A DNA stretch of 64,000 nucleotides from Candidatus Rokubacteria bacterium GWA2_70_23. Its GTDB lineage: Bacteria; Methylomirabilota; Methylomirabilia; Rokubacteriales; CSP1-6. The DNA is taken from NCBI GenBank assembly GCA_001788395.1, contig MGBT01000221.1, forward strand, positions 16,896-80,895. Reading direction: 5' to 3'. The notes beneath the pieces are model-generated. The model saw only the letters and a program-made list of their open reading frames with translations. It searched no databases and was not told the origin of the DNA. The position numbers and the translations under genes were made by a program. This document shows, one piece after another, positions 1 through 64,000 of this stretch. The first letter of the stretch is position 1; the number at the start of each line of letters is the position of its first letter.

Positions 1-1440
1 GTGGTGTTCCCGGCGAGCCCGTGCTTCAACAACCTGGTGTTCTTCGACCCGCTCAAGTCGGTCGAGAGCGTGGACACGATCATCGGGGAGCTGGCCGAGA
101 GGTGGTCCTGGCAGGACAACTACCGGAACCTCGTCTTCTTCCTCCGCAAGGACGTCAAGTGGCACGACGGCAAGCCCTTCACCTCCCGCGACGTGAAGTT
201 CACCTTCGACATGCTTCGCGAGGCGCCGGAGGCCCAGGCCAAGCTGCGGATCAACCCGCGCAAGGACTGGTACGCCAATGTGGAGGCCGTGGAGGCGCCG
301 GATCCTCACAGCGTGGTGTTCCGGCTGAAGCGCCCGCAGCCCTCCCTGCTCGCCATGCTCGCGTCCGGCTACACGCCCGTGTACGCGGCCCACGTCCCGC
401 CCGCCAGCTACCGGACGGGCTGCATCGGCACCGGGCCCTTCAAGCTCAAGGAGTGGCGGAAGGGGGAGTTCGTCGAGTACGTGAAGAACCCGGACTACTT
501 CGTCAAGGGGCGGCCGTATCTCGACGGGCTCAAGTACATCGTCATCGTCGAGCGGGGGACGCGGACGGCGGCGCTCCAGGCGGGCCAGCTCGACGTCGCC
601 ATGCCGGGCGAGACGACCAAGACGGCGGCGGAGCAGCTCAAGAAGGCCCTGCCCCAGCTCGTCGTCACGCCCGTGGCCACCGCCGTCACCGACAACATCA
701 TCATGAACGCGAAGAAGCCGCCCTTCGACAACCCGAAAGTGCGGCGGGCCGTGAGCTACGCCATCGATCGGCGCGCCCTCATCCAGGCCGTCCACCAGGG
801 GGCAGCGGTGCTCGGCGCGGCGATGGCGCCCAGGCCCTACGGCGTCTGGGGGCTCCTGGACAAGGACCTGGCCGCGCTGCCGGGCTACGGCAAGACCGAG
901 GACATGAAGGCCCGCGCCAGAACGCTCCTGGCCGAGGCCGGCATCACGCCTCAGAACCCGCTCCGGGTCGAGATGGCCACCCGCGCCATCGCCATCTACG
1001 TGGACATGGCCTCCTTCGTCATCAACGAGCTCAAGCAGGTCGGCATCGAGGCCTCGCTCAAGCAGATCGAGACGGCGCAGTGGCATGCCATGGCTACCCG
1101 CGGCGAGTATCAGATCGGGGCCAACCTCACGGGGCTCGGCGTGGACGACCCGGACCCCAACTTCTACGAGAACTACGCCTGCGGCTCGCCGCGCAACTAC
1201 AGCCAGTACTGCAACGAGCCGGTGATGAAGCTGTTCGACCAGCAGTCGCAGGAGCTGGACCCCAAGAAGCGCTTGGCCCTGGTGGCCGCCATCCAGAAGA
1301 AGCTGGAGGAGGACGCCGCGCGCCCCATCCTGGACCACCGGATCGACTACTTCACGCACTGGCCGCACGTGAAGAACATGATCCCGCACCACAACATCTA
1401 CAACTTCGGCCGGATGCAGGAAGTCTGGAGAGACAAGTAG
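1..1440 (+). CDS. ABC transporter substrate-binding protein, family 5 (peptide/nickel/opine type), 5'-partial
   Basis: 479-aa ORF runs off the window start; length and sequence typical of DppA/OppA-like SBPs; followed by two cognate permeases. Confidence 0.85.
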   Translation: MVFPASPCFNNLVFFDPLKSVESVDTIIGELAERWSWQDNYRNLVFFLRKDVKWHDGKPFTSRDVKFTFDMLREAPEAQAKLRINPRKDWYANVEAVEAPDPHSVVFRLKRPQPSLLAMLASGYTPVYAAHVPPASYRTGCIGTGPFKLKEWRKGEFVEYVKNPDYFVKGRPYLDGLKYIVIVERGTRTAALQAGQLDVAMPGETTKTAAEQLKKALPQLVVTPVATAVTDNIIMNAKKPPFDNPKVRRAVSYAIDRRALIQAVHQGAAVLGAAMAPRPYGVWGLLDKDLAALPGYGKTEDMKARARTLLAEAGITPQNPLRVEMATRAIAIYVDMASFVINELKQVGIEASLKQIETAQWHAMATRGEYQIGANLTGLGVDDPDPNFYENYACGSPRNYSQYCNEPVMKLFDQQSQELDPKKRLALVAAIQKKLEEDAARPILDHRIDYFTHWPHVKNMIPHHNIYNFGRMQEVWRDK

Positions 1441-1460
1441 GGGCGCCGGACGCGAGCAGG

Positions 1461-1487
1461 CCGGGGGAGGCGGGGCGCCTCCCCCGG
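1461..1487 (+). promoter_or_regulatory. Intercistronic perfect stem-loop CCGGGGGAGGCG-ggg-CGCCTCCCCCGG between SBP and permease genes
   Basis: 12-bp perfect inverted repeat with 3-nt loop read directly; position typical of mRNA-stabilising hairpins after SBP genes. Confidence 0.5.
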
Positions 1488-1507
1488 CGCGTGCAGAGGG
1501 GTCCCGC

Positions 1508-2461
1508 GTGAAAACCTACCTCGTTCAGCGACTGGCCATCGCTGTCCTCACGCTGTTCGGCATGTCCGTCGTCATCTTCGCCCTCCTGCGGCTGGCTCCC
1601 GGCGACATCGTGGACATCCTCTTCTCGACTGCGGGCTTCGTGGACCCGGCCGCCCGCACGGAGATCATGCGGGAGCTGGGGCTGGACAAGCCGATCTGGA
1701 TCCAGTACCTCGACTGGCTCCGGCAGATCTTCTCGGGCGACCTCGGCAAGTCCTACCGCTATGATCTCCCGGCGTGGGAGATCATCCGGCCGCTCCTCCC
1801 CGTCACCGTGGAGCTGGCCGCGCTGTCCATGATCGTGGCGGTGGTGCTCGGCGTGCCGACCGGCGTGATCAGCGCCGTCAGGCAGGACACTCCCCTCGAT
1901 TACGTCCTCCGGGTGCTCAGCCTGGCCGGGCTCAGCATGCCGTCGTTCTGGCTCGGCATGGTGATCATCCTCGGGCTGGTGGCCTGGCTCGGGTGGATCC
2001 CGCCCGTGACCTACGTGTCGCCGGGCGAGAACTTCCAGCTCCACGCCGCCCAGTTCCTCCTGCCGGCGCTGGCCGTCGGCTACCGCTCCTCCGCGCTCAT
2101 CATGCGGATCACGCGCTCGTCGCTCCTCGAGGTGCTGCGGGAGGACTACGTGCGCACGGCGTGGGCCAAGGGGCAGACCGGGCGGGCCGTGATCTGGCGG
2201 CACGCGCTGAAGAACGCCATGCTGCCGGTCATCACCGTCATCGGCATCGAGTTCGCCTTCCTCATCGGCGGCCTCGTGGTGACCGAGCAGGTGTTCAACC
2301 TGCCCGGGCTCGCCCGCTTCCTCGTGCAGGCCATCCTCTGGCGCGATTACCCCATCGTCCAGAACCTGGTGATGCTCATCGCCATCGTCGTCATCCTCTC
2401 GAACCTCGCCGTGGACCTCCTCTACGGGGTGCTGGACCCCCGGGTGCGGTATGCCGGCTGA
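1508..2461 (+). CDS. ABC transporter permease (DppB/OppB-like)
   Basis: 317 aa, N-terminal MKTYLVQRLAIAVLTLFGMSVVIFALLRLAPGD typical of DppB family; multi-TM. Confidence 0.85.
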   Translation: MKTYLVQRLAIAVLTLFGMSVVIFALLRLAPGDIVDILFSTAGFVDPAARTEIMRELGLDKPIWIQYLDWLRQIFSGDLGKSYRYDLPAWEIIRPLLPVTVELAALSMIVAVVLGVPTGVISAVRQDTPLDYVLRVLSLAGLSMPSFWLGMVIILGLVAWLGWIPPVTYVSPGENFQLHAAQFLLPALAVGYRSSALIMRITRSSLLEVLREDYVRTAWAKGQTGRAVIWRHALKNAMLPVITVIGIEFAFLIGGLVVTEQVFNLPGLARFLVQAILWRDYPIVQNLVMLIAIVVILSNLAVDLLYGVLDPRVRYAG

Positions 2462-3356
2462 GCCCGTGGCCGAGAGCGCGCTCCGGCTGCCCGCTCGTCC
2501 CGCATCCCGGTCCGGAGTCTGGATGACGCTCGCCCGCTTCTGCCGCAAGAAGCCTCTCGGCGCCGTCGGCGGGCTCGTCATGCTGCTCATCCTGGTCACG
2601 GCGATCTTCGCCGAGGTGCTGGCCACCCACGATCCCATCATGACGGAGGCGGCGGGGACGCTGGGGCGCCCCAGCTGGGAGCACTGGCTCGGCTCGGACC
2701 ACCTGGGACGCGACATCTACTCCCGGATCGTCCACGGCGCCCGCGTGTCGCTCATCGTCGGCGTGGCGTCCACGCTGCTCGGCTCCGTGCTGGGCGGTAT
2801 CGTCGGCCTGCTCTCCGGCTACGTCGGCGGCAAGACGGACCTCATCGTCCAGCGGGTGCTGGACATCCTGCAGGGTCTGCCGCTCCTGGTGCTCGCGCTG
2901 GTCATCTCGGCGGTGCTGAGTCCGTCGATCCAGAACGTGGTCATCGCGATCTCGGTCCCGATCATCCCGCGGGCCGCCCGCGTCATCCGCTCGAGCGTGC
3001 TCTCCATCCGGGAGATGCAGTACGTGGAGGCGGCGCGGGCCCTGGGGGTCGCACATCTCCGGATCGCCTTCCGCCACATCCTGCCCAACACCATGGGACC
3101 GTTCATCGTGCTCGGCACGGCCCAGCTCGGCAGCGCCATCCTGGTGGAGGCCACGCTCTCCTTCCTCGGGCTCGGCGTGCCCGAGCCCTACCCGTCCTGG
3201 GGGCGCATGCTCTCGGTCTCGGCCGCCGAGTACGCCCAGAAGGCGCCCCACCTGGTCCTTTTCCCGGGCCTCGCCATCAGCCTGGCCGTGTTCGGCTCCA
3301 ACTTGCTCGGGGATGCGCTCAGGGACACGCTCGACCCGCGCCTGCGCGGCGCCTGA
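2451..3356 (+). CDS. ABC transporter permease (DppC/OppC-like)
   Basis: 301 aa; overlaps previous stop; hydrophobic TM profile of DppC family; true start may be a downstream internal Met. Confidence 0.8.
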   Translation: MPAEPVAESALRLPARPASRSGVWMTLARFCRKKPLGAVGGLVMLLILVTAIFAEVLATHDPIMTEAAGTLGRPSWEHWLGSDHLGRDIYSRIVHGARVSLIVGVASTLLGSVLGGIVGLLSGYVGGKTDLIVQRVLDILQGLPLLVLALVISAVLSPSIQNVVIAISVPIIPRAARVIRSSVLSIREMQYVEAARALGVAHLRIAFRHILPNTMGPFIVLGTAQLGSAILVEATLSFLGLGVPEPYPSWGRMLSVSAAEYAQKAPHLVLFPGLAISLAVFGSNLLGDALRDTLDPRLRGA

Positions 3357-3379
3357 GCGCGGCGAGAGTGAAGGGCCGC

Positions 3380-3700
3380 GCGCGAGGACCCGGCGGGCGC
3401 GGGCGTGGCGACTGCCCGGGCGGCCGCCTGGAGTCACCGCGGCGAAGATCGGGCGAAGGGAGTCGGGCAGCGGGAGCTAGCGGCGGGCGTGGGCGTGGCG
3501 AAGCCCAGGTGCCCACGCCTGGTGAATGAAGGCGGGCGCGGCGAAGCCCGGGCGCCCATCCGGGATGACGGCGCCAGAGATCGCGTGAGGTGAGTCGAGG
3601 GGCGTGAACAGCCGGCGGGGATGGGCGGGCGCGGCGGGTGACCGCAACTGAAGGCAGGGGAATGAACTAGCGGGCGCACGGATCCGGCGGGCGCGGGCGG
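3380..3700. repeat. Degenerate tandem array (4-5 copies) of about 40-bp GC-rich palindromic unit GGCGGGCGYGGGCGTGGCGA..CCCRGG..GCCCRCGCCTGG
   Basis: Units aligned by eye (e.g. ggcgggcgcgggcgtggcgactgcccgggcggccgcctgg vs ggcgggcgtgggcgtggcgaagcccaggtgcccacgcctgg); intergenic between dppC-like and amidase. Confidence 0.5.
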
Positions 3701-3741
3701 GCCTACGGCCCGGGTGCCCGCGCCGGGTCAAGGAGGATCCC

Positions 3742-5157
3742 ATGGCCTCGGATGAGCTCTGCTGGATGCCGGCTGCCGAGATGGCGGCCGCGATCAGGCG
3801 CAAGAAGCTGTCGCCGGTGGAGGTGATGCGCGCGGTGCTGGCGCGGATCGAGCGCGTCAACCCGCGGCTCAACGCCATCGTCACCCTCACGGCCGACCAG
3901 GCCATGAAGGACGCCCGCGCGGCGGAGCGCGCCCTGATGAAGAAGGGAGCGACGCTCGGCGCGCTGCACGGGTTGCCCTTTTCCACCAAGGACCTCGTCG
4001 TCACGAAAGGGATCCGCACCACGTTCGGCACCCGGCTCTATGCCGACAACGTGCCCACCGAGGACGCCCCCATGGTGGAGCGGCTCAAGAGGGCCGGGGC
4101 CATCCAGCTCGGCAAGACCAACACGCCGGCTTTCGGCTGGATCGGCGCCACCCACAACCTGGTCTTCGGCATCACACGCAACCCGTGGAATCTCGATCGC
4201 ACGCCCGGCGGCTCGAGCGGCGGGGCGAGCGCCGCGGTGGCGGCCGGACTCGGCCCGCTGGCCATCGGCACCGACGGCGGCGGCTCGATCCGCATCCCCG
4301 CCTCCTGCGCCGGCATCTTCGGCCACAAGCCCTCCTTCGGGCGCATTCCCGTCTACCCGCCGAGCGCTGCGTGGAGCCTCTCGCACATCGGCCCCATGAC
4401 CCGCACCGTCACCGACGCGGCGCTCATGATGAACGCCTGCGCCGGTCCCGACGAGCGGGATCAGTTCTCGCTGCCCGGGGACGGGACCGACTACGTGAAG
4501 GCCCTCAAGGGGCCGCTCACGGGGCTCCGCGTGGCGTGGTCCGCGAACCTGGGCTTCGCCAAGGTCGTGGACCCCGAGGTGTTGGCCGGGTGCGAGAAAG
4601 CGGCGAAGCGCTTCCGCGACTTCGGCTGCCGGCTGGAGACGGTGAACCCCGGCTGGCCGACGCCGAAGGACTGCTGGGAGGCGATCTTCTGTGGCGGCAT
4701 CGGGACGCGCATGGCGCCCTACATGGCCGAGCGGCGCGCGGACATCGATCCGGGCCTGGCGGAGATCATCGACGAGACGCTCACCTGGGGACCCACGAAG
4801 TACGTCCAGGCCTGGTTCGACCGCCTGGCCTGGAACGACCATGTGCGGCGCTTCTTCGAGAAGTACGATCTCCTGCTGACGCCGACCATCGCCACGCGGC
4901 CGTTCAAGGTGGGTGTGGACAACCCCACCGAGATCGCGGGGAAGCCCGTCGAGCGCTACGACTGGATCCCGTTCACCTTCCCGTTCAACATGACCGGCAA
5001 CCCCGGTGCCTCGGTGCCCTGCGGCTTCACCTCGGACGGCCTGCCGATCGGGCTGCAGATCGTGGGGCGGCGCTTTGCCGACGCCCTCGTCCTGCGGGCC
5101 TCGGCGGCCTTCGAGACGGCGCAGCCCTGGGCCCACGCGAAACCGCCGATCGACTAG
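3742..5157 (+). CDS. Amidase (amidase-signature family, GatA-like)
   Basis: 471 aa; GGSSGGASAAVAAGLGPLAIGTDGGGSIRIPAS amidase signature; RBS AAGGAGG upstream. Confidence 0.85.
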   Translation: MASDELCWMPAAEMAAAIRRKKLSPVEVMRAVLARIERVNPRLNAIVTLTADQAMKDARAAERALMKKGATLGALHGLPFSTKDLVVTKGIRTTFGTRLYADNVPTEDAPMVERLKRAGAIQLGKTNTPAFGWIGATHNLVFGITRNPWNLDRTPGGSSGGASAAVAAGLGPLAIGTDGGGSIRIPASCAGIFGHKPSFGRIPVYPPSAAWSLSHIGPMTRTVTDAALMMNACAGPDERDQFSLPGDGTDYVKALKGPLTGLRVAWSANLGFAKVVDPEVLAGCEKAAKRFRDFGCRLETVNPGWPTPKDCWEAIFCGGIGTRMAPYMAERRADIDPGLAEIIDETLTWGPTKYVQAWFDRLAWNDHVRRFFEKYDLLLTPTIATRPFKVGVDNPTEIAGKPVERYDWIPFTFPFNMTGNPGASVPCGFTSDGLPIGLQIVGRRFADALVLRASAAFETAQPWAHAKPPID

Positions 5158-5173
5158 CGAGGACCAAGACGCC

Positions 5174-5293
5174 ATGAAGATCGACGACGTCACGCGCATC
5201 CTGGTGGTGGGCGCGGGACAGATGGGCGCCCAGATCGCCATGCAGTCGGCGCTCTCCGGCTACGAGTGCACGCTCAGCGACACGACCACTGAT
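5174..5293 (+). pseudogene. Remnant: N-terminal about 40 codons of a 3-hydroxyacyl-CoA dehydrogenase (Hbd/FadB-type Rossmann N-terminus)
   Basis: MKIDDVTRILVVGAGQMGAQIAMQSALSGYECTLSD matches the GxGxxG NAD-binding N-terminus of 3-hydroxybutyryl-CoA dehydrogenases; similarity ends abruptly around 5290 where local GC drops. Confidence 0.5.
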
Positions 5294-5366
5294 ACACGTA
5301 TCGTCCTGGCGGCGTCTCGAAGAGTGGACATTGACGGCGCGCGCCGCCTGACCCACGCTGCGCGCC

Positions 5367-5909
5367 ATGATCGCGTGGCGCGCAGAGGCCGGGTTCTCCC
5401 TCGCGGAATTGCTCGCGAGCACTGCCCTCATGAGCGTGCTGATGGCGGCCACGCTCACGGTCCTCGTGGCGGGGCAGGAGAGCTACGGCCTCGGCGCGGC
5501 GCGCATCGACGCCCAGCAGTCGGCGCGGATCGCCCTCGAGCGCATGACCCGGGAGCTGCGCGAGGCTGGCTATGATCCGACCGGCATCGGGCTCCCGGCC
5601 GTGGTCGTCGCCGAGCCCACCCGGGTCGCCTTCCAGCGCGACCTCAACGGCAACGGCGTGCTGGATCCCACCCGGGAGCGCGTGACCTATCTCCTGCGCG
5701 GCAGCGTGCTCCGCCGGGAGGCGGGCGCCGGGGCCCAGCCGATCATCGAGGGCGTACGGAGTCTCGCCCTGACCTACTTCGACCGGGCCGGGGCGGAGAC
5801 GACCGAACCGGCGCGGGTCACCTCGATCCGCATCCGTCTCGACGTGGGGCGGGCCGGCCCCGGCGCCCTCATGGAGACCCAGGTTTCACTCAGGAACGAC
5901 CGGCAGTGA
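5367..5909 (+). CDS. Prepilin-type N-terminal cleavage/methylation domain protein (pseudopilin/minor pilin-like)
   Basis: N-terminus MIAWRAEAG/FSLAELLASTALMSVLMAA has the G|F...E5 class III signal peptide and hydrophobic helix. Confidence 0.7.
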   Translation: MIAWRAEAGFSLAELLASTALMSVLMAATLTVLVAGQESYGLGAARIDAQQSARIALERMTRELREAGYDPTGIGLPAVVVAEPTRVAFQRDLNGNGVLDPTRERVTYLLRGSVLRREAGAGAQPIIEGVRSLALTYFDRAGAETTEPARVTSIRIRLDVGRAGPGALMETQVSLRNDRQ

Positions 5910-5955
5910 GCATCGCCCGTCGCGCCGCTGCGCGCCGATCTGGTAAGATCCCGCT

Positions 5956-6744
5956 ATGCGCGACTTCATCCGCTCTCCCGCCTGGGCGCTCCTGCTCCTG
6001 GTGGTCGGCGTGGCCGTGGCCTGCCAGACGGTGCCGATCACCGGACGCTCTCAGCTGCAGATCCTCCCGGAGTCGGAGGAGATGCGCATGGGGGTGCAGT
6101 CCTACGCCGACATCCTGAAGAAATCGCGCGTCTCCACCGATCCGGTGCTCAACGAGCGGGTCACTCGCGTCGGAAGCCGGATCGCCGCGGCGACGGGGCG
6201 CAGAGACTACCAGTGGGAGTACAAGGTCATCGAGGACAAGCAGGCCAATGCCTTCGCGCTGCCGGGAGGCAAGGTTGCCGTCTACACCGGCATCCTCCCC
6301 ATCACGCGCGACGACGCCGGGCTCGCCGCGGTGCTCGGCCACGAGGTTGCTCACGTGATCGCGCGCCACGGGGGCGAGCGCGTGAGCCAGCAGCTCGTGG
6401 TCCAGATGGGACTGGCCGGCACGATGGCCGCGTTCTCGAGGCGTGACCCGAAGACGGTCCAGGCCGTCGGCGCCCTGCTGGGGGCGGGAGCCGCGGTGGG
6501 GCTGCTCCTGCCGTGGGGGCGGTCGCAGGAGTCCGAGGCCGACCGCCTCGGGCTCATCTACATGGCCAAGGCCGGCTACGACCCGCATGGCGCCCGCGAT
6601 CTCTGGGTCCGCATGGCCGAAGCCTCCAAGGGGCAGGCCCGTCCCCCCGAGTTCCTCTCGACGCACCCCTCCGAGGCCACGCGCATTCGGCAGATCGAGG
6701 CCTGGATGCCCGAGGCCATGACCTACTACCGCCCGGCCAGATAG
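5956..6744 (+). CDS. M48-family zinc metallopeptidase lipoprotein
   Basis: HEVAHVIARH (HExxH) motif; lipobox VAVAC after signal sequence; 262 aa. Confidence 0.8.
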   Translation: MRDFIRSPAWALLLLVVGVAVACQTVPITGRSQLQILPESEEMRMGVQSYADILKKSRVSTDPVLNERVTRVGSRIAAATGRRDYQWEYKVIEDKQANAFALPGGKVAVYTGILPITRDDAGLAAVLGHEVAHVIARHGGERVSQQLVVQMGLAGTMAAFSRRDPKTVQAVGALLGAGAAVGLLLPWGRSQESEADRLGLIYMAKAGYDPHGARDLWVRMAEASKGQARPPEFLSTHPSEATRIRQIEAWMPEAMTYYRPAR

Positions 6745-6750
6745 CCCCGC

Positions 6751-6782
6751 CCCCCCTGATACCCCGGGGGGTATCAGGGGGT
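6751..6782. repeat. Perfect palindrome CCCCCTGATACCCC/GGGGGTATCAGGGGG immediately after the peptidase stop (terminator-like but no T-tract)
   Basis: Read directly; 14-15 bp perfect inverted repeat with no loop, followed by a second short palindrome CCCCGGGGG. Confidence 0.5.
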
Positions 6783-6920
6783 CCCCGGGGGGGCTCCGCC
6801 ACGGCCCCAGCCGGCCGGCCGGAGCCGGGGACCTCAATCCACGGTGGTCTCAGCCATGAGGGCCACTACCCGTGGCCTTCCTCATCTGCGGGATTTCTCT
6901 GTAAAATTCCGTCTTTTCGC

Positions 6921-6949
6921 TTGACAGCCTTTTCGCCACCAACTAGGAT
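6921..6949 (+). promoter_or_regulatory. Sigma70-like promoter upstream of mraZ (TTGACA-17 nt-TAGGAT)
   Basis: TTGACA at 6921-6926, 17-nt spacer, TAGGAT at 6944-6949, in a locally AT-richer region about 80 nt upstream of mraZ. Confidence 0.5.
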
Positions 6950-6959
6950 TGCCCTCTAG

Positions 6960-6985
6960 GTGGGATAGATTCCCATGAAGTGGGA
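6960..6985 (+). promoter_or_regulatory. Candidate MraZ operator: GTGGGA direct repeats (6960, 6980) flanking inverted TCCCA
   Basis: MraZ in E. coli binds GTGGG direct repeats in its own promoter region; here GTGGGAtagatTCCCAtgaaGTGGGA sits between the -10 element and the mraZ start. Confidence 0.3.
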
Positions 6986-7029
6986 CGCCAACCAGATAAC
7001 GAGGGGAGTTTTCCCCTCAGGGGCAGGCG

Positions 7030-7470
7030 GTGTTTCGGGGGCATTTCAAGCACACGGTCGATCCGAAGGGGCGGCTCAGCATCCCGGCGAAGTTCCGGGA
7101 AGCCCTGGCGGACGGCCGCGGCGACAAGGTCGTCATTGTGCCCTGCGGCGATGCGCTCGAAGTGCATCCGCTCCAGCTCTGGCACGCGCTCGAGGAGCGA
7201 GTGAATGCGCTGCCGAGATTCGATCCCGATCGGCGCCGAGTCCAGTACGCGTACATCTCGCTCGCCCAGGACGTCACGCTCGATCCGCAGGGACGCATCC
7301 AGATCCCTGCCGACTACCGCGAGCGCGTGGGGCTCGTGAAGGACGTGCTCATCATCGGCCTGACGGACAAGTTCGAGGTGTGGGATGCGGAGCGGTGGGC
7401 GCACTTCCAGCGCGATCACGATGGCCCGCTCGACGATCTGTTCGAAAGGCTGGCGGGCAAGGGAGTCTGA
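7030..7470 (+). CDS. mraZ: Transcriptional regulator MraZ
   Basis: 146 aa; GTG start; FRGHFKHTVDPKGRLSIPAKFRE matches MraZ N-terminus; first gene of dcw cluster. Confidence 0.9.
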   Translation: MFRGHFKHTVDPKGRLSIPAKFREALADGRGDKVVIVPCGDALEVHPLQLWHALEERVNALPRFDPDRRRVQYAYISLAQDVTLDPQGRIQIPADYRERVGLVKDVLIIGLTDKFEVWDAERWAHFQRDHDGPLDDLFERLAGKGV

Positions 7471-7476
7471 GGCGGC

Positions 7477-8382
7477 ATGCAGCGGGAGGGGATGGCGCAC
7501 CTCCCGGTGCTGGTGGACGAGGTGACGTTCCTCTTGCGCCCCCGTCGCGGGGGCTGGGTCGTGGACGGGACGGTCGGCATGGGTGGACACGCTGAGCGAC
7601 TGCTGGAGCGCGCGGGGCCCAGAGCGAGGCTCCTCGGGCTCGATCACGATCCCGAGGCGCTGGCGCGGGCCAGGCAGCGGCTGTCCCGCTTCGGCGATCG
7701 CGTGGTGCTCACGCAGGGAAGCTTCCGGCACCTCGCCACCCACGCGGGCGCCGCGGGCGTGACCGAAGCGGACGCCGTGCTCCTGGACCTGGGCCTCTCC
7801 TCCTACCAGCTCGATGAGTCGGCGCGCGGCTTTTCCTTCCAGGGCGACGAGCCGCTCGACATGCGCTTCGACCCCGCGCAGGGGCCCACCGCCGCCGAGC
7901 TCCTGAACTGCCTCCCGCAGGAGGAGCTGGCGCGCATCCTGTTCGAGTACGGCGACGAAACGCAAGCCCGCCGCATCGCCCGGCGCATCGTCGAGCAGCG
8001 GGCCCGGGCGCCCTTCGCGACGACGGCGGATCTGGTGGCCGTGGTGAAGCGGAGCGTGCCGCGCGCGGCCTGGTCGCGCCGCACCCACGTTGCCACGCGC
8101 ACCTTCCAGGCCCTCCGCATGGCCGTCAACGACGAGCCCGGGGCGCTCCGCGAGGCTCTCCCCCAGGCCGCCGCGCTGCTCGCCATTGGCGGCCGGCTCG
8201 GCGTCATCTCCTTCCACTCCGGCGAGGACCGCATCGTGAAGCGCATGTTCCGGAGCCTCGAGCCGACAGGCTTCGGCGAGCTGGAGCCGTCCCCGATCGA
8301 GCCCGACCCGGACGAGGTCAGACACAACCCGCGCGCGCGGAGCGCCAAGCTCCGCGTGCTCGCGCGCCTGGAGGCAGCATGA
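7477..8382 (+). CDS. rsmH: 16S rRNA (cytosine1402-N4)-methyltransferase RsmH (MraW)
   Basis: 301 aa; HLPVLVDEV and SAM-MTase motifs; position after mraZ. Confidence 0.9.
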   Translation: MQREGMAHLPVLVDEVTFLLRPRRGGWVVDGTVGMGGHAERLLERAGPRARLLGLDHDPEALARARQRLSRFGDRVVLTQGSFRHLATHAGAAGVTEADAVLLDLGLSSYQLDESARGFSFQGDEPLDMRFDPAQGPTAAELLNCLPQEELARILFEYGDETQARRIARRIVEQRARAPFATTADLVAVVKRSVPRAAWSRRTHVATRTFQALRMAVNDEPGALREALPQAAALLAIGGRLGVISFHSGEDRIVKRMFRSLEPTGFGELEPSPIEPDPDEVRHNPRARSAKLRVLARLEAA

Positions 8383-8846
8383 GAATCGACGAGCGAGGGG
8401 GAGCGCAGGCGGCACGGCTCTGGGCGGGGACGCTGGACCCGGCCTTCCAGCAGGCGGCGCGGTTCCACCGCGAGCCGGACCGGCGCCGGCTCCGGGCCAT
8501 GGCCGTGGGAGTGCTCTGCGCGACCGCCTTCATGCTGGGCGTGCTCGGGATCGTCGGGCTCAAGGTCCACCAGGTCCGGCTCTCGTACCGGCTGGACGCC
8601 CTGCGCGCGACGCGGGCAGAGGCCGATGAGCTGAACCGGCGTTTCCGGGTGGAACTGGCCACGCTCCACTCCCTGGCGCGCCTCGAGGACAGGGCTCGCA
8701 CCGAGCTCGGGATGGTCCCCCCCGGCCAGGATCAGGTCCGGCTCGCGCGCGAGTTCGTGCCCGGCGGCAGTGGCCTGAGCAGCGTGAGCCCGCCGCGCAC
8801 CGCGTCGGCCCAGCGGGTGAGCCCCGTCGAGGCGCCCGTCCGCTAG
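8379..8846 (+). CDS. ftsL: Cell division protein FtsL-like (single TM + coiled coil)
   Basis: ATGA overlap with rsmH; single TM segment then coiled-coil; conserved position between rsmH and ftsI. Confidence 0.6.
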   Translation: MRIDERGGAQAARLWAGTLDPAFQQAARFHREPDRRRLRAMAVGVLCATAFMLGVLGIVGLKVHQVRLSYRLDALRATRAEADELNRRFRVELATLHSLARLEDRARTELGMVPPGQDQVRLAREFVPGGSGLSSVSPPRTASAQRVSPVEAPVR

Positions 8847-8876
8847 CATGAAGCCTCCGGAGGCCGTGGAGCCGCC

Positions 8877-10886
8877 ATGATCTCGCGCCGGATGGACGGC
8901 CTGAGGATCCGGACGCTGATCGTCGCAGGCTGTCTCGGCCTGGCCTTCCTCGGGCTCTCCGGCCGGCTGGTCTACCTGCAGGTCGTCAAGCACGAGGAGT
9001 ACCTGCGCCTCGCCGAGAGCCAGCACGCCAAGGCGATCCCCCTCACGGCGAAGCGGGGCGCGATCATGGACCGGCACGGGCAGGTGCTCGCCGTCTCCTC
9101 GGCGGCCGAGACGCTCTTCGCCCTGCCCGGGCGCGTGGACGACGCCGAGCGGCTCGCGCGCCGGCTCGCGCCGATCCTCGACGAGCCCGTGGGCGAGATC
9201 GCCAGGCGGCTCCAGTCCTCGAAGCGGTTCGTCTACGTCAAGCGCCGGCTGCCGCCCGCCGTGGCGCAGGCGGTGCGGGACTTGCGCGAGCCGGCGCTGG
9301 GCTTCGTCGACGAGAGCCTCCGGCTCTATCCCAACCGGGAGCTGGCCGCCCACGTGGTCGGCTTCGAGGGGGCCGAGGGGAAGGGGCTCGGAGGCATCGA
9401 GCAGGCCTGGGAGGCCCAGCTGGCCGGACAGGAGGGTCGGGCGCTCGTCGAGCGCGATGCGCTGGGGCGCGAGGTGTCCGGAGCCCCCCGGATCCTCAAG
9501 CCCGCCCGCCCCGGACAGGGCGTTGTCCTCACCATCGATGCGACGCTCCAGTACGTCGCCGAGAAGGAAGTGGATGCCGCCTGGCGCCGGACCCGCTCCA
9601 AGGCGGCCATGGCCATCGCCATGGATCCGCGGACGGGGGAGGTCCTCGCCGTGGCCATCCGGCCCACTTTCAACCCCAACACCTTTTCCTCGGCCACGGA
9701 CGAGGAGCGACGGAACCGCGCGGTCACCGATCCCTTCGAGCCGGGCTCCACGTTCAAGGTGATCCTGGCCGCCGCCGCCCTCGAGGAGGGCGTGGTCCGG
9801 CCCACCGACCGCGTCTACGGCGAGCAGGGTGCCATCAAGGTGGCCAGCGCCACGATCCACGACTGGAAGAAGTACGGCTGGCTCACCTTCGCGGAGGTGC
9901 TGCAGCACTCCTCCAACGTGGGCGCCATCAAGGTCGGACTCCAGCTCGGCAAGGAGCGCTACTACAAGTACATCACCGGCTTCGGGTTCGGCACGCCGAC
10001 GGGGGTCGGGCTGCCGGGGGAGAGCCGGGGCCAGCTCCGCTCGACCCAGCGCTGGTCGGGGCTGTCGCTGGCCACCATGTCCATCGGCCAGGAGATCTCC
10101 GTGACGGCGCTGCAGATGGTCGCCTCCTTCGCGGCCGTGGCCAACAACGGCCGCCTCATGCAGCCGCAGCTCGTCCGGGCTGTCCTCGACGCGCAGGGGC
10201 GGGAGATCCAGGGATTCGAGCCCCGCGTGGTCCGCCAGGTCATCACCCCGGATACCGCGCGCGTGCTGACCGGGATCATGACCCTGGTGGTCAGCGACGG
10301 GACGGGACGCAACGCGGCCATCGCGGGCTTCGACGTGGCCGGCAAGACGGGGACCGCGCAGAAGCTCGATCCCGCCACCCGGCGCTACTCGCGTACGCCC
10401 GGCGTCCTGTCCTTCGTGGGATTCGTCCCGGCCGATGACCCGAGGCTCGCCATCCTCGTGATGCTCGACGAGCCCAAGAACGAGAAATGGGGGAGCGAGG
10501 CCGCCGCACCCATCTTCGCCGCCATCGGGCGGGAGGCGCTCCGACATCTCCAGGTGTCGCCGCGCGACTCGGCTCCGGTCCAGATCGTGCGCGGCGAGGG
10601 CGGGGCCACAGCCGAGCCGACGGTCGCATCTTTCGGCGCCGCCGGCTCACTCCGCGCCCTCGTGCGGCCCGCCGCCTTCACGCCGGTCGCCGAGGGCGCC
10701 CGCCTCATGCCGGCTCTCGTGGGGCTCTCCCTGCGTCACGCCATGGAGGCGCTGGCCCCCCTGGGCGTGCCCGTCGAGATCACGGGCGGTGGCGTCGTGG
10801 TGGCTCAGTCCCCGCCGCCGGGGGCCGCGCTCCCGGACGGCATGCCCTCCCGCCTGACCCTGGCCTCTCCGGCAGCGAGGCGATGA
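8877..10886 (+). CDS. ftsI: Peptidoglycan D,D-transpeptidase FtsI (PBP3-type) with C-terminal PASTA domain
   Basis: 669 aa; PBP dimerisation and transpeptidase regions (SxxK context, KTGT); C-terminal ...PALVGLSLRHAMEALAPLGVPVEITGGGVVVAQSPPPGAALPDG... fits PASTA fold. Confidence 0.9.
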   Translation: MISRRMDGLRIRTLIVAGCLGLAFLGLSGRLVYLQVVKHEEYLRLAESQHAKAIPLTAKRGAIMDRHGQVLAVSSAAETLFALPGRVDDAERLARRLAPILDEPVGEIARRLQSSKRFVYVKRRLPPAVAQAVRDLREPALGFVDESLRLYPNRELAAHVVGFEGAEGKGLGGIEQAWEAQLAGQEGRALVERDALGREVSGAPRILKPARPGQGVVLTIDATLQYVAEKEVDAAWRRTRSKAAMAIAMDPRTGEVLAVAIRPTFNPNTFSSATDEERRNRAVTDPFEPGSTFKVILAAAALEEGVVRPTDRVYGEQGAIKVASATIHDWKKYGWLTFAEVLQHSSNVGAIKVGLQLGKERYYKYITGFGFGTPTGVGLPGESRGQLRSTQRWSGLSLATMSIGQEISVTALQMVASFAAVANNGRLMQPQLVRAVLDAQGREIQGFEPRVVRQVITPDTARVLTGIMTLVVSDGTGRNAAIAGFDVAGKTGTAQKLDPATRRYSRTPGVLSFVGFVPADDPRLAILVMLDEPKNEKWGSEAAAPIFAAIGREALRHLQVSPRDSAPVQIVRGEGGATAEPTVASFGAAGSLRALVRPAAFTPVAEGARLMPALVGLSLRHAMEALAPLGVPVEITGGGVVVAQSPPPGAALPDGMPSRLTLASPAARR

Positions 10887-12388
10887 GGCGCCCCCCCGTG
10901 CCCACCTCCACGCTTCTCGACGCCCTGCCGGTGAAGACGGTGCACGGGGCCCTGCCGCCGACCGTCACCGGCGTCACCTACGACTCCCGGAAGGTCGTCC
11001 CGGGCGACCTCTTCGTGGCCGTGCCCGGGCTCAAGCAGGACGGGCGTCGCTATGTTCATGATGCCGTGGGGCGCGGCGCCTCTGCCGTGGTGCTCGAGGG
11101 GCCCGACCCGCTGCCCGCCGCCCTCGCCGCGCAGATCGTGGTCCCCAGCGCCCGCGAGGCCCTGGCGCGGCTCGCGGACGCCTATTACGGCCATCCGTCG
11201 GTTGCCCTCACGCTCATCGGCATCACCGGCACCAACGGCAAGACGACGACCACCTTCTTGGTGGACGCGCTCCTCCGTGCCGCGGGGCACCGGACCGGGC
11301 TCATCGGCACCATCGAGTACCGGATCGGCGACGAGGCGATGGCGGCGGGGCAGACCACTCCCGAGGCCGTGGAGCTGCAGGCTCTCCTCGCCCGCATGCG
11401 GGACGAGGACGTGACGGGGGTGGCCATGGAAGTCTCCTCCCATGCGCTGGCGCTGGCGCGGGTCGACGGGACGGAGATCGACGTGGCGGTGTTCACCAAC
11501 CTGACCCAGGATCACCTGGACTTCCACGGCACGCTCACGGAGTACCGCCGCGCCAAGAGGCGGCTGTTCGAGCTCCTGGCCTCGGGCGCCAAGCCTCGCC
11601 GCTCGGCCGTGATCAATGCCGACGATCCGGCGGGCCCGTCCATGGTGGCGGGGCTCGATCTGCCGATCCTGACCTTCGGCATGGGCCCGACGGCGGTGAT
11701 CCGTCCGCGGCAGGCGACGTCCGGGGCGGAGGGGATCAGGATGGAGGTGGAGACGCCAGCCGGCCCCGTGACAATCGCCTCGCCGCTTTCCGGCGAGCAC
11801 AACGCGATGAACCTCCTGGGCGCCGTCGGCGTTGCTCTCGCCCTCGGCATCGCGCCGGAGCTGGCGGCGCGGGCGCTGTCGGGTGTGGCCACCGTGCCGG
11901 GGCGCTTCGAGCGGGTGGAGGCGGGGCAGTCCTTCCTGGTGGTCGTGGACTACGCCCATACCCCGGATGCGCTGGAGCGGGTCCTCACCACGGCCCGCAA
12001 GCTGTTGCCCGGCGGGGGGCGGCTGGGGGTGGTCTTCGGGTGCGGCGGCGACCGGGACCGCGGCAAGCGCCCCATCATGGGCGGCATCGCCGCGCGGCTC
12101 TGCGACGGCGTGTGGGTCACCTCGGATAACCCGCGGAGCGAGGCGCCGGAGGCCATCATCGCCGAGATCGTGACGGGCATCCCCGCCGCCGGCCCGGGCG
12201 CCGCGCGGCATGTTACGATTCCGGACAGGAAGGCCGCCATCCGCGATGCGCTCGGGTGGGCCCGGGCCGGCGACGGGGTCGTGATCGCCGGCAAGGGCCA
12301 CGAGACCTACCAGGTCGTTGGCTCCCAGGTGCTTCCCTTCGACGATCGGGCCGTGGCCCGGGCGATCCTCGCGGAGCGGACATCATAA
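10883..12388 (+). CDS. murE: UDP-MurNAc-L-Ala-D-Glu:meso-DAP ligase MurE
   Basis: ATG at 10883 overlaps ftsI stop (ATGA); GITGTNGKTTT P-loop; the track ORF 10487 is an upstream in-frame extension. Confidence 0.9.
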   Translation: MRRPPVPTSTLLDALPVKTVHGALPPTVTGVTYDSRKVVPGDLFVAVPGLKQDGRRYVHDAVGRGASAVVLEGPDPLPAALAAQIVVPSAREALARLADAYYGHPSVALTLIGITGTNGKTTTTFLVDALLRAAGHRTGLIGTIEYRIGDEAMAAGQTTPEAVELQALLARMRDEDVTGVAMEVSSHALALARVDGTEIDVAVFTNLTQDHLDFHGTLTEYRRAKRRLFELLASGAKPRRSAVINADDPAGPSMVAGLDLPILTFGMGPTAVIRPRQATSGAEGIRMEVETPAGPVTIASPLSGEHNAMNLLGAVGVALALGIAPELAARALSGVATVPGRFERVEAGQSFLVVVDYAHTPDALERVLTTARKLLPGGGRLGVVFGCGGDRDRGKRPIMGGIAARLCDGVWVTSDNPRSEAPEAIIAEIVTGIPAAGPGAARHVTIPDRKAAIRDALGWARAGDGVVIAGKGHETYQVVGSQVLPFDDRAVARAILAERTS

Positions 12389-12402
12389 GGACACGGGCGC
12401 GG

Positions 12403-13788
12403 ATGTTCACGATCGAAGACGTGGTGCGCGGGACCCAGGGGGCGCTCGTCGGCGGCGACCTCGGCGTCCACGCCTCCGGCGCGTCCATCGACAGCCGGAG
12501 CCTGCGCGTGGGCGAGGTGTTCTTCGCCATCCGCGGCTGGCAGCAGGACGGCCATGCATTCGTCCAGGACGCCGCCGCGCGGGGTGCCTCCTGCCTCGTG
12601 GTGCACTCGCTCCCCGATGACCTTCCCTCGAGCGTGCCCGTCGTCCTGGTGGACGACACGACGCGCGCGCTGGGACGGCTGGCGGCCTACCACCGGGCCC
12701 GCTTCACCATCCCCGTCGCCGCGGTGACCGGCTCCAACGGCAAGACGACGACGAAGGAGATGATGGCGGCGGTGCTGGAGACCCTCGGGCCCGTCCTCAA
12801 GCCCCAGTCGAGCTTCAACAACCAGTGGGGGCTGCCGCTGACCCTGCTCCAGCTCTCGCCCCAGCACCGAGCCGTGGCGCTGGAGCTGGGGTCCAATGGC
12901 CCGGGAGAGATCGCGGCCCTGGCCGGAATCAGCCGCCCCACGGTGGCCGCGGTGACCACGGTGTCGAGCGCCCACACGGAGTTCCTCGGCTCCCTCGACG
13001 GCGTGCAGGCCGAAAAGGGGGCGCTCGTCGCCGCCATCCCGCCCGAGGGCGCCGTCGTGCTCAACGCCGATGACCCGCGCGTGCTGGCCATGCGGGATGC
13101 GAGCCGGGCGCGGGTGCTCACCGTGAGCGCCGAGCGCGAGGCCGACGTCCGTGCGGTCGGGATCCCGGCCCAGACCGAGGAGGGCCTGGCGGTGACGCTG
13201 GAGATCCGCGGTGCCCGCCGGACGGCCCGGCTGGCCTTCGCGGGACGCCACAACGTGACGAATGCCCTGGTGGCCGCGGGCGTCGGGCTTGCGCTGGGGC
13301 TGCCGCTGGCCCAGATCGCGGGGGGGCTCGAGGCCGCGCGCCCGCCCAAAGGGCGCTGCGTCTGGCGGCGCGCCGGGGCGCTGCTCATCCTGGACGACAC
13401 CTACAACGCCAACCCCGCCTCGGTCAGCGCGGCGCTCTCCACGCTCGCCGCCGCGCGCGAGGCCGGGCGCCTCATCGTCGTGCTCGGCGACATGCTGGAG
13501 CTCGGCGAGATCGGCGAGGAGGTGCACCGCGAGGTCGGGCGCGCCGTGGCTGTCTCCGGCGCGGCCGAGTTCATCGGCGTGGGGCGCCTGGCACGCGTCG
13601 CGGTGGAGAGCGCGCGGGAGGCGGGGCTCGGCGAGTGCCATCACGTGGGCATGTTCGAGGACACCGTGGCACTCCTGCTCAAGCGGCTGGCGCCCGGGGA
13701 CGCGGTCCTCGTCAAGGGCTCCCGCGGCATGCGCATGGAGCGGGTGGTGGATGCCCTCCTGGCCCGGTTCGGAGGAGACGATGCCTGA
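12403..13788 (+). CDS. murF: UDP-MurNAc-tripeptide:D-Ala-D-Ala ligase MurF
   Basis: MFTIEDVV... start in frame of track ORF 12256; VTGSNGKTTTKEM P-loop. Confidence 0.85.
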   Translation: MFTIEDVVRGTQGALVGGDLGVHASGASIDSRSLRVGEVFFAIRGWQQDGHAFVQDAAARGASCLVVHSLPDDLPSSVPVVLVDDTTRALGRLAAYHRARFTIPVAAVTGSNGKTTTKEMMAAVLETLGPVLKPQSSFNNQWGLPLTLLQLSPQHRAVALELGSNGPGEIAALAGISRPTVAAVTTVSSAHTEFLGSLDGVQAEKGALVAAIPPEGAVVLNADDPRVLAMRDASRARVLTVSAEREADVRAVGIPAQTEEGLAVTLEIRGARRTARLAFAGRHNVTNALVAAGVGLALGLPLAQIAGGLEAARPPKGRCVWRRAGALLILDDTYNANPASVSAALSTLAAAREAGRLIVVLGDMLELGEIGEEVHREVGRAVAVSGAAEFIGVGRLARVAVESAREAGLGECHHVGMFEDTVALLLKRLAPGDAVLVKGSRGMRMERVVDALLARFGGDDA

Positions 13789-14867
13789 TGCTCTACCATC
13801 TCCTCGTGCCGCTGGCCCGGGACCACATCGTCTTCAACGTCTTCCGGTACATCACGTTCCGGGCGGCGATGGCGACGGTGACCGCGCTCATCATCTCGTT
13901 CGTGCTGGGGCCGTGGCTGATCCGGCGGCTCCGCCAGATGCAGCAGGGCGGCGAGACGATCCGCGAGGACACCCCGGAGCGGCACCGCGCGAAGGCGGGC
14001 ACGCCGACCATGGGCGGGCTCGTCATCCTGGCGGCCATCCTGGGGGCGACGCTCCTCTGGGCCAATCTCAGGAACCGCTACGTGTGGACGGTCATCCTCG
14101 CCACGGCGGGTCTGGGCGGCATCGGGTTCCTGGACGACTGGCGGAAGCTCCGCACGCGCAAGGGTGTCTCGGCGCGGCAGAAACTCGGTGCCCAGATCCT
14201 CCTCGTCGGGCTCATCCTGGCGTGGCTCTTCTTCTGGCCGGTGGACGGCTTCACGACGGGGCTCGCGATCCCCTTCTTCAAGGGGTGGCTCCTGACGCTC
14301 GGCTGGCTCTGGATCCCGTTCGCCCTCCTGGTGATCGTGGGGGCCTCCAACGCCGTGAACCTCACCGACGGGCTGGATGGGCTCGCCATCGGGCCCATCG
14401 TGATGGCCGGAGGCGCCTTCGCCATCATCGCGTACCTGACGGGCAACTTCCGCGCGGCGGAGTACCTGCGCATCCTGAACGTCAAGGGGACGGGAGAGCT
14501 GACGATCTTCTGTGGCGCGCTGGTGGGGGCGGCGCTGGGCTTCCTCTGGTTCAACACCTACCCGGCGCAGGTCTTCATGGGGGACGTGGGGTCGCTGGCG
14601 CTCGGCGGCGCCATCGGCACGCTGGCGGTGCTCACCAAGGCGGAGCTCCTGCTGCCCCTCATCGGGGGCATCTACGTGGTGGAGGCCGGCTCGGTGATCA
14701 TCCAGGTGGCCTCGTTCAAGCTCACCGGCCGGCGCGTGTTCCGCATGGCGCCCTTGCACCATCACTACGAGCTCTGCGGGTGGGCGGAGCCGAAGATCAT
14801 CGTCCGCTTCTGGATCGTGTCCTTCATGCTGGCGCTCCTGGCGCTCACGACGCTCAAGCTGCGCTGA
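13788..14867 (+). CDS. mraY: Phospho-MurNAc-pentapeptide translocase MraY
   Basis: ATG overlapping murF TGA; MLYHLLVPLA... polytopic membrane protein; the track ORF 13635 is an in-frame extension. Confidence 0.9.
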   Translation: MLYHLLVPLARDHIVFNVFRYITFRAAMATVTALIISFVLGPWLIRRLRQMQQGGETIREDTPERHRAKAGTPTMGGLVILAAILGATLLWANLRNRYVWTVILATAGLGGIGFLDDWRKLRTRKGVSARQKLGAQILLVGLILAWLFFWPVDGFTTGLAIPFFKGWLLTLGWLWIPFALLVIVGASNAVNLTDGLDGLAIGPIVMAGGAFAIIAYLTGNFRAAEYLRILNVKGTGELTIFCGALVGAALGFLWFNTYPAQVFMGDVGSLALGGAIGTLAVLTKAELLLPLIGGIYVVEAGSVIIQVASFKLTGRRVFRMAPLHHHYELCGWAEPKIIVRFWIVSFMLALLALTTLKLR

Positions 14868-14876
14868 GGGGATGAG

Positions 14877-16313
14877 GTGCTCACAACCGAGAGCCGGGAC
14901 CACCTCGCTGGTGGGGATCTGGTGATGCGCGGCGCCGCGTATCGCCAGTGGCTCGCGGGTCGGACCGTGGCCGTCGTCGGCCTGGCCCGGAGCGGGATCG
15001 CCGCCGCCCGGCTCGTGGCGCGTCTGGGCGGGCGGGTGCTCGCCTCCGACTCGGCGCCCCTCGAGGCGTGGTCCGCTGAGGCGCGTGCCCTGGCCCGCGA
15101 GGGGCATGCGATCTGGGCGGGCGGACATCCGGCAGCCGCCTTCAGCGGCGTGGACCTCGTCGTGGTGAGCCCGGGCGTGCCGTTCGACCTGGCCGCGCTG
15201 GCCCCGGTGCGCGCGCGGGGTGTGGAGGTCATCGGCGAGCTGGAGCTCGCGTGGCGGGTCATGGACTCGGACGTCATCGCGATCACGGGGACCAATGGCA
15301 AGACGACCACCACGGCGCTCACCGGCGAGATCCTGCGGGGCCAGATGCGGCCCGTGCTGGTGGGAGGCAATATCGGCAACCCGCTCTCGGCGCAGGCGCT
15401 TGACTGCCCGCCCGACGAGCTCGTGGTCGCCGAGGCGTCGAGCTTCCAGCTGGAGGCCACCGTGGACTTCCGGCCGCGGGTGGCCGCGGTGCTGAACCTC
15501 ACGCCGGATCACCTGGACCGTCACGGCACCTTCGAGCGATACGTCGACGCCAAGGCCCGGATCCTCGCCAACCAGACGACGGCCGACTGCGTGGTGCTCA
15601 ATGCGGACGACGCGCCCACGGCGGCGCTTGCCGGCCGGACCCGCGCGCGCGTGGTGTGGTTCAGCCGCCGCCGGGCGTTCGACCATGGCGTGTTCGTCCG
15701 GGATGGCTGGATCGTGGCGAAGCTCAACGGCCACACCGAGCCCCTCTGCCCCACGGCCGACATCCCGCTGCGCGGCCAGCACAACGTGGAGAACGTGCTG
15801 GCGGCGGCGGCCTGCGCCCTCTGGACGGGCATGGGGGCGGACGCGATCCGGAAGGGGATCGTGGCCTTCCGTGGCGTCCCGCACCGGATCGAGCGCGTCC
15901 TCGATGGCCGGGGGGTGACCTTCTACAACGACTCCAAGGGGACGAACGTCGCCTCCACGATCACGGCCCTCGAGAGCTTCAGCGAGCCCGTCGTCCTCAT
16001 CGCGGGGGGCAAGGCCAAGGGGCAGGACTTCGCGCCTCTCGCGGCGGCCGCCCGTGGGCGGGTCCGGCACGTGGTGCTCCTCGGGGAGGATCGCGACAAG
16101 GTCCGGGCCGCTCTCGCGGGGCTTGGCATCGGGATCGAGGAGGCCGCTTCCATGGAGGCCGCCGTCCGGGCCGCGGCCGCCGCCGCCCGGCCGGGGGACG
16201 TGGTGCTCCTGTCGCCGGGTTGCGCGTCCTTCGACATGTTCCAGAACTTCGAGCACCGCGGTGAGGTCTTCAAGGCGGCGGTGCGGGCCCTCCTGCAGGG
16301 CGGAACGCGCTGA
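14877..16313 (+). CDS. murD: UDP-MurNAc-L-Ala:D-Glu ligase MurD
   Basis: 478-aa ORF (true start may be the internal M at about 14925); ITGTNGKTTTT P-loop. Confidence 0.85.
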   Translation: MLTTESRDHLAGGDLVMRGAAYRQWLAGRTVAVVGLARSGIAAARLVARLGGRVLASDSAPLEAWSAEARALAREGHAIWAGGHPAAAFSGVDLVVVSPGVPFDLAALAPVRARGVEVIGELELAWRVMDSDVIAITGTNGKTTTTALTGEILRGQMRPVLVGGNIGNPLSAQALDCPPDELVVAEASSFQLEATVDFRPRVAAVLNLTPDHLDRHGTFERYVDAKARILANQTTADCVVLNADDAPTAALAGRTRARVVWFSRRRAFDHGVFVRDGWIVAKLNGHTEPLCPTADIPLRGQHNVENVLAAAACALWTGMGADAIRKGIVAFRGVPHRIERVLDGRGVTFYNDSKGTNVASTITALESFSEPVVLIAGGKAKGQDFAPLAAAARGRVRHVVLLGEDRDKVRAALAGLGIGIEEAASMEAAVRAAAAAARPGDVVLLSPGCASFDMFQNFEHRGEVFKAAVRALLQGGTR

Positions 16314-17413
16314 TGCCCCGCAAGCTCAGCCCCGACCTCTGGCTCTTCGGGGTGGTGGTGGTCCTGGTCTCCCTCGGTGTGGTGATGGTCTACTCGGCCA
16401 GCGCCATCATCGCCGCCGACCGCTTCGGCGATCCGCTCTTCTTCGTGAGGAAGCAGCTCGTCTGGGCGCTGGCGGGCGCCGGGTGCCTCTGGGCCGCCAT
16501 GCGCCTCGACTACCGGACCCTCGAGCGCCTGGTGATCCCGCTCCTGGCGCTGTCGTTCGTGCTCCTCGTGCTGGTGCTGCTGCCGCCCTTCGGCCAGGCG
16601 ATCAACGGCACGCGGCGCTGGTTCCGCATCGGCCCGCTGTCGTTCCAGCCGGTGGAGCTCGCCAAGTTCTCCCTCGTCCTCTACCTGGCGTCCTTCCTCG
16701 CGCGCCGCCCGGACACGCTGCGGACCTTCGGCCGGGGGCCGCTGCCGATCCTGCTGATGGCGGGGGCCATGGCCGGGCTCACGATCCTGCAGCCCGACCT
16801 CGGCAACAGCCTCACGCTCGTCGTCCTCACCATGGTGCTCGCGTATCTGGCCGGGGCCCGCTCCGGTCATCTGGCGGCGGTGGTCGCGGCGGCGCTGCCC
16901 GTCCTGGCGCTGCTCGTTGCCATGAAGCCGTACCGCTGGCGGCGCATGGTCGCCTTCGTGAACCCGTGGGACGATCCCCAGGGCAGCGGCTTCCAGATCA
17001 TCCAGTCGTTTCTCGCCTTGGGGTCGGGCGGCTGGCTCGGGCGCGGGCTCGGGGAGTCGAAGCAGAAGCTCTTTTACCTCCCGGAGCCCTATACCGACTT
17101 CATCTTCGCCATCCTCGGCGAGGAGCTCGGACTCCTGGGCGGGATGTTCGTGATCGCGCTCTTCGCCGTCGTGATCTGGCGTGGGCTCCGGGTGGGGCTC
17201 CGGGCGCCGGACGCCTTCGGCAGCTACCTGGCGCTGGGCCTCACCCTGATGCTCGCCACCCAGACGCTGGTGAACCTGGCAGTGGTGATGGGAGCGCTCC
17301 CCACCAAGGGGCTGCCGCTGCCCTTCATCTCCTTCGGAGGGTCGGCCTTGCTCATGACCATGTTCTCTGCCGGCGTGCTGCTGAACATCTCCCAGCACGC
17401 GAGCGCCGCCTGA
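16313..17413 (+). CDS. ftsW: Peptidoglycan glycosyltransferase FtsW (SEDS family)
   Basis: 366 aa, about 10 TM segments; SEDS motifs; position after murD. Confidence 0.9.
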   Translation: MPRKLSPDLWLFGVVVVLVSLGVVMVYSASAIIAADRFGDPLFFVRKQLVWALAGAGCLWAAMRLDYRTLERLVIPLLALSFVLLVLVLLPPFGQAINGTRRWFRIGPLSFQPVELAKFSLVLYLASFLARRPDTLRTFGRGPLPILLMAGAMAGLTILQPDLGNSLTLVVLTMVLAYLAGARSGHLAAVVAAALPVLALLVAMKPYRWRRMVAFVNPWDDPQGSGFQIIQSFLALGSGGWLGRGLGESKQKLFYLPEPYTDFIFAILGEELGLLGGMFVIALFAVVIWRGLRVGLRAPDAFGSYLALGLTLMLATQTLVNLAVVMGALPTKGLPLPFISFGGSALLMTMFSAGVLLNISQHASAA

Positions 17414-17461
17414 TGACACCACGACGGACGAGCGCCGCGAGCAGGCCGGCGGGGAGCGGAC

Positions 17462-18859
<1,398 letters not shown>

Positions 18860-18862
18860 CGA

Positions 18863-19744
18863 ATGCTTGGAGAGATCCGCGGCGAGGTGCGGTTCAAGGA
18901 GCCTCTCAGCTTCCACACGTCCTTGCGCATCGGAGGGCCCGCCGACTTCTTCATCGTCCCCCAGGACGTGGAGGACATCCGCCTGGCGCTGGCCTTCGCG
19001 GACAAGGAAGGGCTTCCCGTGGAGGTGATCGGCGGCGGGAACAACCTGCTGGTCCGTGACCGCGGGATCCGCGGCGTGGTCCTGCGGCTCGAAGGCTGCC
19101 TCGGACGCGCCGAGTTCAACGGCGAGGAAGCCGTGGCCGGCGCCGGCGTGAGCCTCTCCGCACTCATCCGCGAGGCGGCAGCGCTCAACCTGGGCGGCGT
19201 CGAGTGCCTCGTGGGCATCCCCGCCACCATCGGCGGCGCCGTCGCCATGAACGCGGGCACTCCGGATGGGTGGATCGGCGATTTCGTCTCCGCCGTGTAC
19301 TTCCTCCACCCGGACGGGACGCTCGGCGAGTTCAAGCCGGGCCCGGGGACCTTCGGCTACCGCCTGTTCGCCGCGCCGCCCGGCGCCGTCCTCATCGGCG
19401 CCCGCCTGAGGCTCCACCGGCGGCCGCAGGCGGAGATCCAGAAGGACATCAAGCAGCGGCTCAAGCAGAAGAAGGCCACGCAGCCGCTGGCGCTGGCCTC
19501 GGCCGGCTGCGTGTGGAAGAACCCGCCGGGCGATGCGGCCGGGCGCCTCGTGGAGAAGGTGGGGCTCAAGGGCAAGCGGCTCAACGGCGCCGAGATCTCG
19601 GCCAAGCACGCCAACTTCATCGTGAACCGGGGCGGCGCCATGGCCGCCGACATCCTGGCGCTGATGGACATGACGCGCGAGCGGGTGCAGCACCAGTTCG
19701 GCATCACGCTCGAGCCGGAGATCCGCATCGCGGGAGAGGGATGA
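18863..19744 (+). CDS. murB: UDP-N-acetylenolpyruvoylglucosamine reductase MurB
   Basis: 293 aa; FAD-binding PCMH-type N-terminus (RIGGPADFF). Confidence 0.9.
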   Translation: MLGEIRGEVRFKEPLSFHTSLRIGGPADFFIVPQDVEDIRLALAFADKEGLPVEVIGGGNNLLVRDRGIRGVVLRLEGCLGRAEFNGEEAVAGAGVSLSALIREAAALNLGGVECLVGIPATIGGAVAMNAGTPDGWIGDFVSAVYFLHPDGTLGEFKPGPGTFGYRLFAAPPGAVLIGARLRLHRRPQAEIQKDIKQRLKQKKATQPLALASAGCVWKNPPGDAAGRLVEKVGLKGKRLNGAEISAKHANFIVNRGGAMAADILALMDMTRERVQHQFGITLEPEIRIAGEG

Positions 19745-19786
19745 GGGGAGAGGGATGAGGGAGGCCAGACCGCAGGTGGGCGCCTG

Positions 19787-20653
19787 ATGTCGGGACGGCT
19801 GTCCATGCTGTCGCCGCGCGGGCTCGACCACGGGCTCGAGGACCTCGCCTCTCCGAGTCCCCTGATCACGCGGCAGCGCGTGGGCCGGCGGCAGCACCGT
19901 CTCCGGACGAACCGCCGCGCGCGCCGGATGGGCCGGCTCGCGGTGGTCCTGGCCGTGGGGACCGGACTCCTGGCTGCGGGCGCCCTCGGCGTGGGCTGGC
20001 TCCTCACCGCCCCCCGCTTCGCCGTCGCGCGCGTCGAGGTGCGGGGCCACGCCCGCCTCAGCCCGGATGAGATCGTCGCGGCCTCCGGGCTCGCGCCCGG
20101 TGTGAACCTGTTCCGGGTGGATCCACGGGTGGCCACCCTCGCGGTGGAGACGCTGCCACAGATCCGCCGCGCCGAGGTGATCCGGACCTTCCCGAACCGC
20201 CTCACGATCGTCGTCGAGGAGCGCCGGCCGTTCACGCTCGTGCACGCAGGACGGCTGCACTGGATCGACGAGCAGGGGATGCCCGTGGCGCAGGAGCCCC
20301 GCGCCGTGGCTGTCGGGCTGCCGGTGATCAGCGGGCTGTCTCCGGAGGAGCTGGCCGCGGCCCCCGGCGAGCCCTCCGAGCGGCTCACCGCCGGCGTGTC
20401 GCTGCTCCGCCTGCTGCTGCGCTCCGGGAGCCCGCTCACCAGCCAGATCTCCGAGATCGACGTCAGCCGCAAGGAGGGGCCGGTGCTCTACACCGTGGAC
20501 GGGATCGAGGTCCGGATCGGCACCGAGGAGTGGGAGGCGCGGCTCGGGCGGCTGCTGGGCGTGCTGGCGCAGGTGGCGTCGTCGGGTCAGGCGGTGAGCA
20601 GCATCGACCTGCGGTTCCGCGACCAGGTCGTTCTCCGGCCCGTGGTCCGGTGA
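19787..20653 (+). CDS. ftsQ: Cell division protein FtsQ (POTRA domain)
   Basis: 288 aa; single TM then POTRA-like region; position before ftsA. Confidence 0.75.
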   Translation: MSGRLSMLSPRGLDHGLEDLASPSPLITRQRVGRRQHRLRTNRRARRMGRLAVVLAVGTGLLAAGALGVGWLLTAPRFAVARVEVRGHARLSPDEIVAASGLAPGVNLFRVDPRVATLAVETLPQIRRAEVIRTFPNRLTIVVEERRPFTLVHAGRLHWIDEQGMPVAQEPRAVAVGLPVISGLSPEELAAAPGEPSERLTAGVSLLRLLLRSGSPLTSQISEIDVSRKEGPVLYTVDGIEVRIGTEEWEARLGRLLGVLAQVASSGQAVSSIDLRFRDQVVLRPVVR

Positions 20654-20661
20654 GGAGCGGC

Positions 20662-21894
20662 ATGGCGAGAGGGAGAGCGCGGCAGGTGATCGCGGGGCTC
20701 GACGTGGGGACGACCAAGATCTGCTGCGTCATCGCGGACGCCTCCTCCGGCGGCGGCCTCGACATCGTCGGCATCGGCGTGAGCCCCTCCCGGGGGTTGC
20801 GCAAGGGCGTCGTCGTCAACATCGACTCGACCGTGGAGGCCATCAAGCAGGCGGTAGCCGAGGCCGAGCAGATGGCGGGCATCGAGATCGCCACCGTGGT
20901 GGCCGGGGTGGCCGGTGGTCACATCCGCGGGATCAACAGCCGGGCCGTGGTGGCCGTGTCGGGCAAGCACCGGGAGGTGAGCCGGACTGACATCGACCGC
21001 GCGCTCGAGGCCGCCAAGACCATCAACCTCGGCCAGGACCGCGAGGTCATCCACGTCCTGCCGCAGACCTTCGTGGTGGACGACCAGGACGGCATCAAGG
21101 AGCCCCTGGGCATGTCCGGGGTGCGGCTCGAGGTCGAGGTCCACCTCGTCACGGGCGCGGTCACGTCGGTCCAGAACGTCATCCGCAGCGTGAACCGGGC
21201 CGGGCTCTCGGTGCAGGACATCGTCCTCGAGCCGCTGGCTTCCGCGGAGGCTGTCGTCTCGGCCGAGGAGAAGGAGCTGGGGATCCTGTTGATCGACCTG
21301 GGCGGCGGCACCACCGACGTGGCGCTCTTCCGGGACGGCGCCGTCTGGTACACGGGGATCCTCCCGCTGGGCGGCGACCACATCTCCAACGACATCGCGG
21401 TGGGGCTGCGCACGCCGACCGGGGACGCCGAGGAGCTGAAGAAGCGCTACGGCTGCGCGCTCACGGCGCTGGTCCGGGAGGACGAGACCATCGACGTGCC
21501 CTCGGTGGGCGGGCGCAAGCCGCGCCAGCTGTCGCGCCAGATCCTCTCCGAGATCATCCAGCCCCGGGTGGAGGAGATCTTCACGCTCGTGGCGCGCGAC
21601 CTGACGCGGGCGGGGCTGCAGGACGTCGCCTCCGCAGGCGTGGTGGTGACCGGCGGCACCTCGATCATGCACGGGGTCCCCGAGCTGGCGGAGCAGGTGT
21701 TCGACCTGCCGGTGCGCCGGGGGCTGCCCACGGGCGTGGGGGGGCTCGCCGATGTGGTGCACAGCCCCATCTATTCGACGGCGGTGGGGCTTGCGCTGTA
21801 TGGATCGCGCGGGCAGACGGGCGGAGGGCTGCTGGATGCCGGCGATGGGTCGCTGGCCGATCGCCTCCGCGCCTGGCTCGCCCGGCTCTTCTGA
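20662..21894 (+). CDS. ftsA: Cell division protein FtsA
   Basis: MARGRARQVIAGLDVGTTKICCVIAD actin-like ATPase N-terminus; in frame within track ORF 20530. Confidence 0.9.
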   Translation: MARGRARQVIAGLDVGTTKICCVIADASSGGGLDIVGIGVSPSRGLRKGVVVNIDSTVEAIKQAVAEAEQMAGIEIATVVAGVAGGHIRGINSRAVVAVSGKHREVSRTDIDRALEAAKTINLGQDREVIHVLPQTFVVDDQDGIKEPLGMSGVRLEVEVHLVTGAVTSVQNVIRSVNRAGLSVQDIVLEPLASAEAVVSAEEKELGILLIDLGGGTTDVALFRDGAVWYTGILPLGGDHISNDIAVGLRTPTGDAEELKKRYGCALTALVREDETIDVPSVGGRKPRQLSRQILSEIIQPRVEEIFTLVARDLTRAGLQDVASAGVVVTGGTSIMHGVPELAEQVFDLPVRRGLPTGVGGLADVVHSPIYSTAVGLALYGSRGQTGGGLLDAGDGSLADRLRAWLARLF

Positions 21895-22236
21895 TGCGTC
21901 TCGCCGGATACCTTGCCCGCGAGGCGCCGGGGTCCGGGGGGCGGGCCCCCCGGGCGCACGCCGGGTGGCTCGCCTGGACGCCGCACCTCGCTCGGGCGGG
22001 CCGAGCGCGACCCCCCATCCCCCGGAGGGGGCGGCGCGAGGGCTGTTGTCCCGCGATCGCGCGCTCGCCCCGCCCGGAGCGAAGGAAGGCGCCACGGCTC
22101 GCCACAGGGTGCACCCGGGGGGGCCGCCCCCCGGACCCCAGCGTGAACCGGTTCCGCGAGAAGCATTAGCGGGTCGACGGGGGCGGGTGACACGGGCAGG
22201 AGGGGAGTGAACGACACACACCGTCAGGAGGCCTGA

Positions 22237-23388
22237 ATGGAGCAGGGAAAGGGGCGGCGGCCGATGTTCGAGCTGGACGAGGAGCGCGAGGTGGCCAAGA
22301 TCAAGGTGATCGGCCTCGGCGGCGGTGGCTCCAACGCCGTGAACCGGATGATGGCCGCACGCTTCACCGGAGTCGAGTTCATCATCGCCAACACGGACGT
22401 GCAGGCGCTGCGTGCCTCTCCGGCCCTTACGAAGATCCAGCTCGGGGCTCGGCTCACGAACGGGCTCGGCGCCGGCTCCGACCCCGAGATCGGCCGCAAC
22501 GCCGCCCAGGAGGACCGGGAGCAGATCAAGCAGATCCTCCAGGGCGCCGACATGGTCTTCGTCACGGCGGGCCTCGGCGGCGGCACCGGCACGGGCTCGG
22601 CGCCCGTGGTGGCCGCCGTCGCGAAGGAGCTGGGCATTCTCACGGTGGCGGTGGTGACGAAGCCCTTCTCGTTCGAGGGGCGGCGGCGGGCGCAGCAGGC
22701 GGAGGCGGGGCTTGGCGAGCTGCGCAGCGTGGTGGACACGCTCATCACCATCCCCAACGAGCGGCTCCTCGCCGTCGTCGACCGCGGCACGCCGCTGCTC
22801 GAGGCCTTCAAGGTCGCCGACACGGTGCTGCTCCAGGCGGTCCAGGGCATCTCGGATCTCATCCTGGTGCCGGGGCTCATCAACCTGGATTTCGCCGACG
22901 TGCGGACGATCATGTCCGGCATGGGCATGGCGCTCATGGGCGCCGGCACCGGCAAGGGCGAGCATCGCGCGCTCGACGCCGCGCAGAAGGCCGTGGCCAG
23001 CCCGCTCCTGGACGAGACGTCCATCGACGGCGCCCGCGGCATTCTCATCAACTTCACCGGGGGCCCCGACCTGTCCATCCACGAGGTGGTGGAGGCTGCG
23101 AAGATCGTCCAGGAGGCCGCCCACGAGGACGCCAACATCATCTTCGGCGCCGTCATCGACGAGAGCCTGCATGACGAGGTCCGGATCACGGTGATCGCCA
23201 CGGGGTTCACCGAGCGGAAGGAGGCGGTGGACCCGGGGCGCAAGGTGGTCGAGATGCCGCGCGCTCCGCGCGGGCCGTCCTCGCCGTCCTGGCGCCGGTC
23301 GGCCGCGGTAGGGCCGCGCGCCGAGACGGACGACCAGATGGAGGAGGACCTGGACGTCCCCGCGTTCCTGCGGCGCCAGGCCGACTGA
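22237..23388 (+). CDS. ftsZ: Cell division GTPase FtsZ
   Basis: GGGTGTG tubulin signature; 383 aa. Confidence 0.95.
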
Positions 23389-23429
23389 TCCCGCGCGGCC
23401 CGGGGCGGCCGTGAGAGAATTGGGGTGTC

Positions 23430-24170
23430 ATGACAGGACGCCCCGCCTTCCTCACCTCGCCCCTGCTCGAGGCCGCGGGGTTGCCCCATCTCTTCACGAC
23501 GCGCCATTTCCCGGGGCTCGAGCGCGGCGCCAACGGCCGGTCGCCCTTCGGCGCCGCGGCCCGGGCGCTCCTCGCGGAGCGCGGGCTCCTCGCAGAACTG
23601 CCGGCCTTCGCTCGCCAGGTGCACGGAGCCGAGGTCGCCGAGGCCCGCGCAGGCGGGCACGCCGGCGTCGCCGACGCCCTCGTCAGCGAGCGCCCCGGCC
23701 TGCCGCTCTCCGTGTTCACCGCCGACTGCCTTCCCATCGTCCTCTTCGATCCCGAAGGGCGCCGCCTGGCCGTGGTGCACGCAGGCTGGCGGGGCACGGT
23801 GCAGTCGGTCGCGCGCGCCGCGGTGACCGCGCTGACCCGGGCCGGTGCTCCGCCCGGGGGGCTCCTGGCCGCGGTGGGCCCATCCATCGGCCCCTGCTGT
23901 TACGAGGTGGATCTCCCCGTGATCGAGCGCCTCAGGACGGGCTTTCCGAGCGCGTGGCCGACCTGGGTGACTCCCGTCGGACCGGGGAAGTGGATGCTCG
24001 ACCTGTGGAAGGCCAACGAGGACCAGCTCCGCGCGGCCGGTGTGGCGCCGTCCAGGATCGAGAACCCGCGGCTCTGCACGGCCTGCCGGCTCGACCTCTT
24101 CTTCTCCTATCGTCGTGAGGGGAAGGGCGGCAGCCTCGCGACGGTGGCTGCCATTCCTCCGTCGTCCTGA
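23430..24170 (+). CDS. pgeF: Peptidoglycan editing factor PgeF / YfiH (DUF152, purine nucleoside phosphorylase-like)
   Basis: 246 aa; ...TADCLPIVLFDP...VVHAGWRGT motifs; conserved neighbour of ftsZ. Confidence 0.8.
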   Translation: MTGRPAFLTSPLLEAAGLPHLFTTRHFPGLERGANGRSPFGAAARALLAERGLLAELPAFARQVHGAEVAEARAGGHAGVADALVSERPGLPLSVFTADCLPIVLFDPEGRRLAVVHAGWRGTVQSVARAAVTALTRAGAPPGGLLAAVGPSIGPCCYEVDLPVIERLRTGFPSAWPTWVTPVGPGKWMLDLWKANEDQLRAAGVAPSRIENPRLCTACRLDLFFSYRREGKGGSLATVAAIPPSS

Positions 24171-24222
24171 GGAGGCCCAGGGCGGGCCGGCATGCTAGAA
24201 TCGCGCAGCCGGACAGGGATTC

Positions 24223-24951
24223 ATGCTGGACATCAGGCAGAACGTCGAGGGGGTTCAGGCCGCGATCGAGCGGGCGTGCCGTCGGTGTGGCCGCGATCCG
24301 CGCGAGGTGCTCCTGATCGCCGTGTCGAAGACGGTGGACCTCGAGCGCATCCGCCTCGCGGTGGAGGCGGGGGTGCCCGCGCTGGGCGAGAACCGGGTGC
24401 AGGAAGCGAAGGAGAAAGTCGCCACCCTCGGCCACCCGGTGCCGTGGCACCTGATCGGCTCGCTGCAGACGAACAAGGCCAGGGATGCGGCGCGGATCTT
24501 CGACTGCGTCCAGTCGGTGGATCGGCTGGAGCTGGCCCATGAGCTGGACCGCCGGGCCCAGGCCGCGGGCCGCGTCGTGGACGGGCTCCTCCAGGTGAAC
24601 CTGGGCGAGGAGCCACAGAAGGGCGGCCTGCCTCCTGCCGAGGTGAAGGCGGTACTCGACCAGGTCGCGGCGCTGCAGGGCCTGCGCATCCGCGGGCTCA
24701 TGGCGATTCCGCCCCTGGTCCCGGATGCCGAGGCCGCGCGCCCGTACTTCAGGCGGCTGCGCGAGCTGAGGGACGCCGTGGGCCTCGAGCACCTCTCCAT
24801 GGGCATGAGCGGCGATTTCGAGGTCGCGATCGACGAAGGGGCGACGATGGTGCGGGTGGGGACGGCGATCTTCGGTCCTCGTCAGGGGCCGGGCCTGGGC
24901 CGGCCGCCGGGCGGTTCGCCAGAGTCCGGAGCGGGGGTATCGCAGCGATGA
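24223..24951 (+). CDS. yggS: YggS-family pyridoxal phosphate homeostasis protein
   Basis: 242 aa; ...LIAVSKTV...HLIGSLQTNKAR... alanine-racemase N-domain-like PLP fold. Confidence 0.85.
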   Translation: MLDIRQNVEGVQAAIERACRRCGRDPREVLLIAVSKTVDLERIRLAVEAGVPALGENRVQEAKEKVATLGHPVPWHLIGSLQTNKARDAARIFDCVQSVDRLELAHELDRRAQAAGRVVDGLLQVNLGEEPQKGGLPPAEVKAVLDQVAALQGLRIRGLMAIPPLVPDAEAARPYFRRLRELRDAVGLEHLSMGMSGDFEVAIDEGATMVRVGTAIFGPRQGPGLGRPPGGSPESGAGVSQR

Positions 24952-25769
24952 GCATCACGGGCAAGCGAATCGGGTTTCTGGGCGCGGGCAATATCGGAGA
25001 GGCCATGATCAGGGGCCTGCTCCAGGCGGCCCTCGTCCCCGCCCAGGACATCGCGGCGAGCGACGCCCGGCCGGAGCGCCTGGCGCAGGTCGCGCGGCAG
25101 CACGGGATTCGCCCCTGCGCCGACAACGCGACCCTGGTCCGCGAGTCCGACGTGATCGTGCTCGCGGTGAAGCCGCAGATCATGGCGGCCGTGTGCGAGG
25201 AGGTCGCTCGCGCCGTGGACAAGAGCAAGCTGATCATCTCGCTGGCGGCGGGCGTCTCCACGACCACGCTCCGGCAGCACCTGCCCCACGTGGAGCGGCT
25301 CATCCGCGTCATGCCCAATGCCCCCGCCCTCGTGCTGGAGGCGGTGACGGCCATCGCGCGCGCCGACGGACTCGAGAAGGGCGACCTCGAGACGGCGCAG
25401 GCGCTCTTCGGCGCCGTGGGGCGCGTCGTGGTCCTGGACGAGGAGGCGCTGGACGCGGTCACGGGGCTCTCGGGCTCGGGCCCGGCCTACGTGGCCATCG
25501 TGATCGAATCGCTGGCTGATGGCGGCGTGAAGATGGGGCTCGACCGGGCCACGGCCATGACGCTCGCCGCCCAGACCGTGCTGGGCTCGGCCAAGCTCAT
25601 CCTCGAGACCGGCACGCATCCGGGGCAGCTGAAGGACATGGTCGCCTCCCCGGGCGGGACCACCATCGCCGGCATCTCCGCCCTCGAGGAGGGCGGGGTG
25701 CGCCGGACCTTCATCAATGCCGTGGAGCGCGCGACCCTGCGCTCCCGCGAGCTCGGGAAAGGGCGATAA
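24948..25769 (+). CDS. proC: Pyrroline-5-carboxylate reductase ProC
   Basis: IGFLGAGNIGEAMIRGLL Rossmann; 273 aa; ATGA overlap with yggS. Confidence 0.9.
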   Translation: MSITGKRIGFLGAGNIGEAMIRGLLQAALVPAQDIAASDARPERLAQVARQHGIRPCADNATLVRESDVIVLAVKPQIMAAVCEEVARAVDKSKLIISLAAGVSTTTLRQHLPHVERLIRVMPNAPALVLEAVTAIARADGLEKGDLETAQALFGAVGRVVVLDEEALDAVTGLSGSGPAYVAIVIESLADGGVKMGLDRATAMTLAAQTVLGSAKLILETGTHPGQLKDMVASPGGTTIAGISALEEGGVRRTFINAVERATLRSRELGKGR

Positions 25770-25770
25770 C

Positions 25771-26037
25771 GTGCTCCCCTACAGTCTCGTCAACTTCATC
25801 GGCTGGCTCCTGAGCCTCTACTCCTGGGTGATCATCGCCGCGGCGCTGATCACCTGGGTAAGCCCCGATCCCCGCAACCCCGTCGTGCAGTTCCTCTCCC
25901 GGGTCACCGAGCCCGTGCTGCGGCCCGTGCGCCAGCTCCTGCCCCCGTGGAAGACGGGAGGGCTCGATCTCTCGCCCCTCATCGTGCTGATCGCCATCCA
26001 GTTCGTGGAGCGGGTCATCCTGCCGGCGCTGTACTGA
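25771..26037 (+). CDS. yggT: YggT-family membrane protein
   Basis: GTG start right after proC stop in frame of track ORF 25717; two TM helices with YggT-like LSLYSWVIIAAALITW. Confidence 0.65.
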   Translation: MLPYSLVNFIGWLLSLYSWVIIAAALITWVSPDPRNPVVQFLSRVTEPVLRPVRQLLPPWKTGGLDLSPLIVLIAIQFVERVILPALY

Positions 26038-26047
26038 GGAGGGGACC

Positions 26048-26557
26048 GTGCGCATCACGCCCATGGACATCAGGCAGCAGCAGTTCACGGTGAAGATGTT
26101 CCGCGGTTTCGATGTCCAGGAGGTGGACACCTTCCTCGAGGACGTCGCCCAGGACTACGAGGCCCTCATGAGGGAGAACACGCTCCTCAAGGAGCAGCTC
26201 CAGGTGCTGGAGGACCGCACCCGCGGCCTCGAGGAGCGGGAGCGGGTGCTGCAGCAGACGCTCGTCACCACCCAGCGGTTGACCGAGGAGATGAAGGAGA
26301 GTGCGAGGCGCGAGGCGGCGCTCACGGTGCGCGAGGCCGAGGTGGCGGGCGAGAAGCTCCTGGAGGCGGCCCGGACCGAGGAGGCGGTGATCCGGAGCGA
26401 GATCATGCTGCTCAAGCGCAACCGCCGCCAGCTCGCGGAAGGCTTGCGGTCCACCATCGAGATGTACCAGCGCATGGTGGAGCAGGACCTTCGCTCGAGC
26501 CCGCCCGAGGACGCCTCGCCCGGCGCCGACCCATCCGCCAGCGCCGAAGAGGAATGA
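26048..26557 (+). CDS. divIVA: DivIVA domain protein
   Basis: GTG start; ITPMDIRQQQFTVKMFRGFDVQEVDTFLEDV matches DivIVA N-terminal lipid-binding domain, then coiled coil. Confidence 0.8.
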   Translation: MRITPMDIRQQQFTVKMFRGFDVQEVDTFLEDVAQDYEALMRENTLLKEQLQVLEDRTRGLEERERVLQQTLVTTQRLTEEMKESARREAALTVREAEVAGEKLLEAARTEEAVIRSEIMLLKRNRRQLAEGLRSTIEMYQRMVEQDLRSSPPEDASPGADPSASAEEE

Positions 26558-26856
26558 TGACCGCTCCTCCCAGCACGCGAGAGGCACGCTTGCTCCACGT
26601 CCGCGTCCGGCCCGGCGCCTCGCGGAGCGAGGTGCTGGGCTGGGAGGGCGAGACGCTCCGCGTGTGCGTGACCTCCCCCCCCGAGGAGGGGCGGGCCACC
26701 CGGGCCGTCGCCGCTCTGCTCGCGGCGGCCCTCGGGGTGCCGCCGTCATCGGTGGAGCTGGTGCGCGGTGGCGCCGCCCGGGACAAGTTCTTCCGCGTGC
26801 GCGGCCTCGACCCCGCCGGCCTCAAGGCCCGTCTCGGCAAGGAATCGTCCCGATGA
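26554..26856 (+). CDS. DUF167 (YggU) family protein
   Basis: 100 aa; ...LHVRVRPGASRSEV...LRVCVTSPPEEGRAT... typical of YggU. Confidence 0.7.
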   Translation: MMTAPPSTREARLLHVRVRPGASRSEVLGWEGETLRVCVTSPPEEGRATRAVAALLAAALGVPPSSVELVRGGAARDKFFRVRGLDPAGLKARLGKESSR

Positions 26857-27869
26857 TCTCGCCGATCCGCTGGCAGGGGGACCGTCTCCTGCTCCTCGAT
26901 CAGACGCTGCTGCCCGTGCAGGAACTGGAGCGTCCCTGCACGACCTGGCAGGAGGTGGCCGAGGCCATCCGCACGCTCGTGGTCAGAGGGGCGCCGGCCA
27001 TCGGGGTGACGGCGGCGTTCGGCGTGGTCCTGGCCGCGCGCGCAAGCGCGGCCCGCGAGTTCGACGGCCTCATGGCGGACCTGGAGGAGGCCGTCAAGGG
27101 CCTCGGGGCCACGCGCCCCACGGCCGTCAATCTCTTCTGGGCGCTGGAGCGCATGCGGCGCGTGGCGCTCGCCCACCGACAGCTGCCGGTGCCCGCGCTC
27201 CGCGACCGGCTCCTGGCCGAGGCGCAGGCCATCCTCGACGAGGACGTGGCGGCGAACCGCGCGCTGGGGGCCCACGGCGCGACGCTCGTGCCCGAGCGGG
27301 CGCGCATTCTCACTCACTGCAACGCGGCGGCCCTGGCCACGGCCGGCTACGGGACGGCAGGGGGCGTGATCCGCGCGGCCCACGAGCGGGGACGCGTGGC
27401 GCTGGTCTGGGTGGACGAGACGCGCCCCGTCATGCAGGGCTCCCGGCTCACGGCCTGGGAGATGGTCAAGGAGGGGATCCCCCACCGGCTCATCTCGGAC
27501 GTGGCGGCGGCCTTTGTCATGAAGCGAGGCGAGGTGGACCTCGTGGTCACGGGGGCCGACCGCATTGCCGCCAACGGGGACACGGCCAACAAGATCGGCA
27601 CCTACGGGCTCGCGGTCCTCGCCCGCTACCACGGGATCCCGTTCTACATCGCGGCGCCGCTGTCGACGATCGATCCGTCCATCCCGACCGGCGCCTCCAT
27701 CGTGATCGAGGAGCGGGACCCGGCCGAGGTGCGCGGAGTGGCGGGGCGCCAGACGGCGCCCGCGGACTCGCCCGTCTTCAACCCGGCCTTCGACGTGACG
27801 CCGGCCGAGCTGATCACGGCCATCATCACCGAGCGCGGCATCTCCCGCCCCCCGTACGCGTTCACGTAG
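26853..27869 (+). CDS. mtnA: S-methyl-5-thioribose-1-phosphate isomerase MtnA (eIF-2B alpha/beta/delta family)
   Basis: MISPIRWQGDRLLLLDQTLLP...VRGAPAIGVTAAFGVVLAA; ATGA overlap with previous gene; in frame within track ORF 26664. Confidence 0.8.
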   Translation: MISPIRWQGDRLLLLDQTLLPVQELERPCTTWQEVAEAIRTLVVRGAPAIGVTAAFGVVLAARASAAREFDGLMADLEEAVKGLGATRPTAVNLFWALERMRRVALAHRQLPVPALRDRLLAEAQAILDEDVAANRALGAHGATLVPERARILTHCNAAALATAGYGTAGGVIRAAHERGRVALVWVDETRPVMQGSRLTAWEMVKEGIPHRLISDVAAAFVMKRGEVDLVVTGADRIAANGDTANKIGTYGLAVLARYHGIPFYIAAPLSTIDPSIPTGASIVIEERDPAEVRGVAGRQTAPADSPVFNPAFDVTPAELITAIITERGISRPPYAFT

Positions 27870-28027
27870 CATCAGCGGTTGCGGTTCTGGCCTTCTTCTC
27901 CCCCCACGCGGCCGGCAAGGACGCGATCTTCGTCACCGCCCTCGGGCGGTCGGCGGCATTGCCAGCGCCGCGCGCCTTCTGATACGGTGAGTCGCGTGAC
28001 CACTCTCGCTTCCGGAAGGAGCCCTCG

Positions 28028-29170
28028 ATGAAGAAGTACTACCTCATGGCCCCGGGTCCGACCCCGGTGCCGCCCAGCGTGCTGCTCGCCATGGCGCAGC
28101 CCATGATCCACCACCGGACGGCCGAGTACGAGGGCCTCTTCACCGAGGTGCGGGCGGGGCTCAAGCGCCTCTTCCAGACGACGCGGGAGGTGATCCCCTT
28201 CGTGTCCTCCGGGACGGGCTCCATGGAGGCCGCGGTGGTCAACACGCTCTCGGCCGGAGACACCGTGCTGGGGCTCCGGGCCGGCAAGTTCGGCGAGCGC
28301 TGGGAGGAGATCTGCCGCGCCTACGGTGTGACCGTGGTGCCGATGGCCGCGCCCTTCGGCCAGACGGTGTCCGCGGAGACGGTTGCGGAGGCGCTGCGCA
28401 GCCACCCCGAGGCGCGCGCCGTGCTCATGCAGCACAGCGAGTCCTCGACGGGCGTGCTCCACGACGTCCAGGGGATCGCCGCCGCCACGCGGGGGACCCC
28501 GGCCATCCTCATCGTGGACGCCGTCTCGAGCCTCGGCATCGCCGACCTTCGCCTGGACGAGTGGGGCGTGGACCTGGTGGTGGCGGGGTCCCAGAAGGGC
28601 CTGATGCTGCCACCCGGCCTGTCCTTCTGCGCGCTGTCCGAGAAGGCCTGGGGGCACGTCACGGCGTCGCGGCTGCCCAGGTACTACTTCGACCTCGCCG
28701 CCGAGGGGAAGTCGGTGGCGAAGAACGAGGCCCACTTCACGCCGGCGGTGTCGATCATGCTGGGTCTGCGCGAGGTGCTGCGGATGCTCGACGCCGAGGG
28801 GCTGCCGAACGTCTTCCGGCGCCACGAGCGGCTGGCGCGCGCCACGCGGGCCGGCGTGGAGGCGCTCGGGCTCGAGCTCTTCGCCAAGGCCAGTCCGAGC
28901 CCGGCGCTGACCGCCGTGGTGGCGCCCCCCGGGATGAACAGCGAGAAGGTGCTCGCCGCCTACTCGGCCTCCCACAACATCACCATCGCCGGCGGCCAGG
29001 GGGAGATGAAGGGCCGGGTCTTCCGGCTCGGGCACATGGGCTACGTGGGCGACTTCGACGTGATCACGGCGCTCTCGGCACTGGAGCAGGTGCTTCACGA
29101 GCTCGGCCACCCGGTGGACTTCGGTGCGGCCGTCAGGGCCGCCCAGAAGGTGTTCGCGGAGCGCGCCTGA
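28028..29170 (+). CDS. Class V aminotransferase (serine/alanine-glyoxylate aminotransferase-like)
   Basis: MKKYYLMAPGPTPVPPSVL N-terminus typical of AGXT family; RBS GGAAGGAG upstream. Confidence 0.85.
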   Translation: MKKYYLMAPGPTPVPPSVLLAMAQPMIHHRTAEYEGLFTEVRAGLKRLFQTTREVIPFVSSGTGSMEAAVVNTLSAGDTVLGLRAGKFGERWEEICRAYGVTVVPMAAPFGQTVSAETVAEALRSHPEARAVLMQHSESSTGVLHDVQGIAAATRGTPAILIVDAVSSLGIADLRLDEWGVDLVVAGSQKGLMLPPGLSFCALSEKAWGHVTASRLPRYYFDLAAEGKSVAKNEAHFTPAVSIMLGLREVLRMLDAEGLPNVFRRHERLARATRAGVEALGLELFAKASPSPALTAVVAPPGMNSEKVLAAYSASHNITIAGGQGEMKGRVFRLGHMGYVGDFDVITALSALEQVLHELGHPVDFGAAVRAAQKVFAERA

Positions 29171-29198
29171 GCCGGGAGCGGTCTGGTAGAATCAGCCG

Positions 29199-29831
29199 TT
29201 GACCATGGGACTCAGACTCTTGCTCCTCCGTCACGCCGAGACCGCCTGGAACCGGGAGCGCCGCTACCAGGGCTGGACGGACACCGCTCTGTCCGATGCC
29301 GGGCGCGGCCAGGCCGAGGCCGCCGGGCGCGCGCTCGCCGGCACCCCGCTGCAGGCTGTCTACGCGAGCCCGCTGTGCCGGGCGCAGGACACCGCCGCCG
29401 CCGTCGCTGCGCCCCATGGGCTTGCCGTGCGCGCGGCCGAGGCCTTCAAGGAGATGGGCTTCGGCCGCTGGGAGGGGCTCACGGTGGACGAGGCGCGCGC
29501 CCAGGACCCTGCCCTCTATCGCGCCTGGCTCGAGACGCCGCACCTGGCTTCGCCGCCGGGGGGCGAGAGCCTCGAGGAGGTCAAGCGGCGGGTGCTGGCG
29601 GGACTCGATGCGCTGCGGAACGAGCACGACGAGGAGACGGTCTGCCTCGTGGCCCACGGCATCACGGCGCGCATCCTGATCCTCGAGGCCCTGGGTCTGC
29701 CGCTGGCGCGGATCTGGTCGCTCCACGTCTCCTCGGCGGGCATCTCGGAGCTCGAGTTCCGGCCGGACTGGACCGCGCTGCACCGGATGAACACCCTCGT
29801 CCACCTCGACGGCGCCCTGGCCGGGCGGTAG
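29199..29831 (+). CDS. Histidine phosphatase family protein (phosphoglycerate mutase-like)
   Basis: LLLLRHAETAWN RHG motif; 210 aa. Confidence 0.8.
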   Translation: MTMGLRLLLLRHAETAWNRERRYQGWTDTALSDAGRGQAEAAGRALAGTPLQAVYASPLCRAQDTAAAVAAPHGLAVRAAEAFKEMGFGRWEGLTVDEARAQDPALYRAWLETPHLASPPGGESLEEVKRRVLAGLDALRNEHDEETVCLVAHGITARILILEALGLPLARIWSLHVSSAGISELEFRPDWTALHRMNTLVHLDGALAGR

Positions 29832-29842
29832 GAGCCCGCGCG

Positions 29843-31174
29843 GTGGAGCGCCGGTCGCACCAGACCCAGCTGCCCAAGGGCGTCAAGATCTACCTCCCCG
29901 ACGAGGCCGCGCAGAAGCGCGTCGTCGAGGAGCGCCTGCTGGGCGTCTTCCGCCGCTGGGGGTACCGCGAGGTGGTGACGCCCACCTACGAGTACTTCGA
30001 CGTGCTCTCCCAGGGGACGGACCACGACCTCCAGGAGGGCATGTTCAAGATGGTGGACCGCGAGTCGGGGCGGCTCCTGGCTCTCCGCGCGGACATCACG
30101 CCCCAGATCGCGCGCATCGTGGCCACGCGGATGCGGGACGAGCCCAAGCCCCTCCGTCTCGCGTACGTCACCAATGTCTTCCGGTACGACGAGCCTCAGG
30201 TGGGCCGCTACCGGGAGTTCTACCAGGCGGGCGTCGAGCAGGTGGGCCTGCCGAACCCGGAGGGCGATGCCGAGATGATCGCCATGACGGTGGAGTGCCT
30301 GCGCGCTCTCGGGCTCGACCAGTTCCAGCTCGACGTCGGGCAGACGGACTTCTTTCGCGGCATCCTCGAGGACCTCGCCGTGGACGAGACGACGGCGCGC
30401 CGGCTCCGCTCGGCGCTCTCGCGCAAGGACGTCTCGGCCCTCGAGCGGCGAGTGGAGGAGCTGGGCGCGCCGGCGGCCGTGACCGAGCTGCTCCTGGCGC
30501 TGCCCTCGCTGTACGGCCGCGGCGAGGTGATCGCGCGCGCCGAGCGGCTCGTGAAGAACGCCCGCTCGGAGGCGGCGCTCCGCAACCTGTCCGAGGTGTA
30601 CCGGCTGCTGGGGCTGTACGGCCTGGCCGACGCGGTGCTGCTCGATCTCGGCGAGGTGCGCGGCTTCGACTACTACTCCGGGGTGCACTTCGAGGCCTAC
30701 GTCACCGGGCTCGGGGCGGCGCTGGCGGGGGGCGGGCGCTACGACCAGATGCTGGGGCGCTTCGGCTACGACTGCCCGGCGACGGGCTTTGCCGTCGAGG
30801 TGGGGCGGGCGCTCCTGGCCATGGACTCCCAGGGTGCGGCGGCGGCGCTGCCCGGGCCGGACTTCTTCATCATCGACTTCACCGCGGACAAGACGCGAGC
30901 ACTGGCGCTCGCGCGCCGGTACCGCGATCTCGGCGCCGCGGTGGCGCGGGACATCATCAGTCGAGGGATCGAGGACTCCATCGCCCATGCGCGCCAGCAG
31001 CGCGCGCGCTGGGTGCTCGTGATCGGAGGAGGCCGGACCGAGCCCGACGAGGTGCGCGTGGTGGACCTGTCGGTGGATGAGGAGCGGACGTGTGCCGTCG
31101 CCGATCTGCTCGCCGATCCCGCGCGGCACTTCCCCGTATTCCGGCCCGAGAGCGGGAGTCGCAGCCATGCCTAA
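29843..31174 (+). CDS. hisZ: HisRS-like protein, probably ATP phosphoribosyltransferase regulatory subunit HisZ (possibly HisS)
   Basis: GTG start after RBS; class II aaRS motifs (FRYDEPQVGRYREFYQAGVE, GGGRYDQML) but GTRD replaced by GVKI; the 5' part of track ORF 29375 is antisense-like extension. Confidence 0.55.
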   Translation: MERRSHQTQLPKGVKIYLPDEAAQKRVVEERLLGVFRRWGYREVVTPTYEYFDVLSQGTDHDLQEGMFKMVDRESGRLLALRADITPQIARIVATRMRDEPKPLRLAYVTNVFRYDEPQVGRYREFYQAGVEQVGLPNPEGDAEMIAMTVECLRALGLDQFQLDVGQTDFFRGILEDLAVDETTARRLRSALSRKDVSALERRVEELGAPAAVTELLLALPSLYGRGEVIARAERLVKNARSEAALRNLSEVYRLLGLYGLADAVLLDLGEVRGFDYYSGVHFEAYVTGLGAALAGGGRYDQMLGRFGYDCPATGFAVEVGRALLAMDSQGAAAALPGPDFFIIDFTADKTRALALARRYRDLGAAVARDIISRGIEDSIAHARQQRARWVLVIGGGRTEPDEVRVVDLSVDEERTCAVADLLADPARHFPVFRPESGSRSHA

Positions 31175-32495
31175 CATCGTGGTGGTGGGCGCCCAGTGGG
31201 GCGACGAGGGCAAGGGGAAGGTCGTGGACGTGCTGGCCCCGCACGTGGACGTGGTGGTGCGCTACCAGGGCGGCAACAACGCGGGGCACACGGTGGTCGT
31301 GGGGAAGGAGAAGTTCGTGCTCCAGACCATCCCCTCGGGGATCCTCCACCGCGGCTGCCGCTGCGTGATCGGCTGCGGCGTCGTCATCAACCCGGCCTCG
31401 CTCATCGATGAGATGGAGGCGCTGGTGCGGCGGGGCGTCTCCCTGGACGGCAACCTCTACATCTCCAAGAACGCGCACCTCATCATGCCCTATCACCCGG
31501 CACTGGACCGGGCGGCGGAGTCCCAGGCCGGCAAGCGCCGCATCGGCACCACGGGCAAGGGCGTGGGGCCGGCCTATGCGGACAAGGCCGCGCGCGTGGG
31601 CATCCGCATGGCGGACCTCCTGGACGAGCAGCTCTTCCGGGACAAGCTCGAGTTCAACATCCGTCAGAAGAATCGGCTCTTGCGCGAGATCTACGATGCC
31701 GAGGAGTTCACGGTGGAGGGGATCCTCGGGCCGTACCTCCGCTACGCCGGGTGGCTGGCGCCCTACATCACGGACACGGCACTCCTGCTCTCGCGCTGGA
31801 TCGACGGCGGCGCCTCCGTGATGTTCGAGGGAGCGCAGGGCACCCTGCTGGATGTGGACCACGGGACCTACCCGTTCATCACCTCCTCCAGCACCACGGC
31901 GGGGGGCGCCTGCACCGGGACCGGGGTGCCGCCCACGAAGATCCACGGCGCGCTCGGCATCTCCAAGGCGTACTGCACGCGCGTGGGCGGCGGCCCGTTC
32001 CTGACGGAGGTCTCGGGCGACATCGCCGACCTCCTGCGCACCCGCGGCAACGAGTTCGGCTCGGTCACCGGCCGGCCCCGGCGCTGCGGCTGGGTGGACG
32101 CCGTCGGGCTCCGGTATGCCGCCCGCATCAACGGTCTCGACGCGTTCGCCATCACCAAGCTCGACGTGCTGGACGCCTGCGAGACGGTGAAGATCTGCGT
32201 GGGGCATCGGCACCGCGGCGAGGTCTTCACGGAATTCCCCGAGGAGGAGCGCATCTGGCACGAGGCGGTGCCCGTCTACGAGGAGCTGTCGGGATGGCAG
32301 ACCTCGACCCACGGCATGCAGGACTATGCCGAGCTGCCCACCAAGGCGCGGGAGTATCTCGAGCGGCTCTCCGAGATCGTCGGCGTCGGCATCGCGCTGG
32401 TCTCCACCGGCCCCGTCCGTGACGACACGATCATCGTCGGGGGCTCGGCGCTGCCCCGCTGGTTCCCGTCGCTCGGCAGCGCGGCCTCCCCGTAG
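31167..32495 (+). CDS. purA: Adenylosuccinate synthetase PurA
   Basis: [21 protein letters not shown] P-loop N-terminus; in frame within track ORF 31077; overlaps hisZ-like stop. Confidence 0.9.
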   Translation: [442 protein letters not shown]

Positions 32496-32567
32496 CGGGC
32501 GCTCGAGCCGCCCGTCCTGGACGGGGCTCTGCGCGGCGGGTAGGTTGGGCGCAATGGAGGGCTGGGT

Positions 32568-35480
32568 GTGACGTGTCCGCGGTGCCAGAGCGACAACCGC
32601 CCGGGAATCAAGTTCTGCGAGGAGTGCGGGGCCCGCCTGGCCCTCGCATGCCCCTCCTGCGGCGCCGAGGTCCTCCCGGACCGGAAGTTCTGCGGCTCTT
32701 GCGGCGGGGCCCTGGCCGAGAAGCCCGCCGACCGGGCCGCCTCGCCACGGGCCTACACCCCGAAGCACCTCGCCGAGAAGATCCTCGTCTCCAAGAGTGC
32801 GCTGGAGGGCGAGCGCAAGCAGGTCACCGTGCTCTTTGCCGATCTCAAGGGCTCCATGGAGCTGCTCGCCAACCGCGACCCGGAAGAAGCACGCCGGCTC
32901 CTGGACCCGGTCCTCGAGCGGATGATGGAGGCCGTCCACCGCTACGAGGGCACGGTGAACCAGGTCATGGGCGACGGGATCATGGCGCTCTTCGGGGCGC
33001 CGCTCGCCCACGAGGACCACGCGGTGCGCGCCTGCTATGCCGCGCTCCGGATGCAGGAGACGGTGGGGGGGTACGCCGAGGAGCTGCGACGGACCCAGGG
33101 GCTCGACGTCCAGATCCGCGTGGGCCTCAATTCCGGCGCGGTGGTGGTCCGCTCCATCGGCAACGACCTGCACATGGACTACACGGCCGTGGGGCAGACC
33201 ACGCACCTCGCCGCGCGCTTGGAGCAGCTCGCCCGTCCCGGGACGACGCTGATGACGGCCGACACCCTCCGGCTCGCCGAGGGCTATGTGGAGGTCAATC
33301 CGCTCGGGCCCGTGCCGGTGAAGGGCCTCGCCGATGCCGTGCAGGTCTATGAGATCGTGCGCGCGGGTCCGGTGCGCTCCCGGCTGCAGGCCGCCGCCGC
33401 CCGCGGACTCTCCCCCTTCGTGGGGCGCGATGGGGAGATCGACGTGCTGCGCCAGTCGCTGGAGCCAGTGCAGGCCGGCCACGGGCAGATCGAGACGCAG
33501 GTCCTCGCCGGGGAGCGCGGCGTCCACCGGCTGGCAAAGGCGCTCACGACCATCGAGGTGCCCGCCACGGTGCAGGCGGTGATCGCCTCGCGCATCGACC
33601 GGCTCGCCCCCGAGGAGAGGCGGCTCCTGCACGCCGCCTCCGTCATCGGCAAGGACGTGCCGCTGGTCCTCCTGCGCGCCGTGGCGGACCTGCCGGAGGA
33701 AGCCCTCAGCCAGAGCCTCATGCGGCTTCAGGCGGCCGAGTTCCTCTACGAGACGGGGCTGTACCCCGATCTCGGATACACCTTCACCCACGCGCTGACG
33801 CACGACGTGGCCTACGGCACGCTCCTCCAGGACCGCCGGCGCGGGCTCCACGCCCAGATCCTCCGGACCATCGAGCGCCTGCACCCCACCCGCCACGCCG
33901 AGCAGGCGGAGGTCCTCGCCGATCACGCCTTCCGCGGCGAGGCGTGGGACACGGCCGTGACGCACCTCCGCAAGGCCGGCGCCAAGGCGGCGGCGCGCTC
34001 CGCCAACGTGGAGGCCGTCGTGTATCTCGAGCGGGCGCTCACCGCGCTCGGGAAGCTGCCGGAGAGCCGCGAGACGACGGAACAGGGGATCGACGTGCGC
34101 CTGGAGCTGCGGCCCCCGCTGCTCCAGCTGGGCCATCTCCCGAAAGTGCTCGCGGTGTCGCAGCAGGCCGAGAACATGGCCAAGCTTATCGGCGACGAGG
34201 CGCGGCTGGCGCGCGTGTACAGCTACCTGATCAACTACCACTACCTCAAGGGCGAGCCGGAGATGGCCATCGCCTACGGCGAGCGCTGCCTGGCCATCGG
34301 CGAGGCCGGGGCCGACGCGGCGCTGCAGGCGATGGCGCGCGGCTATATGGGCTACAGCTATCACGCGCAGGGCCAGTACCGAGAGGCCGAGGCCGTCCTC
34401 GCCCGGAACGTCGAGAAGCTCGAGGCCTTGCGCGCGGCCGAGGGCGCCGGACCTCAGTCCGCGATCTCCTACGTGAGCTCGAGCGGCTGGTTCGCCTTCA
34501 CGCTGGCCGAGCTGGGGGACTTCGACCAGGCGCGCACCTATGCCGACATGGCCGAGCGGGCGGCGGAGGCCGAGCGCCACGCCTACGCCCAGGCGATCGC
34601 ATGGAGCCTCGGGGGGCTCGTGGCGCTACAGCGCGGGCATCTGGACCGGGCGCTGCATCTCCTGGAGAAGAGCCTCGAGACCTGCCGGAGCAAGCAGCTC
34701 ACGGTATGGCAGCCGATCCCCTCATCGCTGCTCGGGCTCACCCAGGTCCTGCTGGGCCGACACGACGAGGGGCTCTCCCTGCTGGAGGACGGCGTCGCGC
34801 GCACCGAGGCCCTCGGCGTGAAGGCGTACCTCGCGCTCTGGACGGCGCAGCTCGGCGAGGGGCTCGTCGCCGCCGGCCAGCCCTCCCGCGCGTTCGCGGC
34901 GGGCGAGCAAGCGCTCAGCCTCGCCATCGCCCACAAGGAGCGCGGCCACCAGGCCCGCGCGCTCCGGCTCCTGGGCGAGGTCGCCCTGCGTAGCGATCCG
35001 CCGGATCTGGCGAAGGCGGAGCAGGACTTCGCCCAGGCCCTCGCGCTGGCGGAGGAGCTCGGCATGCGCCCGCTCGTCGGTCGAATCCGCCTCGGGCTCG
35101 GCCAGCTCCACCTCGAGAGGGGGGACCGCGCCCAGGCCGAGGACCACCTGATCGCCGCGCTCGCCCTCCTCCGCGCGCTCGACATGCGCTTCTTCCTCGC
35201 GCAGGCGACAAGCGAGCTCAAGCGCCTCGGGCACATCTTCGTCGTGGCCCACCATAACCTCGGCCTCTACGAGTTCCTCAAGGAGAAGTTCGCCGGCGAT
35301 GGCGAGGTGACGGTGATCCTGGATCGGCGGCGCAGCGAGCGCCGGGGCGACGGGCAGCCTTCCGCCGCCGAGCGGGGCCGCGCCGAGCGCCGTTACCCCG
35401 GCTCGGGTGACGGCGCCCTGCGCCTGCGGGGCCTGGTCGTGCTCCCGGGCGAGGCGGGCTCACCGCCGGCGCGCTCCTAG
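32568..35480 (+). CDS. Multidomain signalling protein: double zinc-ribbon, class III adenylyl/guanylyl cyclase domain, degenerate STAND/ATPase remnant, TPR-like helical repeats
   Basis: CPRCQ...CEEC...CPSCG...CGSC zinc ribbons; VTVLFADLKGSMELL...VMGDGIMALFGAP cyclase core; FVGRDGEID... segment but no GxxxxGK[ST] anywhere in the 970 aa. Confidence 0.8.
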   Translation: MTCPRCQSDNRPGIKFCEECGARLALACPSCGAEVLPDRKFCGSCGGALAEKPADRAASPRAYTPKHLAEKILVSKSALEGERKQVTVLFADLKGSMELLANRDPEEARRLLDPVLERMMEAVHRYEGTVNQVMGDGIMALFGAPLAHEDHAVRACYAALRMQETVGGYAEELRRTQGLDVQIRVGLNSGAVVVRSIGNDLHMDYTAVGQTTHLAARLEQLARPGTTLMTADTLRLAEGYVEVNPLGPVPVKGLADAVQVYEIVRAGPVRSRLQAAAARGLSPFVGRDGEIDVLRQSLEPVQAGHGQIETQVLAGERGVHRLAKALTTIEVPATVQAVIASRIDRLAPEERRLLHAASVIGKDVPLVLLRAVADLPEEALSQSLMRLQAAEFLYETGLYPDLGYTFTHALTHDVAYGTLLQDRRRGLHAQILRTIERLHPTRHAEQAEVLADHAFRGEAWDTAVTHLRKAGAKAAARSANVEAVVYLERALTALGKLPESRETTEQGIDVRLELRPPLLQLGHLPKVLAVSQQAENMAKLIGDEARLARVYSYLINYHYLKGEPEMAIAYGERCLAIGEAGADAALQAMARGYMGYSYHAQGQYREAEAVLARNVEKLEALRAAEGAGPQSAISYVSSSGWFAFTLAELGDFDQARTYADMAERAAEAERHAYAQAIAWSLGGLVALQRGHLDRALHLLEKSLETCRSKQLTVWQPIPSSLLGLTQVLLGRHDEGLSLLEDGVARTEALGVKAYLALWTAQLGEGLVAAGQPSRAFAAGEQALSLAIAHKERGHQARALRLLGEVALRSDPPDLAKAEQDFAQALALAEELGMRPLVGRIRLGLGQLHLERGDRAQAEDHLIAALALLRALDMRFFLAQATSELKRLGHIFVVAHHNLGLYEFLKEKFAGDGEVTVILDRRRSERRGDGQPSAAERGRAERRYPGSGDGALRLRGLVVLPGEAGSPPARS

Positions 35481-35545
35481 CCGCCTTCCGCGCGCGGGCC
35501 CGGCGCGGACGCCGTGCCCCGGGCGCGTGATATCATCCCCCGCGT

Positions 35546-35621
35546 GAGCCGTTAGCTCAATCGGGAGAGCACCTGCCTTTTAAGCAGGGGGTCCCGGGTT
35601 CGATCCCCGGACGGCTCACCA
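35546..35621 (+). tRNA. tRNA-Lys (anticodon TTT)
   Basis: Cloverleaf folded by hand: 7-bp acceptor GAGCCGT/ACGGCTC, anticodon loop CTTTTAA, T-loop TTCGATC, encoded CCA. Confidence 0.85.
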
Positions 35622-35769
35622 TTGCTTCTCGCGGACTTCCGCGACACGCGCGTTACATCCCCCTACACCTGCAGCTCTCAGCCGCTCCTTCTGGTGCATG
35701 GACGACAGGATCGCTCAGGTTCCCGGCTGACGGAAGGGGCGACCCGGCAGTCGGGGCGACAGGACGGCG

Positions 35770-37704
35770 TCAGTCGGCGACGGTGGGCGGAGCGGCACCG
35801 ACCCGGGGCTCGGCGGCGACGGCGAGGGGGCGGGTGGGAGCCACCGGGCGCCGGCGCTCGAGGCGGTAGTCCCACGCGGCGAAGGCGACGAGCGCCACGC
35901 TGGTGGCGACGGACACGGCCAGGTTGGGCGAGATGGCGGCCAGCGCCGTGGCGGCCAGGAACGCGCGCTTGCCCCGGCCGAGCGGCGTGAACATGTGCCC
36001 GGCGATGGCCGCGCACAGGGACGCGATGCCGACGGCGGCGGAGGCGAAGGTGATGACCACCTCGGTCCACTCGCCGCGCATCAGCAGCGCTGGCTGGTAG
36101 ACGAACAGGAACGGCGCCAGGAAGCCGCCGATGGCGATGCGCGAGGCGTGGAGGCCGGTGATCATGGGCCTGGCGCCCGCGATCTGTGCTCCGGCGAAGG
36201 CGGTCACCGCCACCGGCGGCGTCACGTCGGCCAGGACCGCGTAGTAGAAGACGAACAGGTGCGCGGCCAGGATGTCGACGCCGAGCTTCTGCAGGGCGGC
36301 CCCGCCCACGGTGACGGCGAGGATGTAGGCCGGGGTGGTCGGGATACCGGTGCCGAGCACCGAGACGACGGCGAAGACCAGGAGGAGGGCGACGATCAGG
36401 TGGCCGCCCGACAGGTTGATGATCGCGCTGGAGAACGAGAGCGCGAAACCGGTGCGGCTTATGGCGGCGACGATGAGGCCAGACGCCGCGAGGACGGCGG
36501 CGATGATGACGCCCGAGCGCATGGACTCCTGCAGGGTGAAGTAGATGCGCCGGGGCGTCATCGGCTGCTCGCCCGCGAACCAGGAGACGACGATAGCCGT
36601 GAGGAAGCTGTAGAGGGCGGCCTTGGACGGCGAGTACCCCGCCTCCAGGAAGTAGACGATCGTCAGGAACGGCGAGAAGAGGAGCGCGCGCCGCAGCAGG
36701 CTGCCGAGCGGCGGGATGTCGGCGGTCATGGTGCCGATGGCCTGCCGGAGCGCCTCCCAGTGCACGGTGGCCATGATCGAGACGTAATAGAGGACGGCCG
36801 GCAGGGCGGCCGCCACGATGATCTTGGAGTACGGCACGCCGGTCAGCTCGGCCATGATGAAGGCGCCGGCGCCCATGATCGGCGGCATCAGCGGCCCCCC
36901 GCACGAGGCGGTGGCCTCGATGGCGCCCGCGATCTCCGGGCGGTAGCCGATCTTCTTCATCAGCGGGATGGTGAAGGTGCCCGTCGCGTAGCAGTCGGCC
37001 ACCGAGGAGCCGCTCACGGTGCCGTAGAGCGCCGAGGACAGCACGGCGACCTTGGCCGGCCCGCCGCGGTACCGGCCTGCCAGCGCGATGGAGATGTCCA
37101 TGAAGAACTGGCCGACGCCCGAGTGCAGCATGAAGGCGGCGAAGATGATGAAGATCATCAGCAGGTTGGACGAGATGCCGGTGAGCGTCCCCAGCACGCC
37201 CTCGTCGGCGTAGAGGAAGAACATCTCGATCAGCTTGGGGTAGCTGTAGGCGCGGGGCGAGTGCAGGAACCCCGGCAGCCAGGGCGCGGTGACGAGGTAG
37301 GCCATGAACACGAGGGTGGTGACGAAGAACCAGAACCCCACGGCGCGCCGCGCGGCCTCGAGCACCGCCAGCACGAGGAGGGTGCCAAGGATCACCTGTC
37401 CCGTGGCGACGGGGTGGACGCCTTCCCAGCGCTGGGTCAGCTCCTCGGCGTTCCGAATGACGTAGAGGGTGGGGGCGAGGGCGGCGACCACCCAGAGCAC
37501 GTCCACGGCGCTGACACGGTTGGCCGGCGACCGCTTGCCGGCGGGGAAGAGCAGGAAAGCGAGTGGCAGCAGGAACATGAGGTGGACCGCCCGCATCTCG
37601 CGCGGTTCCCAGGCCCCGGCGTACGCGGTCCAGATGTGGAACAGGGCGGCGGCGGCGGCCCAGCCGCCAACCGCCCCGCCCACCCGGCCCTGCAGACGGC
37701 GCAT
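35770..37704 (-). CDS. TAXI-type TRAP transporter fused permease subunit (DctQ-DctM fusion)
   Basis: 644-aa polytopic membrane protein beginning MRRLQGRVGG...; start 2 nt after the SBP stop; the upstream part of track ORF 35770..38643 is an artefactual in-frame extension. Confidence 0.8.
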   Translation of the reverse strand: MRRLQGRVGGAVGGWAAAAALFHIWTAYAGAWEPREMRAVHLMFLLPLAFLLFPAGKRSPANRVSAVDVLWVVAALAPTLYVIRNAEELTQRWEGVHPVATGQVILGTLLVLAVLEAARRAVGFWFFVTTLVFMAYLVTAPWLPGFLHSPRAYSYPKLIEMFFLYADEGVLGTLTGISSNLLMIFIIFAAFMLHSGVGQFFMDISIALAGRYRGGPAKVAVLSSALYGTVSGSSVADCYATGTFTIPLMKKIGYRPEIAGAIEATASCGGPLMPPIMGAGAFIMAELTGVPYSKIIVAAALPAVLYYVSIMATVHWEALRQAIGTMTADIPPLGSLLRRALLFSPFLTIVYFLEAGYSPSKAALYSFLTAIVVSWFAGEQPMTPRRIYFTLQESMRSGVIIAAVLAASGLIVAAISRTGFALSFSSAIINLSGGHLIVALLLVFAVVSVLGTGIPTTPAYILAVTVGGAALQKLGVDILAAHLFVFYYAVLADVTPPVAVTAFAGAQIAGARPMITGLHASRIAIGGFLAPFLFVYQPALLMRGEWTEVVITFASAAVGIASLCAAIAGHMFTPLGRGKRAFLAATALAAISPNLAVSVATSVALVAFAAWDYRLERRRPVAPTRPLAVAAEPRVGAAPPTVAD

Positions 37705-37706
37705 GA

Positions 37707-38687
37707 CTACTTCAGCAGGCCAGCTTCCTTGTAGGCGCGCTCGGCGCCTGGGTGCAGCGGCACGTTGCCGAGCCTGACGGCGTCCTTGGGGTCGAAGTCC
37801 TTGAAGGCCGGGTGCACCTTCCGCACGCCGTCGACGTTGGCCAGCAGCAGCTTCGTGAACTGGTAGATGGCGTCCGCCGGCGCGATCTTGGCGTTGGCCA
37901 CGATGGTGTTGGCCATGGCGATGGTCGGGATGTCGCGGTCGTTGTTGACGACGTCCTTGTAGGAGCCCTTCGGGATGACGCCCCGGCTCAGGCCGAACTG
38001 CTCGAGGTACTTGAGCAGGTCCTCGTCCATGGGCAGGATGCGCATCTTGCGGCCGAGCGAGGCTTCCTGCAGGGCGGCGGCGGGCACGGCCAGGTTCGGG
38101 ACCAGGATGTCGGCGTTGCGGTCGCGGAACTGGGTGACAAGGTCGGAGTAGGAGACGAAGATGACCTTGCCGCCGCGGCTGCGCACGTCGTTGTAGGACG
38201 TCTTGTAGAACTCGAAGATCTTCCGCATCACCCACTCGTCCGAGCCGCCCGGCGGCGTGGTGCCGATCTTGAGCGGCAGCTTCTTGTCGAACGCCTCGCG
38301 GATGGACTGTACGGGCAGGTCGTCGGCCACGGAGAACTGCACGTGGACGTAGCCGAGCCCGTTCATCACCAGCCGCATGTCGCCGTGCTTGTCCTTGTAC
38401 GGGTCCTGGCCGTTGTACGAGGCGGCGATGAAGGGCGGCAGCCCCCAGGCGATCTCGGTCTCCGCCTGCTGGATCTTGCTCATGTTCTGGATTCCGGCGC
38501 CGGGGATGACCTTGATGTTGAAGCTCGGGTCCTTGGACTTGAGGAGCTCCACGAACCCGCCGGCCTGCGCGTACCAGCCGCCGCCGACCTGCCCGGCGGT
38601 CCAGGTGAGCGTCTTCTGCTGTGCCGTCGCAGGCAGCGCCCACGCGGCCAGGGCAAACGCCAACAGCACTCCGATGGCTCGTCGCAT
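37707..38687 (-). CDS. TAXI-family TRAP transporter solute-binding protein
   Basis: MRRAIGVLLAFALAAWALPATAQQ signal peptide; 327 aa; RBS AAAGGAGG upstream; rest of track ORF 37707..39662 is an extension. Confidence 0.8.
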   Translation of the reverse strand: MRRAIGVLLAFALAAWALPATAQQKTLTWTAGQVGGGWYAQAGGFVELLKSKDPSFNIKVIPGAGIQNMSKIQQAETEIAWGLPPFIAASYNGQDPYKDKHGDMRLVMNGLGYVHVQFSVADDLPVQSIREAFDKKLPLKIGTTPPGGSDEWVMRKIFEFYKTSYNDVRSRGGKVIFVSYSDLVTQFRDRNADILVPNLAVPAAALQEASLGRKMRILPMDEDLLKYLEQFGLSRGVIPKGSYKDVVNNDRDIPTIAMANTIVANAKIAPADAIYQFTKLLLANVDGVRKVHPAFKDFDPKDAVRLGNVPLHPGAERAYKEAGLLK

Positions 38688-38698
38688 CACGTCCTCCT

Positions 38699-39835
38699 TT
38701 ATCGTCGCGTGCACTCCCTCAATGCGGCCTCGTCGACCTCGACGCCCAGGCCCGGGTCGTCGAGCGCCAGGATGGCGCCATCGGCGTACTGCACCGGGCG
38801 GCGGACCACGTCGCCCTTGAGCAGCAGCGGGCCGAACAGCTCGCAGCCCCACGTGACCGGCGCCGCCGCCAGCGCCACTTGCAGATAGGCGGCGGTGCCG
38901 AGCGAGGTCTCGATCATGCAGCCGACGTAGCAGCTCATGCCGGCCGCCTCGGCGATGCGGGCGATGGCCATGGTGCCCAGGATGCCGGCCGACTTGGTGA
39001 GCTTGAGGGCCAGGATCGACACGCCGCCGAGCCGCGCGATGGCGAGCGCCTCGTGGGGCGAGCCGCACGACTCGTCGGCCATCACCGGCACCGTCACCCG
39101 GCGCGCGATCTCCGCCATGCCGTCCAGGTCCCAGCGCGGCACCGGCTGCTCGACGAAGTCGAGATCGTAGGGCTCGAGCGCGCGGATGGCGGCGAGGGCG
39201 GTGGGCCGGTCCCAGCCCTGGTTGGCGTCCACGCGGAGCGAGACGCCGGGGCCGACCGCCTCGCGGATGCGCCGCACCCGCTCGACGTCGTGGGCGACCG
39301 GGTGCGCGGCCGTCTTGATCTTGAAGATGCGGTGGCCCAGTGCGACCTTCTGGCGCGCCTCCTCGATCTCGGCCTCGGGGCTCGTCACCGCGAGCGACCA
39401 CGACAGCGGCACGCGGTCGCGCACGCGGCCGCCCAGCAGGCGGTGGACGGGCACGCCGAGCGCCCGGCCGTTGAGGTCCCAGAGCGCCATCTCGACCGCC
39501 GCGCGGGCGAAGGGGTTGCCCTGCACCCGGCGCGCCATCTCCCGGCGCAGCGGCTCGATCTCCGCGGCGTCGCGGCCCACCAGCCACGGCGCCACGTAGC
39601 GCTCGATCACCGCCTGCACCGACTCCGCCGACTCCTCGCTCCAGGTGGGGCCGCCCAGGCACGCCGCCTCGCCCCAGCCCACGAGACCGCCGCGCGTCTC
39701 GATCCGCACGAAGGCGAAGTTGACGGCCTCCAGCGTGGTGAACGACATCTTGTGCGGCCGCTTGACCGGGATGTCGGCCAGCACCACGCGCACCTCGGCG
39801 ATGGTCAGGTCACTCGGCATCCGGCCCCTCGTCAT
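38699..39835 (-). CDS. Enolase-superfamily enzyme, MR/MLE subgroup (dipeptide epimerase / HpbD-like racemase-epimerase)
   Basis: KIKT (KxK), DLDFVEQP, MADES metal ligands and KLTKSAG second Lys; start may be the internal Met at 39820. Confidence 0.8.
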   Translation of the reverse strand: MTRGRMPSDLTIAEVRVVLADIPVKRPHKMSFTTLEAVNFAFVRIETRGGLVGWGEAACLGGPTWSEESAESVQAVIERYVAPWLVGRDAAEIEPLRREMARRVQGNPFARAAVEMALWDLNGRALGVPVHRLLGGRVRDRVPLSWSLAVTSPEAEIEEARQKVALGHRIFKIKTAAHPVAHDVERVRRIREAVGPGVSLRVDANQGWDRPTALAAIRALEPYDLDFVEQPVPRWDLDGMAEIARRVTVPVMADESCGSPHEALAIARLGGVSILALKLTKSAGILGTMAIARIAEAAGMSCYVGCMIETSLGTAAYLQVALAAAPVTWGCELFGPLLLKGDVVRRPVQYADGAILALDDPGLGVEVDEAALRECTRR

Positions 39836-40973
39836 GCGCCTTCGCCGCGCCGCGGGCGAAGCGCCCGGGGTCGAAGAGCGAGAGGTCGGCGGCGGGCTTG
39901 CCCTCCACCAGCCAGGCGGCCACGTGGCGCCCGGTGGCCGGCGAGTGCTGGAAGCCGTGGCCGCCGAAGCCGACGGCGAGAAAGAAGCCCTCGACCTCCG
40001 GCGCCCAGCCGATGATCGCGTGGTCGTCCGGCGTGAGCGGCCGCAGGCCTGCCCAGCCGCCGGCGATCTTCGCCTGCTCCAGCAGCGGGACGCGGTGGAC
40101 GGCCTTCGTCACCGCCTCCTCCACCATCGACCAGTCCATCGGCACCTCGACGTCCTCGCCGATGTCCTGCACGTCGCCGGGGCTGAGCAGGACCTGCTCC
40201 ATCTCCTTGCGGAAGTAGAAGCCACTGGCGCGGTCCGTGGTGAGCGGCACCGGCCCCGGGATCTCCGGGAACGGCTCGGTGTAGAAGATGTGCCGCCGCC
40301 GCGGGTGCACCGGCACCTCGGCCCCGGCCATCCGGCCCACGCGTGCCGCGGCCGGGCCGGCCGCGTTGACGACGATCGGCGCCGCGATGGCGCCGTTCGT
40401 GGTCGTCACGCCGGTCACCCGGCCCCCCGCGGTTGCGATGCCGGTGACCGTCACTCCCTCCACGATGCGCGCGCCCAGCCCGCGCGCGCGCCGGGCGAAG
40501 GCGTTGGTGACCTCGGCCGGGCCGGCCAGGCCGTCGTCGGGCCCCCACACGGCCGCCACGAGGTCGTCCACGCGGAGGGCGGGCACCAGCCGCTGCGCCT
40601 CGTCCGGCGCGATGACGCGGACGTCGACGCCGCAGCGCCGCTGCAGCGCCATGCGCTCCTCGAAGCCCTTGAGGTCGGCCGGGTCGGAGACGAGGAAGAG
40701 GTAGCCGATCTTCTTGTAGCCGGGATCGACGCCGAACTCCTCCTCGAACCGCTCGAACACCGCGATGGACTCCAGCGAGAAGCGCACCTCAGCCTCGGTG
40801 GGGAACTGGGCGCGGATGCCGCCGGCCGCCTTGCTGGTGGTGCCGCTGCCGACGGCCTCGCGCTCGATCACGACGACGTCACGCAGACCGCGACCGGCCA
40901 GATGGTAGGCGATGGAGCAGCCGACCACGCCGCCGCCGATGATCACCACGCTGGCGGTGCGGGGGACAGACAT
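39810..40973 (-). CDS. FAD-dependent oxidoreductase (DAO family; D-amino-acid / sarcosine oxidase-like)
   Basis: SVVIIGGGVVGCSIAYHLAGRG dinucleotide-binding N-terminus; start chosen at MSVPRTA (40973). Confidence 0.8.
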   Translation of the reverse strand: MSVPRTASVVIIGGGVVGCSIAYHLAGRGLRDVVVIEREAVGSGTTSKAAGGIRAQFPTEAEVRFSLESIAVFERFEEEFGVDPGYKKIGYLFLVSDPADLKGFEERMALQRRCGVDVRVIAPDEAQRLVPALRVDDLVAAVWGPDDGLAGPAEVTNAFARRARGLGARIVEGVTVTGIATAGGRVTGVTTTNGAIAAPIVVNAAGPAAARVGRMAGAEVPVHPRRRHIFYTEPFPEIPGPVPLTTDRASGFYFRKEMEQVLLSPGDVQDIGEDVEVPMDWSMVEEAVTKAVHRVPLLEQAKIAGGWAGLRPLTPDDHAIIGWAPEVEGFFLAVGFGGHGFQHSPATGRHVAAWLVEGKPAADLSLFDPGRFARGAAKAHDEGPDAE

Positions 40974-41178
40974 GACGGCAGGATGGTACACCACCTGCGC
41001 CCCCGGGCAACGGCCTCTTCCCGAACGGGTGCACGACACCAGATTGAGGGGTGTGCGAACACTCTTCGCTCCCTCGAGTCTCAGCCAAGCCCCGCCCGGG
41101 TTGCGCTAAGATGCGTCCTGGCGCAATGTTCCGGTCATGCTCAGCCCGAGACGCGGCTGAGGGCCACAGGAGGCTGAC

Positions 41179-43122
41179 ATGGTGGAAGCGACGGTTCGTC
41201 CGCGGCTCTTCTCGCCCGGAAGGATGGGGCCGATGCAGCTCCGCAACCGGGTGGTAATGGCGCCCATGGTGGTGCAGCTCGGCTCCGAGAGCGGGGCGGT
41301 CACCCAGCGCACCGTCGACTACTACGTGCGCCGGGCCGCGGGCGGCGCGGGGCTCGTCATCGTGGAGGCCAGCTACATCGCGCCGGAGGCCAAGGCCTAC
41401 GCCTGCCAGCTCGGGATAGACCGCGACGGCCTTGTCCCCGGCCACTTCGAGCTGGTCGAGGCGATCCACCGCCACGGCGCGAAGGTTGCCATCCAGATCC
41501 ATCACGGCGGCGGCCGCGCCGACCCGGCGCTGACGGGCGGCGTTCTCGTGGCCCCGTCGCCTGTCGCTCAGGACGCCCATGCCGTCGTCCCCCGCGAGGC
41601 GACCCCGCAGGAGATCGAGACGTTGGCGGAAAGCTACGCCCGCGCCGCCGGGCGGGCGCAGCGCGCGGGCTACGATGCCGTGGAAATCCACGGCGCCCAC
41701 GGCTACCTGATTCACGAGTTCCTTTCGCCCGCCTCCAACCGCCGCTCCGATGCCTACGGGGGGAGCCCGGAGAACCGCCGCCGCTTCGCCGGGCTGGTGA
41801 TCCGGCGGGTCCGCGAGGCGGTGGGCGCGCGCTTTCCGGTCCTCTTCCGGATGAGCGCCGAGGGCGGCTACGGGATCGAGACGGCCGTGGAGATCGCGCA
41901 GGCCCTGGAGGCGTGGGGTGTGGACGCCATCCATGTCTCGGTCGGCGGAACTGCCCCGATTACCCTGGTCCCGCCGGACACCAGCCCCATGGCCCGTCCC
42001 GAGGGCTGGCTCACCGGCTACGCCGCGACCCTCAAGGAGCGCGTCTCCGTGCCGATCATCGTCGTGGGGGAGATCCGTCACCCTGTCTTCGCGGAAGAGG
42101 TTCTGGCTCAGGGCAAGGCCGACTTCATCGCCCTCGGGCGGCAGCTCCTGGCCGACCCGGACTGGCCCGCCAAGGCCGAGGCCGGCAGGGACGACGAGAT
42201 TCGCCTCTGCATCTCCTGCGACTATTGCCGGCTGGCCCTGCTGTTGACACGGCCGATCCGATGCCTGGTGAACCCCGAGGTGGGCCGAGAGCGGGAGTTC
42301 TCCGCCTTCGGGCCAGCGGCCGCGCCGAAGCGCGTCATCGTCGTGGGCGGAGGCCCCGCCGGCCTGGAGGCGGCGCGGGCCGCGGCCGTGCGGGGCCACC
42401 ACGTCACGCTGTCCGAGCGCAGCGCCGAGCTCGGCGGTCAGCTCCATCTCGCCGCGCTCCCTCCCCACAAGGAGAAGATCGAGTGGCTCAGGCGATGCCT
42501 CGTCACCCAGGCGCGGAAGGCCGGGGCGGAGCTGTCTCCCTCGACGATCTTCCGGCCCGAAGGGCTGGCCGAGGGGGAGGCCGACGCCGTGGTGGTGGCA
42601 ACCGGCGCCCGCCCGGTCGAGGAGCAGGTGCCAGGCGCCCGTGCGGGCCAAGTGGTCTCGGCCTGGGAGGTGCTGGAGGGCCGTCCGCCCGCAAGGGACC
42701 TGGCGGTGGTCGTGCTGGGCGGAAGGCAGCTGGGCTGCGAGACGGCGGAGTTCCTGGCCGAGCGCGGCAACCGGGTCACCCTGGTCTCCCGCTCGCGGAC
42801 AGCGGAGCTGGCCGGCGATGTGGTGGCGAGCTACCGGGGGCCCCTCCTGGCCCGGTTGCGAAGGCTGGGGGTTGCGCTCCGCACGCGCTGCGATGTCCGC
42901 GAGGTGAGGGATGGCCAGGCCATCGTCGTGGAGGCGGGCGGCCGCGAAGAGGCCGTGGGCGCCGACCTTGTGATCCTCGCCCGCGGGTCAATGCCCGAGC
43001 CCACCTGGCTGGAGCTGCTCCGGACGAAGGTGCCTGAGGTCTACGTGGTGGGGGACTGCGTCGAGCCGCGCATGATCGCCGACGCGCTCTACGAAGGCGC
43101 CTGGGCCGGGAGCCAGATCTAG
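41179..43122 (+). CDS. Old Yellow Enzyme-type flavin oxidoreductase fused to FAD/NAD(P)-binding domain with 4Fe-4S motif (2,4-dienoyl-CoA reductase / TMADH / N-methylproline demethylase family)
   Basis: LRNRVVMAPM OYE TIM-barrel N-terminus; CISCDYC-x11-C cluster motif; C-terminal GGGPAGLEAA Rossmann; RBS GGAGG. Confidence 0.8.
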   Translation: MVEATVRPRLFSPGRMGPMQLRNRVVMAPMVVQLGSESGAVTQRTVDYYVRRAAGGAGLVIVEASYIAPEAKAYACQLGIDRDGLVPGHFELVEAIHRHGAKVAIQIHHGGGRADPALTGGVLVAPSPVAQDAHAVVPREATPQEIETLAESYARAAGRAQRAGYDAVEIHGAHGYLIHEFLSPASNRRSDAYGGSPENRRRFAGLVIRRVREAVGARFPVLFRMSAEGGYGIETAVEIAQALEAWGVDAIHVSVGGTAPITLVPPDTSPMARPEGWLTGYAATLKERVSVPIIVVGEIRHPVFAEEVLAQGKADFIALGRQLLADPDWPAKAEAGRDDEIRLCISCDYCRLALLLTRPIRCLVNPEVGREREFSAFGPAAAPKRVIVVGGGPAGLEAARAAAVRGHHVTLSERSAELGGQLHLAALPPHKEKIEWLRRCLVTQARKAGAELSPSTIFRPEGLAEGEADAVVVATGARPVEEQVPGARAGQVVSAWEVLEGRPPARDLAVVVLGGRQLGCETAEFLAERGNRVTLVSRSRTAELAGDVVASYRGPLLARLRRLGVALRTRCDVREVRDGQAIVVEAGGREEAVGADLVILARGSMPEPTWLELLRTKVPEVYVVGDCVEPRMIADALYEGAWAGSQI

Positions 43123-43217
43123 CGTCACTCCTTGGGGCTCGGAACGGGGTCTCCGCTGGGGTCCTGGGATCGCGTTATACTCGCCCGGAACCCCGGTCGC
43201 TGACTCACGCAGGTGTG

Positions 43218-43585
43218 AGCTCATCTTCCGCGGCTTCGCGGTGGCCGGCTGCGAGCCGGACGAGATGGGGATCGGGCCCGTGTTCGCGGTGCCGAAGCTC
43301 CTCAAGCGGCACGGGCTCACGGTGGACGATATCGACGTGTGGGAGCTGAACGAGGCCTTCGCCGTGCAGGTGGTCTACTGCCGCGACCGGCTCGGTCTCG
43401 ATCCCGACACGCTCAACGTCAACGGGGGCTCGGTCTCCATCGGCCATCCCTTCGGCATGACGGGCTCGCGGATGGTGGGCACCATCGCCAACGAGATGCT
43501 CCGGCGCCGGGCGCGCTACGGCGTGGTGACGATGTGCATCGGGGGCGGCCAGGGCGCAGCCGGCCTCTTCGAGGCCTGCCTGTAG
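43218..43585 (+). pseudogene. Remnant: C-terminal about 120 codons of acetyl-CoA C-acyltransferase (thiolase)
   Basis: ...MGIGPV...DIDVWELNEAFAVQ...NVNGGSVSIGHPFGMTGSRM...MCIGGGQGAAGLFE matches thiolase C-terminal domain; no N-terminal domain upstream. Confidence 0.6.
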
Positions 43586-43669
43586 GGACTCCTGGCGCTG
43601 GGGGTGGTTGTCACGGGTGCCCCCGTTTGGTATGATGCGCGTGCTTTCGCCCGCAGGGATGAGCGTTTC

Positions 43670-43748
43670 GACCCCGTCGTCTAGTCTGGCCAAGGACGCG
43701 ACCCTTTCAAGGTCGAGATCGCGGGTTCGAATCCCGCCGGGGTCACCA
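43670..43748 (+). tRNA. tRNA-Glu (anticodon TTC)
   Basis: Acceptor GACCCCG/CGGGGTC, anticodon stem CGACC/GGTCG with loop CTTTCAA, T-loop TTCGAAT, encoded CCA. Confidence 0.8.
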
Positions 43749-43772
43749 CTCTCCTCGTGGTTGGGGGGTTGC

Positions 43773-43994
43773 ATGGAAAGGCCGGGCATCCGTGAGCTGG
43801 TCGGGCGGGCGATGCTCGACAAGGAGTTCCTGGCCGAGCTCGTGCGCGATCCGTCGGCCGTGCTTGCCGGCTACGGCCTCGAGGCCGAGGAGCGTGCGGC
43901 GGTGATGAAGGCCGTGGCCCGCACCGGCAAGACGTCGGACGCGGAGCGGACTCGGGCACTGCAGACCATCATGATGAAGCGCTGGGCGACGTAG
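43773..43994 (+). CDS. Small protein (73 aa) resembling Nif11/NHLP-type leader domain
   Basis: ...AMLDKEFLAELVRDPSAVLAGYGLEAEERAAV... fits the DxxFxxxLxxDPxAxL..G leader motif of NHLP/Nif11 precursor families; no Cys-rich core or GG site. Confidence 0.45.
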   Translation: MERPGIRELVGRAMLDKEFLAELVRDPSAVLAGYGLEAEERAAVMKAVARTGKTSDAERTRALQTIMMKRWAT

Positions 43995-44034
43995 CGGCGT
44001 GCGCTGCCTTCCTTCGATCAGCGGACATCGCTGA

Positions 44035-44541
44035 GTGGCCAAGCCGGCCGACCTCCCCTTCCTGCGGCAGGTGCTCCTGTTCAGGGACATCGCCGACCCG
44101 GAGCTGCTGGCCCTGTGGCCCTGGCTCCAGGAGCGGCGGCTGCGCGCGGGGGAGGTGCTCTTCCGGGAAGGCGATACCGGCAGCGAGATGTTCCTGATCC
44201 GGTCCGGGAGCGTGGTGATCTCCAAGCGCGTCACGGGGCGCGTCGAGCAGGTGCTGGCGCGGTTCGGGCCGGCCGACTTCTTCGGGGAGATGAGCCTCTT
44301 CGACCGGCTGCCGCGCTCGGCCACCGTGCAGGCCGACACCGACACCGTGCTCCTCGGCCTCACCGGCGACAACCTCGACCGGCTCATCGAGAGCAGCCCC
44401 CGCGCGGCCACCGCGTTCTTCTACCAGCTCGTCCAGGTGTTCATCAAGCGGCTCCGCGACTCGGGCGATCTCGTGGCGGAGGTGACGCGCTGGGGGCTCG
44501 AGGCCACGGGGCTCGACATCGAGCACACCTCGCCCGGATGA
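44035..44541 (+). CDS. Cyclic-nucleotide-binding domain protein (CRP/FNR effector domain only, no HTH)
   Basis: ...GEVLFREGDTGSEMFLIRSGSVVIS...FFGEMSLFDRLPRSATVQA... cNMP-binding beta-roll; 168 aa. Confidence 0.75.
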   Translation: MAKPADLPFLRQVLLFRDIADPELLALWPWLQERRLRAGEVLFREGDTGSEMFLIRSGSVVISKRVTGRVEQVLARFGPADFFGEMSLFDRLPRSATVQADTDTVLLGLTGDNLDRLIESSPRAATAFFYQLVQVFIKRLRDSGDLVAEVTRWGLEATGLDIEHTSPG

Positions 44542-44545
44542 TGCG

Positions 44546-45769
44546 GTGACCGCCCGCAAGTCCAAGATCGAGCTCCTCGTCCGGGACGAGGCCGGTGACA
44601 GGTTCCGGATCCAGAAGGTTGAGAGCGGGCTCGCCTACCTCCAGCATCGTCCCCAGCGGATTCCCCTCGAGCAGTGCGAGCTCGCCGAGATGCGTTCCGG
44701 GTTGCGCAAGGCCACGTCCTACGTGCTGAAGAACCGCAAGACCGAGCACTACATCCAGCTGACCGAGCCGGAGAAGTTCCTGTGGGAGCAGATGGACGGG
44801 CAGGCCTCGCTCCAGGAGATGGCAACCGCCTACGTGCTGCGCTATGGCGCCTTCGACTTCGACATCATTCCGAGCCTCATCTCCAAGCTCCGCCGCGCCG
44901 AGCTCCTGACGATGCGCCCGGCGTCACGGCTGAGGGAGGTGCTGTCCCGCCACCGGCGCAACCCGGCGGTGCGGGCGGCCGAGGCCGCCCTCAAGGCCCT
45001 CGAGAAGCTCACCGTGACAAGCCGCCGGGCGCACACCCTCTTCGAGCGCGTGTACCGCTACGGCGCCTTCCTCCTCTTCACGCCGTTCATGGGGGCGGGG
45101 CTCGTCCTCATCACGGGGCTCGGCGTCCGCGGGGCCGTCCTGCTCTGGGCGGACCGGAGCGAGGTGACCGCGGCGCTGGCGGCCCATCCCATCGCGGCGA
45201 TCCTGCTCGTCAAGCTCTTCTTCTGGCTCACGGTGATCAGCCACCAGATGGTGCACGCGCTGGCCCTCGTCCATTACGGGCGGCGAGTCCGCGAGTTCGG
45301 CTTCACCATGCTCCACGGTTTTATCCCGACCTTCTACGCCGACGTGACCGACATCTTCATGGGCACGCGCCGCGCCCGGCTCGTGGCTGCGCTGGCGGGG
45401 CCGCTGGTGCACCTGTTCCTCGGGGCCTTCTACCTCTGGATCGCAAGCCTGCTGGGGCCCGGGCTGCTCAAGGGCTTCCTCGCCGCCTCGGCCATCCTGC
45501 AGCTGCAGTCGCTGTTCGTGAGCCTCTACCCGTTCTGCTTCCTCGAGATGGACGGCTATCACGTCCTGGTGGATCTGCTGGGCATGCCCACCCTCAACCA
45601 CGAGTCCGTGAGTTTCGTCCGCCACTCGCTCTGGCGGCGGCTCGTGAAGGGGGTCGGGCTCAACCGCCAGGAAGTCGTCTACGTGTCCTACGTGTTCCTC
45701 TCGGCCGCCTCCATCGTGGCCTTCGTCGGGCTCAACGTGTGGGTGCTGTTCCGCGCGGGCGCCTCCTGA
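44546..45769 (+). CDS. Membrane protein: N-terminal PqqD-like (RRE-like) cytoplasmic domain fused to M50/site-2-protease-like polytopic domain with HQxxH instead of HExxH
   Basis: HYIQLTEPEKFLWEQMDGQASLQEMATAYV resembles PqqD fold; TM segment SHQMVHALALVHYG and later FLEMDGYHVL resemble M50 HExxH and LDG motifs with E to Q. Confidence 0.45.
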   Translation: MTARKSKIELLVRDEAGDRFRIQKVESGLAYLQHRPQRIPLEQCELAEMRSGLRKATSYVLKNRKTEHYIQLTEPEKFLWEQMDGQASLQEMATAYVLRYGAFDFDIIPSLISKLRRAELLTMRPASRLREVLSRHRRNPAVRAAEAALKALEKLTVTSRRAHTLFERVYRYGAFLLFTPFMGAGLVLITGLGVRGAVLLWADRSEVTAALAAHPIAAILLVKLFFWLTVISHQMVHALALVHYGRRVREFGFTMLHGFIPTFYADVTDIFMGTRRARLVAALAGPLVHLFLGAFYLWIASLLGPGLLKGFLAASAILQLQSLFVSLYPFCFLEMDGYHVLVDLLGMPTLNHESVSFVRHSLWRRLVKGVGLNRQEVVYVSYVFLSAASIVAFVGLNVWVLFRAGAS

Positions 45770-45786
45770 AGCCCGCGGTCGGGGTG

Positions 45787-46428
45787 ATGGCGAAGGTCCC
45801 GGGGCTCGAGCCCGTGAAGTCGCGGCTCCATCAGGCGCTCACCCAGGAGATGGCCACGGTCCTCTACCGCTGCTTCCTCCTGGACCGGCTCGAAGCGCTT
45901 GCGACGCTGCCCGGGATCGATGCGCTGGCGGCCTTCACGCCGCCCACCGGCCGGGCGCGCATGGTGGCGCTCGCCCCGGAGGGTTTCCGGCTCGTGGCCC
46001 AGCAGGGGAGAGATCTGGGAGAGCGGCTGTCGAATCTCCTGGCGGGCCTCCTCGCCAGCGGGCACCCCGGCGCCATGGCCATCGACAGCGATAGCCCGAC
46101 ACTGCCGATGGCGCATGTGCGCGAGGCGGCGGAGGTCCTGGCCCGGGGCGCGGCCGATCTGGTGCTGGGCCCGTCAGACGACGGCGGCTACTACCTCGTC
46201 GGGCTCCGCCGGGGAGCACCTGGCCTCTTCGAGGGAATCCCCTGGAGCACGGATCGTGTCCTGCCCCTGACGATCGAGAAGGCCGGCCGGCTCGGGCTCA
46301 GGACGCACCTCCTGCCCGAGTGGTTCGACGTGGACACGGAGGCGGACCTGCGGCGCCTCCACGCCGCGCTCCTCGCGGGCGAGGGTCCGCGGCGCACGCG
46401 GCGTTGCCTCGAGGCGATCTACGGGTGA
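45787..46428 (+). CDS. DUF2064 family transferase (GT-A-like, rSAM/selenodomain-associated transferase family)
   Basis: MAKVPGLEPVKSRLHQALTQEMATVLYRCFLLDRLEAL matches DUF2064 N-terminus; in frame within track ORF 44674. Confidence 0.6.
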   Translation: MAKVPGLEPVKSRLHQALTQEMATVLYRCFLLDRLEALATLPGIDALAAFTPPTGRARMVALAPEGFRLVAQQGRDLGERLSNLLAGLLASGHPGAMAIDSDSPTLPMAHVREAAEVLARGAADLVLGPSDDGGYYLVGLRRGAPGLFEGIPWSTDRVLPLTIEKAGRLGLRTHLLPEWFDVDTEADLRRLHAALLAGEGPRRTRRCLEAIYG

Positions 46429-46460
46429 GTGCGCGGTCCATCCCGAGCGTTGATGGTACA

Positions 46461-46865
46461 ATGCGACCCGTGCGAGCCCTCCTGGTCGTGTGCGGCCTCC
46501 TGCTCGGCGCCTGCGCGTCCACGGGCGGTTTGCCGCGCCAGCCCTTCACCGACGTTCCCGTCGGCGCGGAGTGGCAGCCGTACTCGCGCGACTGGGTCGT
46601 GATCGAGACGCCCGGTGTCACGGCCGCCAAGCTGATCTACTTCACCAAGACCGGCGTGGATGCGACCCTCGCCGAGGTGCGCCGGCTCATGCCCCAGAGC
46701 GGGTGGAAAGAGAGGGCCACCGAGCGCTTCGTGAACCCCGAGGGCTTCAAGGGCCAGTGGGCGGAATACGCGAAGGGCGCGGATGTCTGCCGCGTGACCG
46801 TCATCGAGGGGGCGAGCGCCACCCACGTGGACCTGACTCTCGCCCGGCGCCCGGCCACGCGCTGA
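46461..46865 (+). CDS. Small lipoprotein
   Basis: MRPVRALLVVCGLLLGAC lipobox; 134 aa. Confidence 0.5.
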   Translation: MRPVRALLVVCGLLLGACASTGGLPRQPFTDVPVGAEWQPYSRDWVVIETPGVTAAKLIYFTKTGVDATLAEVRRLMPQSGWKERATERFVNPEGFKGQWAEYAKGADVCRVTVIEGASATHVDLTLARRPATR

Positions 46866-48304
46866 TGGCGGGCGCCGACCTGGCCTGGCGCTCGGCCATG
46901 GAGCTGGCCGGGCTCATCCGCGACAAGCAGGCCTCCCCGGTCGAGGTGACGGACGCCGTCCTGGCGCGGATCGCCGCGCTGAACCCCCGGATCAACGCCT
47001 TCTGCACCGTCGCGGAGGAAGAGGCGCGGGACGCGGCCCTGGCGGCGGAGGTGGCCGTGCTCTCCGGGGAGCCGCTGCCGCCGCTCCACGGCGTGCCGGT
47101 CTCGGTGAAGGACCTGATCTTCACCCGGCGCATCCGGACGACGGGCGGCTCCCGCCTGTTCGCCGACCACGATCCCGAGGAGGACGCCGTCAGCGTCGAG
47201 CGGCTCAGGGCGGCGGGCGCCGTCATCGTCGGCAAGACCACGACGCCGGAGTTCGGCCACAAGGGCATGACCGACAGTCCCCTCTGCGGCGTCACGCGCA
47301 ATCCCTGGAACCTGGAGATGACGCCGGGCGGGTCGAGCGGCGGCGCCGCCGCGGCCGTGGCGGCCGGGCTGGCCCCGCTGGCTCTGGGGACGGATGGCGG
47401 CGGCTCCATCCGCCTCCCCGCCTCGTTCTGCGGGGTCTACGGGCTCAAGCCCTCATTCGGGCGCGTGCCCTCCGGGCCCGGCTTCCCCGGGTGGGAGACC
47501 TTCTCCCACACCGGGCCCATGACGAGGACGGTCCGCGACGCCGCGCTCATGCTCGACGCCCTCGCCGGTCCCGACGACCGAGACCGCCATTCGCTGCCGG
47601 CCGATCCGGGCGGCTCCTTCCTCGCGGCGTGTGATGCGGGCATCGCCGGCCTGAGCGTCGCCTGGTCCCCCGATCTCGGCCGCGCGCGGGTGGACCCCGA
47701 GGTGGCGGAGCTGTGCGAGCGGGCCGCCGTGCAGCTCGAGTCGCTCGGCTGCCACGTGGAAGTGGTCATGCCCACCTGGGATGATCCCGAGGAGATCTTC
47801 CGCGTGATGGCGGCGGCCGAGACGTTCGCCGCCTGGGGCGACCGGCTGGCCGATGCTTCGCGGGACCTCGACCGGACGCTCGTTGCGCTGCTGCGCTTCG
47901 GCCGTACCGTCACGGCGGAGCAGTACCTCACGGCCGCGCGCCGGCGGCGCGAGCTCTGGGGCGAGGCGCAGCGCTTCCTGGCGCGCTTCGATCTCCTCAT
48001 CACGCCGACGATGCCGGTGCCGGCCTTCGCGGCGGCAGGGCTCCCGCCCAAGCAGATCAACGGCCGGGAGATCTCGCCGCTGGGCTGGCTGCCCTTCACG
48101 TTCCCCTTCAATCTCACCGGGCAGCCCGCGGCCACGGTCCCCGCGGGCTTCACGGCGGCGGGGCTGCCGGTGGGGCTCCAGATCGTCGGACGGCGGCACG
48201 CGGACCGCACCGTGCTCGCCGCCTCCGCCGCGTTCGAGGCCGCCGCGCCGTGGAGCCATCACCGGCCGGGTCCCGATCTCCGCCCGCCTCGCGGTTGCGG
48301 CTGA
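46865..48304 (+). CDS. Amidase (amidase-signature family), paralog of 3742..5157
   Basis: GGSSGGAAAAVAAGLAPLALGTDGGGSIRLPAS; C-terminus LPFTFPFNLTG...LQIVGRR shared with first amidase. Confidence 0.85.
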   Translation: MAGADLAWRSAMELAGLIRDKQASPVEVTDAVLARIAALNPRINAFCTVAEEEARDAALAAEVAVLSGEPLPPLHGVPVSVKDLIFTRRIRTTGGSRLFADHDPEEDAVSVERLRAAGAVIVGKTTTPEFGHKGMTDSPLCGVTRNPWNLEMTPGGSSGGAAAAVAAGLAPLALGTDGGGSIRLPASFCGVYGLKPSFGRVPSGPGFPGWETFSHTGPMTRTVRDAALMLDALAGPDDRDRHSLPADPGGSFLAACDAGIAGLSVAWSPDLGRARVDPEVAELCERAAVQLESLGCHVEVVMPTWDDPEEIFRVMAAAETFAAWGDRLADASRDLDRTLVALLRFGRTVTAEQYLTAARRRRELWGEAQRFLARFDLLITPTMPVPAFAAAGLPPKQINGREISPLGWLPFTFPFNLTGQPAATVPAGFTAAGLPVGLQIVGRRHADRTVLAASAAFEAAAPWSHHRPGPDLRPPRGCG

Positions 48305-48485
48305 TCCTCATCTGTCTCGGCGGGGCGCATGATGCAGGGCGGGCTCATCACCATGGAGAGGGTGCGCATGCTCAAGTACGACAAGCCGAAGGGGCGCAAT
48401 TGACATCGCCCGATGCTTGTCGGAGTATCCCTCTGGCGCCCCGCGCCCCGCGGGGTGGGTGAGTCAGGGAGGCCTCGGAAGACAG

Positions 48486-49547
48486 ATGCCGGCGCGGGGT
48501 TACGATGCCATCGTGGTCGGAGCCAGCTTCGCGGGGCTCGGCGTGGCGCGCCAGCTCCGCGGCGACGTCTTGCTCCTCGACCGCAACGAGGTGGGCGCCG
48601 TCCAGACCTCCGCGTGTGGCACGCCGCTCTGGGTCCCCCAGACGCTCGGGGTGGCGGACAGCGTGCTCCAGGTTCACGAGCGCCTGACGGTTCGCACCCC
48701 GGGGCGGACGGTGACCTACGACCTGTCGGCCGTGCCCTTCTGCACCTTCGACTACAAGGCGTTCTGCCAGGGGCTGCTCGGCCAGTGCCGCGCCCGCTTT
48801 CTCCGGACGCCGGTGACCGGGGTCGAGGAGGGGGCCGTGATCACCGGCGAGGGGCGGTTCAGCGCGCCGGTGGTGATCGACTGCTCCGGGTGGCGCCGCG
48901 CCGTGGTCAACGGCGGCGAGGCGGAGCGCCCGCGCGGCGGCGCCTACTCCTTCGGCCTCGAGGCGCGCGCCGATCTCACGGGGGAGGGGCTCTCCTTCTG
49001 GCTCGACAAGGGGCTGATCCACCGCGGGCTGGGCTGGATCTTCCCGGCCGGGGCGCAGAGCCTCGTCGGCCTGGGCTCCTACGCGGGCGCCTCCAAGCTC
49101 AAGCCTGCCCTGGAGCGCTTCCTGTCCGACCACGGCGTGGCCGCCACCAGCTTCCACGGCACCTACTTCCCGAACCGGCTCCTGCGGCCCACCGTCGGGC
49201 GCCTGTTCGCCGTGGGGGACGCCGCCGGGCAGTGCATGCCGTTCACCGCCGAGGGCATCCGCCCGGCACTCTACTTCGGTGGAGAGTGCGGCAAGATCGT
49301 GCAGGAGGTGATCGAGGGCCGGCTGACCCTGGCCGACGGCCTCGAGCGCTACCGCCGGCTCGTGGGACGCTACCGGCGCGCGTACCGCGTCCTCTGGCTG
49401 GCGCAGCTGTTCGCGATGCACGCCCCGACGCGCTGGTTCGCGGCCTTCACGAGCCTGGCCGCGCGGCATCCGGTGCTTCCCCGCTGGTGGCCCCGCTACG
49501 CGCGCTTCGGCCGCATGGACCCGGCGCCCGTGGCCATCGTGACATGA
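48486..49547 (+). CDS. FAD-dependent oxidoreductase, geranylgeranyl-reductase-like family
   Basis: YDAIVVGASFAGLGVA dinucleotide fold; size about 350 aa; start chosen at MPARGYD. Confidence 0.65.
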   Translation: MPARGYDAIVVGASFAGLGVARQLRGDVLLLDRNEVGAVQTSACGTPLWVPQTLGVADSVLQVHERLTVRTPGRTVTYDLSAVPFCTFDYKAFCQGLLGQCRARFLRTPVTGVEEGAVITGEGRFSAPVVIDCSGWRRAVVNGGEAERPRGGAYSFGLEARADLTGEGLSFWLDKGLIHRGLGWIFPAGAQSLVGLGSYAGASKLKPALERFLSDHGVAATSFHGTYFPNRLLRPTVGRLFAVGDAAGQCMPFTAEGIRPALYFGGECGKIVQEVIEGRLTLADGLERYRRLVGRYRRAYRVLWLAQLFAMHAPTRWFAAFTSLAARHPVLPRWWPRYARFGRMDPAPVAIVT

Positions 49548-49583
49548 GGGCCCGCACGGGGGCCGCGCGCCGGCCATGAGGCG

Positions 49584-50306
49584 ATGCGCGGCCTGATCTC
49601 CCGCTACCGCTGGACGATCGTCGTTGCCGGCTCCGTCTTCCTCGCGGCGCTCTCTCTGTGGCTGCTCCTCGCCCGCAACCTCGCCGGCTACAGCCTTCTC
49701 CTCCGCCTCTACCAGGACAAGGAGTTCCTCAAGCGGACGCTCCGGGAGTGGGGAATCCTGGCGCCCGTGATCTTCATGATCATCCAGGCGCTGCAGGTGA
49801 TCATCTCTCCCATCCCCGGCGAGGCCACCGGCTTCCTCGGGGGCTATCTCTTCGGGGTGTGGCTCGGCTTCATCTACTCCACCATCGGGCTGGCGGCGGG
49901 CTCGGTGGCGGCCTTCGGCGTGGGCCGCTGGCTCGGCGCGCGCTTCGTCCGCAACCTGGTGAGCAAGGCGATGTGGGACCGCCTCGGGTTCATCGTCGAG
50001 GCCGAAGGGGCGATCCTCTGCTTCATCATCTACCTCATTCCCGGCCTGCCGAAGGACATGGTCTCCTACCTCTTCGGGATCAGCCCGATGCCCATGTGGG
50101 TGTTCGCGGTGGTCTCGGGGCTCGGCCGGATGCCCGGCACCTGGGTCCTGTCGGCCCAGGGCTCCCAGACGGCGGCCGGCCAGTACGTCCAGGTGGTGCT
50201 CATCTCCGCCATTGCCGTGGCCGTGGCCCTGCCGCTCTACTACTACCGCCACCGCATCGTCGAGTGGTTCGGGTCGCGCAAGGGTCAGGGGTCGGGCAAA
50301 CCCTGA
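49584..50306 (+). CDS. DedA/TVP38/TMEM64 family membrane protein
   Basis: ...PIPGEATGFLGGYLFG... signature; about 5 TM; 240 aa. Confidence 0.8.
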   Translation: MRGLISRYRWTIVVAGSVFLAALSLWLLLARNLAGYSLLLRLYQDKEFLKRTLREWGILAPVIFMIIQALQVIISPIPGEATGFLGGYLFGVWLGFIYSTIGLAAGSVAAFGVGRWLGARFVRNLVSKAMWDRLGFIVEAEGAILCFIIYLIPGLPKDMVSYLFGISPMPMWVFAVVSGLGRMPGTWVLSAQGSQTAAGQYVQVVLISAIAVAVALPLYYYRHRIVEWFGSRKGQGSGKP

Positions 50307-50336
50307 TCCCGCAGCAACCCGCTAACTGAGCAATCT

Positions 50337-50794
50337 GTGGTGGCGGACGAGTACCGGGACGGTAACGTCCCGGCGGCGATGGACAACCTGCCGCTCATTC
50401 AGCGGGGCTTTGCGAGCTTGCCGGCGACGGTGACGGAGTATTACTTCCGGGCCGACAGCGCGTGCTATGACGCGCGGGTGTTGAAGTGGCTGGCCAATGC
50501 GCAGCGGGCGGGGGGGGGCCGGCGGGGCCGATCGGGTTCACGATCAGTGCGGACATGACGGAGCCGCTGCACAAGCTGTGCGTGGCGGTGCCGGAGGCGG
50601 AGTGGACGCTGGTGGAGGAGCGCGGGGACGAGACGGTGATGGGGGCGGAGGTGGTGTTCACGCTCGCGTGGCGGATCCTCACGCATGCGGGGCGCCTCGT
50701 GCTGCGCATCAGCGAGGAGGCCGAGAGCGTCGTCGGACTGGTCGCCGCCCGCACGCGCCTGGCCGGCCTGCGGCCCCGCATCGCCTCGGGCTGA
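50337..50794 (+). mobile_element. Truncated, frameshifted gene remnant, possibly a DDE transposase fragment (IS4/IS1380-like RADS..Y motif); frameshift at G10 tract about 50506-50517
   Basis: Two overlapping ORFs (50337..50558, 50486..50794) joined across a poly-G run; ...YYFRADSACYDARVL... resembles the second catalytic-Asp motif of DDE transposases. Confidence 0.35.
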
Positions 50795-51040
50795 GCCCGC
50801 TCGATTCGGATTCACCCGGGTCATCCGCGGCGCCGTGGGCGCCCGCGCGGGAGTGTCTCTCCTCCTAGCCGTCTCTACCGTCGGATGCGCGGGCCCTGCC
50901 CTCGTCGGCCAACTCGCACGCTCCGCAGTGTTCCTGAGGGTGTTGTCGCCAGCGCCAGGGGGTACTCCCAGGTGATTCACGGGCGCTTCGGCGGCCGCTG
51001 CAAAAACCCTGCCGCGGGATTAGGGGGCCGATCTCGCGGG

Positions 51041-51069
51041 TTGACAGCCAAGCCCCCAGCGGGTAAACT
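51041..51069 (+). promoter_or_regulatory. Sigma70-like promoter TTGACA-17-TAAACT upstream of aro leader
   Basis: Hexamers read directly; about 190 nt upstream of the leader ORF. Confidence 0.35.
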
Positions 51070-51267
51070 CGCCGCAGGTGGCCGATAACCAAGGTCGCCG
51101 AGAGTGCGTATCGTGTCGAGCAGTCCCGCGGGCGGGCAGCCCGTGGCAGCGCGGGGAGCCTTTGGCGCAGCGAGGCCGGGCGATGAACCGCGAACCTCCG
51201 CTCCGATGTTGGGGCGGGAATCCCCGGCCCTTGGGCCGTGGGAGGATGTCAAAAAGGAGGCAGGCCA

Positions 51268-51357
51268 GTGGCACGGAAGGGGAACGGGATCGCGCAGGGC
51301 TGGCGGTTCTACTTTTATTACTTTCCCTCCGTCCGCCTACTGGCTTCCCTGAGCTAG
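51268..51357 (+). CDS. Candidate attenuator leader peptide (29 codons): VARKGNGIAQGWRFYFYYFPSVRLLASLS
   Basis: RBS AAGGAGG (51254-51260) 7 nt before GTG; seven aromatic codons in eight (W-R-F-Y-F-Y-Y-F, 51301-51324); too short for the ORF track; lies upstream of DAHP synthase genes. Confidence 0.55.
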   Translation: MARKGNGIAQGWRFYFYYFPSVRLLASLS

Positions 51358-51416
51358 CACCCAGGAGCCACGGGCGGACGAGCCGCCGGCCCGTGGCGAT
51401 CGAGATCGAGCCCAAC

Positions 51417-51451
51417 GCCGCGGGCAATACACCCGCGGCGTTTTTCTTTTT
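51417..51451 (+). terminator. Intrinsic terminator/attenuator: GCCGCGGG-caataca-CCCGCGGC followed by GTTTTTCTTTTT
   Basis: 8-bp perfect GC stem, 7-nt loop, T-rich tract; sits about 130 nt upstream of the aroF-like start. Confidence 0.65.
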
Positions 51452-51583
51452 CCACGGGCCGAGGGCGGCGGCCGCGGATGACAACAGGCGAGATCGGGCG
51501 AGGGAGCAACCGGGTGCGGTTTTCCGGCGGGGATGGGCGGGCGACAGCCCGGGTGCCCATCCCAGGTCAAAGAAAGGCACAGC

Positions 51584-52600
51584 ATGATCATCATCATGAA
51601 GCCGGGATCGACCGAGGCGGATATCGACGACGTCTGTCGCCGGGTGGCAGACTTCGGGTTCAGGACCCATCTCTCCCGGGGCGAGGTGCGGACCATCATC
51701 GGCGTGGTGGGCGACGATCGCGCGAAGGAACAGCTCCTCGCGCTGCAGGCGCTGGACGCCGTCGAAGGCGTGGTCCGGATCCTCCAGCCCTTCAAGCTCG
51801 CGAGCCGCGAGGCCCATCCCGAGAGCACCCAGTTCAAGATCGGCGACGTGCCGGTCGGCGGCAGGCAGATCGTCGTCATGGCGGGCCCCTGCGCCGTGGA
51901 GTCCCGGCCGCAGCTCCTGGCGGTGGCCGAGGCGGTCAAGGAAGGCGGGGCCCACATCCTCCGCGGCGGGGCCTTCAAGCCGCGCACCTCGCCGTACGCC
52001 TTCCAGGGCCTCGAGGAGGAGGGGCTCGCGCTGTTGTCCGAGGCGAGCCGCAAGACGGGGCTGCCGGTCGTCACCGAGGTGATGGAGCCCGACAAGGTGG
52101 AGGTGGTCGCCGAGCACGCCGACGTGCTGCAGATCGGCGCGCGCAACGTCCAGAACTTCTCGCTCCTCAAGCGCGTGGCCGAGTGCGGCAAGCCCGTGCT
52201 CCTCAAGCGCGGCATGTCCACCTCCATCCAGGAGTGGCTCCTCTCCGCCGAGTACGTGCTGGCGGGGGGCAACCCCAACGTGATCCTCTGCGAGCGGGGC
52301 ATCCGCACCTTCGAGACCGCGACGCGTTACACCCTCGACCTGAACGCCATCCCTGTCGTCAAGAAGCTCTCTCACCTGCCGGTGTTCGTGGACCCGAGCC
52401 ACGGGACGGGGCACTGGGAGTACGTGGCCGCCATGGCCCGGGCGGGGCTCGCCGCCGGCGCCGACGGGCTCATCATCGAGGTGCACAACAAGCCGGAGGA
52501 GGCGCTCTCGGACGGGCCGCAGTCCCTCAAGCCCGACCGCTTCGCTGCGCTCATGCGCGAGCTTCGCCCCCTGGCGGAGGTCCTGGGGAGGTCGCTATGA
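51584..52600 (+). CDS. 3-deoxy-7-phosphoheptulonate (DAHP) synthase, type I-beta with N-terminal ACT/ferredoxin-like regulatory domain, copy 1
   Basis: [32 protein letters not shown] motifs; 338 aa; N-terminal about 80-aa extra domain. Confidence 0.9.
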
Positions 52601-53613
52601 TCATCGTGCTCAAGTCGGGAGTCACGGACGCGGACGTCGACCATGTGTGTCAGCGCGTGGTCGAGCTCGGATACCAGCCCCACACCATCCGCGGCGAGTT
52701 CAAGACCATCGTCGCCGCGGTGGGGGAGGAGCGCGGCAAGCCCGATCTCCGGCTGCTCGAAGCGCTGGAGACGGTGGAAGCCGTCATGCCGGTGCAGCAG
52801 CCGTTCAAGCTCGCGAGCCGGGAGATCCGGCCGGAGCCGACCGAGGTGCGGGTCAACGGCGTGACCGTGGGCGGCCAGCGCGTGATCGTGATGGCGGGGC
52901 CCTGCTCGGTGGAGTCGGAGCCGCAGGTCCTCGAGGTGGCCGAGGCCGTCAAGCAGGCCGGCGCCAGCATCCTCCGGGGCGGCGCCTACAAGCCCCGCAC
53001 CTCGCCCTACGCCTTCCAGGGGCTCAAGGAGCAGGGGCTCAGGTACCTCAAGGAGGCGAAGAAGCGCACGGGGCTCCCCGTCGTCACCGAGGTGCTGGAG
53101 ACGGAGAGCGTGGAGCTCGTGGCGGAGTACGCCGACATCCTGCAGATCGGCGCGCGCAACATCCAGAACTTCACCCTCCTGCGGCGCGTGGGAGAGATGG
53201 GCAAGCCCGTGCTCCTCAAGCGCGGCATGGCGACGAGCATCCAGGAGTTCCTCCTCTCGGCCGAGTACATCCTGTCGGCCGGCAACCCCAACGTGATCCT
53301 CTGCGAGCGGGGCATCCGCACGTTCGAGACCGCGACGCGCTTCACCCTCGATCTCAACGCCGTGCCGGTGCTCAAGAAGCTCTCCCACCTGCCGGTGGTC
53401 GTGGACCCGTCCCATGGCACGGGCCACTGGGACCTGGTGGCGCCCATGGCCAAGGGCTCCGTGGCCTGTGGCGCGGACGGGCTCATCATCGAGGTACACC
53501 CGCGACCGGAGGAGGCGCTGTCGGACGGTCCGCAGTCCCTCAAGCCGTCCAAGTTCGCCCAGCTCATGCGTGAACTGCGCCCGGTGGCGGAGGCCGTCGG
53601 CCGGACCCTGTAG
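52597..53613 (+). CDS. DAHP synthase, type I-beta with N-terminal regulatory domain, copy 2 (tandem paralog)
   Basis: ATGA overlap with copy 1; [26 protein letters not shown]; 338 aa. Confidence 0.9.
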
Positions 53614-53667
53614 GGGGCTGGCGGGGTAGGCCCGGCCCCGGGCCCCCCCGTGGCATAATCACGGGGT

Positions 53668-54657
53668 ATGAAGATCTGGCTGCCGGCGGATCCCTCGCGG
53701 CGGGCCTTGCTCGTCGCCCTCGTGTGCTCGGTGCTCCTCCACGTGCTGGTGGCCGCCTCGGTGTACCTGGCTGGCGCCTTCGGGCCCAAGATCGTCGCCA
53801 CGCGCGGTGAGCCGCTCTTCGTCGACATCGCCCCCGACCGGCCCGAGGAGCGTGCGCCGCGCGGCAACCCCGCGCGTCCGCCCGGCCCGGGAACGCCCGC
53901 GCCCGAGCGCCGCGCTCCCGAGCCTCCGGCCCCCAAGATGGCGGAAGTGAAGCCCAAGGCCGCCGAGGCCCCCAGGAGGGCTCCGCCCACGGCGCCGGCG
54001 CCGCCACAGGTAGCGAAGGCCTCCCCGCCCGCCGCGCCAGAGACTCCCGCGCCGCGCACCCAGGAGCCGGCGCCCGCTCCCGGGCCTCAGGCCCGCGCTC
54101 CCGAGCGCCAGACTCTCCCCTCCCAGCCTCAGCCAGCCGAGCCTTCCACGACCGAGGGTGCCGCCGGCCCTTCGCGCCCCGCGGCACCGTCGGAGCCGGC
54201 GGGGCAGGTGCTCGCGCGGACCAAGTCGGGGCTCGACCTGCCGGCCGCCATGCTGAGAAGGCCCGGGGGGGGCGGAGGGCTCAAGGACGGGCGCGGCGGC
54301 GTCGAGGGGGAGCCCATTCCGCTGGACACCCAGGATCCGAAGTACGTCGACTACTTCGGCCAGCTCCGCGAGCGGATCAAGTCCAAGTGGAGCTACCCGC
54401 GCGAGGCGGGCGAGCGCGGCATCGGCGGGCAGCTCCTCATCGAGTTCCACATCGCCAAGGACGGGCGCCTGCAGCTCCTGGAGCTCCGGCGCTCCTCGGG
54501 GGTGGAGATCCTCGACGACTACGCGCTGAACGCGGTCCGCCTGGCCCAGCCCTTCCCGCCCGTGCCCGACAACCTCGCCAAGCAGGTCCTCGCCGTCAAC
54601 GGCCTCTTCAACTACCAGATCGTCGGCAATAGCTTCGTCAATCAGTTCCTCCGCTAG
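53668..54657 (+). CDS. TonB-family energy transducer (N-terminal TM anchor, Pro/Ala-rich spacer, TonB C-terminal domain)
   Basis: [23 protein letters not shown] anchor; long PAPAP-rich linker; C-terminal ...[26 protein letters not shown]... TonB_C-like. Confidence 0.7.
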
Positions 54658-55035
54658 TGCCGGTCCAAGTAACTTCGCCATACTTCGTTCTCGGTCGGCG
54701 CGGGCGCTCAACGTACAGCGAGTACGCCTCGCGCCCGCGCCTCCCTCGGGCCTCGTCTGGCTCGTTCCTTGGCCCGGCACCGTGCGGTGGCACGCGTGGA
54801 GTGGGCGAAACTCGTTGGAGGCGCGCTAGTCTGCGGGGCTCCTGGTGCGCACCTCCCTCCCCGCCGTGATCGCCCGGCCACCCTGCTCGATCGGATGAAG
54901 GAGTCGCGCTTCCCGTGAGCCCCGAGGAGGGCCCGGGCTGATCGGCACGGTCCTGGAGGCCCTGCGGCCGGGGCGTTCCCTTGACAGGCGTGTCGCGTAT
55001 CCTGTAGCATGCTCAGTGTTTTTCCCTGGGGGGGC

Positions 55036-55110
55036 AGGCTCGTAGCTCAGTGGGAGAGCGCTTGCTTGACACGCAAGAGGTCGGCGGTTCGAAACCGCCC
55101 GAGCCTACCA
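55036..55110 (+). tRNA. tRNA-Val (anticodon GAC)
   Basis: Acceptor AGGCTCG/CGAGCCT, D-arm GCTCAGTGGGAGAGC, anticodon loop TTGACAC, T-loop TTCGAAA, encoded CCA. Confidence 0.85.
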
Positions 55111-55236
55111 TCCGATCTCGTTGACCGAGGGGTGCCCATCGCGAGGCAACAGCGGGTGCACGACTAGGGCAGTCGAGAGCATCACCGGGCGCCGTCCGTG
55201 TGGTGTTTTTTTGTCTCTGGACCACGAAAGGACCTG

Positions 55237-57033
55237 ATGGCTGAGCAGGAAGAAGACCGACATCTGAAGCTCGCCGGGGACCTCGACTGCATCCCGGAGC
55301 CGCTGCCGACCCTGCGCCACTCCACCTCGCATGTGATGGCCCAGGCGGTGAAGCAGCTCTTTCCCGAGGTGCGCGTCGCCATCGGCCCTGCCATCGAGGA
55401 CGGCTTCTACTACGACTTCCGCAGGGCCACGCCCTTCACCCCCGAGGACCTCGCGCGCGTCGAGGCGCGGATGCGGGAGCTCGTCAAGGCGGACCTGCCC
55501 TTCGTCAGGGAGGAGTGGGCGCGCGCGGAGGCCATCCGCCACTTCAAGGAGCAGGACGAGCCGTTCAAGGTGGAGATCCTCGAGGGACTCGACGTGCCTG
55601 CGGTGTCCGTGTACCGCCAGGGCGACTTCCTCGACCTCTGCCGCGGGCCCCACGTGCGCTCCACCCGGGGCATCAAGGCCTTCAAGCTCCTCTCCTCCTC
55701 GGGCGCCTACTGGCGCGGCGACGAGCGGAACCCGATGCTCCAGCGGATCTACGGGACCGCCTGGCTCACGCAGGAGGATCTGGACACGTACCTGTGGCGC
55801 CTCGAGGAGGCGAAGAAGCGCGACCACCGCAAGCTCGGGCGGGAGCTCGACCTCTTCGACTTCCACGACGTCGCCCCCGGGGCGCCCTTCTGGCTGCCCA
55901 ACGGGATGATCCTCGTCCGCGAGCTGGAGAAGTTCGCGCGCGAGCACCTCGATGCCCGGGGCTACCAGGAGATCTCCACGCCGCTGCTCATCCACAAGCG
56001 GCTCTGGGAGGAGTCGGGGCACTGGGAGCACTACAGCGAGCACATGTTCAAGGTGGAGGTGGAGGAGGAGATCTTCACGCTGAAGCCGATGAACTGTCCG
56101 CCGTCGACCTTCGTCTACCGGCGGGCGCTGCGCTCCTACCGGGATCTGCCGCTGCGCTTCTCCGAGATGGGGCGCTGCCACCGCAACGAGCGCTCGGGCA
56201 CGCTGACCGGTCTCGTCCGCGTCCGCCAGTTCACGCAGGACGATGCCCACATCTACTGCCGGCCGGATCAGCTCCAGGCCGAGATCGTCGGGATCCTCGA
56301 TCTGGTCCGGGAGTGGTACAAGACCTTCAACCTCCAGCCGACCTTCAAGCTCTCCACACGGCCCGAGAAGAAGCTCGGGGCCGAGGCGCAGTGGGACGCG
56401 GCCGAGCACGCGCTCGCCGAGGCGCTCAAGGTCACTGGGCTCGCCTACGACCTGAACCCGGGCGACGGCGCCTTCTACGGGCCCAAGATCGACATCTACG
56501 TCGAGGACGTCCTGGGGCGGAGCTGGCAGATCGCCACGGTCCAGGTGGACCTCGTCATGCTGCCCGAGCGCTTCAAGCTCGAGTACATCGACCGTGACGG
56601 CCAGCCGAAGCGGCCGGTGGCCATCCACCGGGCGATCTTCGGGTCCTACGAGCGGTTCATCGGCATCCTGACGGAGCACTTCGCGGGGGCGTTCCCCACG
56701 TGGCTCGCGCCCGTCCAGGCCCGCGTCCTGCCCGTGAGCGAGAAGCACCTCGAGTACGCACGCGTCGTCTTCGCCCGACTGCGAGAAGCGCGGATCCGGG
56801 CGGAGCTGGACGACCGGAACGAGAAGCTGGGGTACCGGATCCGCGAGGCCCAGGTGCGAAAGGTCCCCTACATGCTCGTCGTGGGGGAGCGCGAAGCGCA
56901 GAACGGCACGGCGAGCGTGCGCCGGCGCACCGGCGAGGACGCCGGGGCCATTCCCGTGGAGCGCATCGTGTCGGACCTCGCGGCCGAGATCGGCAGTCGT
57001 TCCGCCACCCTCACCGTGGGGCGATCGGCCTGA
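55237..57033 (+). CDS. thrS: Threonyl-tRNA synthetase, lacking the N-terminal TGS domain
   Basis: RHSTSHVMAQAV (editing-domain zinc site) begins about residue 27; class II core and anticodon-binding domain present; RBS AAAGGA before ATG 55237. Confidence 0.9.
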   Translation: MAEQEEDRHLKLAGDLDCIPEPLPTLRHSTSHVMAQAVKQLFPEVRVAIGPAIEDGFYYDFRRATPFTPEDLARVEARMRELVKADLPFVREEWARAEAIRHFKEQDEPFKVEILEGLDVPAVSVYRQGDFLDLCRGPHVRSTRGIKAFKLLSSSGAYWRGDERNPMLQRIYGTAWLTQEDLDTYLWRLEEAKKRDHRKLGRELDLFDFHDVAPGAPFWLPNGMILVRELEKFAREHLDARGYQEISTPLLIHKRLWEESGHWEHYSEHMFKVEVEEEIFTLKPMNCPPSTFVYRRALRSYRDLPLRFSEMGRCHRNERSGTLTGLVRVRQFTQDDAHIYCRPDQLQAEIVGILDLVREWYKTFNLQPTFKLSTRPEKKLGAEAQWDAAEHALAEALKVTGLAYDLNPGDGAFYGPKIDIYVEDVLGRSWQIATVQVDLVMLPERFKLEYIDRDGQPKRPVAIHRAIFGSYERFIGILTEHFAGAFPTWLAPVQARVLPVSEKHLEYARVVFARLREARIRAELDDRNEKLGYRIREAQVRKVPYMLVVGEREAQNGTASVRRRTGEDAGAIPVERIVSDLAAEIGSRSATLTVGRSA

Positions 57034-57077
57034 GCCCCGCACAGTAAGGAGTCACGGCGATACAGCCCAAGGACATT

Positions 57078-57575
57078 CGGGTCAACGAAGGCATTCGCGT
57101 CCGGGAAGTGCGGGTGGTGAGCGCCGAGGGCGAGCAGCTGGGGATCCTCCCCATCGCCCAGGCGCTGGATCTGGCGAAGCAGCGCGACATGGACCTCGTC
57201 GAAGTGGCCGCCGAGGCGGCCCCGCCGGTGTGCCGGATCATGGACTTCGGCAAGTACAAGTACACGCAGGCCCGCCGGCAGAAGGAAGCGCGGAAGAAGC
57301 AGACCACCATCGTGGTCAAGGAAGTCAAGCTGGGGCCGAAGACGGACACGCACGACTTCGACTTCAAGGCCAAGCACGTGCGGCGCTTCCTCGGGGAAGG
57401 CAACAAGGCGAAGGTGACGGTGCGCTTCAAGGGACGCGAGATGGCGCACACCGAGCTGGGCTGGAAGATGCTGAACAAGATGACCGAGATCATGAGCGAC
57501 ATGGCGGTGGTGGAGAGCCACCCGCGAATGGAGGGGCGCATGCTGAGCATGATCCTCTCCCCGAAAGCACACTGA
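57078..57575 (+). CDS. infC: Translation initiation factor IF-3 with non-canonical AUA start
   Basis: Frame opens after TAA 57063-65; RBS AAGGAG at 57064-69; no ATG/GTG/TTG before the conserved ...[16 protein letters not shown]...; ATA at 57078 is the only plausible start (IF-3 genes classically use AUU/AUA/AUC). Confidence 0.7.
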
Positions 57576-57581
57576 GAGCCC

Positions 57582-57682
57582 CCTCACCCTGCCCTCTCCC
57601 CCGGGGGGAGAGGGGGACACGGAGGGAAGGCTCGCCACCCTACCCTCTCCCAGCGGGGAGAGGGGGGACACGGAGAGAAGGC
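57582..57682. repeat. Two tandem copies of about 50-bp REP-like palindromic element CCCT(G/A)CCCTCTCCC..GGGGAGAGGGGGACACGGAG(G/A)GAAGGCTC(G/A)CC between infC and rpmI
   Basis: Direct repeat read directly; each unit contains 10-bp inverted repeat CCCTCTCCCC/GGGGAGAGGG; second copy supplies the rpmI RBS. Confidence 0.6.
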
Positions 57683-57687
57683 TCACC

Positions 57688-57885
57688 ATGCCGAAGATGA
57701 AGACCAAGCGGGCCGCGGCCAAGCGGCTGAAGGTCACCGCGTCCGGCAAGCTCAAGCGGCACAGCGGGTGGAAGAGTCACCTCCTGGAGGCCAAGTCCCC
57801 CAAGCGCCGGCGGCGACTCCGCAAGGCCTCGCTCATCTCCGCGGCCGACCAGCCGCGGCTCAAGAAGCTCGTCCCATACCTGTAA
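57688..57885 (+). CDS. rpmI: 50S ribosomal protein L35
   Basis: [25 protein letters not shown]; 65 aa. Confidence 0.9.
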
Positions 57886-57905
57886 CGTAAGAGGAGAGGC
57901 GAACC

Positions 57906-58265
57906 ATGCCACGGGCCAAGGGCGGGGCCAAGACCCGCCAGCGCAGGAACAAGGTACTGAAGCGGGCGAAGGGCTACTTCGGCGGCCGGCGGAAGCTCTA
58001 CCGCACCGCGGCCGAGACGGTGCTCCGCGCGGGCGCCTTCGCCTACAGGGGGCGCAAGCAGAAGAAGCGGCGGGCGCGCTCGCTGTGGATCATCCGCGTC
58101 AATGCGGCGTGCCGGCAGCTGGGCCTCTCCTACTCCGCCTTCATGTCGGGGCTGAAGAAGGCGGGCATCGGGCTCGACCGGAAGATCCTCGCGGAGCTGG
58201 CCGTTCAGGACCCGACCGCCTTCGCGAAGCTGGCGGAGACGGCGCGAGCGGCGAGCCGCGCCTGA
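57906..58265 (+). CDS. rplT: 50S ribosomal protein L20
   Basis: [26 protein letters not shown]; 119 aa. Confidence 0.9.
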
Positions 58266-58267
58266 GC

Positions 58268-59359
58268 GTGGCGCCGGACCCGCGGGTCCAGCAGATCCGC
58301 GATCGGGCCCTGGCGGACATCGCCGCCGCCCGGTCCACGGCTGACCTCGAGCAGATCCGCATCCGGGTGCTCGGCCGCTCCGGGGAGCTCACCGCCCGGC
58401 TCCGCTCCCTGGGGGCCATTCCGGCGGCGGAGCGCCCGCAGGTCGGGCAGGCGGCCAACCGCGCCAAGGCCGAGCTCGAGGAGCAGATCCAGGCCCGCCT
58501 CCAGGCGCTCCGCGTCGAGGAGCGCAGCCGGCAGCGGGAGGCGGGGCGGGTGGACCTCACCCTCCCCGGGCGCGTCACGCCCGCGGGGGCCGTCCACCCG
58601 ATCACCCGCGTGCAGGACGAGATTATCGCCATCTTCGAGGGGCTTGGTTTCTCCGTCGCCGAGGGGCCCGAGGTGGAGTCGGACTACTACAACTTCGCCG
58701 CCCTCAACTTCCCCGACGATCACCCTGCGCGGGACATGCAGGACACCTTCCACCTCTCGCCGGACACGCTCCTGCGCACCCACACCTCCCCGGTCCAGAT
58801 CCGCACCATGAAGGCGCAGCCGCCGCCGGTCCGCGTGATCTGCCCCGGCAAGGTGTACCGGCGCGACGCCGACATCACCCACTCGCCCATGTTCCACCAG
58901 GTCGAGGGGCTCGCCATCGACCGGAACATCTCCATGGGCGATCTCCGCGGCACCCTCGACCTGTTCGCGCGGGAGATGTTCGGCAGCCGCTCGCGCATCC
59001 GCTTCCGTCCCTCGTTCTTCCCGTTCACGGAGCCCTCCGCCGAGGTGGACGTCCTCTGCTTCCTCTGCGGGGGCGGCGGCTGCCGCGTGTGCAAGCAGGA
59101 CGGGTGGCTCGAGATCCTGGGCTCCGGGATGGTCCATCCCGACGTGCTGCGCAACGTGGGGTATGACCCCGAAGAGGTCATGGGCTGGGCCTTCGGCATG
59201 GGCGTCGAGCGCGTCGCCATGCTCAAGTACGGCATCGACGACATCCGGCTCTTCTTCGAGAACGACCTGCGCTTCCTGGGCCAGTTCGCCCCCCTCACCC
59301 TTCCCCCTCACCCTTCCCTCTCCCCCGCGGGGAGAGGGACACGGATGAGGCGCCGGTGA
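58268..59359 (+). CDS. pheS: Phenylalanyl-tRNA synthetase alpha subunit, with about 23-codon C-terminal extension encoded by a REP-like element
   Basis: GTG 58268 in frame of track ORF 58085; class II motifs; canonical end ...NDLRFLGQF followed by APLTLPPHPSLSPAGRGTRMRRR read through repeat copy. Confidence 0.85.
   Translation: MAPDPRVQQIRDRALADIAAARSTADLEQIRIRVLGRSGELTARLRSLGAIPAAERPQVGQAANRAKAELEEQIQARLQALRVEERSRQREAGRVDLTLPGRVTPAGAVHPITRVQDEIIAIFEGLGFSVAEGPEVESDYYNFAALNFPDDHPARDMQDTFHLSPDTLLRTHTSPVQIRTMKAQPPPVRVICPGKVYRRDADITHSPMFHQVEGLAIDRNISMGDLRGTLDLFAREMFGSRSRIRFRPSFFPFTEPSAEVDVLCFLCGGGGCRVCKQDGWLEILGSGMVHPDVLRNVGYDPEEVMGWAFGMGVERVAMLKYGIDDIRLFFENDLRFLGQFAPLTLPPHPSLSPAGRGTRMRRR
59296..59346. 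repeat. Third copy of the CCCTCTCCC..GGGGAGAGGGACACGGA element, inside the 3' end of pheS / 5' of pheT
   Basis: ccttccctctcccccgcggggagagggacacggatgagg aligns with copies at 57582-57682. Confidence 0.5.
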
Positions 59360-61788
59360 AGATATCCTACCGGTGGCTCAAGGAGTTCGTCGAGACCGAC
59401 CTCGGTCCCGCCGAGATCAAGGAGCGGCTGGTCCACGCCGGGATCGAGGTCGCGTCGGCGAGCCCGGTGGTCGAAGGGCTGTCGGGCGTGGTGGTGGGCG
59501 AGATCGAGGCCATCGAGACGGATCTCGGTCCGACGCCGGCCGGCCACCACAATCGCCTCTGCCGCGTCGCCCTGCCCGACCGGAAGTTCTCCGTGATCTG
59601 CGGCGCGCCCAATGCCGCGCCCGGGCTGCGGACCGCCTTCGCGCCCCCCGGGGCGACGCTGCCCGGGGGGCGCGCGATCACGGCGACCAGGATCCGCGGC
59701 GTGGTCTCCGAGGGGATGCTCTGCTCGGAGAAGGAGCTCGGGATCGGCGAGGACGCGAGCGGCATCCTCGAGCTGCCCGCCGACGCCCCCGTGGGAGCGG
59801 ATCTGTCGACCTATCTCGGGCTCGACGACACGATCCTCGAGATCGAGATCACGCCGAACCGACCGGATGCGCTCTCCGTGGTGGGCGTGGCGCGCGAGCT
59901 GTCCGCGCTGACGGGCGCCCCGTTCCGCTTCCCGCAGGCGGCCGTGCGGGACGGGGAGCAGGCGGCGGCGGCGCTGGCCGCAGTCGAGATCACCGACCCG
60001 GACCTCTGCCCGCGCTACGCCGCCCGCGTCATCACGGGGCTCAGCGTGCGCCCCTCGCCGCCATGGCTCGCCCAGCGGCTGCGGGCCGTCGGGCTGCGCC
60101 CCATCAACAACCTGGTGGACGTGACGAACTACGTCCTGTGGGAGCTCGGGCACCCGCTGCACGCCTTCGATCACGCGACACTCCCCGGCGGACGCATCGT
60201 CGTGCGGCGCGCGCGGGCGGGCGAGCGGATGACCACGCTCGACGGGCGTGAGCGCGCGCTCGAGCCCGACATGCTGATGATCTGCGACGCCGAGCGCGCC
60301 GTCGCGGTGGGCGGCGTCATGGGCGGCGCCGCCACCGAGGTGACGCCGCGGACCACCACGGTGCTCCTCGAGGCGGCCTGCTTCACCCCGGGCTCGATCC
60401 GGCGAACGTCCCGGGCGCTCGGGCTCAGCACCGACGCCTCCTACCGCTTCGAGCGGGGAGCCGACATCGAGGGCCTGCGGGCGGCGCTGGACCGAGCGGC
60501 CCAGCTCATGGCCGATCTCGGCGGCGGCACCGTGGCGCGCGGAGTCGTGGACGTGTACCCGGCGCCGCGACCCCACTCCCGCATCGCGCTCCGGCTCGAG
60601 CGCGTCGAGCGGCTCATCGGTGCCTGTCCGCCGCGCCCCGAGGCGGTGCGCATCCTCCAGGCCCTGGGCTTCGCCGTGGACGATTCGGCGCCCGCGCTCC
60701 AGGTCGTGGTGCCGAGCTTCCGGCGCGACATCGCCCAGGAGGCCGACCTCGTCGAGGAGATCATCCGTGTCTGGGGCTACGAGCGGATTCCCTTGACGCT
60801 GGGCGCCGGGGCCCAGGCCCTCGTCAAGCGGCCGCCGCAACTCGGGCTGGCGCGCGAGATGAGCCGCACGCTCAACGCTGCCGGGCTCTCCGAGGTCATC
60901 ACCTACGCCTTCGTGGATCCCGACCGGCTGAAGGCGATGGGCTGGGCGGGGGAGCAGGGGCTCATCGCGCTCCAGAACCCGATCTCGCGCGAGCGATCGG
61001 TGCTGCGGCCGATGCTCGCGCCGGGATTGCTCGAGGTGCTGGCGTTGAATGCCAGCCGCCAGCTGCCCGACGCGCGCGTCTTCGAGGTGGGACACGTCTT
61101 CTCGCCGCAGGTCGAGTCGGACGGCGATCGGCCGGCCCACGAAGAGCTGTGGCTCGGCATCGCGCTGACCGGCCTCCGCCAGCCGCGCGCCTGGCACGCG
61201 GGGCGGGAGCGAGTGGACATCTACGATGTCAAGGGCGCGGCGACCCTGGTGCTCGCCGCGGCGGGGATCTCGGCCTTCGACGTCGTGGCCGAGCCCGCCG
61301 GCGGACTGCCGGGGTATCTGGCGCGCGCCTGCGCCGCGGCCCTCTCGGTGGGTGAGACCGGGGTGGGCTGGTTCGGCGAGGTCACTCATGAGACGCGGGA
61401 GGCCTTCGATCTGCCCGCCCCGGTCTTCCTCGCCGAGCTGTCGCTGACGGCGCTGTGCGCGCTGCCCGCCGTCACGCCCCGCTACCAGCCGCTGCCGCGC
61501 TTCCCCTCCGTCCAGCGCGACCTGGCCCTCGTGGTGTCGGCCGACGTGACGGCGGGGGAGATCGAGGCCGCGATCCGCGCCATGGATGTCCCGTGGCTCG
61601 CGCGGCTGCAGGTGTTCGACGTCTACGCAGGCGGTCAGGTGGGGAGCGGCCGTCGGAGCCTCGCCTGGAGCCTCACCTTCCAGGCGCCCGACCGCACGCT
61701 CACGGACGCCGAGGTCAACGACACTCACGCCAGGATCGTGAAGGAGCTCACCGAGCGTTTCCGGGGCGAGGTGAGAGGGACGACATGA
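59356..61788 (+). CDS. pheT: Phenylalanyl-tRNA synthetase beta subunit
   Basis: 810 aa; GTG start overlapping pheS stop; MKISYRWLKEFVETDL typical PheT N-terminus. Confidence 0.9.
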   Translation: MKISYRWLKEFVETDLGPAEIKERLVHAGIEVASASPVVEGLSGVVVGEIEAIETDLGPTPAGHHNRLCRVALPDRKFSVICGAPNAAPGLRTAFAPPGATLPGGRAITATRIRGVVSEGMLCSEKELGIGEDASGILELPADAPVGADLSTYLGLDDTILEIEITPNRPDALSVVGVARELSALTGAPFRFPQAAVRDGEQAAAALAAVEITDPDLCPRYAARVITGLSVRPSPPWLAQRLRAVGLRPINNLVDVTNYVLWELGHPLHAFDHATLPGGRIVVRRARAGERMTTLDGRERALEPDMLMICDAERAVAVGGVMGGAATEVTPRTTTVLLEAACFTPGSIRRTSRALGLSTDASYRFERGADIEGLRAALDRAAQLMADLGGGTVARGVVDVYPAPRPHSRIALRLERVERLIGACPPRPEAVRILQALGFAVDDSAPALQVVVPSFRRDIAQEADLVEEIIRVWGYERIPLTLGAGAQALVKRPPQLGLAREMSRTLNAAGLSEVITYAFVDPDRLKAMGWAGEQGLIALQNPISRERSVLRPMLAPGLLEVLALNASRQLPDARVFEVGHVFSPQVESDGDRPAHEELWLGIALTGLRQPRAWHAGRERVDIYDVKGAATLVLAAAGISAFDVVAEPAGGLPGYLARACAAALSVGETGVGWFGEVTHETREAFDLPAPVFLAELSLTALCALPAVTPRYQPLPRFPSVQRDLALVVSADVTAGEIEAAIRAMDVPWLARLQVFDVYAGGQVGSGRRSLAWSLTFQAPDRTLTDAEVNDTHARIVKELTERFRGEVRGTT

Positions 61789-62006
61789 CAGAGAATCTGA
61801 TGGAACGGCTCGAGCAGCTCGAGCAATCGGTGAAACGGGCCGCGGAGACCATCGCCAAGGTCCGGGCGGAGCGCGACGGCCTCCACGCGCGGATCGAGGC
61901 GCTGGAGAGCGAGCGCGCGGAGCTCCGGGCCCTGCGGCAGGAGCACAAGGAGGTGCTGGCCCAGGTGGACGGCATCCTCAAGGAGCTCGACAAGCTGGAC
62001 CTGTAG
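61785..62006 (+). CDS. Small coiled-coil protein, ZapB-like
   Basis: 73 aa all-helical heptad-rich (LEQLEQSVKRAAETIAKVRAERDGLHARIEALESERAELRAL...); ATGA overlap with pheT; precedes zapA. Confidence 0.5.
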   Translation: MTENLMERLEQLEQSVKRAAETIAKVRAERDGLHARIEALESERAELRALRQEHKEVLAQVDGILKELDKLDL

Positions 62007-62027
62007 CTCGACCGGGGAGGGGGGCCC

Positions 62028-62321
62028 ATGAGCGAGCCGAAGCGCGTGGATGTGGAGATCCTCGGGCAGCGCTACGCCATCCGCAGCGCCGCCCCGCCCG
62101 ACTACGTGCGGCAGCTCGTCGACTACCTCGAGAGGCGCGTGAAGGAGATCCGTGGCGAGGCGGCAGGGCAGGATCCTGGGAAGTTCCTCGTGCTCGCGGC
62201 CCTCGACATCACCGACGAGCTGTTCCGGCTGCGCGACGATCGCACCCGGAGCGACGGCGACGCGAGCGCGCGCGTCGGCGCCCTGCTGAGGCTCCTGGAG
62301 TCGGTGGTCCCGCCGCGTTGA
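62028..62321 (+). CDS. zapA: Cell division protein ZapA
   Basis: VDVEILGQRYAIRSAAPPDYVRQLVDYLERRVKEI matches ZapA N-terminal motif (I.G..Y.I); 97 aa. Confidence 0.75.
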   Translation: MSEPKRVDVEILGQRYAIRSAAPPDYVRQLVDYLERRVKEIRGEAAGQDPGKFLVLAALDITDELFRLRDDRTRSDGDASARVGALLRLLESVVPPR

Positions 62322-62384
62322 CGCTGTGCGCGAGCGCCCGGCCACAATCCCCTTGACTGGATCGCGTCAGGGGAGGTACACAGA

Positions 62385-62565
62385 AGTTGCCCTGCGCTGT
62401 GCGTGATGTCGGGGGGAAGTTTCAACCTCGTTTCTACGCAGGACGCCGTACAGAGGGTGGTGCGCATGCCCCTTCGACAAGGGGAAGCCTGAAGCCCTCC
62501 TTTTGGCGCCCACCTGGTCATACCAGGTTCGAAACACCGTCGGCACACGGCAGAGGCGGGGCTGA
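62385..62565 (+). ncRNA. Candidate structured ncRNA, possibly 6S RNA (ssrS) by zapA-downstream synteny
   Basis: About 180-nt non-coding stretch with several local hairpins (CCCCTT-cgac-AAGGGG; CCTGGT-cat-ACCAGG) and imperfect 5'/3' complementarity (GCCCTGCGCTGTGCG vs GCACACGGCAGAGGCGGGGC); TTGACT at 62352-62357 upstream; in E. coli ssrS follows zapA. Confidence 0.3.
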
Positions 62566-62569
62566 TCTG

Positions 62570-62666
62570 TTGACCCGGCGCGGGCCCCCGGCCTGTCGGC
62601 CGCCCGCGTTCTGACCTGGGGCGGGCCCCCGGGCTGACTCTCACCTGGCACGGGCACCCGGGCTGT
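62570..62666 (+). repeat. Three 27-bp direct repeats TGACCYGGSRCGGGCMCCCGGSCTGWC (62570, 62611, 62640)
   Basis: tgacccggcgcgggcccccggcctgtc / tgacctggggcgggcccccgggctgac / tcacctggcacgggcacccgggctgtc read directly. Confidence 0.55.
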
Positions 62667-62757
62667 CGCCCGCCCGTGCCCGCCGGAATCCCCCGCACGG
62701 TTGATCTTTTCCCCGATCTGAGTTGTGGTCTTCCCTGGGTTCTCTGCGGCCGTTTCG

Positions 62758-62811
62758 TTGACTTTTGCGGGGGCGCGCCCTATACTTTGGCAAATTCCGC
62801 GGCTATTTGCC
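62758..62811 (+). promoter_or_regulatory. Near-consensus sigma70 promoter TTGACT-17-TATACT with downstream inverted repeat GGCAAAT-N9-ATTTGCC, upstream of rny
   Basis: TTGACT 62758-62763, 17-nt spacer, TATACT 62781-62786; inverted repeat 62789-62811 at predicted +1. Confidence 0.5.
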
Positions 62812-62869
62812 GCGCGTGCCGAAAAGTGCACATAATCCGTCCGGGGCGCCTCCCGGGGTGGAGAGACAG

Positions 62870-64000
62870 ATGGATTTGATGCTCCTGCTGCTCCCCCTCG
62901 TTGCCATCCTCGCCTTCCTCGTCGGCTACCTGGGTCAGAAGATCACCACGGTCCGGACCATCGGCGATGCCGAGACCCGCGCCCGGCGCATCATCGACGA
63001 CGCCAAGCGCCACGTGGAGCAGGCCGCGCGCGAGGCCGAGGCCAAGGCCCGCGAGGCCGAGGCCAGGATCCGTGGCTCCGAGCTCGAGGCCAAGGAGGCC
63101 GCCCTCCGGGCGCGCTCCGAGCTCGAGCAGGAGACGCGCACCCGCCAGAAGGAGATCCAGGAAGTCGAGCGCCACGTCCTCCAGCAGGAGGAACAGCTGG
63201 GCCGCCGGCTCGACCAGCTCGACCGGCGCGAGTCGGACGTCCAGGCGCGCGACCGCGCCCTGGCCGAGCGCGAGCGGCGCCTGGGCGAGACCGAAGCCCG
63301 CCTGGCCAACGCGCTGGAGGAGCACCGGCGGAAGCTCGAGGCCGTCGCCGGACTCACGGCCGAGGAGGCCAGGCGCCAGCTCATGGCGCAGGTCGAGGTG
63401 GAGGCCCGCCGCGAGGCGCAGCTCCTCGTCATGCGGCTCGAGGAGGAGGCGCGCGAGACGGCCAACACGAAGGCCAAGGAGGTGCTGGCCACGACGATCC
63501 AGCGCCTCGCCCCCGACTACACGGTCGAGACCGCGGTCTCCATCGTGGATCTGCCCTCCGACGACATGAAGGGGCGCATCATCGGCCGCGAGGGGCGCAA
63601 CATCCGCGCGCTCGAGCTGCACACCGGTGTCGACCTGATCGTGGACGACACGCCCGAGGCCGTGCTCATCTCCGCCTTCGACCCGTACCGCCGCGAGATC
63701 GCGCGCCTGGCGCTCCAGCGCCTGGTCGCGGATGGGCGGATCCACCCGGCGCGCATCGAGGAAGTGGTGGAGAAGGTCAAGAAGGAGATGGAGGAGCACA
63801 TCAAGGAGGAGGGCGAGAAGGCCTGCTTCGAGGTCGGCGTGCACGCGCTGCATCCCGAGCTGGTGAAGCTGGTCGGGCGCATGAAGTACCGGACCTCCTA
63901 CGGCCAGAACTGCCTCCAGCACTCCAAGGAAGTGGCGTGGCTGGCGGGGATGATGGCCGCCGAGATCAAGGTCGACGTCAAGCTCGCCAAGCGCATGGGG
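62870..64000 (+). CDS. rny: Ribonuclease Y (N-terminal TM anchor, coiled coil, KH and HD domains), 3'-partial
   Basis: Hand-translated frame not in the ORF track (runs off window end): [23 protein letters not shown]..., KH motif [17 protein letters not shown] region [15 protein letters not shown]; RBS GGTGGAG. Confidence 0.85.

Follow-up and report, generated by a model that had tools for sequence, protein, structure and literature searches.

Domain organization of the gene

The window (the whole 64,000-nucleotide stretch of Candidatus Rokubacteria bacterium GWA2_70_23 DNA analyzed here) carries on its plus strand, at 32568..35480, an open reading frame with a GTG start and a product of 970 amino acids, which is a NOD-deleted allele of a gene encoding a double zinc ribbon (DZR), a nucleotidyl cyclase, a STAND module and a TPR sensor. 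All features of the gene given below lie on the same strand. The product is identical to OGK76098.1; the sequence carried by the record itself departs from the window translation at two residues, 1 (Val for Met) and 7 (Arg for Gln). At the N-terminus, residues 3-46 (32574..32705) form the double zinc ribbon (Pfam DZR, 46.2 bits), which the initial annotation had singled out as notable. The ribbon is real but not special to this protein: PF12773 is present in most homologues among the matches listed, and the ribbon is therefore a family-wide trait.

Residues 83-261 (32814..33350) are, by profile and by metal residues, a predicted class III nucleotidyl cyclase domain, matching Pfam Guanylate_cyc (PF00211) at 78.7 bits (cut-off 21.9) and aligning with Cya2 2w01 and CyaB 3r5g at E about 1e-26. 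The metal aspartates D92 (FADLKG) and D136 (MGDGIM) align with the corresponding Asp residues of CyaB and Cya2 and are invariant in 75 sequences, and Arg217 and Lys252 are present in the domain as well. Gln132 stands in place of the substrate-specifying Lys (NQVMGD versus DKFVGD in CyaB), His213 in place of the transition-state Asn (GQTTHLAARLE versus GREVNLASRLE), and Thr206 holds another key catalytic position. Since both Gln132 and His213 are invariant across the family, they are not effects of the deletion.

Downstream of the cyclase, the gene retains a remnant of an NTPase domain, helix alpha0 (FVGRDGEIDVLRQSLEPVQAGHGQ, residues 283-307, 33414..33488), which corresponds to the start of AAA_16 in the orthologue P0002 and normally precedes strand beta1 and the Walker A loop. 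This segment had previously been read as an FVGR-type linker; the sequence is indeed present, but it is made up of the first ~25 residues (helix alpha0) of AAA_16 itself. Beyond the deletion junction (..GGGCAG/ATCGAG.., 33488..33489), alignment to the orthologues places the last turn of the helical domain and the winged-helix region at residues 308 to ~420 (33489..33827), in which the conserved FTHALTHDVAY motif is retained. The TPR sensor array spans residues ~420-885 (33828..35222; pLDDT 85-98), with Pfam TPR_12/TPR_MalT matches covering ~590-880 of the 970-aa protein (TPR_12, 74.4 bits). It is followed by a conserved C-terminal tail (residues 886-970, 35223..35477) with the pattern LGHxFVVA...VxVxLDRR..ERR...ERR, where G888, D919, R920, R921, R941 and R942 are invariant in the family alignment. 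The Pfam search matched no family to this tail, a DRR/ERR-rich segment specific to the family, and no HTH family appeared among the Pfam matches of the 970-aa protein at E<=1.

In-frame loss of the ATPase core

Pfam detected no AAA_16, NB-ARC, AAA_22 or other P-loop family in the 970-aa protein, even at E<=1, and neither the strict (GxxxxGK[ST]) nor the relaxed ([AG]xxxxG[KR][ST]) Walker A pattern had a match anywhere in the protein. These searches bear out the earlier reading of 32568-35480 as a cyclase and TPR architecture without a P-loop, in which GxxxxGK[ST] is missing throughout; an intact AAA or NB-ARC domain, named there as the finding that would speak against it, was looked for in the domain search and none was found. 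Alignment to full-length homologues, proposed at the same time, delimits the deletion to residues 308-539 of the 1,202-aa orthologues. There is a single gap of 696 nt (232 codons), located at GHGQ307/I308ETQ, and elsewhere the alignment to the 1,202-aa orthologue is 93% identical; because the gap forms one clean block in such an alignment, it is not a chance pattern.

The in-frame loss of a P-loop NTPase module thus holds, as a 232-codon gap against positional orthologues that carry AAA_16. Its size had been underestimated, with a shortfall of 120-150 aa given for a protein that is 232 aa shorter than its orthologues. The string quoted for the Walker-A position, FVGRDGEIDVLRQSLEPVQAGHGQIETQVLAGERGVHRL, corresponds to residues 284-322 (nt 33417-33533), and the VLAGERGVHRL assigned to that position is native sequence that lies 232 residues further along in the orthologues. 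A search for the deleted segment across the rest of the window did not find it.

Inside the gap, the orthologues carry GEPGVGKS (Walker A), LVLVFENLQWID (Walker B region) and TEGNPFF, such that Walker B and the GxP motif of the helical domain (TEGNPFF here) both fall within deleted residues 308-539. Conservation of Walker A, the Walker B region and GNPFFLEE is at least 90% in 74 relatives. AAA_16 covers residues 283-469 in the orthologue P0002, and the full-length structural model has a helix at 288-302, beta1 at 307-313, the last NBD strand at 487-492 and a helical bundle at 497-541. On this model, the deleted block 308-539 is almost exactly the NBD plus the helical domain; left in place are helix alpha0 ahead of the gap and, behind it, the winged-helix region, TPR sensor and C-terminal tail. 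AlphaFold assigned low pLDDT to the winged-helix and cyclase regions whether or not the deletion was present; since the full-length model is equally poor, low confidence near the junction is not readable as misfolding caused by the deletion. For the winged-helix region, homologous sequence is kept, and its predicted fold is of low confidence in the deleted and full-length models alike.

The deletion allele in its family

We compiled a homologue list of 120 clusters, the best 120 of >8,000 matches. Among the matches listed, all other homologues (119/119) carry PF13191 AAA_16 and measure ~1,120-1,240 aa, and the NOD-less architecture occurs in 1/120 clusters. The NOD is kept in 148/153 fetched loci, and no other intact gene with the NOD-less architecture was found in these 153 loci. 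The Rokubacteria family is highly paralogous, with several loci per MAG among the matches listed, and one paralogue (L009) is independently NOD-less; it has two stops and a frameshift and is visibly a pseudogene. The closest relatives, P0002, P0130 (MEK7446549.1) and P0131 (MBI3106415.1), are each 1,202 aa long. The 1,202-aa orthologues come from Rokubacteria/NC10 MAGs and are annotated as 'AAA family ATPase' or 'adenylate/guanylate cyclase domain-containing protein'. In other aquifers, orthologues at this position show the order hisZ-like, purA, 72-bp spacer, gene, at 97-98% DNA identity, and at two loci (L162 and L163) the gene position and the 72-bp spacer behind hisZ-like/purA match the window. 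The STAND descent of the gene is seen in these positional orthologues, whose AAA_16 is complete.

The deletion allele is real. The same junction, letter for letter, recurs in the window and in L164-L167, five DNA sequences that belong to different records (three GW* MAG assemblies, one ENA scaffold and one k141 ENA assembly) and carry their own SNPs. The flanks of the two long contigs, L164 and L167, are collinear with the window at 99.7-99.9% identity across 17-21 kb, and eight distinct variants of the 970-aa protein are on record. The 696-bp gap might otherwise be ascribed to an assembly or binning artefact, a mis-join of paralogue reads, given that a paralogue-rich Rokubacteria family can mislead short-read assemblers and that the 5' and 3' parts of the gene differ in divergence; against the recurrence of one junction in records with their own SNPs, the protein variants and the matching flanks, we consider such an artefact very improbable.

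Even less credible are the readings in which the short form is ancestral, or represents a separate cyclase-TPR family to whose longer relatives the ATPase was added, or in which a cryptic P-loop persists. They draw on nothing beyond the architecture itself, and phylogeny and domain searches rule them out: the 5' part nests within the full-length clade as sister to L163 (cyclase dS 0.007), the outgroup L014 and all more distant relatives are full length among the matches listed and fetched loci, helix alpha0 (the opening ~25 residues of AAA_16) and the winged-helix part survive as NOD remnants, and the protein has no residues left to form a P-loop.

A divergent tract and an insert adjoin the deletion

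Compared with the full-length orthologues, a stretch of raised divergence extends over 33500..35677, with ~94% identity versus ~98% in both flanks. Close to the junction, within ~220 bp, divergence jumps from 0.8% to 5.4%; past an insert it is back at the baseline. The 3' part of the gene differs from the orthologues by ~6% at the DNA level versus ~2% in the 5' part, with discordant trees for the two parts. The maximum-likelihood change-point lies at 33711 (support 33446-33833, delta logL 58), and the left edge of the tract at or just after the deletion junction. Adjoining the gene is a lineage-specific insert of 5.4 kb (35678..41059, minus strand) containing four genes, which encode a fused TRAP permease (35770-37704), a TAXI binding protein (37707-38687), an MR_MLE enzyme (38699-39820) and a DAO oxidoreductase (39810-40973). 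Farther along, a 168-aa cNMP-binding protein is encoded at 44035-44541. The insert is found in all deletion-allele contigs of sufficient length and is missing in L163 and in the outgroup L014. No mobility genes lie inside it, a search of its boundaries for terminal repeats and target-site duplications gave chance matches only, and no donor of the divergent 3' tract and insert was present among 167 fetched loci.

All three features, deletion, divergent stretch and insert, could stem from one illegitimate recombination event. The junction has microhomology of 2 nt (AT) when compared with the close orthologues, or of 5 nt (GATCG) when compared with the outgroup state, and one microhomology-mediated illegitimate join probably created the 696-bp deletion; that join may in turn be the left end of a recombination that imported the divergent 3' part together with the four-gene insert. 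We regard this link as no more than suggestive: the change-point support takes in the junction just at its edge (delta logL -2.1), and the donor search came back empty.

As context for decay, a ~854-bp deletion truncates a nearby thiolase gene in the same window lineage. By eye, a conserved upstream TTGAC motif reads TGGAC in all deletion alleles; since a consensus promoter scan of the spacer called nothing in either the window or L163, this remains an observation by eye.

Selection on the truncated gene

Pairwise omega is 0.36-0.37 against the orthologues, no higher than the 0.31-0.51 between full-length alleles; for a mosaic gene, most of whose divergence may be older than the deletion, these values are uninformative. 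Polarization by the outgroup assigns 24 synonymous and 21 nonsynonymous changes to the window-specific 3' branch (omega ~0.30, p = 6e-5 versus neutrality), with 18 synonymous versus 8 nonsynonymous changes in the TPR region. This branch shows purifying selection, with the place of the deletion along it undated; if the deletion is as old as the branch, the truncated protein would have been maintained by selection. Sites varying within the population comprise 3-4 synonymous and 4 nonsynonymous, versus 5 and 7 in ten flanking genes (Fisher p = 1), in a McDonald-Kreitman-style comparison with counts too small for power in either direction. Such selection tests are powerless because the deletion-allele population is too young.

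Probable functional consequences of the deletion

Class III cyclase active sites form at a dimer interface. In STAND proteins, the NOD holds ADP at rest; inducer binding by the sensor leads it to exchange ADP for ATP and to multimerise head-to-tail, thereby activating the effector (PMC6468293). With no Walker A, no Walker B and no helical domain, the 970-aa protein would be unable to bind nucleotide or to undergo STAND-type assembly, and the TPR sensor would therefore have lost its route to cyclase activation. The gene is a recent NOD-deleted allele of a conserved STAND-type cyclase, and on balance we favor the view that its product is switch-dead, being either inert or a signal-blind cyclase limited to basal activity via spontaneous dimerisation. 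The allele is probably a tolerated loss of regulation in a paralogue-rich family, and may be en route to a pseudogene.

Several observations count against a switch-dead product. The frame is open across 970 codons, with zero stops or frameshifts and a stop codon as in the orthologues; the deletion matches the limits of two structural domains, as a tolerated modular change would; and the allele appears fixed in its population, a groundwater Rokubacteria population all sampled members of which carry it. These observations, together with cyclase, TPR and tail residues conserved as in the family and with the low omega and the TPR counts on the 3' branch, lend some weight to a possible but less probable alternative, in which the NOD-less protein is a functional neomorph selected as a cyclase free of the ATP switch. 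Such a protein could be constitutive via lost autoinhibition, could be gated by the TPR, or could act as a decoy or dominant negative that titrates the inducer or partners of its paralogues. The resting state of STAND proteins is kept by autoinhibitory NBD-arm and NBD-sensor contacts (PMC6468293), and removal of the NBD could therefore in principle free the effector. However, the purifying signal may wholly predate the deletion, as it would if the 3' tract had arrived in the very event that made the deletion, and the post-deletion polymorphism counts are uninformative. A neomorph is also at odds with the rarity of the architecture, seen in a single cluster among the matches listed and in no other intact gene of the fetched loci, with the pseudogene state of the sole other NOD-less copy (L009), and with the mutated upstream motif in the deletion lineage.

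We think it unlikely that selection maintains the allele as a 'switchless' STAND cyclase in which the TPR sensor directly controls the zinc-ribbon and cyclase head, or as a decoy that draws inducer away from full-length paralogues. Were this so, the divergent 3' tract would be an old haplotype, with the two flanking indels shielding it against homogenising recombination, and the omega of ~0.3 on the 3' branch would reflect selection after the deletion.

If the allele is functional, conspecific full-length and NOD-less populations would constitute a natural experiment on the contribution of the STAND ATPase core when the effector is an enzyme, in this case a cyclase in need of dimerisation, and not a transcription factor or a death domain. 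To our knowledge, the contribution of the STAND core to enzymatic effectors has been little studied in bacteria. The ATPase of Rv0386-type cyclases is described as unstudied (bioRxiv 10.1101/2024.03.06.583649). If the product is instead non-functional, the locus would illustrate ordinary birth-and-death turnover among the sensor cyclases of Rokubacteria/NC10, a very large and uncharacterised family, and would caution that an open frame of 970 codons at 72% G+C is a weak sign of function. The family may merit more attention than the allele, for its combination of a zinc ribbon, a Gln/Thr/His cyclase, a STAND-TPR module and an unannotated tail.

Comparison with known systems

In plants and animals, truncated NLRs without the NB-ARC core keep the effector and/or the sensor without the nucleotide switch, and some of these are conserved, with regulatory roles shown; the window gene differs in being a single young allele whose function is conjectural. 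TIGR03903 (TOMM system kinase/cyclase fusion) is the best NCBIfam match, aligning residues 313-835 to model positions 741-1255, which represent the post-NOD helical/TPR part. We rejected membership at 174.7 bits versus a cut-off of 705.75, the kinase domain being absent. A Pycsar assignment was likewise rejected: PADLOC shows only generic similarity to the PycC profile (E 2e-21), no better than the Pfam cyclase match, and a Pycsar context is absent, the neighbours being purA, hisZ-like and transport or metabolic genes.

The M. tuberculosis proteins Rv0386, Rv1358 and Rv2488c combine an N-terminal class III cyclase with a P-loop STAND ATPase, TPR and a LuxR HTH, and a Gln-Asn pair, tied by the preprint's wording to Rv2488c, replaces the canonical substrate-specifying residues (bioRxiv 10.1101/2024.03.06.583649). 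The present family likewise has Gln at the Lys position, but is without the LuxR HTH, has an extra N-terminal double zinc ribbon and carries Thr206 and His213 at other key positions; the window allele, moreover, is without the ATPase. The Gln-Asn pair is said, by Castro et al. 2005, to belong to Rv0386.

PH0952 and MalT are STAND ATPases with a TPR sensor, and the full-length family shares their NBD-HD-WHD-(arm)-TPR plan (PDB 6mfv; PMC6468293, PMC4381067). By fold, the full-length model matches PH0952 best among PDB entries (6mfv, E 3.8e-11), and MalT domain III matches too, while a PDB sequence search found no solved NOD homologue detectable by sequence. In contrast to PH0952 and MalT, the effector of the family is not a DNA-binding domain but a class III cyclase that sits at the N-terminus together with a zinc ribbon. 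Relative to the same two proteins, the window protein keeps the WHD-TPR half, but its NBD and HD are gone and the ADP/ATP switch would be inoperable. With its own full-length orthologues, the window protein shares position, zinc ribbon, cyclase residues, winged-helix region, TPR and tail, at 93% amino-acid identity across common residues; it differs from them in lacking residues 308-539 and in the 5.4-kb insert that follows the gene. The 970-aa gene is, in sum, a structural variant at strain level within a large and uncharacterised family of STAND cyclases.

The ATPase module is removed by a single in-frame deletion

The gene at 32568-35480 (+) encodes, from a GTG start, a 970-aa protein identical to OGK76098.1 of GWA2_70_23, in which Pfam profiles detected a double zinc ribbon (residues 3-46, as the initial annotation had noticed), a class III cyclase domain (residues 83-261, positions 32814-33350; cut-off 21.9, score 78.7 bits) and TPR repeats (residues ~590-880). 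That annotation had also reported the absence of a Walker A motif and proposed the in-frame loss of a P-loop NTPase module, to be refuted by the finding of an intact ATPase domain. A Pfam search down to E<=1 found no AAA_16, NB-ARC or any other P-loop family in the protein, and scanning its whole length with strict and relaxed patterns yielded zero occurrences of Walker A; the string that the annotation had quoted corresponds to residues 284-322. The best NCBIfam match, TIGR03903, aligned residues 313-835 to model positions 741-1255, and thus begins only past the ATPase region of that family. Beyond the TPR array, all relatives share a conserved C-terminal tail of ~85 residues (35223-35477, +; LGHxFVVA..LDRR..ERR..ERR..RR) that matched no Pfam family; in the predicted model of this tail, a small alpha/beta unit gives way to an Arg-rich segment of low confidence. 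On the opposite strand, a 1,207-aa ORF (30957-34580, -) runs across both the cyclase gene and purA, almost certainly as a spurious product of the 72% G+C content, which shows how weak the evidence from an open frame is at this base composition.

Searching 5.8 billion proteins for homologues, we found that all 119 other clusters among the matches listed carry AAA_16 (PF13191) and have a length of ~1,120-1,240 aa, the window protein's own cluster being the sole one among these matches without it. Aligned to its closest listed relatives, the full-length orthologue P0002 (1,202 aa; 93% identity) and the full-length relative P0003 (84%), the window protein shows a single clean gap of 232 residues between GHGQ307 and I308ETQ, which bears out the proposed loss and exceeds the 120-150 residues initially estimated. 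The gap, exactly 696 nt in the DNA alignment, takes out MVAVVGEPGVGKS (Walker A), LVLVFENLQWID (Walker B region) and TEGNPFFIEEGVRML; across 74 full-length relatives, conservation is >=90% in Walker A, in the Walker B region and in GNPFFLEE. The AAA_16 profile covers residues 283-469 in P0002, so that just its first ~25 residues remain in the window protein, and the deleted segment was not present at any other place in the 64-kb window.

The AlphaFold model of P0003 places helix alpha0 at 288-302, strand beta1 at 307-313, the last strand of the nucleotide-binding domain at 487-492 and a three-helix bundle at 497-541 (pLDDT 80-93 for these elements). By these predicted limits, the deleted block (308-539) is a near-exact fit to the nucleotide-binding plus helical domains. 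The best PDB fold match of this model was PH0952 (6mfv; E 3.8e-11 over 844 aligned columns), the archetype of STAND ATPases that have a TPR sensor, and MalT domain III and Avs3 were likewise among its fold matches.

The deletion is a polymorphism within a species-level lineage

The 970-aa form is represented by eight distinct sequences, differing at five internal positions and at N-terminal residues 1 and 7, which derive from three GW* Rokubacteria MAGs, a third-party reassembly, and JGI and ENA contigs. An identical junction occurs in four more DNA records (L164-L167). Two of these, L164 and L167, are long enough for the flanks to be compared; over 17-21 kb they match the window at 99.7-99.9% identity and each has its own SNPs, which excludes an assembly artefact. 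In two further loci, L162 (a JACPUB01 MAG contig) and L163 (a 'Hain' contig), a 1,202-aa gene directly follows hisZ-like and purA genes after the same 72-bp spacer as in the window, with flanks that match the window's at 97-98% identity. These genes are positional orthologues at the conspecific level, and the deletion is therefore a structural polymorphism inside a species-level lineage.

The deletion borders a divergent tract and a four-gene insert

At the breakpoints, the microhomology measures 2 nt (AT) when the close orthologues serve as reference and 5 nt (GATCG) with the outgroup state, which has ATC as codon 308; this pattern fits a microhomology-mediated illegitimate join. The window gene is, moreover, a mosaic. 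Identity between the window and L163 is 98.2% from 29182 to the junction (33489), 94.0% from the junction to 35677 and 98.6-98.7% past an insert. A change-point model (0.8% to 5.4% divergence) strongly beats a uniform rate (delta logL 58), with its maximum-likelihood position at 33711 and a support interval of 33446-33833, at whose edge the junction lies, which puts the step at the junction or shortly past it. Synonymous sites step as well (dS to L163 of 0.007 in the cyclase and 0.17 in the TPR part), a pattern for which relaxed protein constraint cannot account. The 5' part of the window gene is sister to L163 (~98% identity), with almost no fixed differences when polarized by the outgroup locus L014 (1 synonymous and 2 nonsynonymous changes on the window branch vs. 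0 and 2 in the full-length clade); the 3' part (~94%) places the window outside all three full-length orthologues (24/21 vs. 22/23).

The insert (35678-41059, -; 5.4 kb) stands in for ~127 nt of L163 and carries four minus-strand genes, whose products are a fused TRAP permease, a TAXI binding protein, an MR_MLE-family enzyme and a DAO oxidoreductase; no terminal repeats or mobility genes were found in it. It was found in every deletion-allele contig of sufficient length, and its absence from both L163 and L014 marks it as a gain. Deletion, divergent tract and insert could all stem from one event, in which imported foreign DNA would have been anchored by homology at the right and joined illegitimately at the left. 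Alternatively, deletion and insert may belong to an old haplotype, the interior of which the two indels shield from homogenizing recombination. Among 167 fetched loci, we found no donor for the divergent tract or the insert.

Loss of the switch probably leaves an unregulated product

The active sites of class III cyclases form where two subunits meet in a dimer. In STAND proteins, an inducer at the sensor opens the ATPase switch module (NOD), ATP replaces ADP, and head-to-tail multimers activate the effector (PMC6468293). Taken together, these properties suggest that the full-length family is activated by assembly, with inducer-triggered, ATP-dependent multimerization uniting the cyclase domains. 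Lacking the nucleotide-binding and helical domains, the window protein would be capable of neither nucleotide binding nor STAND-type assembly. We consider it somewhat probable that the allele is switch-dead through loss of regulation, its product being either inert or a signal-blind basal cyclase.

The main rival reading, a functional protein that acts without the switch or as a decoy, appears rather unlikely, though the reading frame is intact and the cyclase matches the family at each key residue. It has D92, D136, R217 and K252 and keeps Thr206, while Gln132 stands where CyaB has the substrate-specifying Lys, and His213 where canonical class III cyclases have the transition-state Asn; all seven are invariant across 75 sequences, identifying Gln132, Thr206 and His213 as family traits rather than decay. 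Purifying selection is evident on the 3' branch specific to the window (omega ~0.30, p = 6e-5), but the deletion may lie only at the tip of this branch, in which case the signal may predate it. Strictly post-deletion polymorphism comprises 4 synonymous and 4 nonsynonymous changes in five sequences (p = 0.12 vs. neutrality) and is indistinguishable from that of the flanking genes (3/4 vs. 5/7; Fisher p = 1), counts too small to give these tests power. A receptor for the cyclase product could lie a few kb downstream, where a 168-aa cyclic-nucleotide-binding protein (44035-44541; 84.5 bits) adjoins a small ORF (43608-43994) with a sub-threshold match to the RiPP-precursor-like Frankia_peptide (32.7 bits vs. 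a cut-off of 48). Both genes hold the same position in L163, and the former also occurs in L164 and L167.

Three observations favour decay. First, the NOD was kept in 148 of 153 fetched relatives, and four others are the same deletion allele; the sole remaining NOD-less copy, in locus L009 of another Rokubacteria MAG, lacks reference residues 285-531, has another junction (GLTRF/EESVR) and is broken by two in-frame stops and one frameshift. It belongs to a decayed family cluster (L009 10001-13898) together with a C-terminal fragment and an ORF of 227 aa in which residues 1-103 are joined to 1009-1119; deletions of internal segments recur in this family. Second, the window lineage carries another deletion, of ~854 bp (L163 10237-11090), at 43218-43220 in a nearby thiolase gene, which takes the start and N-terminal domain, leaves a 114-aa Thiolase_C fragment (ORF 43241-43585) and is clearly inactivating. 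Third, the motif TTGAC(G/C)-17 nt-TAGG(T/C)T in the purA-cyclase spacer, conserved in L162, L163, locus L001 and the outgroup L014, is altered to TGGACG by a T to G change at 32519 in 5/5 deletion alleles. This change may weaken a putative promoter; a consensus scanner called none in the spacer with either the TTGAC or the TGGAC version.

Comparison with known systems

Membership in TIGR03903 was rejected (174.7 bits vs. a cut-off of 705.75), as were homology to the LuxR-type Rv0386, since the window protein has no HTH, and a Pycsar system, given the lack of an effector gene or defence context. The protein scores above the threshold of the class III cyclase profile, its residues being non-canonical at two positions. 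Although it descends from a STAND NTPase gene, it is without the Walker A, Walker B and helical domain that define that class. An in-frame deletion allele of this sort will be no great surprise to a specialist: the window gene is a young, strain-level, NOD-deleted allele, carried by one population, of a paralogue-rich family.

Follow-up and report, generated by a model that had tools for sequence, protein, structure and literature searches.

A four-gene operon of Candidatus Rokubacteria bacterium GWA2_70_23 probably serves the uptake and breakdown of an amino or imino acid, and not of an aromatic compound. Our preferred reading, to which we give a probability of about 45%, is a module resembling dadA-dadX and hypE-hypO, in which uptake of a proline-type or other amino acid would be followed by stereoinversion or dehydration and by FAD-dependent oxidation. 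The operon lies in a block at positions 35,770–43,122 of the window, the 64,000 nt stretch of contig MGBT01000221.1 (GCA_001788395.1; positions 16,896–80,895, forward strand) that was analysed here. All five genes of the original prediction are present as open reading frames of the window (Table 1). On the minus strand the order is DAO-family flavoenzyme, MR/MLE enzyme, TAXI binding protein and fused TRAP permease. This order had been described correctly, as had the gene families and their translational coupling; coordinates, profile matches and junction sequences agree.

Table 1. Features of the block and its flanks (window positions)
Feature	Position	Strand	Profile matches or remarks
Fused TRAP (DctQ-DctM-type) permease, 644 aa	35770..37704	-	TIGR02123
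TAXI-family TRAP solute-binding protein, 326 aa	37707..38687	-	TIGR02122, Pfam NMT1_3
MR/MLE enolase-superfamily enzyme, MLE-family by sequence	38699..39835	-	MR_MLE_N + MR_MLE_C; TIGR02534
DAO-family FAD dehydrogenase/oxidase, operon gene 1, 387 aa	39810..40973	-	Pfam DAO, E = 2.6e-81
-10-like box GGTGTACCAT	40983..40992	-	Recurrent box 5' of DAO gene
Divergent OYE/4Fe-4S/FAD flavoprotein, 647 aa	41179..43122	+	Oxidored_FMN + Pyr_redox_2
Thiolase remnant, ~110 C-terminal codons	43241..43585	+	Thiolase_C only
tRNA-Lys(UUU), block flank	35546..35621	+	
tRNA-Glu(UUC), other block flank	43670..43748	+	

The MR/MLE gene begins at 39835 (378 aa) or, more likely, at its second ATG at 39820 (373 aa), which is the start used in public gene calls. 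The second start shortens the overlap with the end of the DAO gene from 26 to 11 nt. Between the enolase TAA and the ATG of the binding protein lies AAGGAGG, which places the ribosome binding site within the enolase stop region. Binding protein and permease are two separate genes in the window, joined as TAG-TC-ATG with a gap of 2 nt. Tight spacing of the operon genes is conserved among relatives: the DAO and MLE genes overlap or are less than 20 nt apart in approximately 60 of 68 loci, and the gap between TAXI and permease genes is 2–21 nt in 31 of 35. There is no Shine-Dalgarno sequence before the DAO ATG, and the -10-like box GGTGTACCAT is found 9 nt upstream. Among 54 loci whose upstream genes differ, 17 have a box of the form GGT(G)TA[AC][AC]AT before the DAO gene, against 0.19 in shuffled sequences. 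Judged by its sequence and recurrence, the box is a probable promoter giving a leaderless operon mRNA.

The MR/MLE enzyme, which is annotated as "muconate cycloisomerase", is a member of that family by sequence. With TIGR02534 (muconate/chloromuconate cycloisomerase) it reaches 388.6 (cutoff 334.95), and the top PDB matches, near 280 bits, are without exception MLE or chloro-MLE enzymes. Its identity to catB-type genes flanked by catA is 43.5–43.8%, which is as similar as accepted MLEs are to one another; in Roseomonas these comparison genes also have catC as a neighbour, and in Rhodococcus maleylacetate reductase. The catalytic set is present (K172-I-K174, D203, E229, D254, K278), and the positions of MLE specificity studies (I54L, Y59W, A271, K276, E327, F329), the RPHK 20s loop and the ELFGPLLL motif are retained. 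The original prediction had pointed to HpbD-type epimerases. Neither an HpbD-type nor a cis-3-Hyp-dehydratase-type assignment holds, with HpbD entries at 120–125 bits and NF043002 at 126 against a cutoff of 500. Because TIGR02534 is passed and identity to catB is about 44%, the enzyme falls at the sequence level with the muconate cycloisomerases, a placement that had been named beforehand as speaking against the proposal.

Is it then a genuine (substituted) muconate cycloisomerase? The operon would in that case import cis,cis-muconate or a related unsaturated dicarboxylate from other soil microbes and lactonise it, with the beta-ketoadipate enzymes encoded elsewhere and the DAO enzyme in an unrelated or accessory role. 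The profile and structure matches, the likeness to catB in ben-cat operons and the retained pocket positions and motifs all favour this, as do a maleate-isomerase-superfamily (Asp/Glu racemase-like) gene upstream in approximately 15 loci and the fact that carboxylates are classic TRAP cargo. However, the MLE pocket positions do not discriminate, because they are equally conserved in relatives not linked to cat genes. Approximately 12 positions are common to the Rokubacteria and other non-cat-linked relatives and differ in cat-linked MLEs. These substitutions adjoin metal ligands (G207 near D203, F227 near E229) or lie in loops (F32, T64, E67), and others (V304/C306/T310) surround the conserved Glu 309 in the 378-aa numbering. 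The Rokubacteria enzymes form an isolated clade of their own, whose members are 77–99% identical to one another and no more than 56% to enzymes beyond it. A screen of the flanks of 88 MLE genes, to at most 10 kb a side and 1.31 Mb in all, found no catA, catC, PcaD-like or maleylacetate reductase gene, and the MLE gene is instead coupled to a gene for an amine-oxidising DAO enzyme, which lies directly upstream in 68 of 87 Rokubacteria loci and is missing from approximately 12. CatB, ClcB and TfdD (TIGR02534; PDB 1muc, 3ct2, 3i4k) thus have the fold, the KxK, D/E/D and K residues, the 20s loop, A271/K276 and ELFGPLLL in common with the Rokubacteria enzyme, which is 43–46% identical to cat-linked members; unlike them, it is never found beside catA, catC, pcaD or maleylacetate reductase, is DAO-coupled with amino-acid-type transporters, and carries its own substitutions near metal ligands and capping loops. 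With the DAO linkage, the missing cat and pca partners and the transporter alternation described below, aromatic catabolism is disfavoured, and we consider the muconate explanation unlikely.

Both transporter genes pass their family models: the binding protein scores 136.8 with TIGR02122 (cutoff 84.35), also matches NMT1_3 and has a signal-peptide-like N-terminus, and the permease scores 582 with TIGR02123 (cutoff 320.65). Orthologues of the binding protein, 76–98% identical, are present in 28 other loci. Across the MLE tree the transporter 3' of the MLE gene is either the orthologous TAXI-TRAP or an orthologous LivK-type ABC system, with roughly half the related genomes having the latter, and the two alternate even between sister pairs (e.g. 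L026/L028 and L015/L001). Among solved structures, the ABC binding protein is nearest to the Atu2422-type 3ip5, named 'ABC transporter, substrate binding protein (Amino acid)'. This interspersion suggests one shared substrate, of the kind handled by amino-acid-type binding proteins, which argues against muconate. Solved TAXI proteins include Thermus GluBP (1us4), the Vibrio cholerae glutamate TAXI and Proteus TAXI (8s4j). Unlike these, the present system is interchangeable with a LivK-type ABC transporter in sister lineages. Its binding protein matches none of the solved TAXI structures at more than about 80 bits; they give no guide to the ligand.

The DAO enzyme points in the same direction. 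Its closest solved relative, at 236 bits, is 1y56_B, the beta subunit of an archaeal (Pyrococcus) L-proline dehydrogenase, and it scores under the cutoffs of the SoxB, ThiO and DadA models (SoxB 150 against 529). Enzymes of the 1y56_B/SoxB/HcnC type are secondary-amine oxidisers; unlike 1y56_B, the DAO gene here stands alone, without genes for alpha, gamma or delta subunits. Haloarchaeal homologues, 38–45% identical, adjoin either genes of the ornithine-cyclodeaminase (OCD) family, a Liv-type ABC system, or a PutA-type proline dehydrogenase together with an aldehyde dehydrogenase.

Outside the Rokubacteria, the closest MLE relatives (48–52% identity) adjoin TAXI-TRAP, SSF or APC transporters, an OCD-family gene or a heteromeric DAO complex; the contexts of some at 52–55% are uninformative. 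In a Desulfobacula sp. (48%) the order is fused TRAP permease, MLE, TAXI binding protein and GntR. Desulfobacula is an anaerobic genus, so that O2-dependent catechol cleavage does not fit this relative. The 52% identical L096 gene lies in a sigma54 regulator and SSF symporter-MLE arrangement, divergent from a Fer2_4/Pyr_redox_2/Fer4/SO_alpha_A3/DAO complex. One archaeal relative follows an APC amino-acid permease and is in tandem with a second MLE gene, with an amidohydrolase nearby, and another has an OCD/mu-crystallin gene and two PALP genes as neighbours. That the nearest relatives lie beside amino-acid permeases or an OCD-family gene speaks further against muconate.

The pairing of a DAO-family dehydrogenase gene with a racemase or epimerase gene, linked to uptake, is familiar from dadA-dadX (L-alanine) and hypE-hypO (hydroxyproline), where the racemase provides the correct stereoisomer to the dehydrogenase. 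The DadX racemase is PLP-dependent and HypE belongs to the proline-racemase superfamily, whereas the partner here is of the enolase superfamily. By analogy, TAXI-TRAP (or the LivK-type ABC system elsewhere) would import a small carboxylate-bearing amine. The MLE-family enzyme would use its Mg2+/Lys-x-Lys/Lys machinery to abstract the substrate's alpha proton, next to the carboxylate, and then either invert the stereocentre (racemase/2-epimerase) or eliminate a beta-substituent (dehydratase). The DAO enzyme would oxidise the C-N bond of the isomer so formed, or of its companion, and the product, an imine or 2-oxo acid, would enter central metabolism. We infer the reaction type, the order of the steps and, from guilt by association, the substrate class; the likeliest is a secondary amine of the proline type, such as D-proline, an isomer of hydroxyproline or a related imino acid, and another amino acid is possible. 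No racemase of free primary alpha-amino acids is known to us in the enolase superfamily, which counts against this reading, and the operon lacks genes for a Pyr2C reductase, a deaminase or an aldehyde dehydrogenase; nor is an OCD-family homologue, the one Pyr2C-reductase family tested, found near any Rokubacteria locus. The HpbD loci follow the same logic, an MLE-subgroup imino-acid enzyme accompanied by DAO-type dehydrogenases, Pyr2C reductases and transporters. An imino-acid substrate has a precedent in the MLE subgroup, since LhpJ, the cis-3-Hyp dehydratase-epimerase of an L-hydroxyproline gene cluster with such partners, acts on free cis-3-hydroxy-L-proline (PMC5144071). The Rokubacteria enzyme is an orthologue of neither LhpJ nor HpbD, and its kinship to them is at the subgroup level only. 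The generic logic of the original prediction, an enolase-superfamily epimerase with a DAO-type dehydrogenase and uptake of an N-substituted or D-amino acid, is still the best reading, given the SSF symporter and heteromeric DAO complex beside the 52% relative, the OCD gene beside the archaeal one, and the OCD and PutA-type genes beside the haloarchaeal DAO homologues.

Could the substrate instead be an N-acyl-amino acid or dipeptide, with an NSAR-, DgcA- or AEE-like epimerase salvaging D-amino acids from peptidoglycan debris and the DAO enzyme oxidising the D- or L-amino acid set free? No other non-MLE functions are as common in the subgroup, and the tandem MLE-subgroup genes and amidohydrolase of the archaeal relative would suit them. 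The corresponding model scores are moderate (DgcA 146, OSBS 135 and L-Ala-D/L-Glu epimerase 133 bits) but far under the cutoffs, positions 271 and 329 are MLE-like and not dipeptide-epimerase-like, and acyltransferase, acylase and peptidase genes are absent from the operon and not conserved nearby. The TAXI and LivK families of the binding proteins are distinct from the oligopeptide-type family. We regard this as quite improbable. Still less credible is a lactam or lactone substrate (pyroglutamate-like or another cyclic amide or ester) processed with hydantoinase/oxoprolinase genes. Lactone formation and opening is MLE chemistry, and Hydantoinase_B/oxoprolinase genes are divergently upstream in approximately 12 Rokubacteria loci near the DAO gene, and also beside one haloarchaeal DAO homologue. 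This link is loose, however: the genes are divergent, toxin-antitoxin genes often intervene, and most loci, the window among them, do not have it; no HyuA partner was seen, and to our knowledge DAO enzymes do not oxidise amide nitrogens.

Proline-betaine or hydroxyproline-betaine catabolism, the pathway first proposed, would combine an HpbD-type epimerase, a DAO D-(hydroxy)proline dehydrogenase and a TMADH/StcD-like demethylase. The proline-dehydrogenase-like DAO enzyme fits, and the co-occurrence of MR/MLE, DAO and OYE-FAD genes resembles published Hpb loci at the family level. The model is largely refuted by the phylogenetic placement of the MR/MLE enzyme, far nearer to MLEs than to HpbD, and by the non-conserved adjacency of the OYE gene, and we hold it to be very improbable. 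No Rieske demethylase was found in any locus examined, and neither the TAXI- nor the LivK-type binding protein matches the betaine-binding (OpuAC-type) family. The divergent gene does encode an OYE/4Fe-4S/FAD flavoprotein with a CxxCxxC...C motif (CISCDYCRLALLLTRPIRC) and a FAD/NAD(P) domain, as in FadH 2,4-dienoyl-CoA reductase and 2-naphthoyl-CoA reductase. TMADH, at 184 bits, is a more distant match than 2-naphthoyl-CoA reductase (6qkg, 306 bits) and FadH (1ps9, 278 bits). The protein is under every NCBIfam equivalog cutoff (mycofactocin OYE_2, 495 against 793).

Nor does a role as N-methylproline demethylase of the module survive, since the OYE gene adjoins the operon in only 7 of 88 sources, all near-identical, and is paired with a thiolase gene. 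At locus L009 it is followed by an intact thiolase gene (395 aa), of which the window has lost most through a deletion of about 845 bp relative to L009. With its adjacency limited to this strain group, the FadH-like gene is judged to belong to a separate acyl-CoA unit with the thiolase, outside the DAO-MLE module. The four-gene operon itself is conserved throughout the uncultured soil phylum Rokubacteria (Methylomirabilota) and is best explained as a phylum-wide module of nutrient uptake.

The five genes that the original prediction had recognised at this locus are all present, and every family assignment was upheld by Pfam and NCBIfam (see the table). Four of them form a conserved, translationally coupled unit encoding a DAO flavoenzyme, an MR/MLE-family enzyme (here called the MLE), a TAXI binding protein and a fused TRAP permease. 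With the ATG of the public gene calls, the DAO stop and the MLE start overlap by 11 nt. The TAA of the MLE is followed by AAGGAGG and then the binding-protein ATG, and 2 nt separate the binding-protein TAG from the permease ATG, which bears out the coupled junctions that had been claimed. This tight spacing is repeated in dozens of related loci, and on contig MGBX01000199.1 of GCA_001788425.1 the gene order is unchanged and the binding protein is identical residue for residue. Both transport proteins belong to the TAXI-TRAP class, with 136.8 bits for the binding protein against TIGR02122 (cutoff 84.35) and 582 bits for the permease against TIGR02123 (cutoff 320.65).

Features of the operon and of the genes on either side of it
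Feature	Position	Strand	Basis or remark
970-aa protein with double zinc ribbon, adenylate/guanylate cyclase domain and TPR/MalT-like repeats	32568-35480	+	convergent to operon
tRNA-Lys(UUU)	35546-35621	+	Rfam scan
Fused TRAP permease	37704..35770	-	Pfam/NCBIfam
TAXI binding protein	38687..37707	-	Pfam/NCBIfam
MR/MLE enzyme	39835 or 39820..38699	-	Pfam/NCBIfam; ATG at 39820 is the start in public gene calls
DAO flavoenzyme	40973..39810	-	Pfam/NCBIfam
-10-like box	40983-40992	-	9 nt before DAO start codon
Divergent OYE/4Fe-4S/FAD gene	41179..43122	+	Pfam/NCBIfam
Thiolase remnant	43241-43585	+	last ~110 codons left
tRNA-Glu(UUC)	43670-43748	+	Rfam scan
cNMP-binding protein	44035-44541		

The GC content of the window is about 71%, and the assemblies that it matches are from groundwater and soil Rokubacteria/Methylomirabilota. 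A -10-like box, GGT(G)TA[AC][AC]AT, lies upstream of the DAO gene in 17 of 54 loci (the window and 16 others), against 0.19 expected, and it stays with the module while the upstream genes vary. Its closeness to the DAO start codon, which has no Shine-Dalgarno sequence before it, suggests that the operon transcript is leaderless. An Rfam search (E <= 1) across 35000-44200 found no riboswitch or leader RNA; only the two tRNAs and noise came back.

The MLE scores 388.6 bits against TIGR02534, the model for muconate and chloromuconate cycloisomerases (cutoff 334.95), and automatic pipelines label it a muconate cycloisomerase. The top matches among solved structures are, without exception, MLEs or chloro-MLEs, with scores of about 280 bits. 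The structures of HpbD, the 4R-hydroxyproline betaine 2-epimerase to which it had been likened (4h2h, 4e8g and 2pmq), reach only 120–125 bits, so that the HpbD-type assignment fails. The alternative of a dipeptide epimerase fares no better, with 133.5 bits against the A_G_epim cutoff of 500. All epimerase, dehydratase and OSBS models are far under their cutoffs, including NF043002 (126 versus 500), DgcA (146 versus 400) and menC (134.8 versus 200.65). Identity is 43.8% to the catB product of a Roseomonas benABCD-catA-catB-catC operon and 43.5% to the MLE of a Rhodococcus catA-MLE-maleylacetate reductase (macA) cluster. The catalytic set K172 and K174 (the KxK of strand 2), the metal ligands D203, E229 and D254, and K278 of strand 6 is present, in columns that are invariant in alignment A1. 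The RPHK 20s loop is retained, as are F329 and E327 within ELFGPLLL. The model score, the structures, the identity to catB and the retained residues together place the enzyme with the muconate cycloisomerases, a grouping that the original prediction had itself named as evidence against it.

Do the active-site residues say more? Positions I54, Y59, A271, K276 and F329 are those known from classical MLE specificity mutants. At positions 54, 59, 271, 276, 329 and 327 the enzyme has L, W, A, K, F and E, a pattern that fits an MLE but does not discriminate, because archaeal and bacterial relatives that are not cat-linked (not encoded beside catechol ortho-cleavage genes) keep it identically. Column by column, there are about 12 positions at which the Rokubacteria enzymes agree with these relatives and the cat-linked MLEs differ. 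They include G207 and F227, next to the metal ligands D203 and E229 respectively; V304, C306 and T310, which flank a conserved Glu at position 309 (378-aa numbering); Y317; and the loop residues F32, T64 and E67. Such a set of substitutions would be expected of a distinct specificity family, and is not proof of one.

The clade to which the MLE belongs is tight and isolated. Of 8,000 metagenome candidates scored, at least 3,222 resemble it at E <= 1e-30; the best 120 of these are 82–95% identical. A single full-length 50% cluster stands for the clade among 1.84 billion representatives, and the next full-length relatives have at most 56% identity. When one genome per GTDB species was scanned, 79 loci came up, 78 of them with an MLE 77–99% identical to that of the window; the exception, L087, is a Comamonadaceae MAG at 45%. 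The 77–99% loci are nearly all from Rokubacteria or Methylomirabilota, and the few that are labelled otherwise are mostly on contigs of less than 7 kb. Copies of 80–99% identity are filed as MAGs of Gemmatimonadales, Actinobacteria, Binatia, Dormiibacterota or Acidoferrum (L010, L030, L045, L062, L063 and L066). Mistaken binning seems a better explanation than horizontal transfer, the first five being contigs of 2–7 kb; mis-binning is less clear for L066, which is on a 65-kb contig.

For the neighbourhoods, genes were called in 88 sources and clustered, and the recurrent clusters were annotated. In 1.31 Mb around 88 MLE genes (flanks of about 10 kb), tblastn gave no match to CatA, CatC, maleylacetate reductase or the PcaD-like hydrolase, unlike the Roseomonas catA-catB-catC and Rhodococcus catA-MLE-macA arrangements. 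Its context thus argues against a role of the MLE in catechol degradation. In 68 of 87 loci the gene immediately before that of the MLE encodes the DAO enzyme. The MLE gene is followed by the TAXI-TRAP pair in about 35 loci, with orthologous binding proteins 76–98% identical, or by a LivK-type ABC system in about 35 others. The two transporter types are interspersed on the MLE tree, down to the sister pairs L026/L028, L015/L001 and L027/L079. On this evidence the importer was replaced repeatedly while the enzyme pair stayed, and a single substrate common to both transporter types is implied.

Other neighbours recur less often. About 12 loci have no DAO gene, and in 6 of these an uncharacterised PRK07475 gene (Asp/Glu/hydantoin-racemase-like) is directly upstream of the MLE gene instead. 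Overall, the gene next upstream of DAO or MLE is of the PRK07475 type in L034, L043, L047, L053, L060, L064, L066, L068, L070, L085 and L088; it scores about 305–320 bits against an NCBIfam cutoff of 231 and has no PDB relative at E <= 1e-3. Hydantoinase_B/oxoprolinase genes are divergently upstream of DAO in L001, L003, L012, L016, L022, L040, L081 and other loci. Their best model is caprolactamase beta, below cutoff, and the association may be coincidence or a hint of a lactam connection. A GcvT-domain gene near some loci was considered as a sign of N-demethylation and rejected, since it is on the opposite strand with EndoIII and NUDIX genes between; its size of about 326 aa would suit a YgfZ-type protein. 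An AidB-like acyl-CoA dehydrogenase was likewise rejected as a substitute for DAO. L044 carries both genes, so the AidB-like gene is simply the next one upstream.

The best-scoring MLE relatives outside Rokubacteria are not cat-linked either. Desulfobacula is an anaerobic genus, and in one Desulfobacula sp. a 48% relative is flanked by genes for a fused TRAP permease on one side and a TAXI binding protein on the other, along with a GntR regulator. The 52% relative of L096/L097 comes after an SSF symporter and is divergent from an operon for a heteromeric DAO complex (Fer2_4, Pyr_redox_2, Fer4, SO_alpha_A3 and DAO) under sigma54 regulators. In Nitrososphaerota-type archaea, relatives of 43–49% follow an APC amino-acid permease, and one adjoins an ornithine-cyclodeaminase/mu-crystallin gene and two PALP enzymes. 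Two archaeal loci (L090, 7001-9298; L091, 5692-8110) each carry two MLE-subgroup genes of different type, arranged either in tandem or divergently; members of the second type share 54% identity with each other across the two archaea and 34–36% with the window enzyme. Among the other 52–55% relatives, L093 is in a glycosyltransferase/dTDP-sugar cluster and L094/L095 is an isolated gene. The 45% relative of L087 adjoins a hydrolase that matches PcaD below cutoff (192 versus 256 bits). Because of this weak match L087 was set aside as a catB reference, and the Roseomonas and Rhodococcus clusters were taken.

The DAO flavoenzyme matches Pfam DAO (PF01266) over its full length (274 bits, profile positions 2–353 of 353) and has the N-terminal GxGxxG motif, which reads IIGGGVVG. 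It is below the cutoffs of SoxB (TIGR01373; 150.7 versus 529), ThiO (134.8 versus 250.8), DadA (111.7 versus 383) and the other named family models. Among solved structures the closest by far, at 236 bits, is 1y56 chain B, from the Pyrococcus L-proline dehydrogenase complex (PMC1949818). On annotated replicons its closest homologues are haloarchaeal, at 38–45% identity. Two genera have divergent genes of the ornithine-cyclodeaminase family beside them, and elsewhere the neighbours are Liv-type ABC transporter genes, hydantoinase/oxoprolinase genes (L105, a Haloterrigena plasmid) or a PutA-type proline dehydrogenase with an aldehyde dehydrogenase. Homologues on bacterial plasmids are a DMGDH-type fusion in Ensifer and part of a different cluster in Deinococcus. 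The neighbours of the MLE relatives and of the DAO homologues thus point independently to imino- or amino-acid neighbourhoods.

The divergent flavoprotein had been placed in the TMADH/StcD/FadH family, with a role as N-methylproline demethylase in view; neither that role nor a part in the module is supported. Its solved relatives are 2-naphthoyl-CoA reductase (306 bits) and FadH (278), with TMADH at 184. Only 7 sequences make up its cluster, every one of them near-identical to the window, and in the next closest operons (89–91% MLE identity) the upstream genes differ. In L009, a contig 97.5–97.9% identical, an intact 395-aa thiolase gene follows the FadH-like gene (4131-5318); relative to it, a deletion of about 845 bp in the window has removed the thiolase start and about 270 codons. 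The divergent gene is an acyl-CoA-type unit that adjoins the operon by chance in this lineage.

Two tRNA genes bracket an 8-kb block of operon, FadH-like gene and thiolase remnant, and in other Rokubacteria the module is found in many different genomic neighbourhoods. Cyclic-nucleotide signalling genes are present on either side of the operon. Farther along the plus strand, 43773-48304 is a possible RiPP-type cluster, judged from its predicted products: a 73-aa Frankia_peptide (PF14407) ORF below the Pfam gathering cutoff (34.7 versus 48 bits), an HExxH membrane metalloprotease below threshold for the daptide maturation protease model (97 versus 300 bits), the cNMP-binding protein, DUF2064, a small ORF and an amidase.

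What, then, might the operon do? The binding protein and permease would import a carboxylate-bearing amine, and the MLE-family enzyme would abstract its alpha-proton, after which the stereocentre would be epimerised or the substrate dehydrated. The DAO enzyme would then oxidise the C-N bond of the appropriate isomer. As a class of mechanism, this is a tentative proposal to which we give somewhat less than an even chance, and a proline-type secondary amine is the favoured putative substrate. Known analogues are dadA-dadX and hypE-hypO. A further analogue is the L-hydroxyproline gene cluster, whose LhpJ, of the MLE subgroup, both epimerises and dehydrates cis-3-hydroxy-L-proline in its free form (PMC5144071). 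A bolder reading, at a probability of roughly 0.45, is that the Rokubacteria clade, together with those bacterial and archaeal relatives that are linked to transporters, is a new isofunctional family in the muconate-cycloisomerase lineage. Muconate lactonisation would have been switched for stereoinversion or dehydration of an amino or imino acid in free form, and the partner would be a stand-alone flavoenzyme of proline-dehydrogenase-like type.

The TIGR02534 score and conserved catalytic residues would suit a genuine muconate cycloisomerase supplied with imported muconate; given flanks of about 10 kb free of ortho-cleavage genes and the pairing with DAO, we regard this as unlikely. Smaller weights still go to an N-acyl or dipeptide epimerase, which the DAO partner would suit and the epimerase models do not; to a lactam-linked role, suggested by the hydantoinase/oxoprolinase neighbours with their sub-cutoff caprolactamase match; and to betaine catabolism, for which both the HpbD likeness and the demethylase have fallen away. 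A literature search on an MLE-plus-DAO system, Rokubacteria with muconate, and TAXI ligands found nothing specific. All parts of the proposed new family's pathway come from known families and its logic has precedents, and it is not a categorically new system. Its novelty may lie in a specificity family budding from muconate cycloisomerases, in the pairing of an MLE-family enzyme with a stand-alone proline-dehydrogenase-like flavoenzyme, and in the repeated TAXI-to-ABC importer exchange.

Rokubacteria are abundant, uncultured bacteria of soil and aquifers. The DAO-MLE pair is present in nearly every genome sampled, at 77–99% identity, and is therefore probably a core nutritional trait of these organisms. 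The muconate cycloisomerase label feeds claims of aromatic degradation for soil metagenomes. If the family is new, at least several thousand "muconate cycloisomerase" proteins of soil and groundwater metagenomes would be mis-assigned, and with them the potential for aromatic degradation that has been deduced on that basis; it is probable that a widespread annotation needs correcting. The system is a good target for function discovery. If an amino or imino acid is handled, it would add a new reaction specificity to the MLE subgroup. The repeated swaps between TAXI-TRAP and ABC importers for one substrate would then amount to a natural experiment, of use in finding ligands for the TAXI family, which is poorly characterised.

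Follow-up and report, generated by a model that had tools for sequence, protein, structure and literature searches.

Organization of the DAHP synthase locus

The analysed window is a stretch of 64,000 nucleotides (64 kb) from Candidatus Rokubacteria bacterium GWA2_70_23, and its forward strand carries a leader region followed by two DAHP synthase genes, with the features listed below.

51041–51069, + strand: sigma-70-type promoter (TTGACA, 17 nt, TAAACT) of the leader transcript, which aligns with the promoter of relatives
51076–51250, + strand: lineage-specific 5' UTR insert of ~175 nt between the promoter and the leader Shine-Dalgarno sequence, recognized by comparison with relatives
51254–51260, + strand: Shine-Dalgarno sequence AAGGAGG, 7 nt before the GTG start, read from the sequence
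51268–51357, + strand: leader ORF of 29 codons encoding VARKGNGIAQGWRFYFYYFPSVRLLASLS, with GTG at 51268 and the stop codon TAG at 51355–51357
51297–51309, + strand: extension arm (codons G-W-R-F), which pairs with 51379–51391 in free RNA
51301–51324, + strand: regulatory codon run W-R-F-Y-F-Y-Y-F (1 Trp, 3 Phe and 3 Tyr; 7 of 8 codons aromatic)
51331–51347, + strand: segment S1, the 3' part of the leader ORF (GUCCGCCU..CUGGCUUCC), partner of S2 or of S0
51361–51380, + strand: segment S2 (CCAGGAGCCACGGGCGGACG), partner of S1 or S3
51385–51398, + strand: segment S3 (..GCCCGUGGCG), partner of S2 (relay hairpin) or S4 (antiterminator)
51414–51425, + strand: segment S4, the terminator 5' arm, with S3 as alternative partner
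51432–51451, + strand: segment S5, comprising the terminator 3' arm (51432–51442) and the U-tract (51441–51451), from the terminator scan and pair covariation
51584–52600, + strand: DAHP synthase 1, type I-beta, with an N-terminal ferredoxin-like domain (PF18152, PF00793; NF006421, 501.7 bits)
52597–53613, + strand: DAHP synthase 2, a paralogue of DAHP synthase 1 with 69% identity (NF006421, 505.6 bits)

The two DAHP synthase genes form a tandem pair joined by an ATGA start/stop overlap. The Pfam scan, which covered DAHP synthase 1, returned PF00793 at E = 3.8e-79 and PF18152 at E = 1.6e-22, and both enzymes matched NF006421 (over residues 1–337) and TIGR01361 above cutoff. A DAHP_synth_1 catalytic domain combined with an N-terminal DAHP_snth_FXD domain marks the type I-beta form, and the tandem type I-beta pair that the initial annotation had placed downstream of an attenuator is confirmed by the Pfam and NF006421/TIGR01361 matches.

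The promoter at 51041–51069 is the sole promoter-like site in 50000–53000, and it matches the conserved CTTGACAG...CGTA(A/G)ACTCGCC promoter that is found directly upstream of the leader in four relatives (L002, L004, L005 and L012); transcription probably starts at ~51076. The promoter-to-leader gap of relatives measures only ~30–55 nt, as against the ~175-nt insert of the window, and this insert holds a third CCGCGGGC...GCCCGUGG hairpin at 51126–51147, found as inverted repeats I2 and I4. The MAFFT alignment had placed the window promoter under TTGGGG...TTGGGCC, which is a misalignment, the true homologue being 51041–51069. Many class I leaders begin ~13 nt after the -10 box and are nearly leaderless.

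Leader ORF, alternative RNA segments and terminator

The leader is a short ORF with translation-start signals of its own that lies between the conserved promoter and the DAHP synthase genes, presumably on their transcript, and its GGAGG and GTG are kept throughout the subgroup of the window. The initial annotation had described the Shine-Dalgarno sequence, the 29-codon ORF and the run WRFYFYYF, and all of them are present as described. When the whole 64 kb was scanned on both strands and in all frames, the leader run was alone in having at least 5 aromatic codons in a stop-free 8-codon window, and dinucleotide shuffles of the 700-nt upstream region (n = 2000) reached a maximum of 5 aromatic codons with a mean of 2.75. 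The aromatic run is beyond chance expectation, since it is unique in 64 kb and exceeds all 2000 shuffles.

Compared with shuffles, the fold of 51260–51455 has a z-score of -5.05. Four complementarities had been derived by hand in the initial annotation, namely 51330–51337 with 51373–51380, 51368–51375 with 51389–51396, 51389–51398 with 51416–51425 (one G.U) and the terminator, and all four are real. They belong to five successive segments, S1 to S5, and S1 has an alternative partner in S0, the upstream Shine-Dalgarno/start region (~51251–51285). The predicted energies are -29.8 kcal/mol for S1:S2, -43.5 kcal/mol for S0:S1 and -23.3 kcal/mol for S2:S3, and the S3:S4 antiterminator (-21.7 kcal/mol) and the S4:S5 terminator (-22.2 kcal/mol) are predicted to be nearly isoenergetic. 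In the minimum free energy (MFE) fold of the free leader, the extension arm makes the S1:S2 helix longer, so that it takes in part of S3, with a predicted combined energy of -51.8 kcal/mol, and in one relative (L011) a synonymous CGG to CGA change in this arm is accompanied, by eye, by a C to U change in its partner. The terminator scan of 50000–53000 identified a single site, with a stem at 51414–51442 (11 bp, 9 of them G-C, with a loop of 7 nt) followed by TTTCTTTTTC, so the canonical terminator proposed after the mini-ORF is borne out as an 11-bp stem and U-tract at 51414–51451.

Conservation of the leader among orthologous loci

A mini-ORF with 4–7 aromatic codons per 8 was observed at ~66 of the 80 orthologous DAHP synthase loci, and the terminator hairpin with its U-run was detected in 61 of the 66 leaders. 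The runs of relatives include WRFYFYYF, FFGYYFSY, YYFWFSFP and FGFFFYYF, in which the aromatic class is kept and the residues differ. Each locus has a single copy of the element, invariably 5' of the gene, and a covariance model search of the window and of the flanks of the 80 loci returned no extra copies.

Conservation of the pairings was assessed in an alignment of 41 leaders built without structural information, with slid pairings as controls. The S2:S3 and S4:S5 helices had 95.2% of cells paired (37–55% in the slid controls) and the S1:S2 and S3:S4 helices 91.7% (41–50% in the slid controls). Across the 41 leaders S1:S2 was 90–95% paired, with CG/UA and UG/CG/UA variation, and S3:S4 was 90% paired. 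Covariation was observed for S2:S3 at alignment columns 202–231 (GC 24, AU 15, GU 2) and for S4:S5 at columns 255–280 (GC 32, CG 9), every helix shows compensatory or wobble changes, and RNAalifold independently gives S2:S3 and S4:S5. The near-invariance of the helices keeps the covariation modest, and relatedness alone can let sequences outscore shuffles in the absence of structure. An apparent three-way covariation of columns 165 and 202 was inconsistent beyond the subgroup of the window and was dropped, and column-based pair counts were likewise set aside for the class II alignment A2, where a 1–2 nt gap in S2 shifts the register of the lineages.

The geometry of the leader is conserved as well, with S1 starting exactly 6 nt past the last aromatic codon in 37 of the 41 leaders and the S2:S3 stem starting at a median of 11 nt past the stop codon. 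Given this spacing of S1, stop codon and S2:S3, a ribosome at the stop codon would cover S1 and not the relay hairpin. The reading frame of the conserved GUCUGCC in S1 differs by lineage, giving V-C-P, R-L-P or G-L-P, which indicates that selection is on the RNA and not on the peptide. The conservation of the mini-ORF upstream of aroF-like genes, proposed as a check in the initial annotation, holds at these loci, and its central claim, an aromatic leader with alternative hairpins and a terminator attenuating DAHP synthase, is supported by the phylum-wide presence of the mini-ORF, the aromatic run, the terminator and the four pairings.

Proposed switch and predicted folding

The element is best read as a ribosome-mediated (leader-peptide) transcription attenuator that monitors how far tRNA-Phe and tRNA-Tyr, and less so tRNA-Trp, are charged and controls the two-gene DAHP synthase operon, a reading to which we give a probability of about 0.85. 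We infer that the leader ORF is translated, that ribosomes stall within it, that the segments fold in a kinetic order and that the operon responds physiologically. The transcript would start from the promoter at 51041–51069, the leader ORF being translated while RNA polymerase advances through the five segments, each able to pair with its neighbour. When aromatic aminoacyl-tRNAs are scarce, the ribosome would stall in 51301–51324, just upstream of S1; S1:S2 would form, the free S3 would capture the emerging S4, and S5, left without a partner, would permit read-through into the DAHP synthases. When they are plentiful, the ribosome would proceed to the stop codon and cover S1, with formation of S2:S3 and S4:S5 and termination at the U-tract 51441–51451. 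When the leader is not translated, S1 would be held by the Shine-Dalgarno/start region, or 51297–51309:51379–51391 would extend S1:S2 over part of S3; in either case the terminator would form, and the default would be off.

Equilibrium folding of the full-length leader with masked regions gave the terminator in every case, and with a stalled ribosome the terminator state was ~9 kcal/mol better. RNAfold with masked ribosome regions, suggested earlier as the way to settle the logic, is consequently non-deciding, and because equilibrium always favours the terminator, even with a stalled ribosome, the switch must, on these predicted energies, be kinetic. Folds of truncated transcripts were needed since masked equilibrium folding cannot decide the logic, and they were computed by ribosome position with the transcript ended at 51431, ahead of S5 synthesis. 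Free RNA from 51331 or upstream is predicted to form S1:S2 (13–14 bp) and S3:S4 (10 bp), and free RNA from 51358–51366 is predicted to form S2:S3 (13 bp) with S4 unpaired. In the window, the stalled and at-stop states separate only while the leading edge of the ribosome lies no further than 51366, and a footprint reaching at least to 51368 is predicted to weaken S2:S3 and favour S3:S4. S3:S4 overlaps the terminator 5' arm, as an antiterminator does, and the predicted fold shifts with the ribosome boundary. The pairing chain had initially been considered to lack an unambiguous antitermination logic; the pairings stand, but the ambiguity does not, as folds and geometry together give a his-type relay.

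As a kinetic proxy, the probability that the terminator 5' arm is paired was informative for class II (simpler single-hairpin relatives) and for many class I leaders. In class II a stalled ribosome gave 0.84, a ribosome on the stop codon 0.43 and shuffling of S1 0.64, and in the subgroup of the window this equilibrium proxy showed no separation (0.82 stalled versus 0.81 at stop). In the free-RNA MFE folds, S1 pairs upstream with S0 in 28 of 58 cases, and in the window's own free-RNA MFE fold it pairs with S2, aided by the 51297–51309 extension.

Occurrence in other operons and in a second phylum

The same RNA core and aromatic ORF were observed in front of genes that are not orthologous to the DAHP synthases of the window. 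In Desulfococcus multivorans DSM 2059, where the leader lies at ~2206099–2206292 of CP015381.1, they precede an aroFGH-type DAHP synthase-aroB-pheA operon; in Desulfonema ishimotonii they lie before an aroFGH-type DAHP synthase-aroB operon, after which comes a second DAHP synthase; and core and ORF also occur before ADH synthase, an alternative first enzyme of aromatic biosynthesis, and before a Liv-type binding protein with its ABC transporter. The architecture differs between lineages, with the middle hairpin of Desulfobacterales being itself a U-run terminator, which results in tandem terminators, and with the relay hairpin absent altogether from Methylomirabilis-type leaders. In a metagenome pattern scan ~25 of 120 loci were real leaders and the remainder mostly chance matches. 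On the basis of sequence comparison, these elements appear to constitute an uncatalogued attenuator family that is common to Methylomirabilota and the sulfate-reducing Desulfobacterales. The initial annotation had regarded attenuation on a type I-beta pair in a high-GC genome as unusual; the element is indeed found there, but it is no peculiarity of this genome or of the type I-beta class, being phylum-wide and present in Desulfobacterales before other genes.

In Rfam, the leader, T-box and riboswitch families, including Phe_leader, Trp_leader and His_leader, gave no match in 49000–54000 at E up to 10 and none at gathering score in seven related loci. No prior description of the family in Rokubacteria, Desulfococcus or Deltaproteobacteria was found in the literature searched. 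As an uncatalogued cis-regulatory RNA family spanning phyla, it could join Rfam and serve annotation, and it would give a first point of entry to the regulation of aromatic amino-acid synthesis in Methylomirabilota (Rokubacteria, NC10), a largely uncultivated phylum of soil and groundwater. Because non-homologous genes carry the element upstream, it can flag aromatic-metabolism genes; by this token the Liv-type transporter is predicted to import aromatic amino acids, and the idea of an ADH synthase route supplying aromatic synthesis in the bacteria concerned gains support. The presence of the family in the cultured Desulfococcus multivorans offers an experimental system.

Alternative explanations

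The mini-ORF might instead be a gene for a small aromatic or hydrophobic peptide that is functional in itself, and the terminator might belong to this gene, with independent transcription of the DAHP synthases and no attenuation. A conserved mini-ORF with a good Shine-Dalgarno sequence is in keeping with this, and in the window the spacer from the terminator to the DAHP synthase 1 start codon is 130 nt, which leaves space for another promoter. However, the scan of 50000–53000 gave no promoter-like site in 51452–51583, and in most relatives the U-run lies merely 18–50 nt from the start codon. Apart from the aromatic run, peptide conservation is confined to positions at which the RNA is conserved, and these nucleotides are read in different frames; an independent peptide would leave unexplained both the complementarity of S1 (inside the ORF) with S2 and of S3 with S4 and the position of the element ahead of four unrelated aromatic-metabolism genes, so this explanation is extremely improbable. 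The frame changes also bear on a TnaC-like arrest of the nascent peptide by free aromatic amino acids, rather than by scarcity of charged tRNA, for which the richness of the peptide in Trp, Phe and Tyr and its partly conserved C-terminal half could be cited. The conservation of the C-terminal part reflects a constraint on the RNA, as this part is read in several frames, and the peptide sequence is unconserved apart from its aromatic content; moreover, arrest by an abundant amino acid would free S1 and induce the operon when its product is plentiful, which is the wrong physiological sign, and such a mechanism has hardly any chance of being the correct one.

The RNA might also be a switch that works by binding a ligand or protein, as a riboswitch or a T-box-like or TRAP-like element, and that responds directly to aromatic amino acids or uncharged tRNA, with the ORF incidental. 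This would account for the core nucleotides GUCUGCC and GCC(R)CGGGC(R)GAC being kept across two phyla and several frames beyond the needs of simple pairing. Such strong core conservation is also explicable by each segment having two alternative partners, and neither T-box nor known riboswitch models match, at E up to 10 or, in relatives, at gathering score. The sole feature that is free in nucleotides yet constant in meaning is the fixed-frame set of aromatic codons with its start codon, and the spacing of the run and the stop codon to S1 and S2 suits a ribosome footprint, which renders direct sensing very unlikely. A related thought concerns the attenuator family itself, whose near-invariant core GUCUGCC...GCC(R)CGGGC(R)GAC...GCCCG(Y)GGC extends over two phyla, several reading frames and four unrelated genes. 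Its conservation could reflect more than pairing if the relay hairpin or the terminated leader had a second function, either as a protein or small-ligand site adding a second input or as a trans-acting sRNA coordinating an 'aromatic ribulon', in the manner of rnTrpL of Sinorhizobium (PMC6614838), an addition that we regard as unlikely.

Relation to known attenuators

The mechanism proposed here is classical, and its principles are already those of the his, trp and aroR attenuators. The enteric his attenuator has segments A–F, with A:B, C:D and E:F formed upon termination, B:C and D:E upon read-through, and termination as the untranslated default (PMC4046918). The relay logic proposed for the window is the same: S2:S3 and S4:S5, with S0:S1 as a putative counterpart of A:B, oppose S1:S2 and S3:S4, the two alternative hairpins of the inner segments. 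The two differ in that the his leader has His codons and that of the window aromatic codons, with no sequence similarity (His_leader without match), and the tandem terminators of Desulfobacterales and the lack of a relay hairpin in the Methylomirabilis type depart further from the his arrangement. Enteric pheA (pheL), pheST and trp (trpL) likewise have leader ORFs with runs of aromatic codons and an antiterminator/terminator alternative before aromatic-pathway genes (PMC3082878, PMC11802643). Each of these enteric leaders senses one amino acid and controls terminal-branch or synthetase genes, whereas the leader of the window combines codons for Phe, Tyr and Trp and would act on the shared first step of the pathway.

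A close functional analogue is the Corynebacterium glutamicum aroR leader, which, as far as the cited accounts describe it, contains Phe-Tyr-Phe and attenuates the aroF DAHP synthase operon, transcription increasing through ribosome stalling upon Phe limitation (Neshat et al. 2014, J Biotechnol 190:55; PMC11802643, PMC4046766). On these accounts, aroR-aroF resembles the window in that a short Phe/Tyr leader precedes the DAHP synthase operon and the genome is high-GC and non-enteric, the likeness being one of functional analogy. By the same accounts, aroR holds only the Phe-Tyr-Phe triplet, whereas the present family has runs of 5–8 aromatic codons, belongs to another phylum, spans Methylomirabilota and Desulfobacterales, and in the window has two tandem type I-beta targets. 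The designation of the element as likely undescribed accordingly stands for this family, given the Rfam and literature results, but not for its kind, as aroR of C. glutamicum attenuates aroF. A further resemblance is to the mycobacterial polycysteine leaderless short ORFs of the 'Cys ribulon', where, as in the present family, one type of sensory short ORF serves several unrelated loci of one pathway; those ORFs work at the level of translation, through sequestration of the ribosome-binding site, whereas the present family uses a canonical intrinsic terminator (bioRxiv 10.1101/834739).

Leader ORF, RNA segments and tandem DAHP synthase genes

The region 5' of the two tandem DAHP synthase genes was found to contain the following features, where S1 to S5 denote successive leader RNA segments, each able to pair with its neighbour:

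51254-51260, + strand: Shine-Dalgarno AAGGAGG, read from the sequence
51268, + strand: GTG start of the leader ORF, read from the sequence
51268 to the TAG at 51355-57, + strand: leader ORF of 29 codons, product VARKGNGIAQGWRFYFYYFPSVRLLASLS, read from the sequence
51331-51347, + strand: alternative-pairing segment S1
51361-51380, + strand: alternative-pairing segment S2
51385-51398, + strand: alternative-pairing segment S3
51414-51425, + strand: alternative-pairing segment S4
51432-51442, + strand: alternative-pairing segment S5
51414-51442, + strand: terminator, 11-bp stem with 9 G-C pairs and a 7-nt loop, U-tract to 51451
51584-52600, + strand: DAHP synthase gene 1, Pfam DAHP_snth_FXD and DAHP_synth_1, NF006421
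52597-53613, + strand: DAHP synthase gene 2, NF006421

The feature is real: the Shine-Dalgarno, GTG, 29-codon ORF, aromatic run and terminator of the initial annotation were all recovered at the same positions, and its four complementarities are present and match the S1-S5 pairings exactly. The eight codons at 51301-51324 include seven aromatic ones, making this the sole instance on either strand of the 64 kb (G+C 71%) of a stop-free 8-codon window with at least five aromatic codons. The aromatic-codon maximum reached 5 in 2000 dinucleotide shuffles of the 700 nt upstream, and the run is not due to chance; the 51260-51455 fold is likewise 5 standard deviations better than shuffles. The two DAHP synthases are mutually 69% identical, their genes overlap by ATGA, and NF006421, an NCBIfam model for a DAHP synthase subfamily, matches both products over residues 1-337.

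Conservation and pairing architectures

DAHP synthase 1 as the query, with one genome per species, yielded 80 loci, nearly all from Candidatus Methylomirabilota (Rokubacteria and NC10/Methylomirabilis), the best being 87-88% identical. At about 66 of the 80 loci, the 700 nt 5' of the first DAHP synthase gene hold a mini-ORF in which 4-7 of 8 codons are aromatic, such as WRSYFYF, WRFYFFYF, FGFFFYYF, FFGYYFSY and YYFWFSF, the residues varying while the aromatic class and frame stay; the Firmicutes and Nitrospirota loci among the 80 are without the element. A U-run follows 50-95 nt past the leader stop codon, and 61 of the 66 leaders have a hairpin-plus-U-run terminator. When a covariance model was built from 38 leaders, its only match in the window was 51301-51452 (114 bits); matches at the other loci were likewise single and always on the 5' side of the gene.

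Two leader architectures were observed. Class II, comprising Methylomirabilis-type leaders and some of Rokubacteria, uses the 3' part of the ORF as S1 (GUCUGCCC...GGCUC), which complements the entire 5' arm of a single terminator (GGGCCACGGGGCAGAC). Class I, which includes the window, places a relay hairpin S2:S3 between S1 and the terminator S4:S5, with a stem that nearly repeats the terminator's in sequence, so that S3 is able to pair with S4. Pairing was counted in 41 class I leaders aligned with MAFFT without fitting to any structure: the terminating fold S2:S3 + S4:S5 reached 95.2% (slid controls 37-55%), and the alternative fold S1:S2 + S3:S4 reached 91.7% (slid controls 41-50%). Terminating-fold pairs vary (GC 24, AU 15, GU 2 at one; GC 32, CG 9 at another), as do alternative-fold pairs (CG/UA and UG/CG/UA), and RNAalifold independently predicted S2:S3 + S4:S5. 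The helices hardly vary, which limits covariation and is expected where each segment has two partners.

Most class I leaders carry a TTGAC(A/G)-17 nt-TAGAGT promoter (columns ~18-70 of the class I alignment; e.g., loci L035, L039 and L043), whose -10 box ends only ~13 nt ahead of the leader ATG, without a Shine-Dalgarno, so that most class I sensory ORFs are probably translated from (near-)leaderless mRNA. The window's subgroup differs in using GGAGG and GTG instead.

Ribosome position and switching

Calculated energies in the window are -43.5 kcal/mol for S1 with the Shine-Dalgarno/start region (S0:S1), -29.8 for S1:S2, -23.3 for S2:S3, -21.7 for S3:S4 and -22.2 for S4:S5, the last two making antiterminator and terminator nearly isoenergetic. 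The transcript was folded to 51431, with S4 out and S5 not yet made, and the position at which free RNA begins was varied. Starting it at or before 51331, as when a ribosome has stalled on aromatic codons, gave S1:S2 + S3:S4, and starting it at 51358-51366, as when the ribosome has reached the stop codon, gave S2:S3 with S4 unpaired; S2:S3 is weaker in the window if the footprint reaches 51368 or beyond. S1 starts 6 nt past the last aromatic codon in 37 of the 41 leaders, and the S2:S3 stem starts at a median of 11 nt past the stop codon, spacings that fit a ribosome footprint. We infer leader translation, stalling and a physiological response, in which a ribosome stalled on aromatic codons would permit read-through, and a fully translated or an untranslated leader would terminate; confidence in the relay details is moderate, lower than in the attenuator as such.

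The terminator is present in the free-RNA folds of 52 of 58 leaders; in free window RNA, 51297-51309:51379-51391 lengthens S1:S2 over part of S3. In the equilibrium folding with masked regions suggested in the initial annotation, every full-length fold contained the terminator, so that the switch must be kinetic, as in classical attenuator systems. In class II, the terminator 5' arm pairs with a probability of 0.84 under a stalled ribosome, 0.43 once the ribosome has reached the stop codon and 0.64 if S1 is shuffled, and this measure does not separate stalled and at-stop states in the window subgroup.

Distribution beyond Methylomirabilota

A metagenome scan with the S1/S2 core as query gave mostly chance matches, together with additional Rokubacteria leaders. 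Unexpectedly, some lower-GC contigs also carry this core, accompanied by an aromatic ORF and by tandem hairpins with U-runs. Among these loci, the leader precedes an aroFGH-type DAHP synthase, then aroB and a second DAHP synthase, in L146; ADH synthase (NF005556, 319 bits), the alternative first step of aromatic biosynthesis, in L141; and a Liv-type periplasmic binding protein with ABC ATPase in L106, L145 and L172. These contexts suggest that the transporter imports aromatic amino acids and that an "aromatic" regulon extends over several loci. The enzyme of L146 shares 83-84% identity with its Desulfococcus counterpart, and the complete genome of Desulfococcus multivorans (CP015381.1; attenuator core at L202 1284-1477) has the leader MNPYAGSVYYFWFYFYGTARLPGVR between a TTGACA promoter and a DAHP synthase-aroB-pheA operon; Desulfonema ishimotonii (L204) has an equivalent leader and the gene order DAHP synthase-aroB-DAHP synthase, as L146. 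These Desulfobacterales leaders are very aromatic (YYFWFYFY, FFYFWFYFFY), carry U-runs on both successive hairpins, representing tandem terminators, and are matched along the whole length of the Rokubacteria model, at 36-60 bits (E 1e-7 to 1e-13).

The conserved S1 GUCUGCC is read in different frames, as V-C-P, R-L-P or G-L-P, by lineage (L014, L020, L146 and L141 versus the window), indicating selection on the RNA, not the peptide. Four unrelated genes that belong to one physiological theme have the element in common, strong though indirect evidence that it responds to aromatic amino acids.

Comparison with alternative explanations and known systems

An independent small-protein gene would leave unexplained the ORF-to-hairpin complementarities, the frame-independent conservation and the association with several unrelated genes. 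The unusual nucleotide conservation would suit a ligand- or protein-binding RNA, and on its account a second function of the RNA keeps a small probability, but such an RNA explains neither the frame-locked aromatic codons nor the footprint-like spacing, while TnaC-like ribosome arrest by a free amino acid would have the wrong regulatory sign. The ribosome-mediated attenuator put forward in the initial annotation is supported, at a probability of about 0.85, by the conserved ORF, the terminator, both folds and position-dependent folding.

The trp, pheA, pheST and his attenuators are of a known kind and work by leader-peptide attenuation. The relay proposed for S1-S5 is that of the enteric his attenuator, where B:C + D:E is opposed by A:B, C:D and E:F (PMC4046918). 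Neshat 2014, as cited in PMC11802643 and PMC4046766, places C. glutamicum aroR (Phe-Tyr-Phe) upstream of aroF, a precedent for DAHP synthase attenuation in a high-GC bacterium. No Rfam leader, T-box or riboswitch family matched the window region or seven related loci, and no description of such an element from Rokubacteria, Desulfococcus or Deltaproteobacteria turned up in the literature search. The earlier suggestion that the element was likely undescribed thus holds for the family, not for the principle: the mechanism is ordinary, but the family, which occurs in two phyla, has not been catalogued and is useful for annotation, with a cultured organism available for testing.

Flanking sequences

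The conserved leader promoter and the Shine-Dalgarno are separated by ~175 nt in the window (51076-51250) and ~30-55 nt in relatives; within this insert the CCGCGGGC...GCCCGUGG hairpin occurs for a third time (51126-51147), and this copy could in principle cross-pair with S2-S5. In relatives, the neighbour conserved upstream of the leader is a membrane-protein gene (49584-50306 in the window, product ending ...LPLYYYRHRIV); in the window, ~730 additional nt, including a 102-aa ORF (50486-50794), separate it from the promoter. The 130-nt spacer from terminator to DAHP synthase start codon (51452-51583) holds a GGGATGGGC...GCCCATCCC hairpin. The corresponding stretch in the close relatives L002 and L007 is 230-345 nt and has one or two copies of a ~45-nt element, GGAGTGCGGGGGCCATnTCGGGGCCCCCGCAGCTGAAGAGC, perhaps a small repeat or an insertion resembling a MITE. 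At locus L076, a 349-aa ORF (minus strand, 2831-3880) is inserted between the attenuator (2497-2626) and the DAHP synthase (4001), and looks by eye like an IS110-family transposase.
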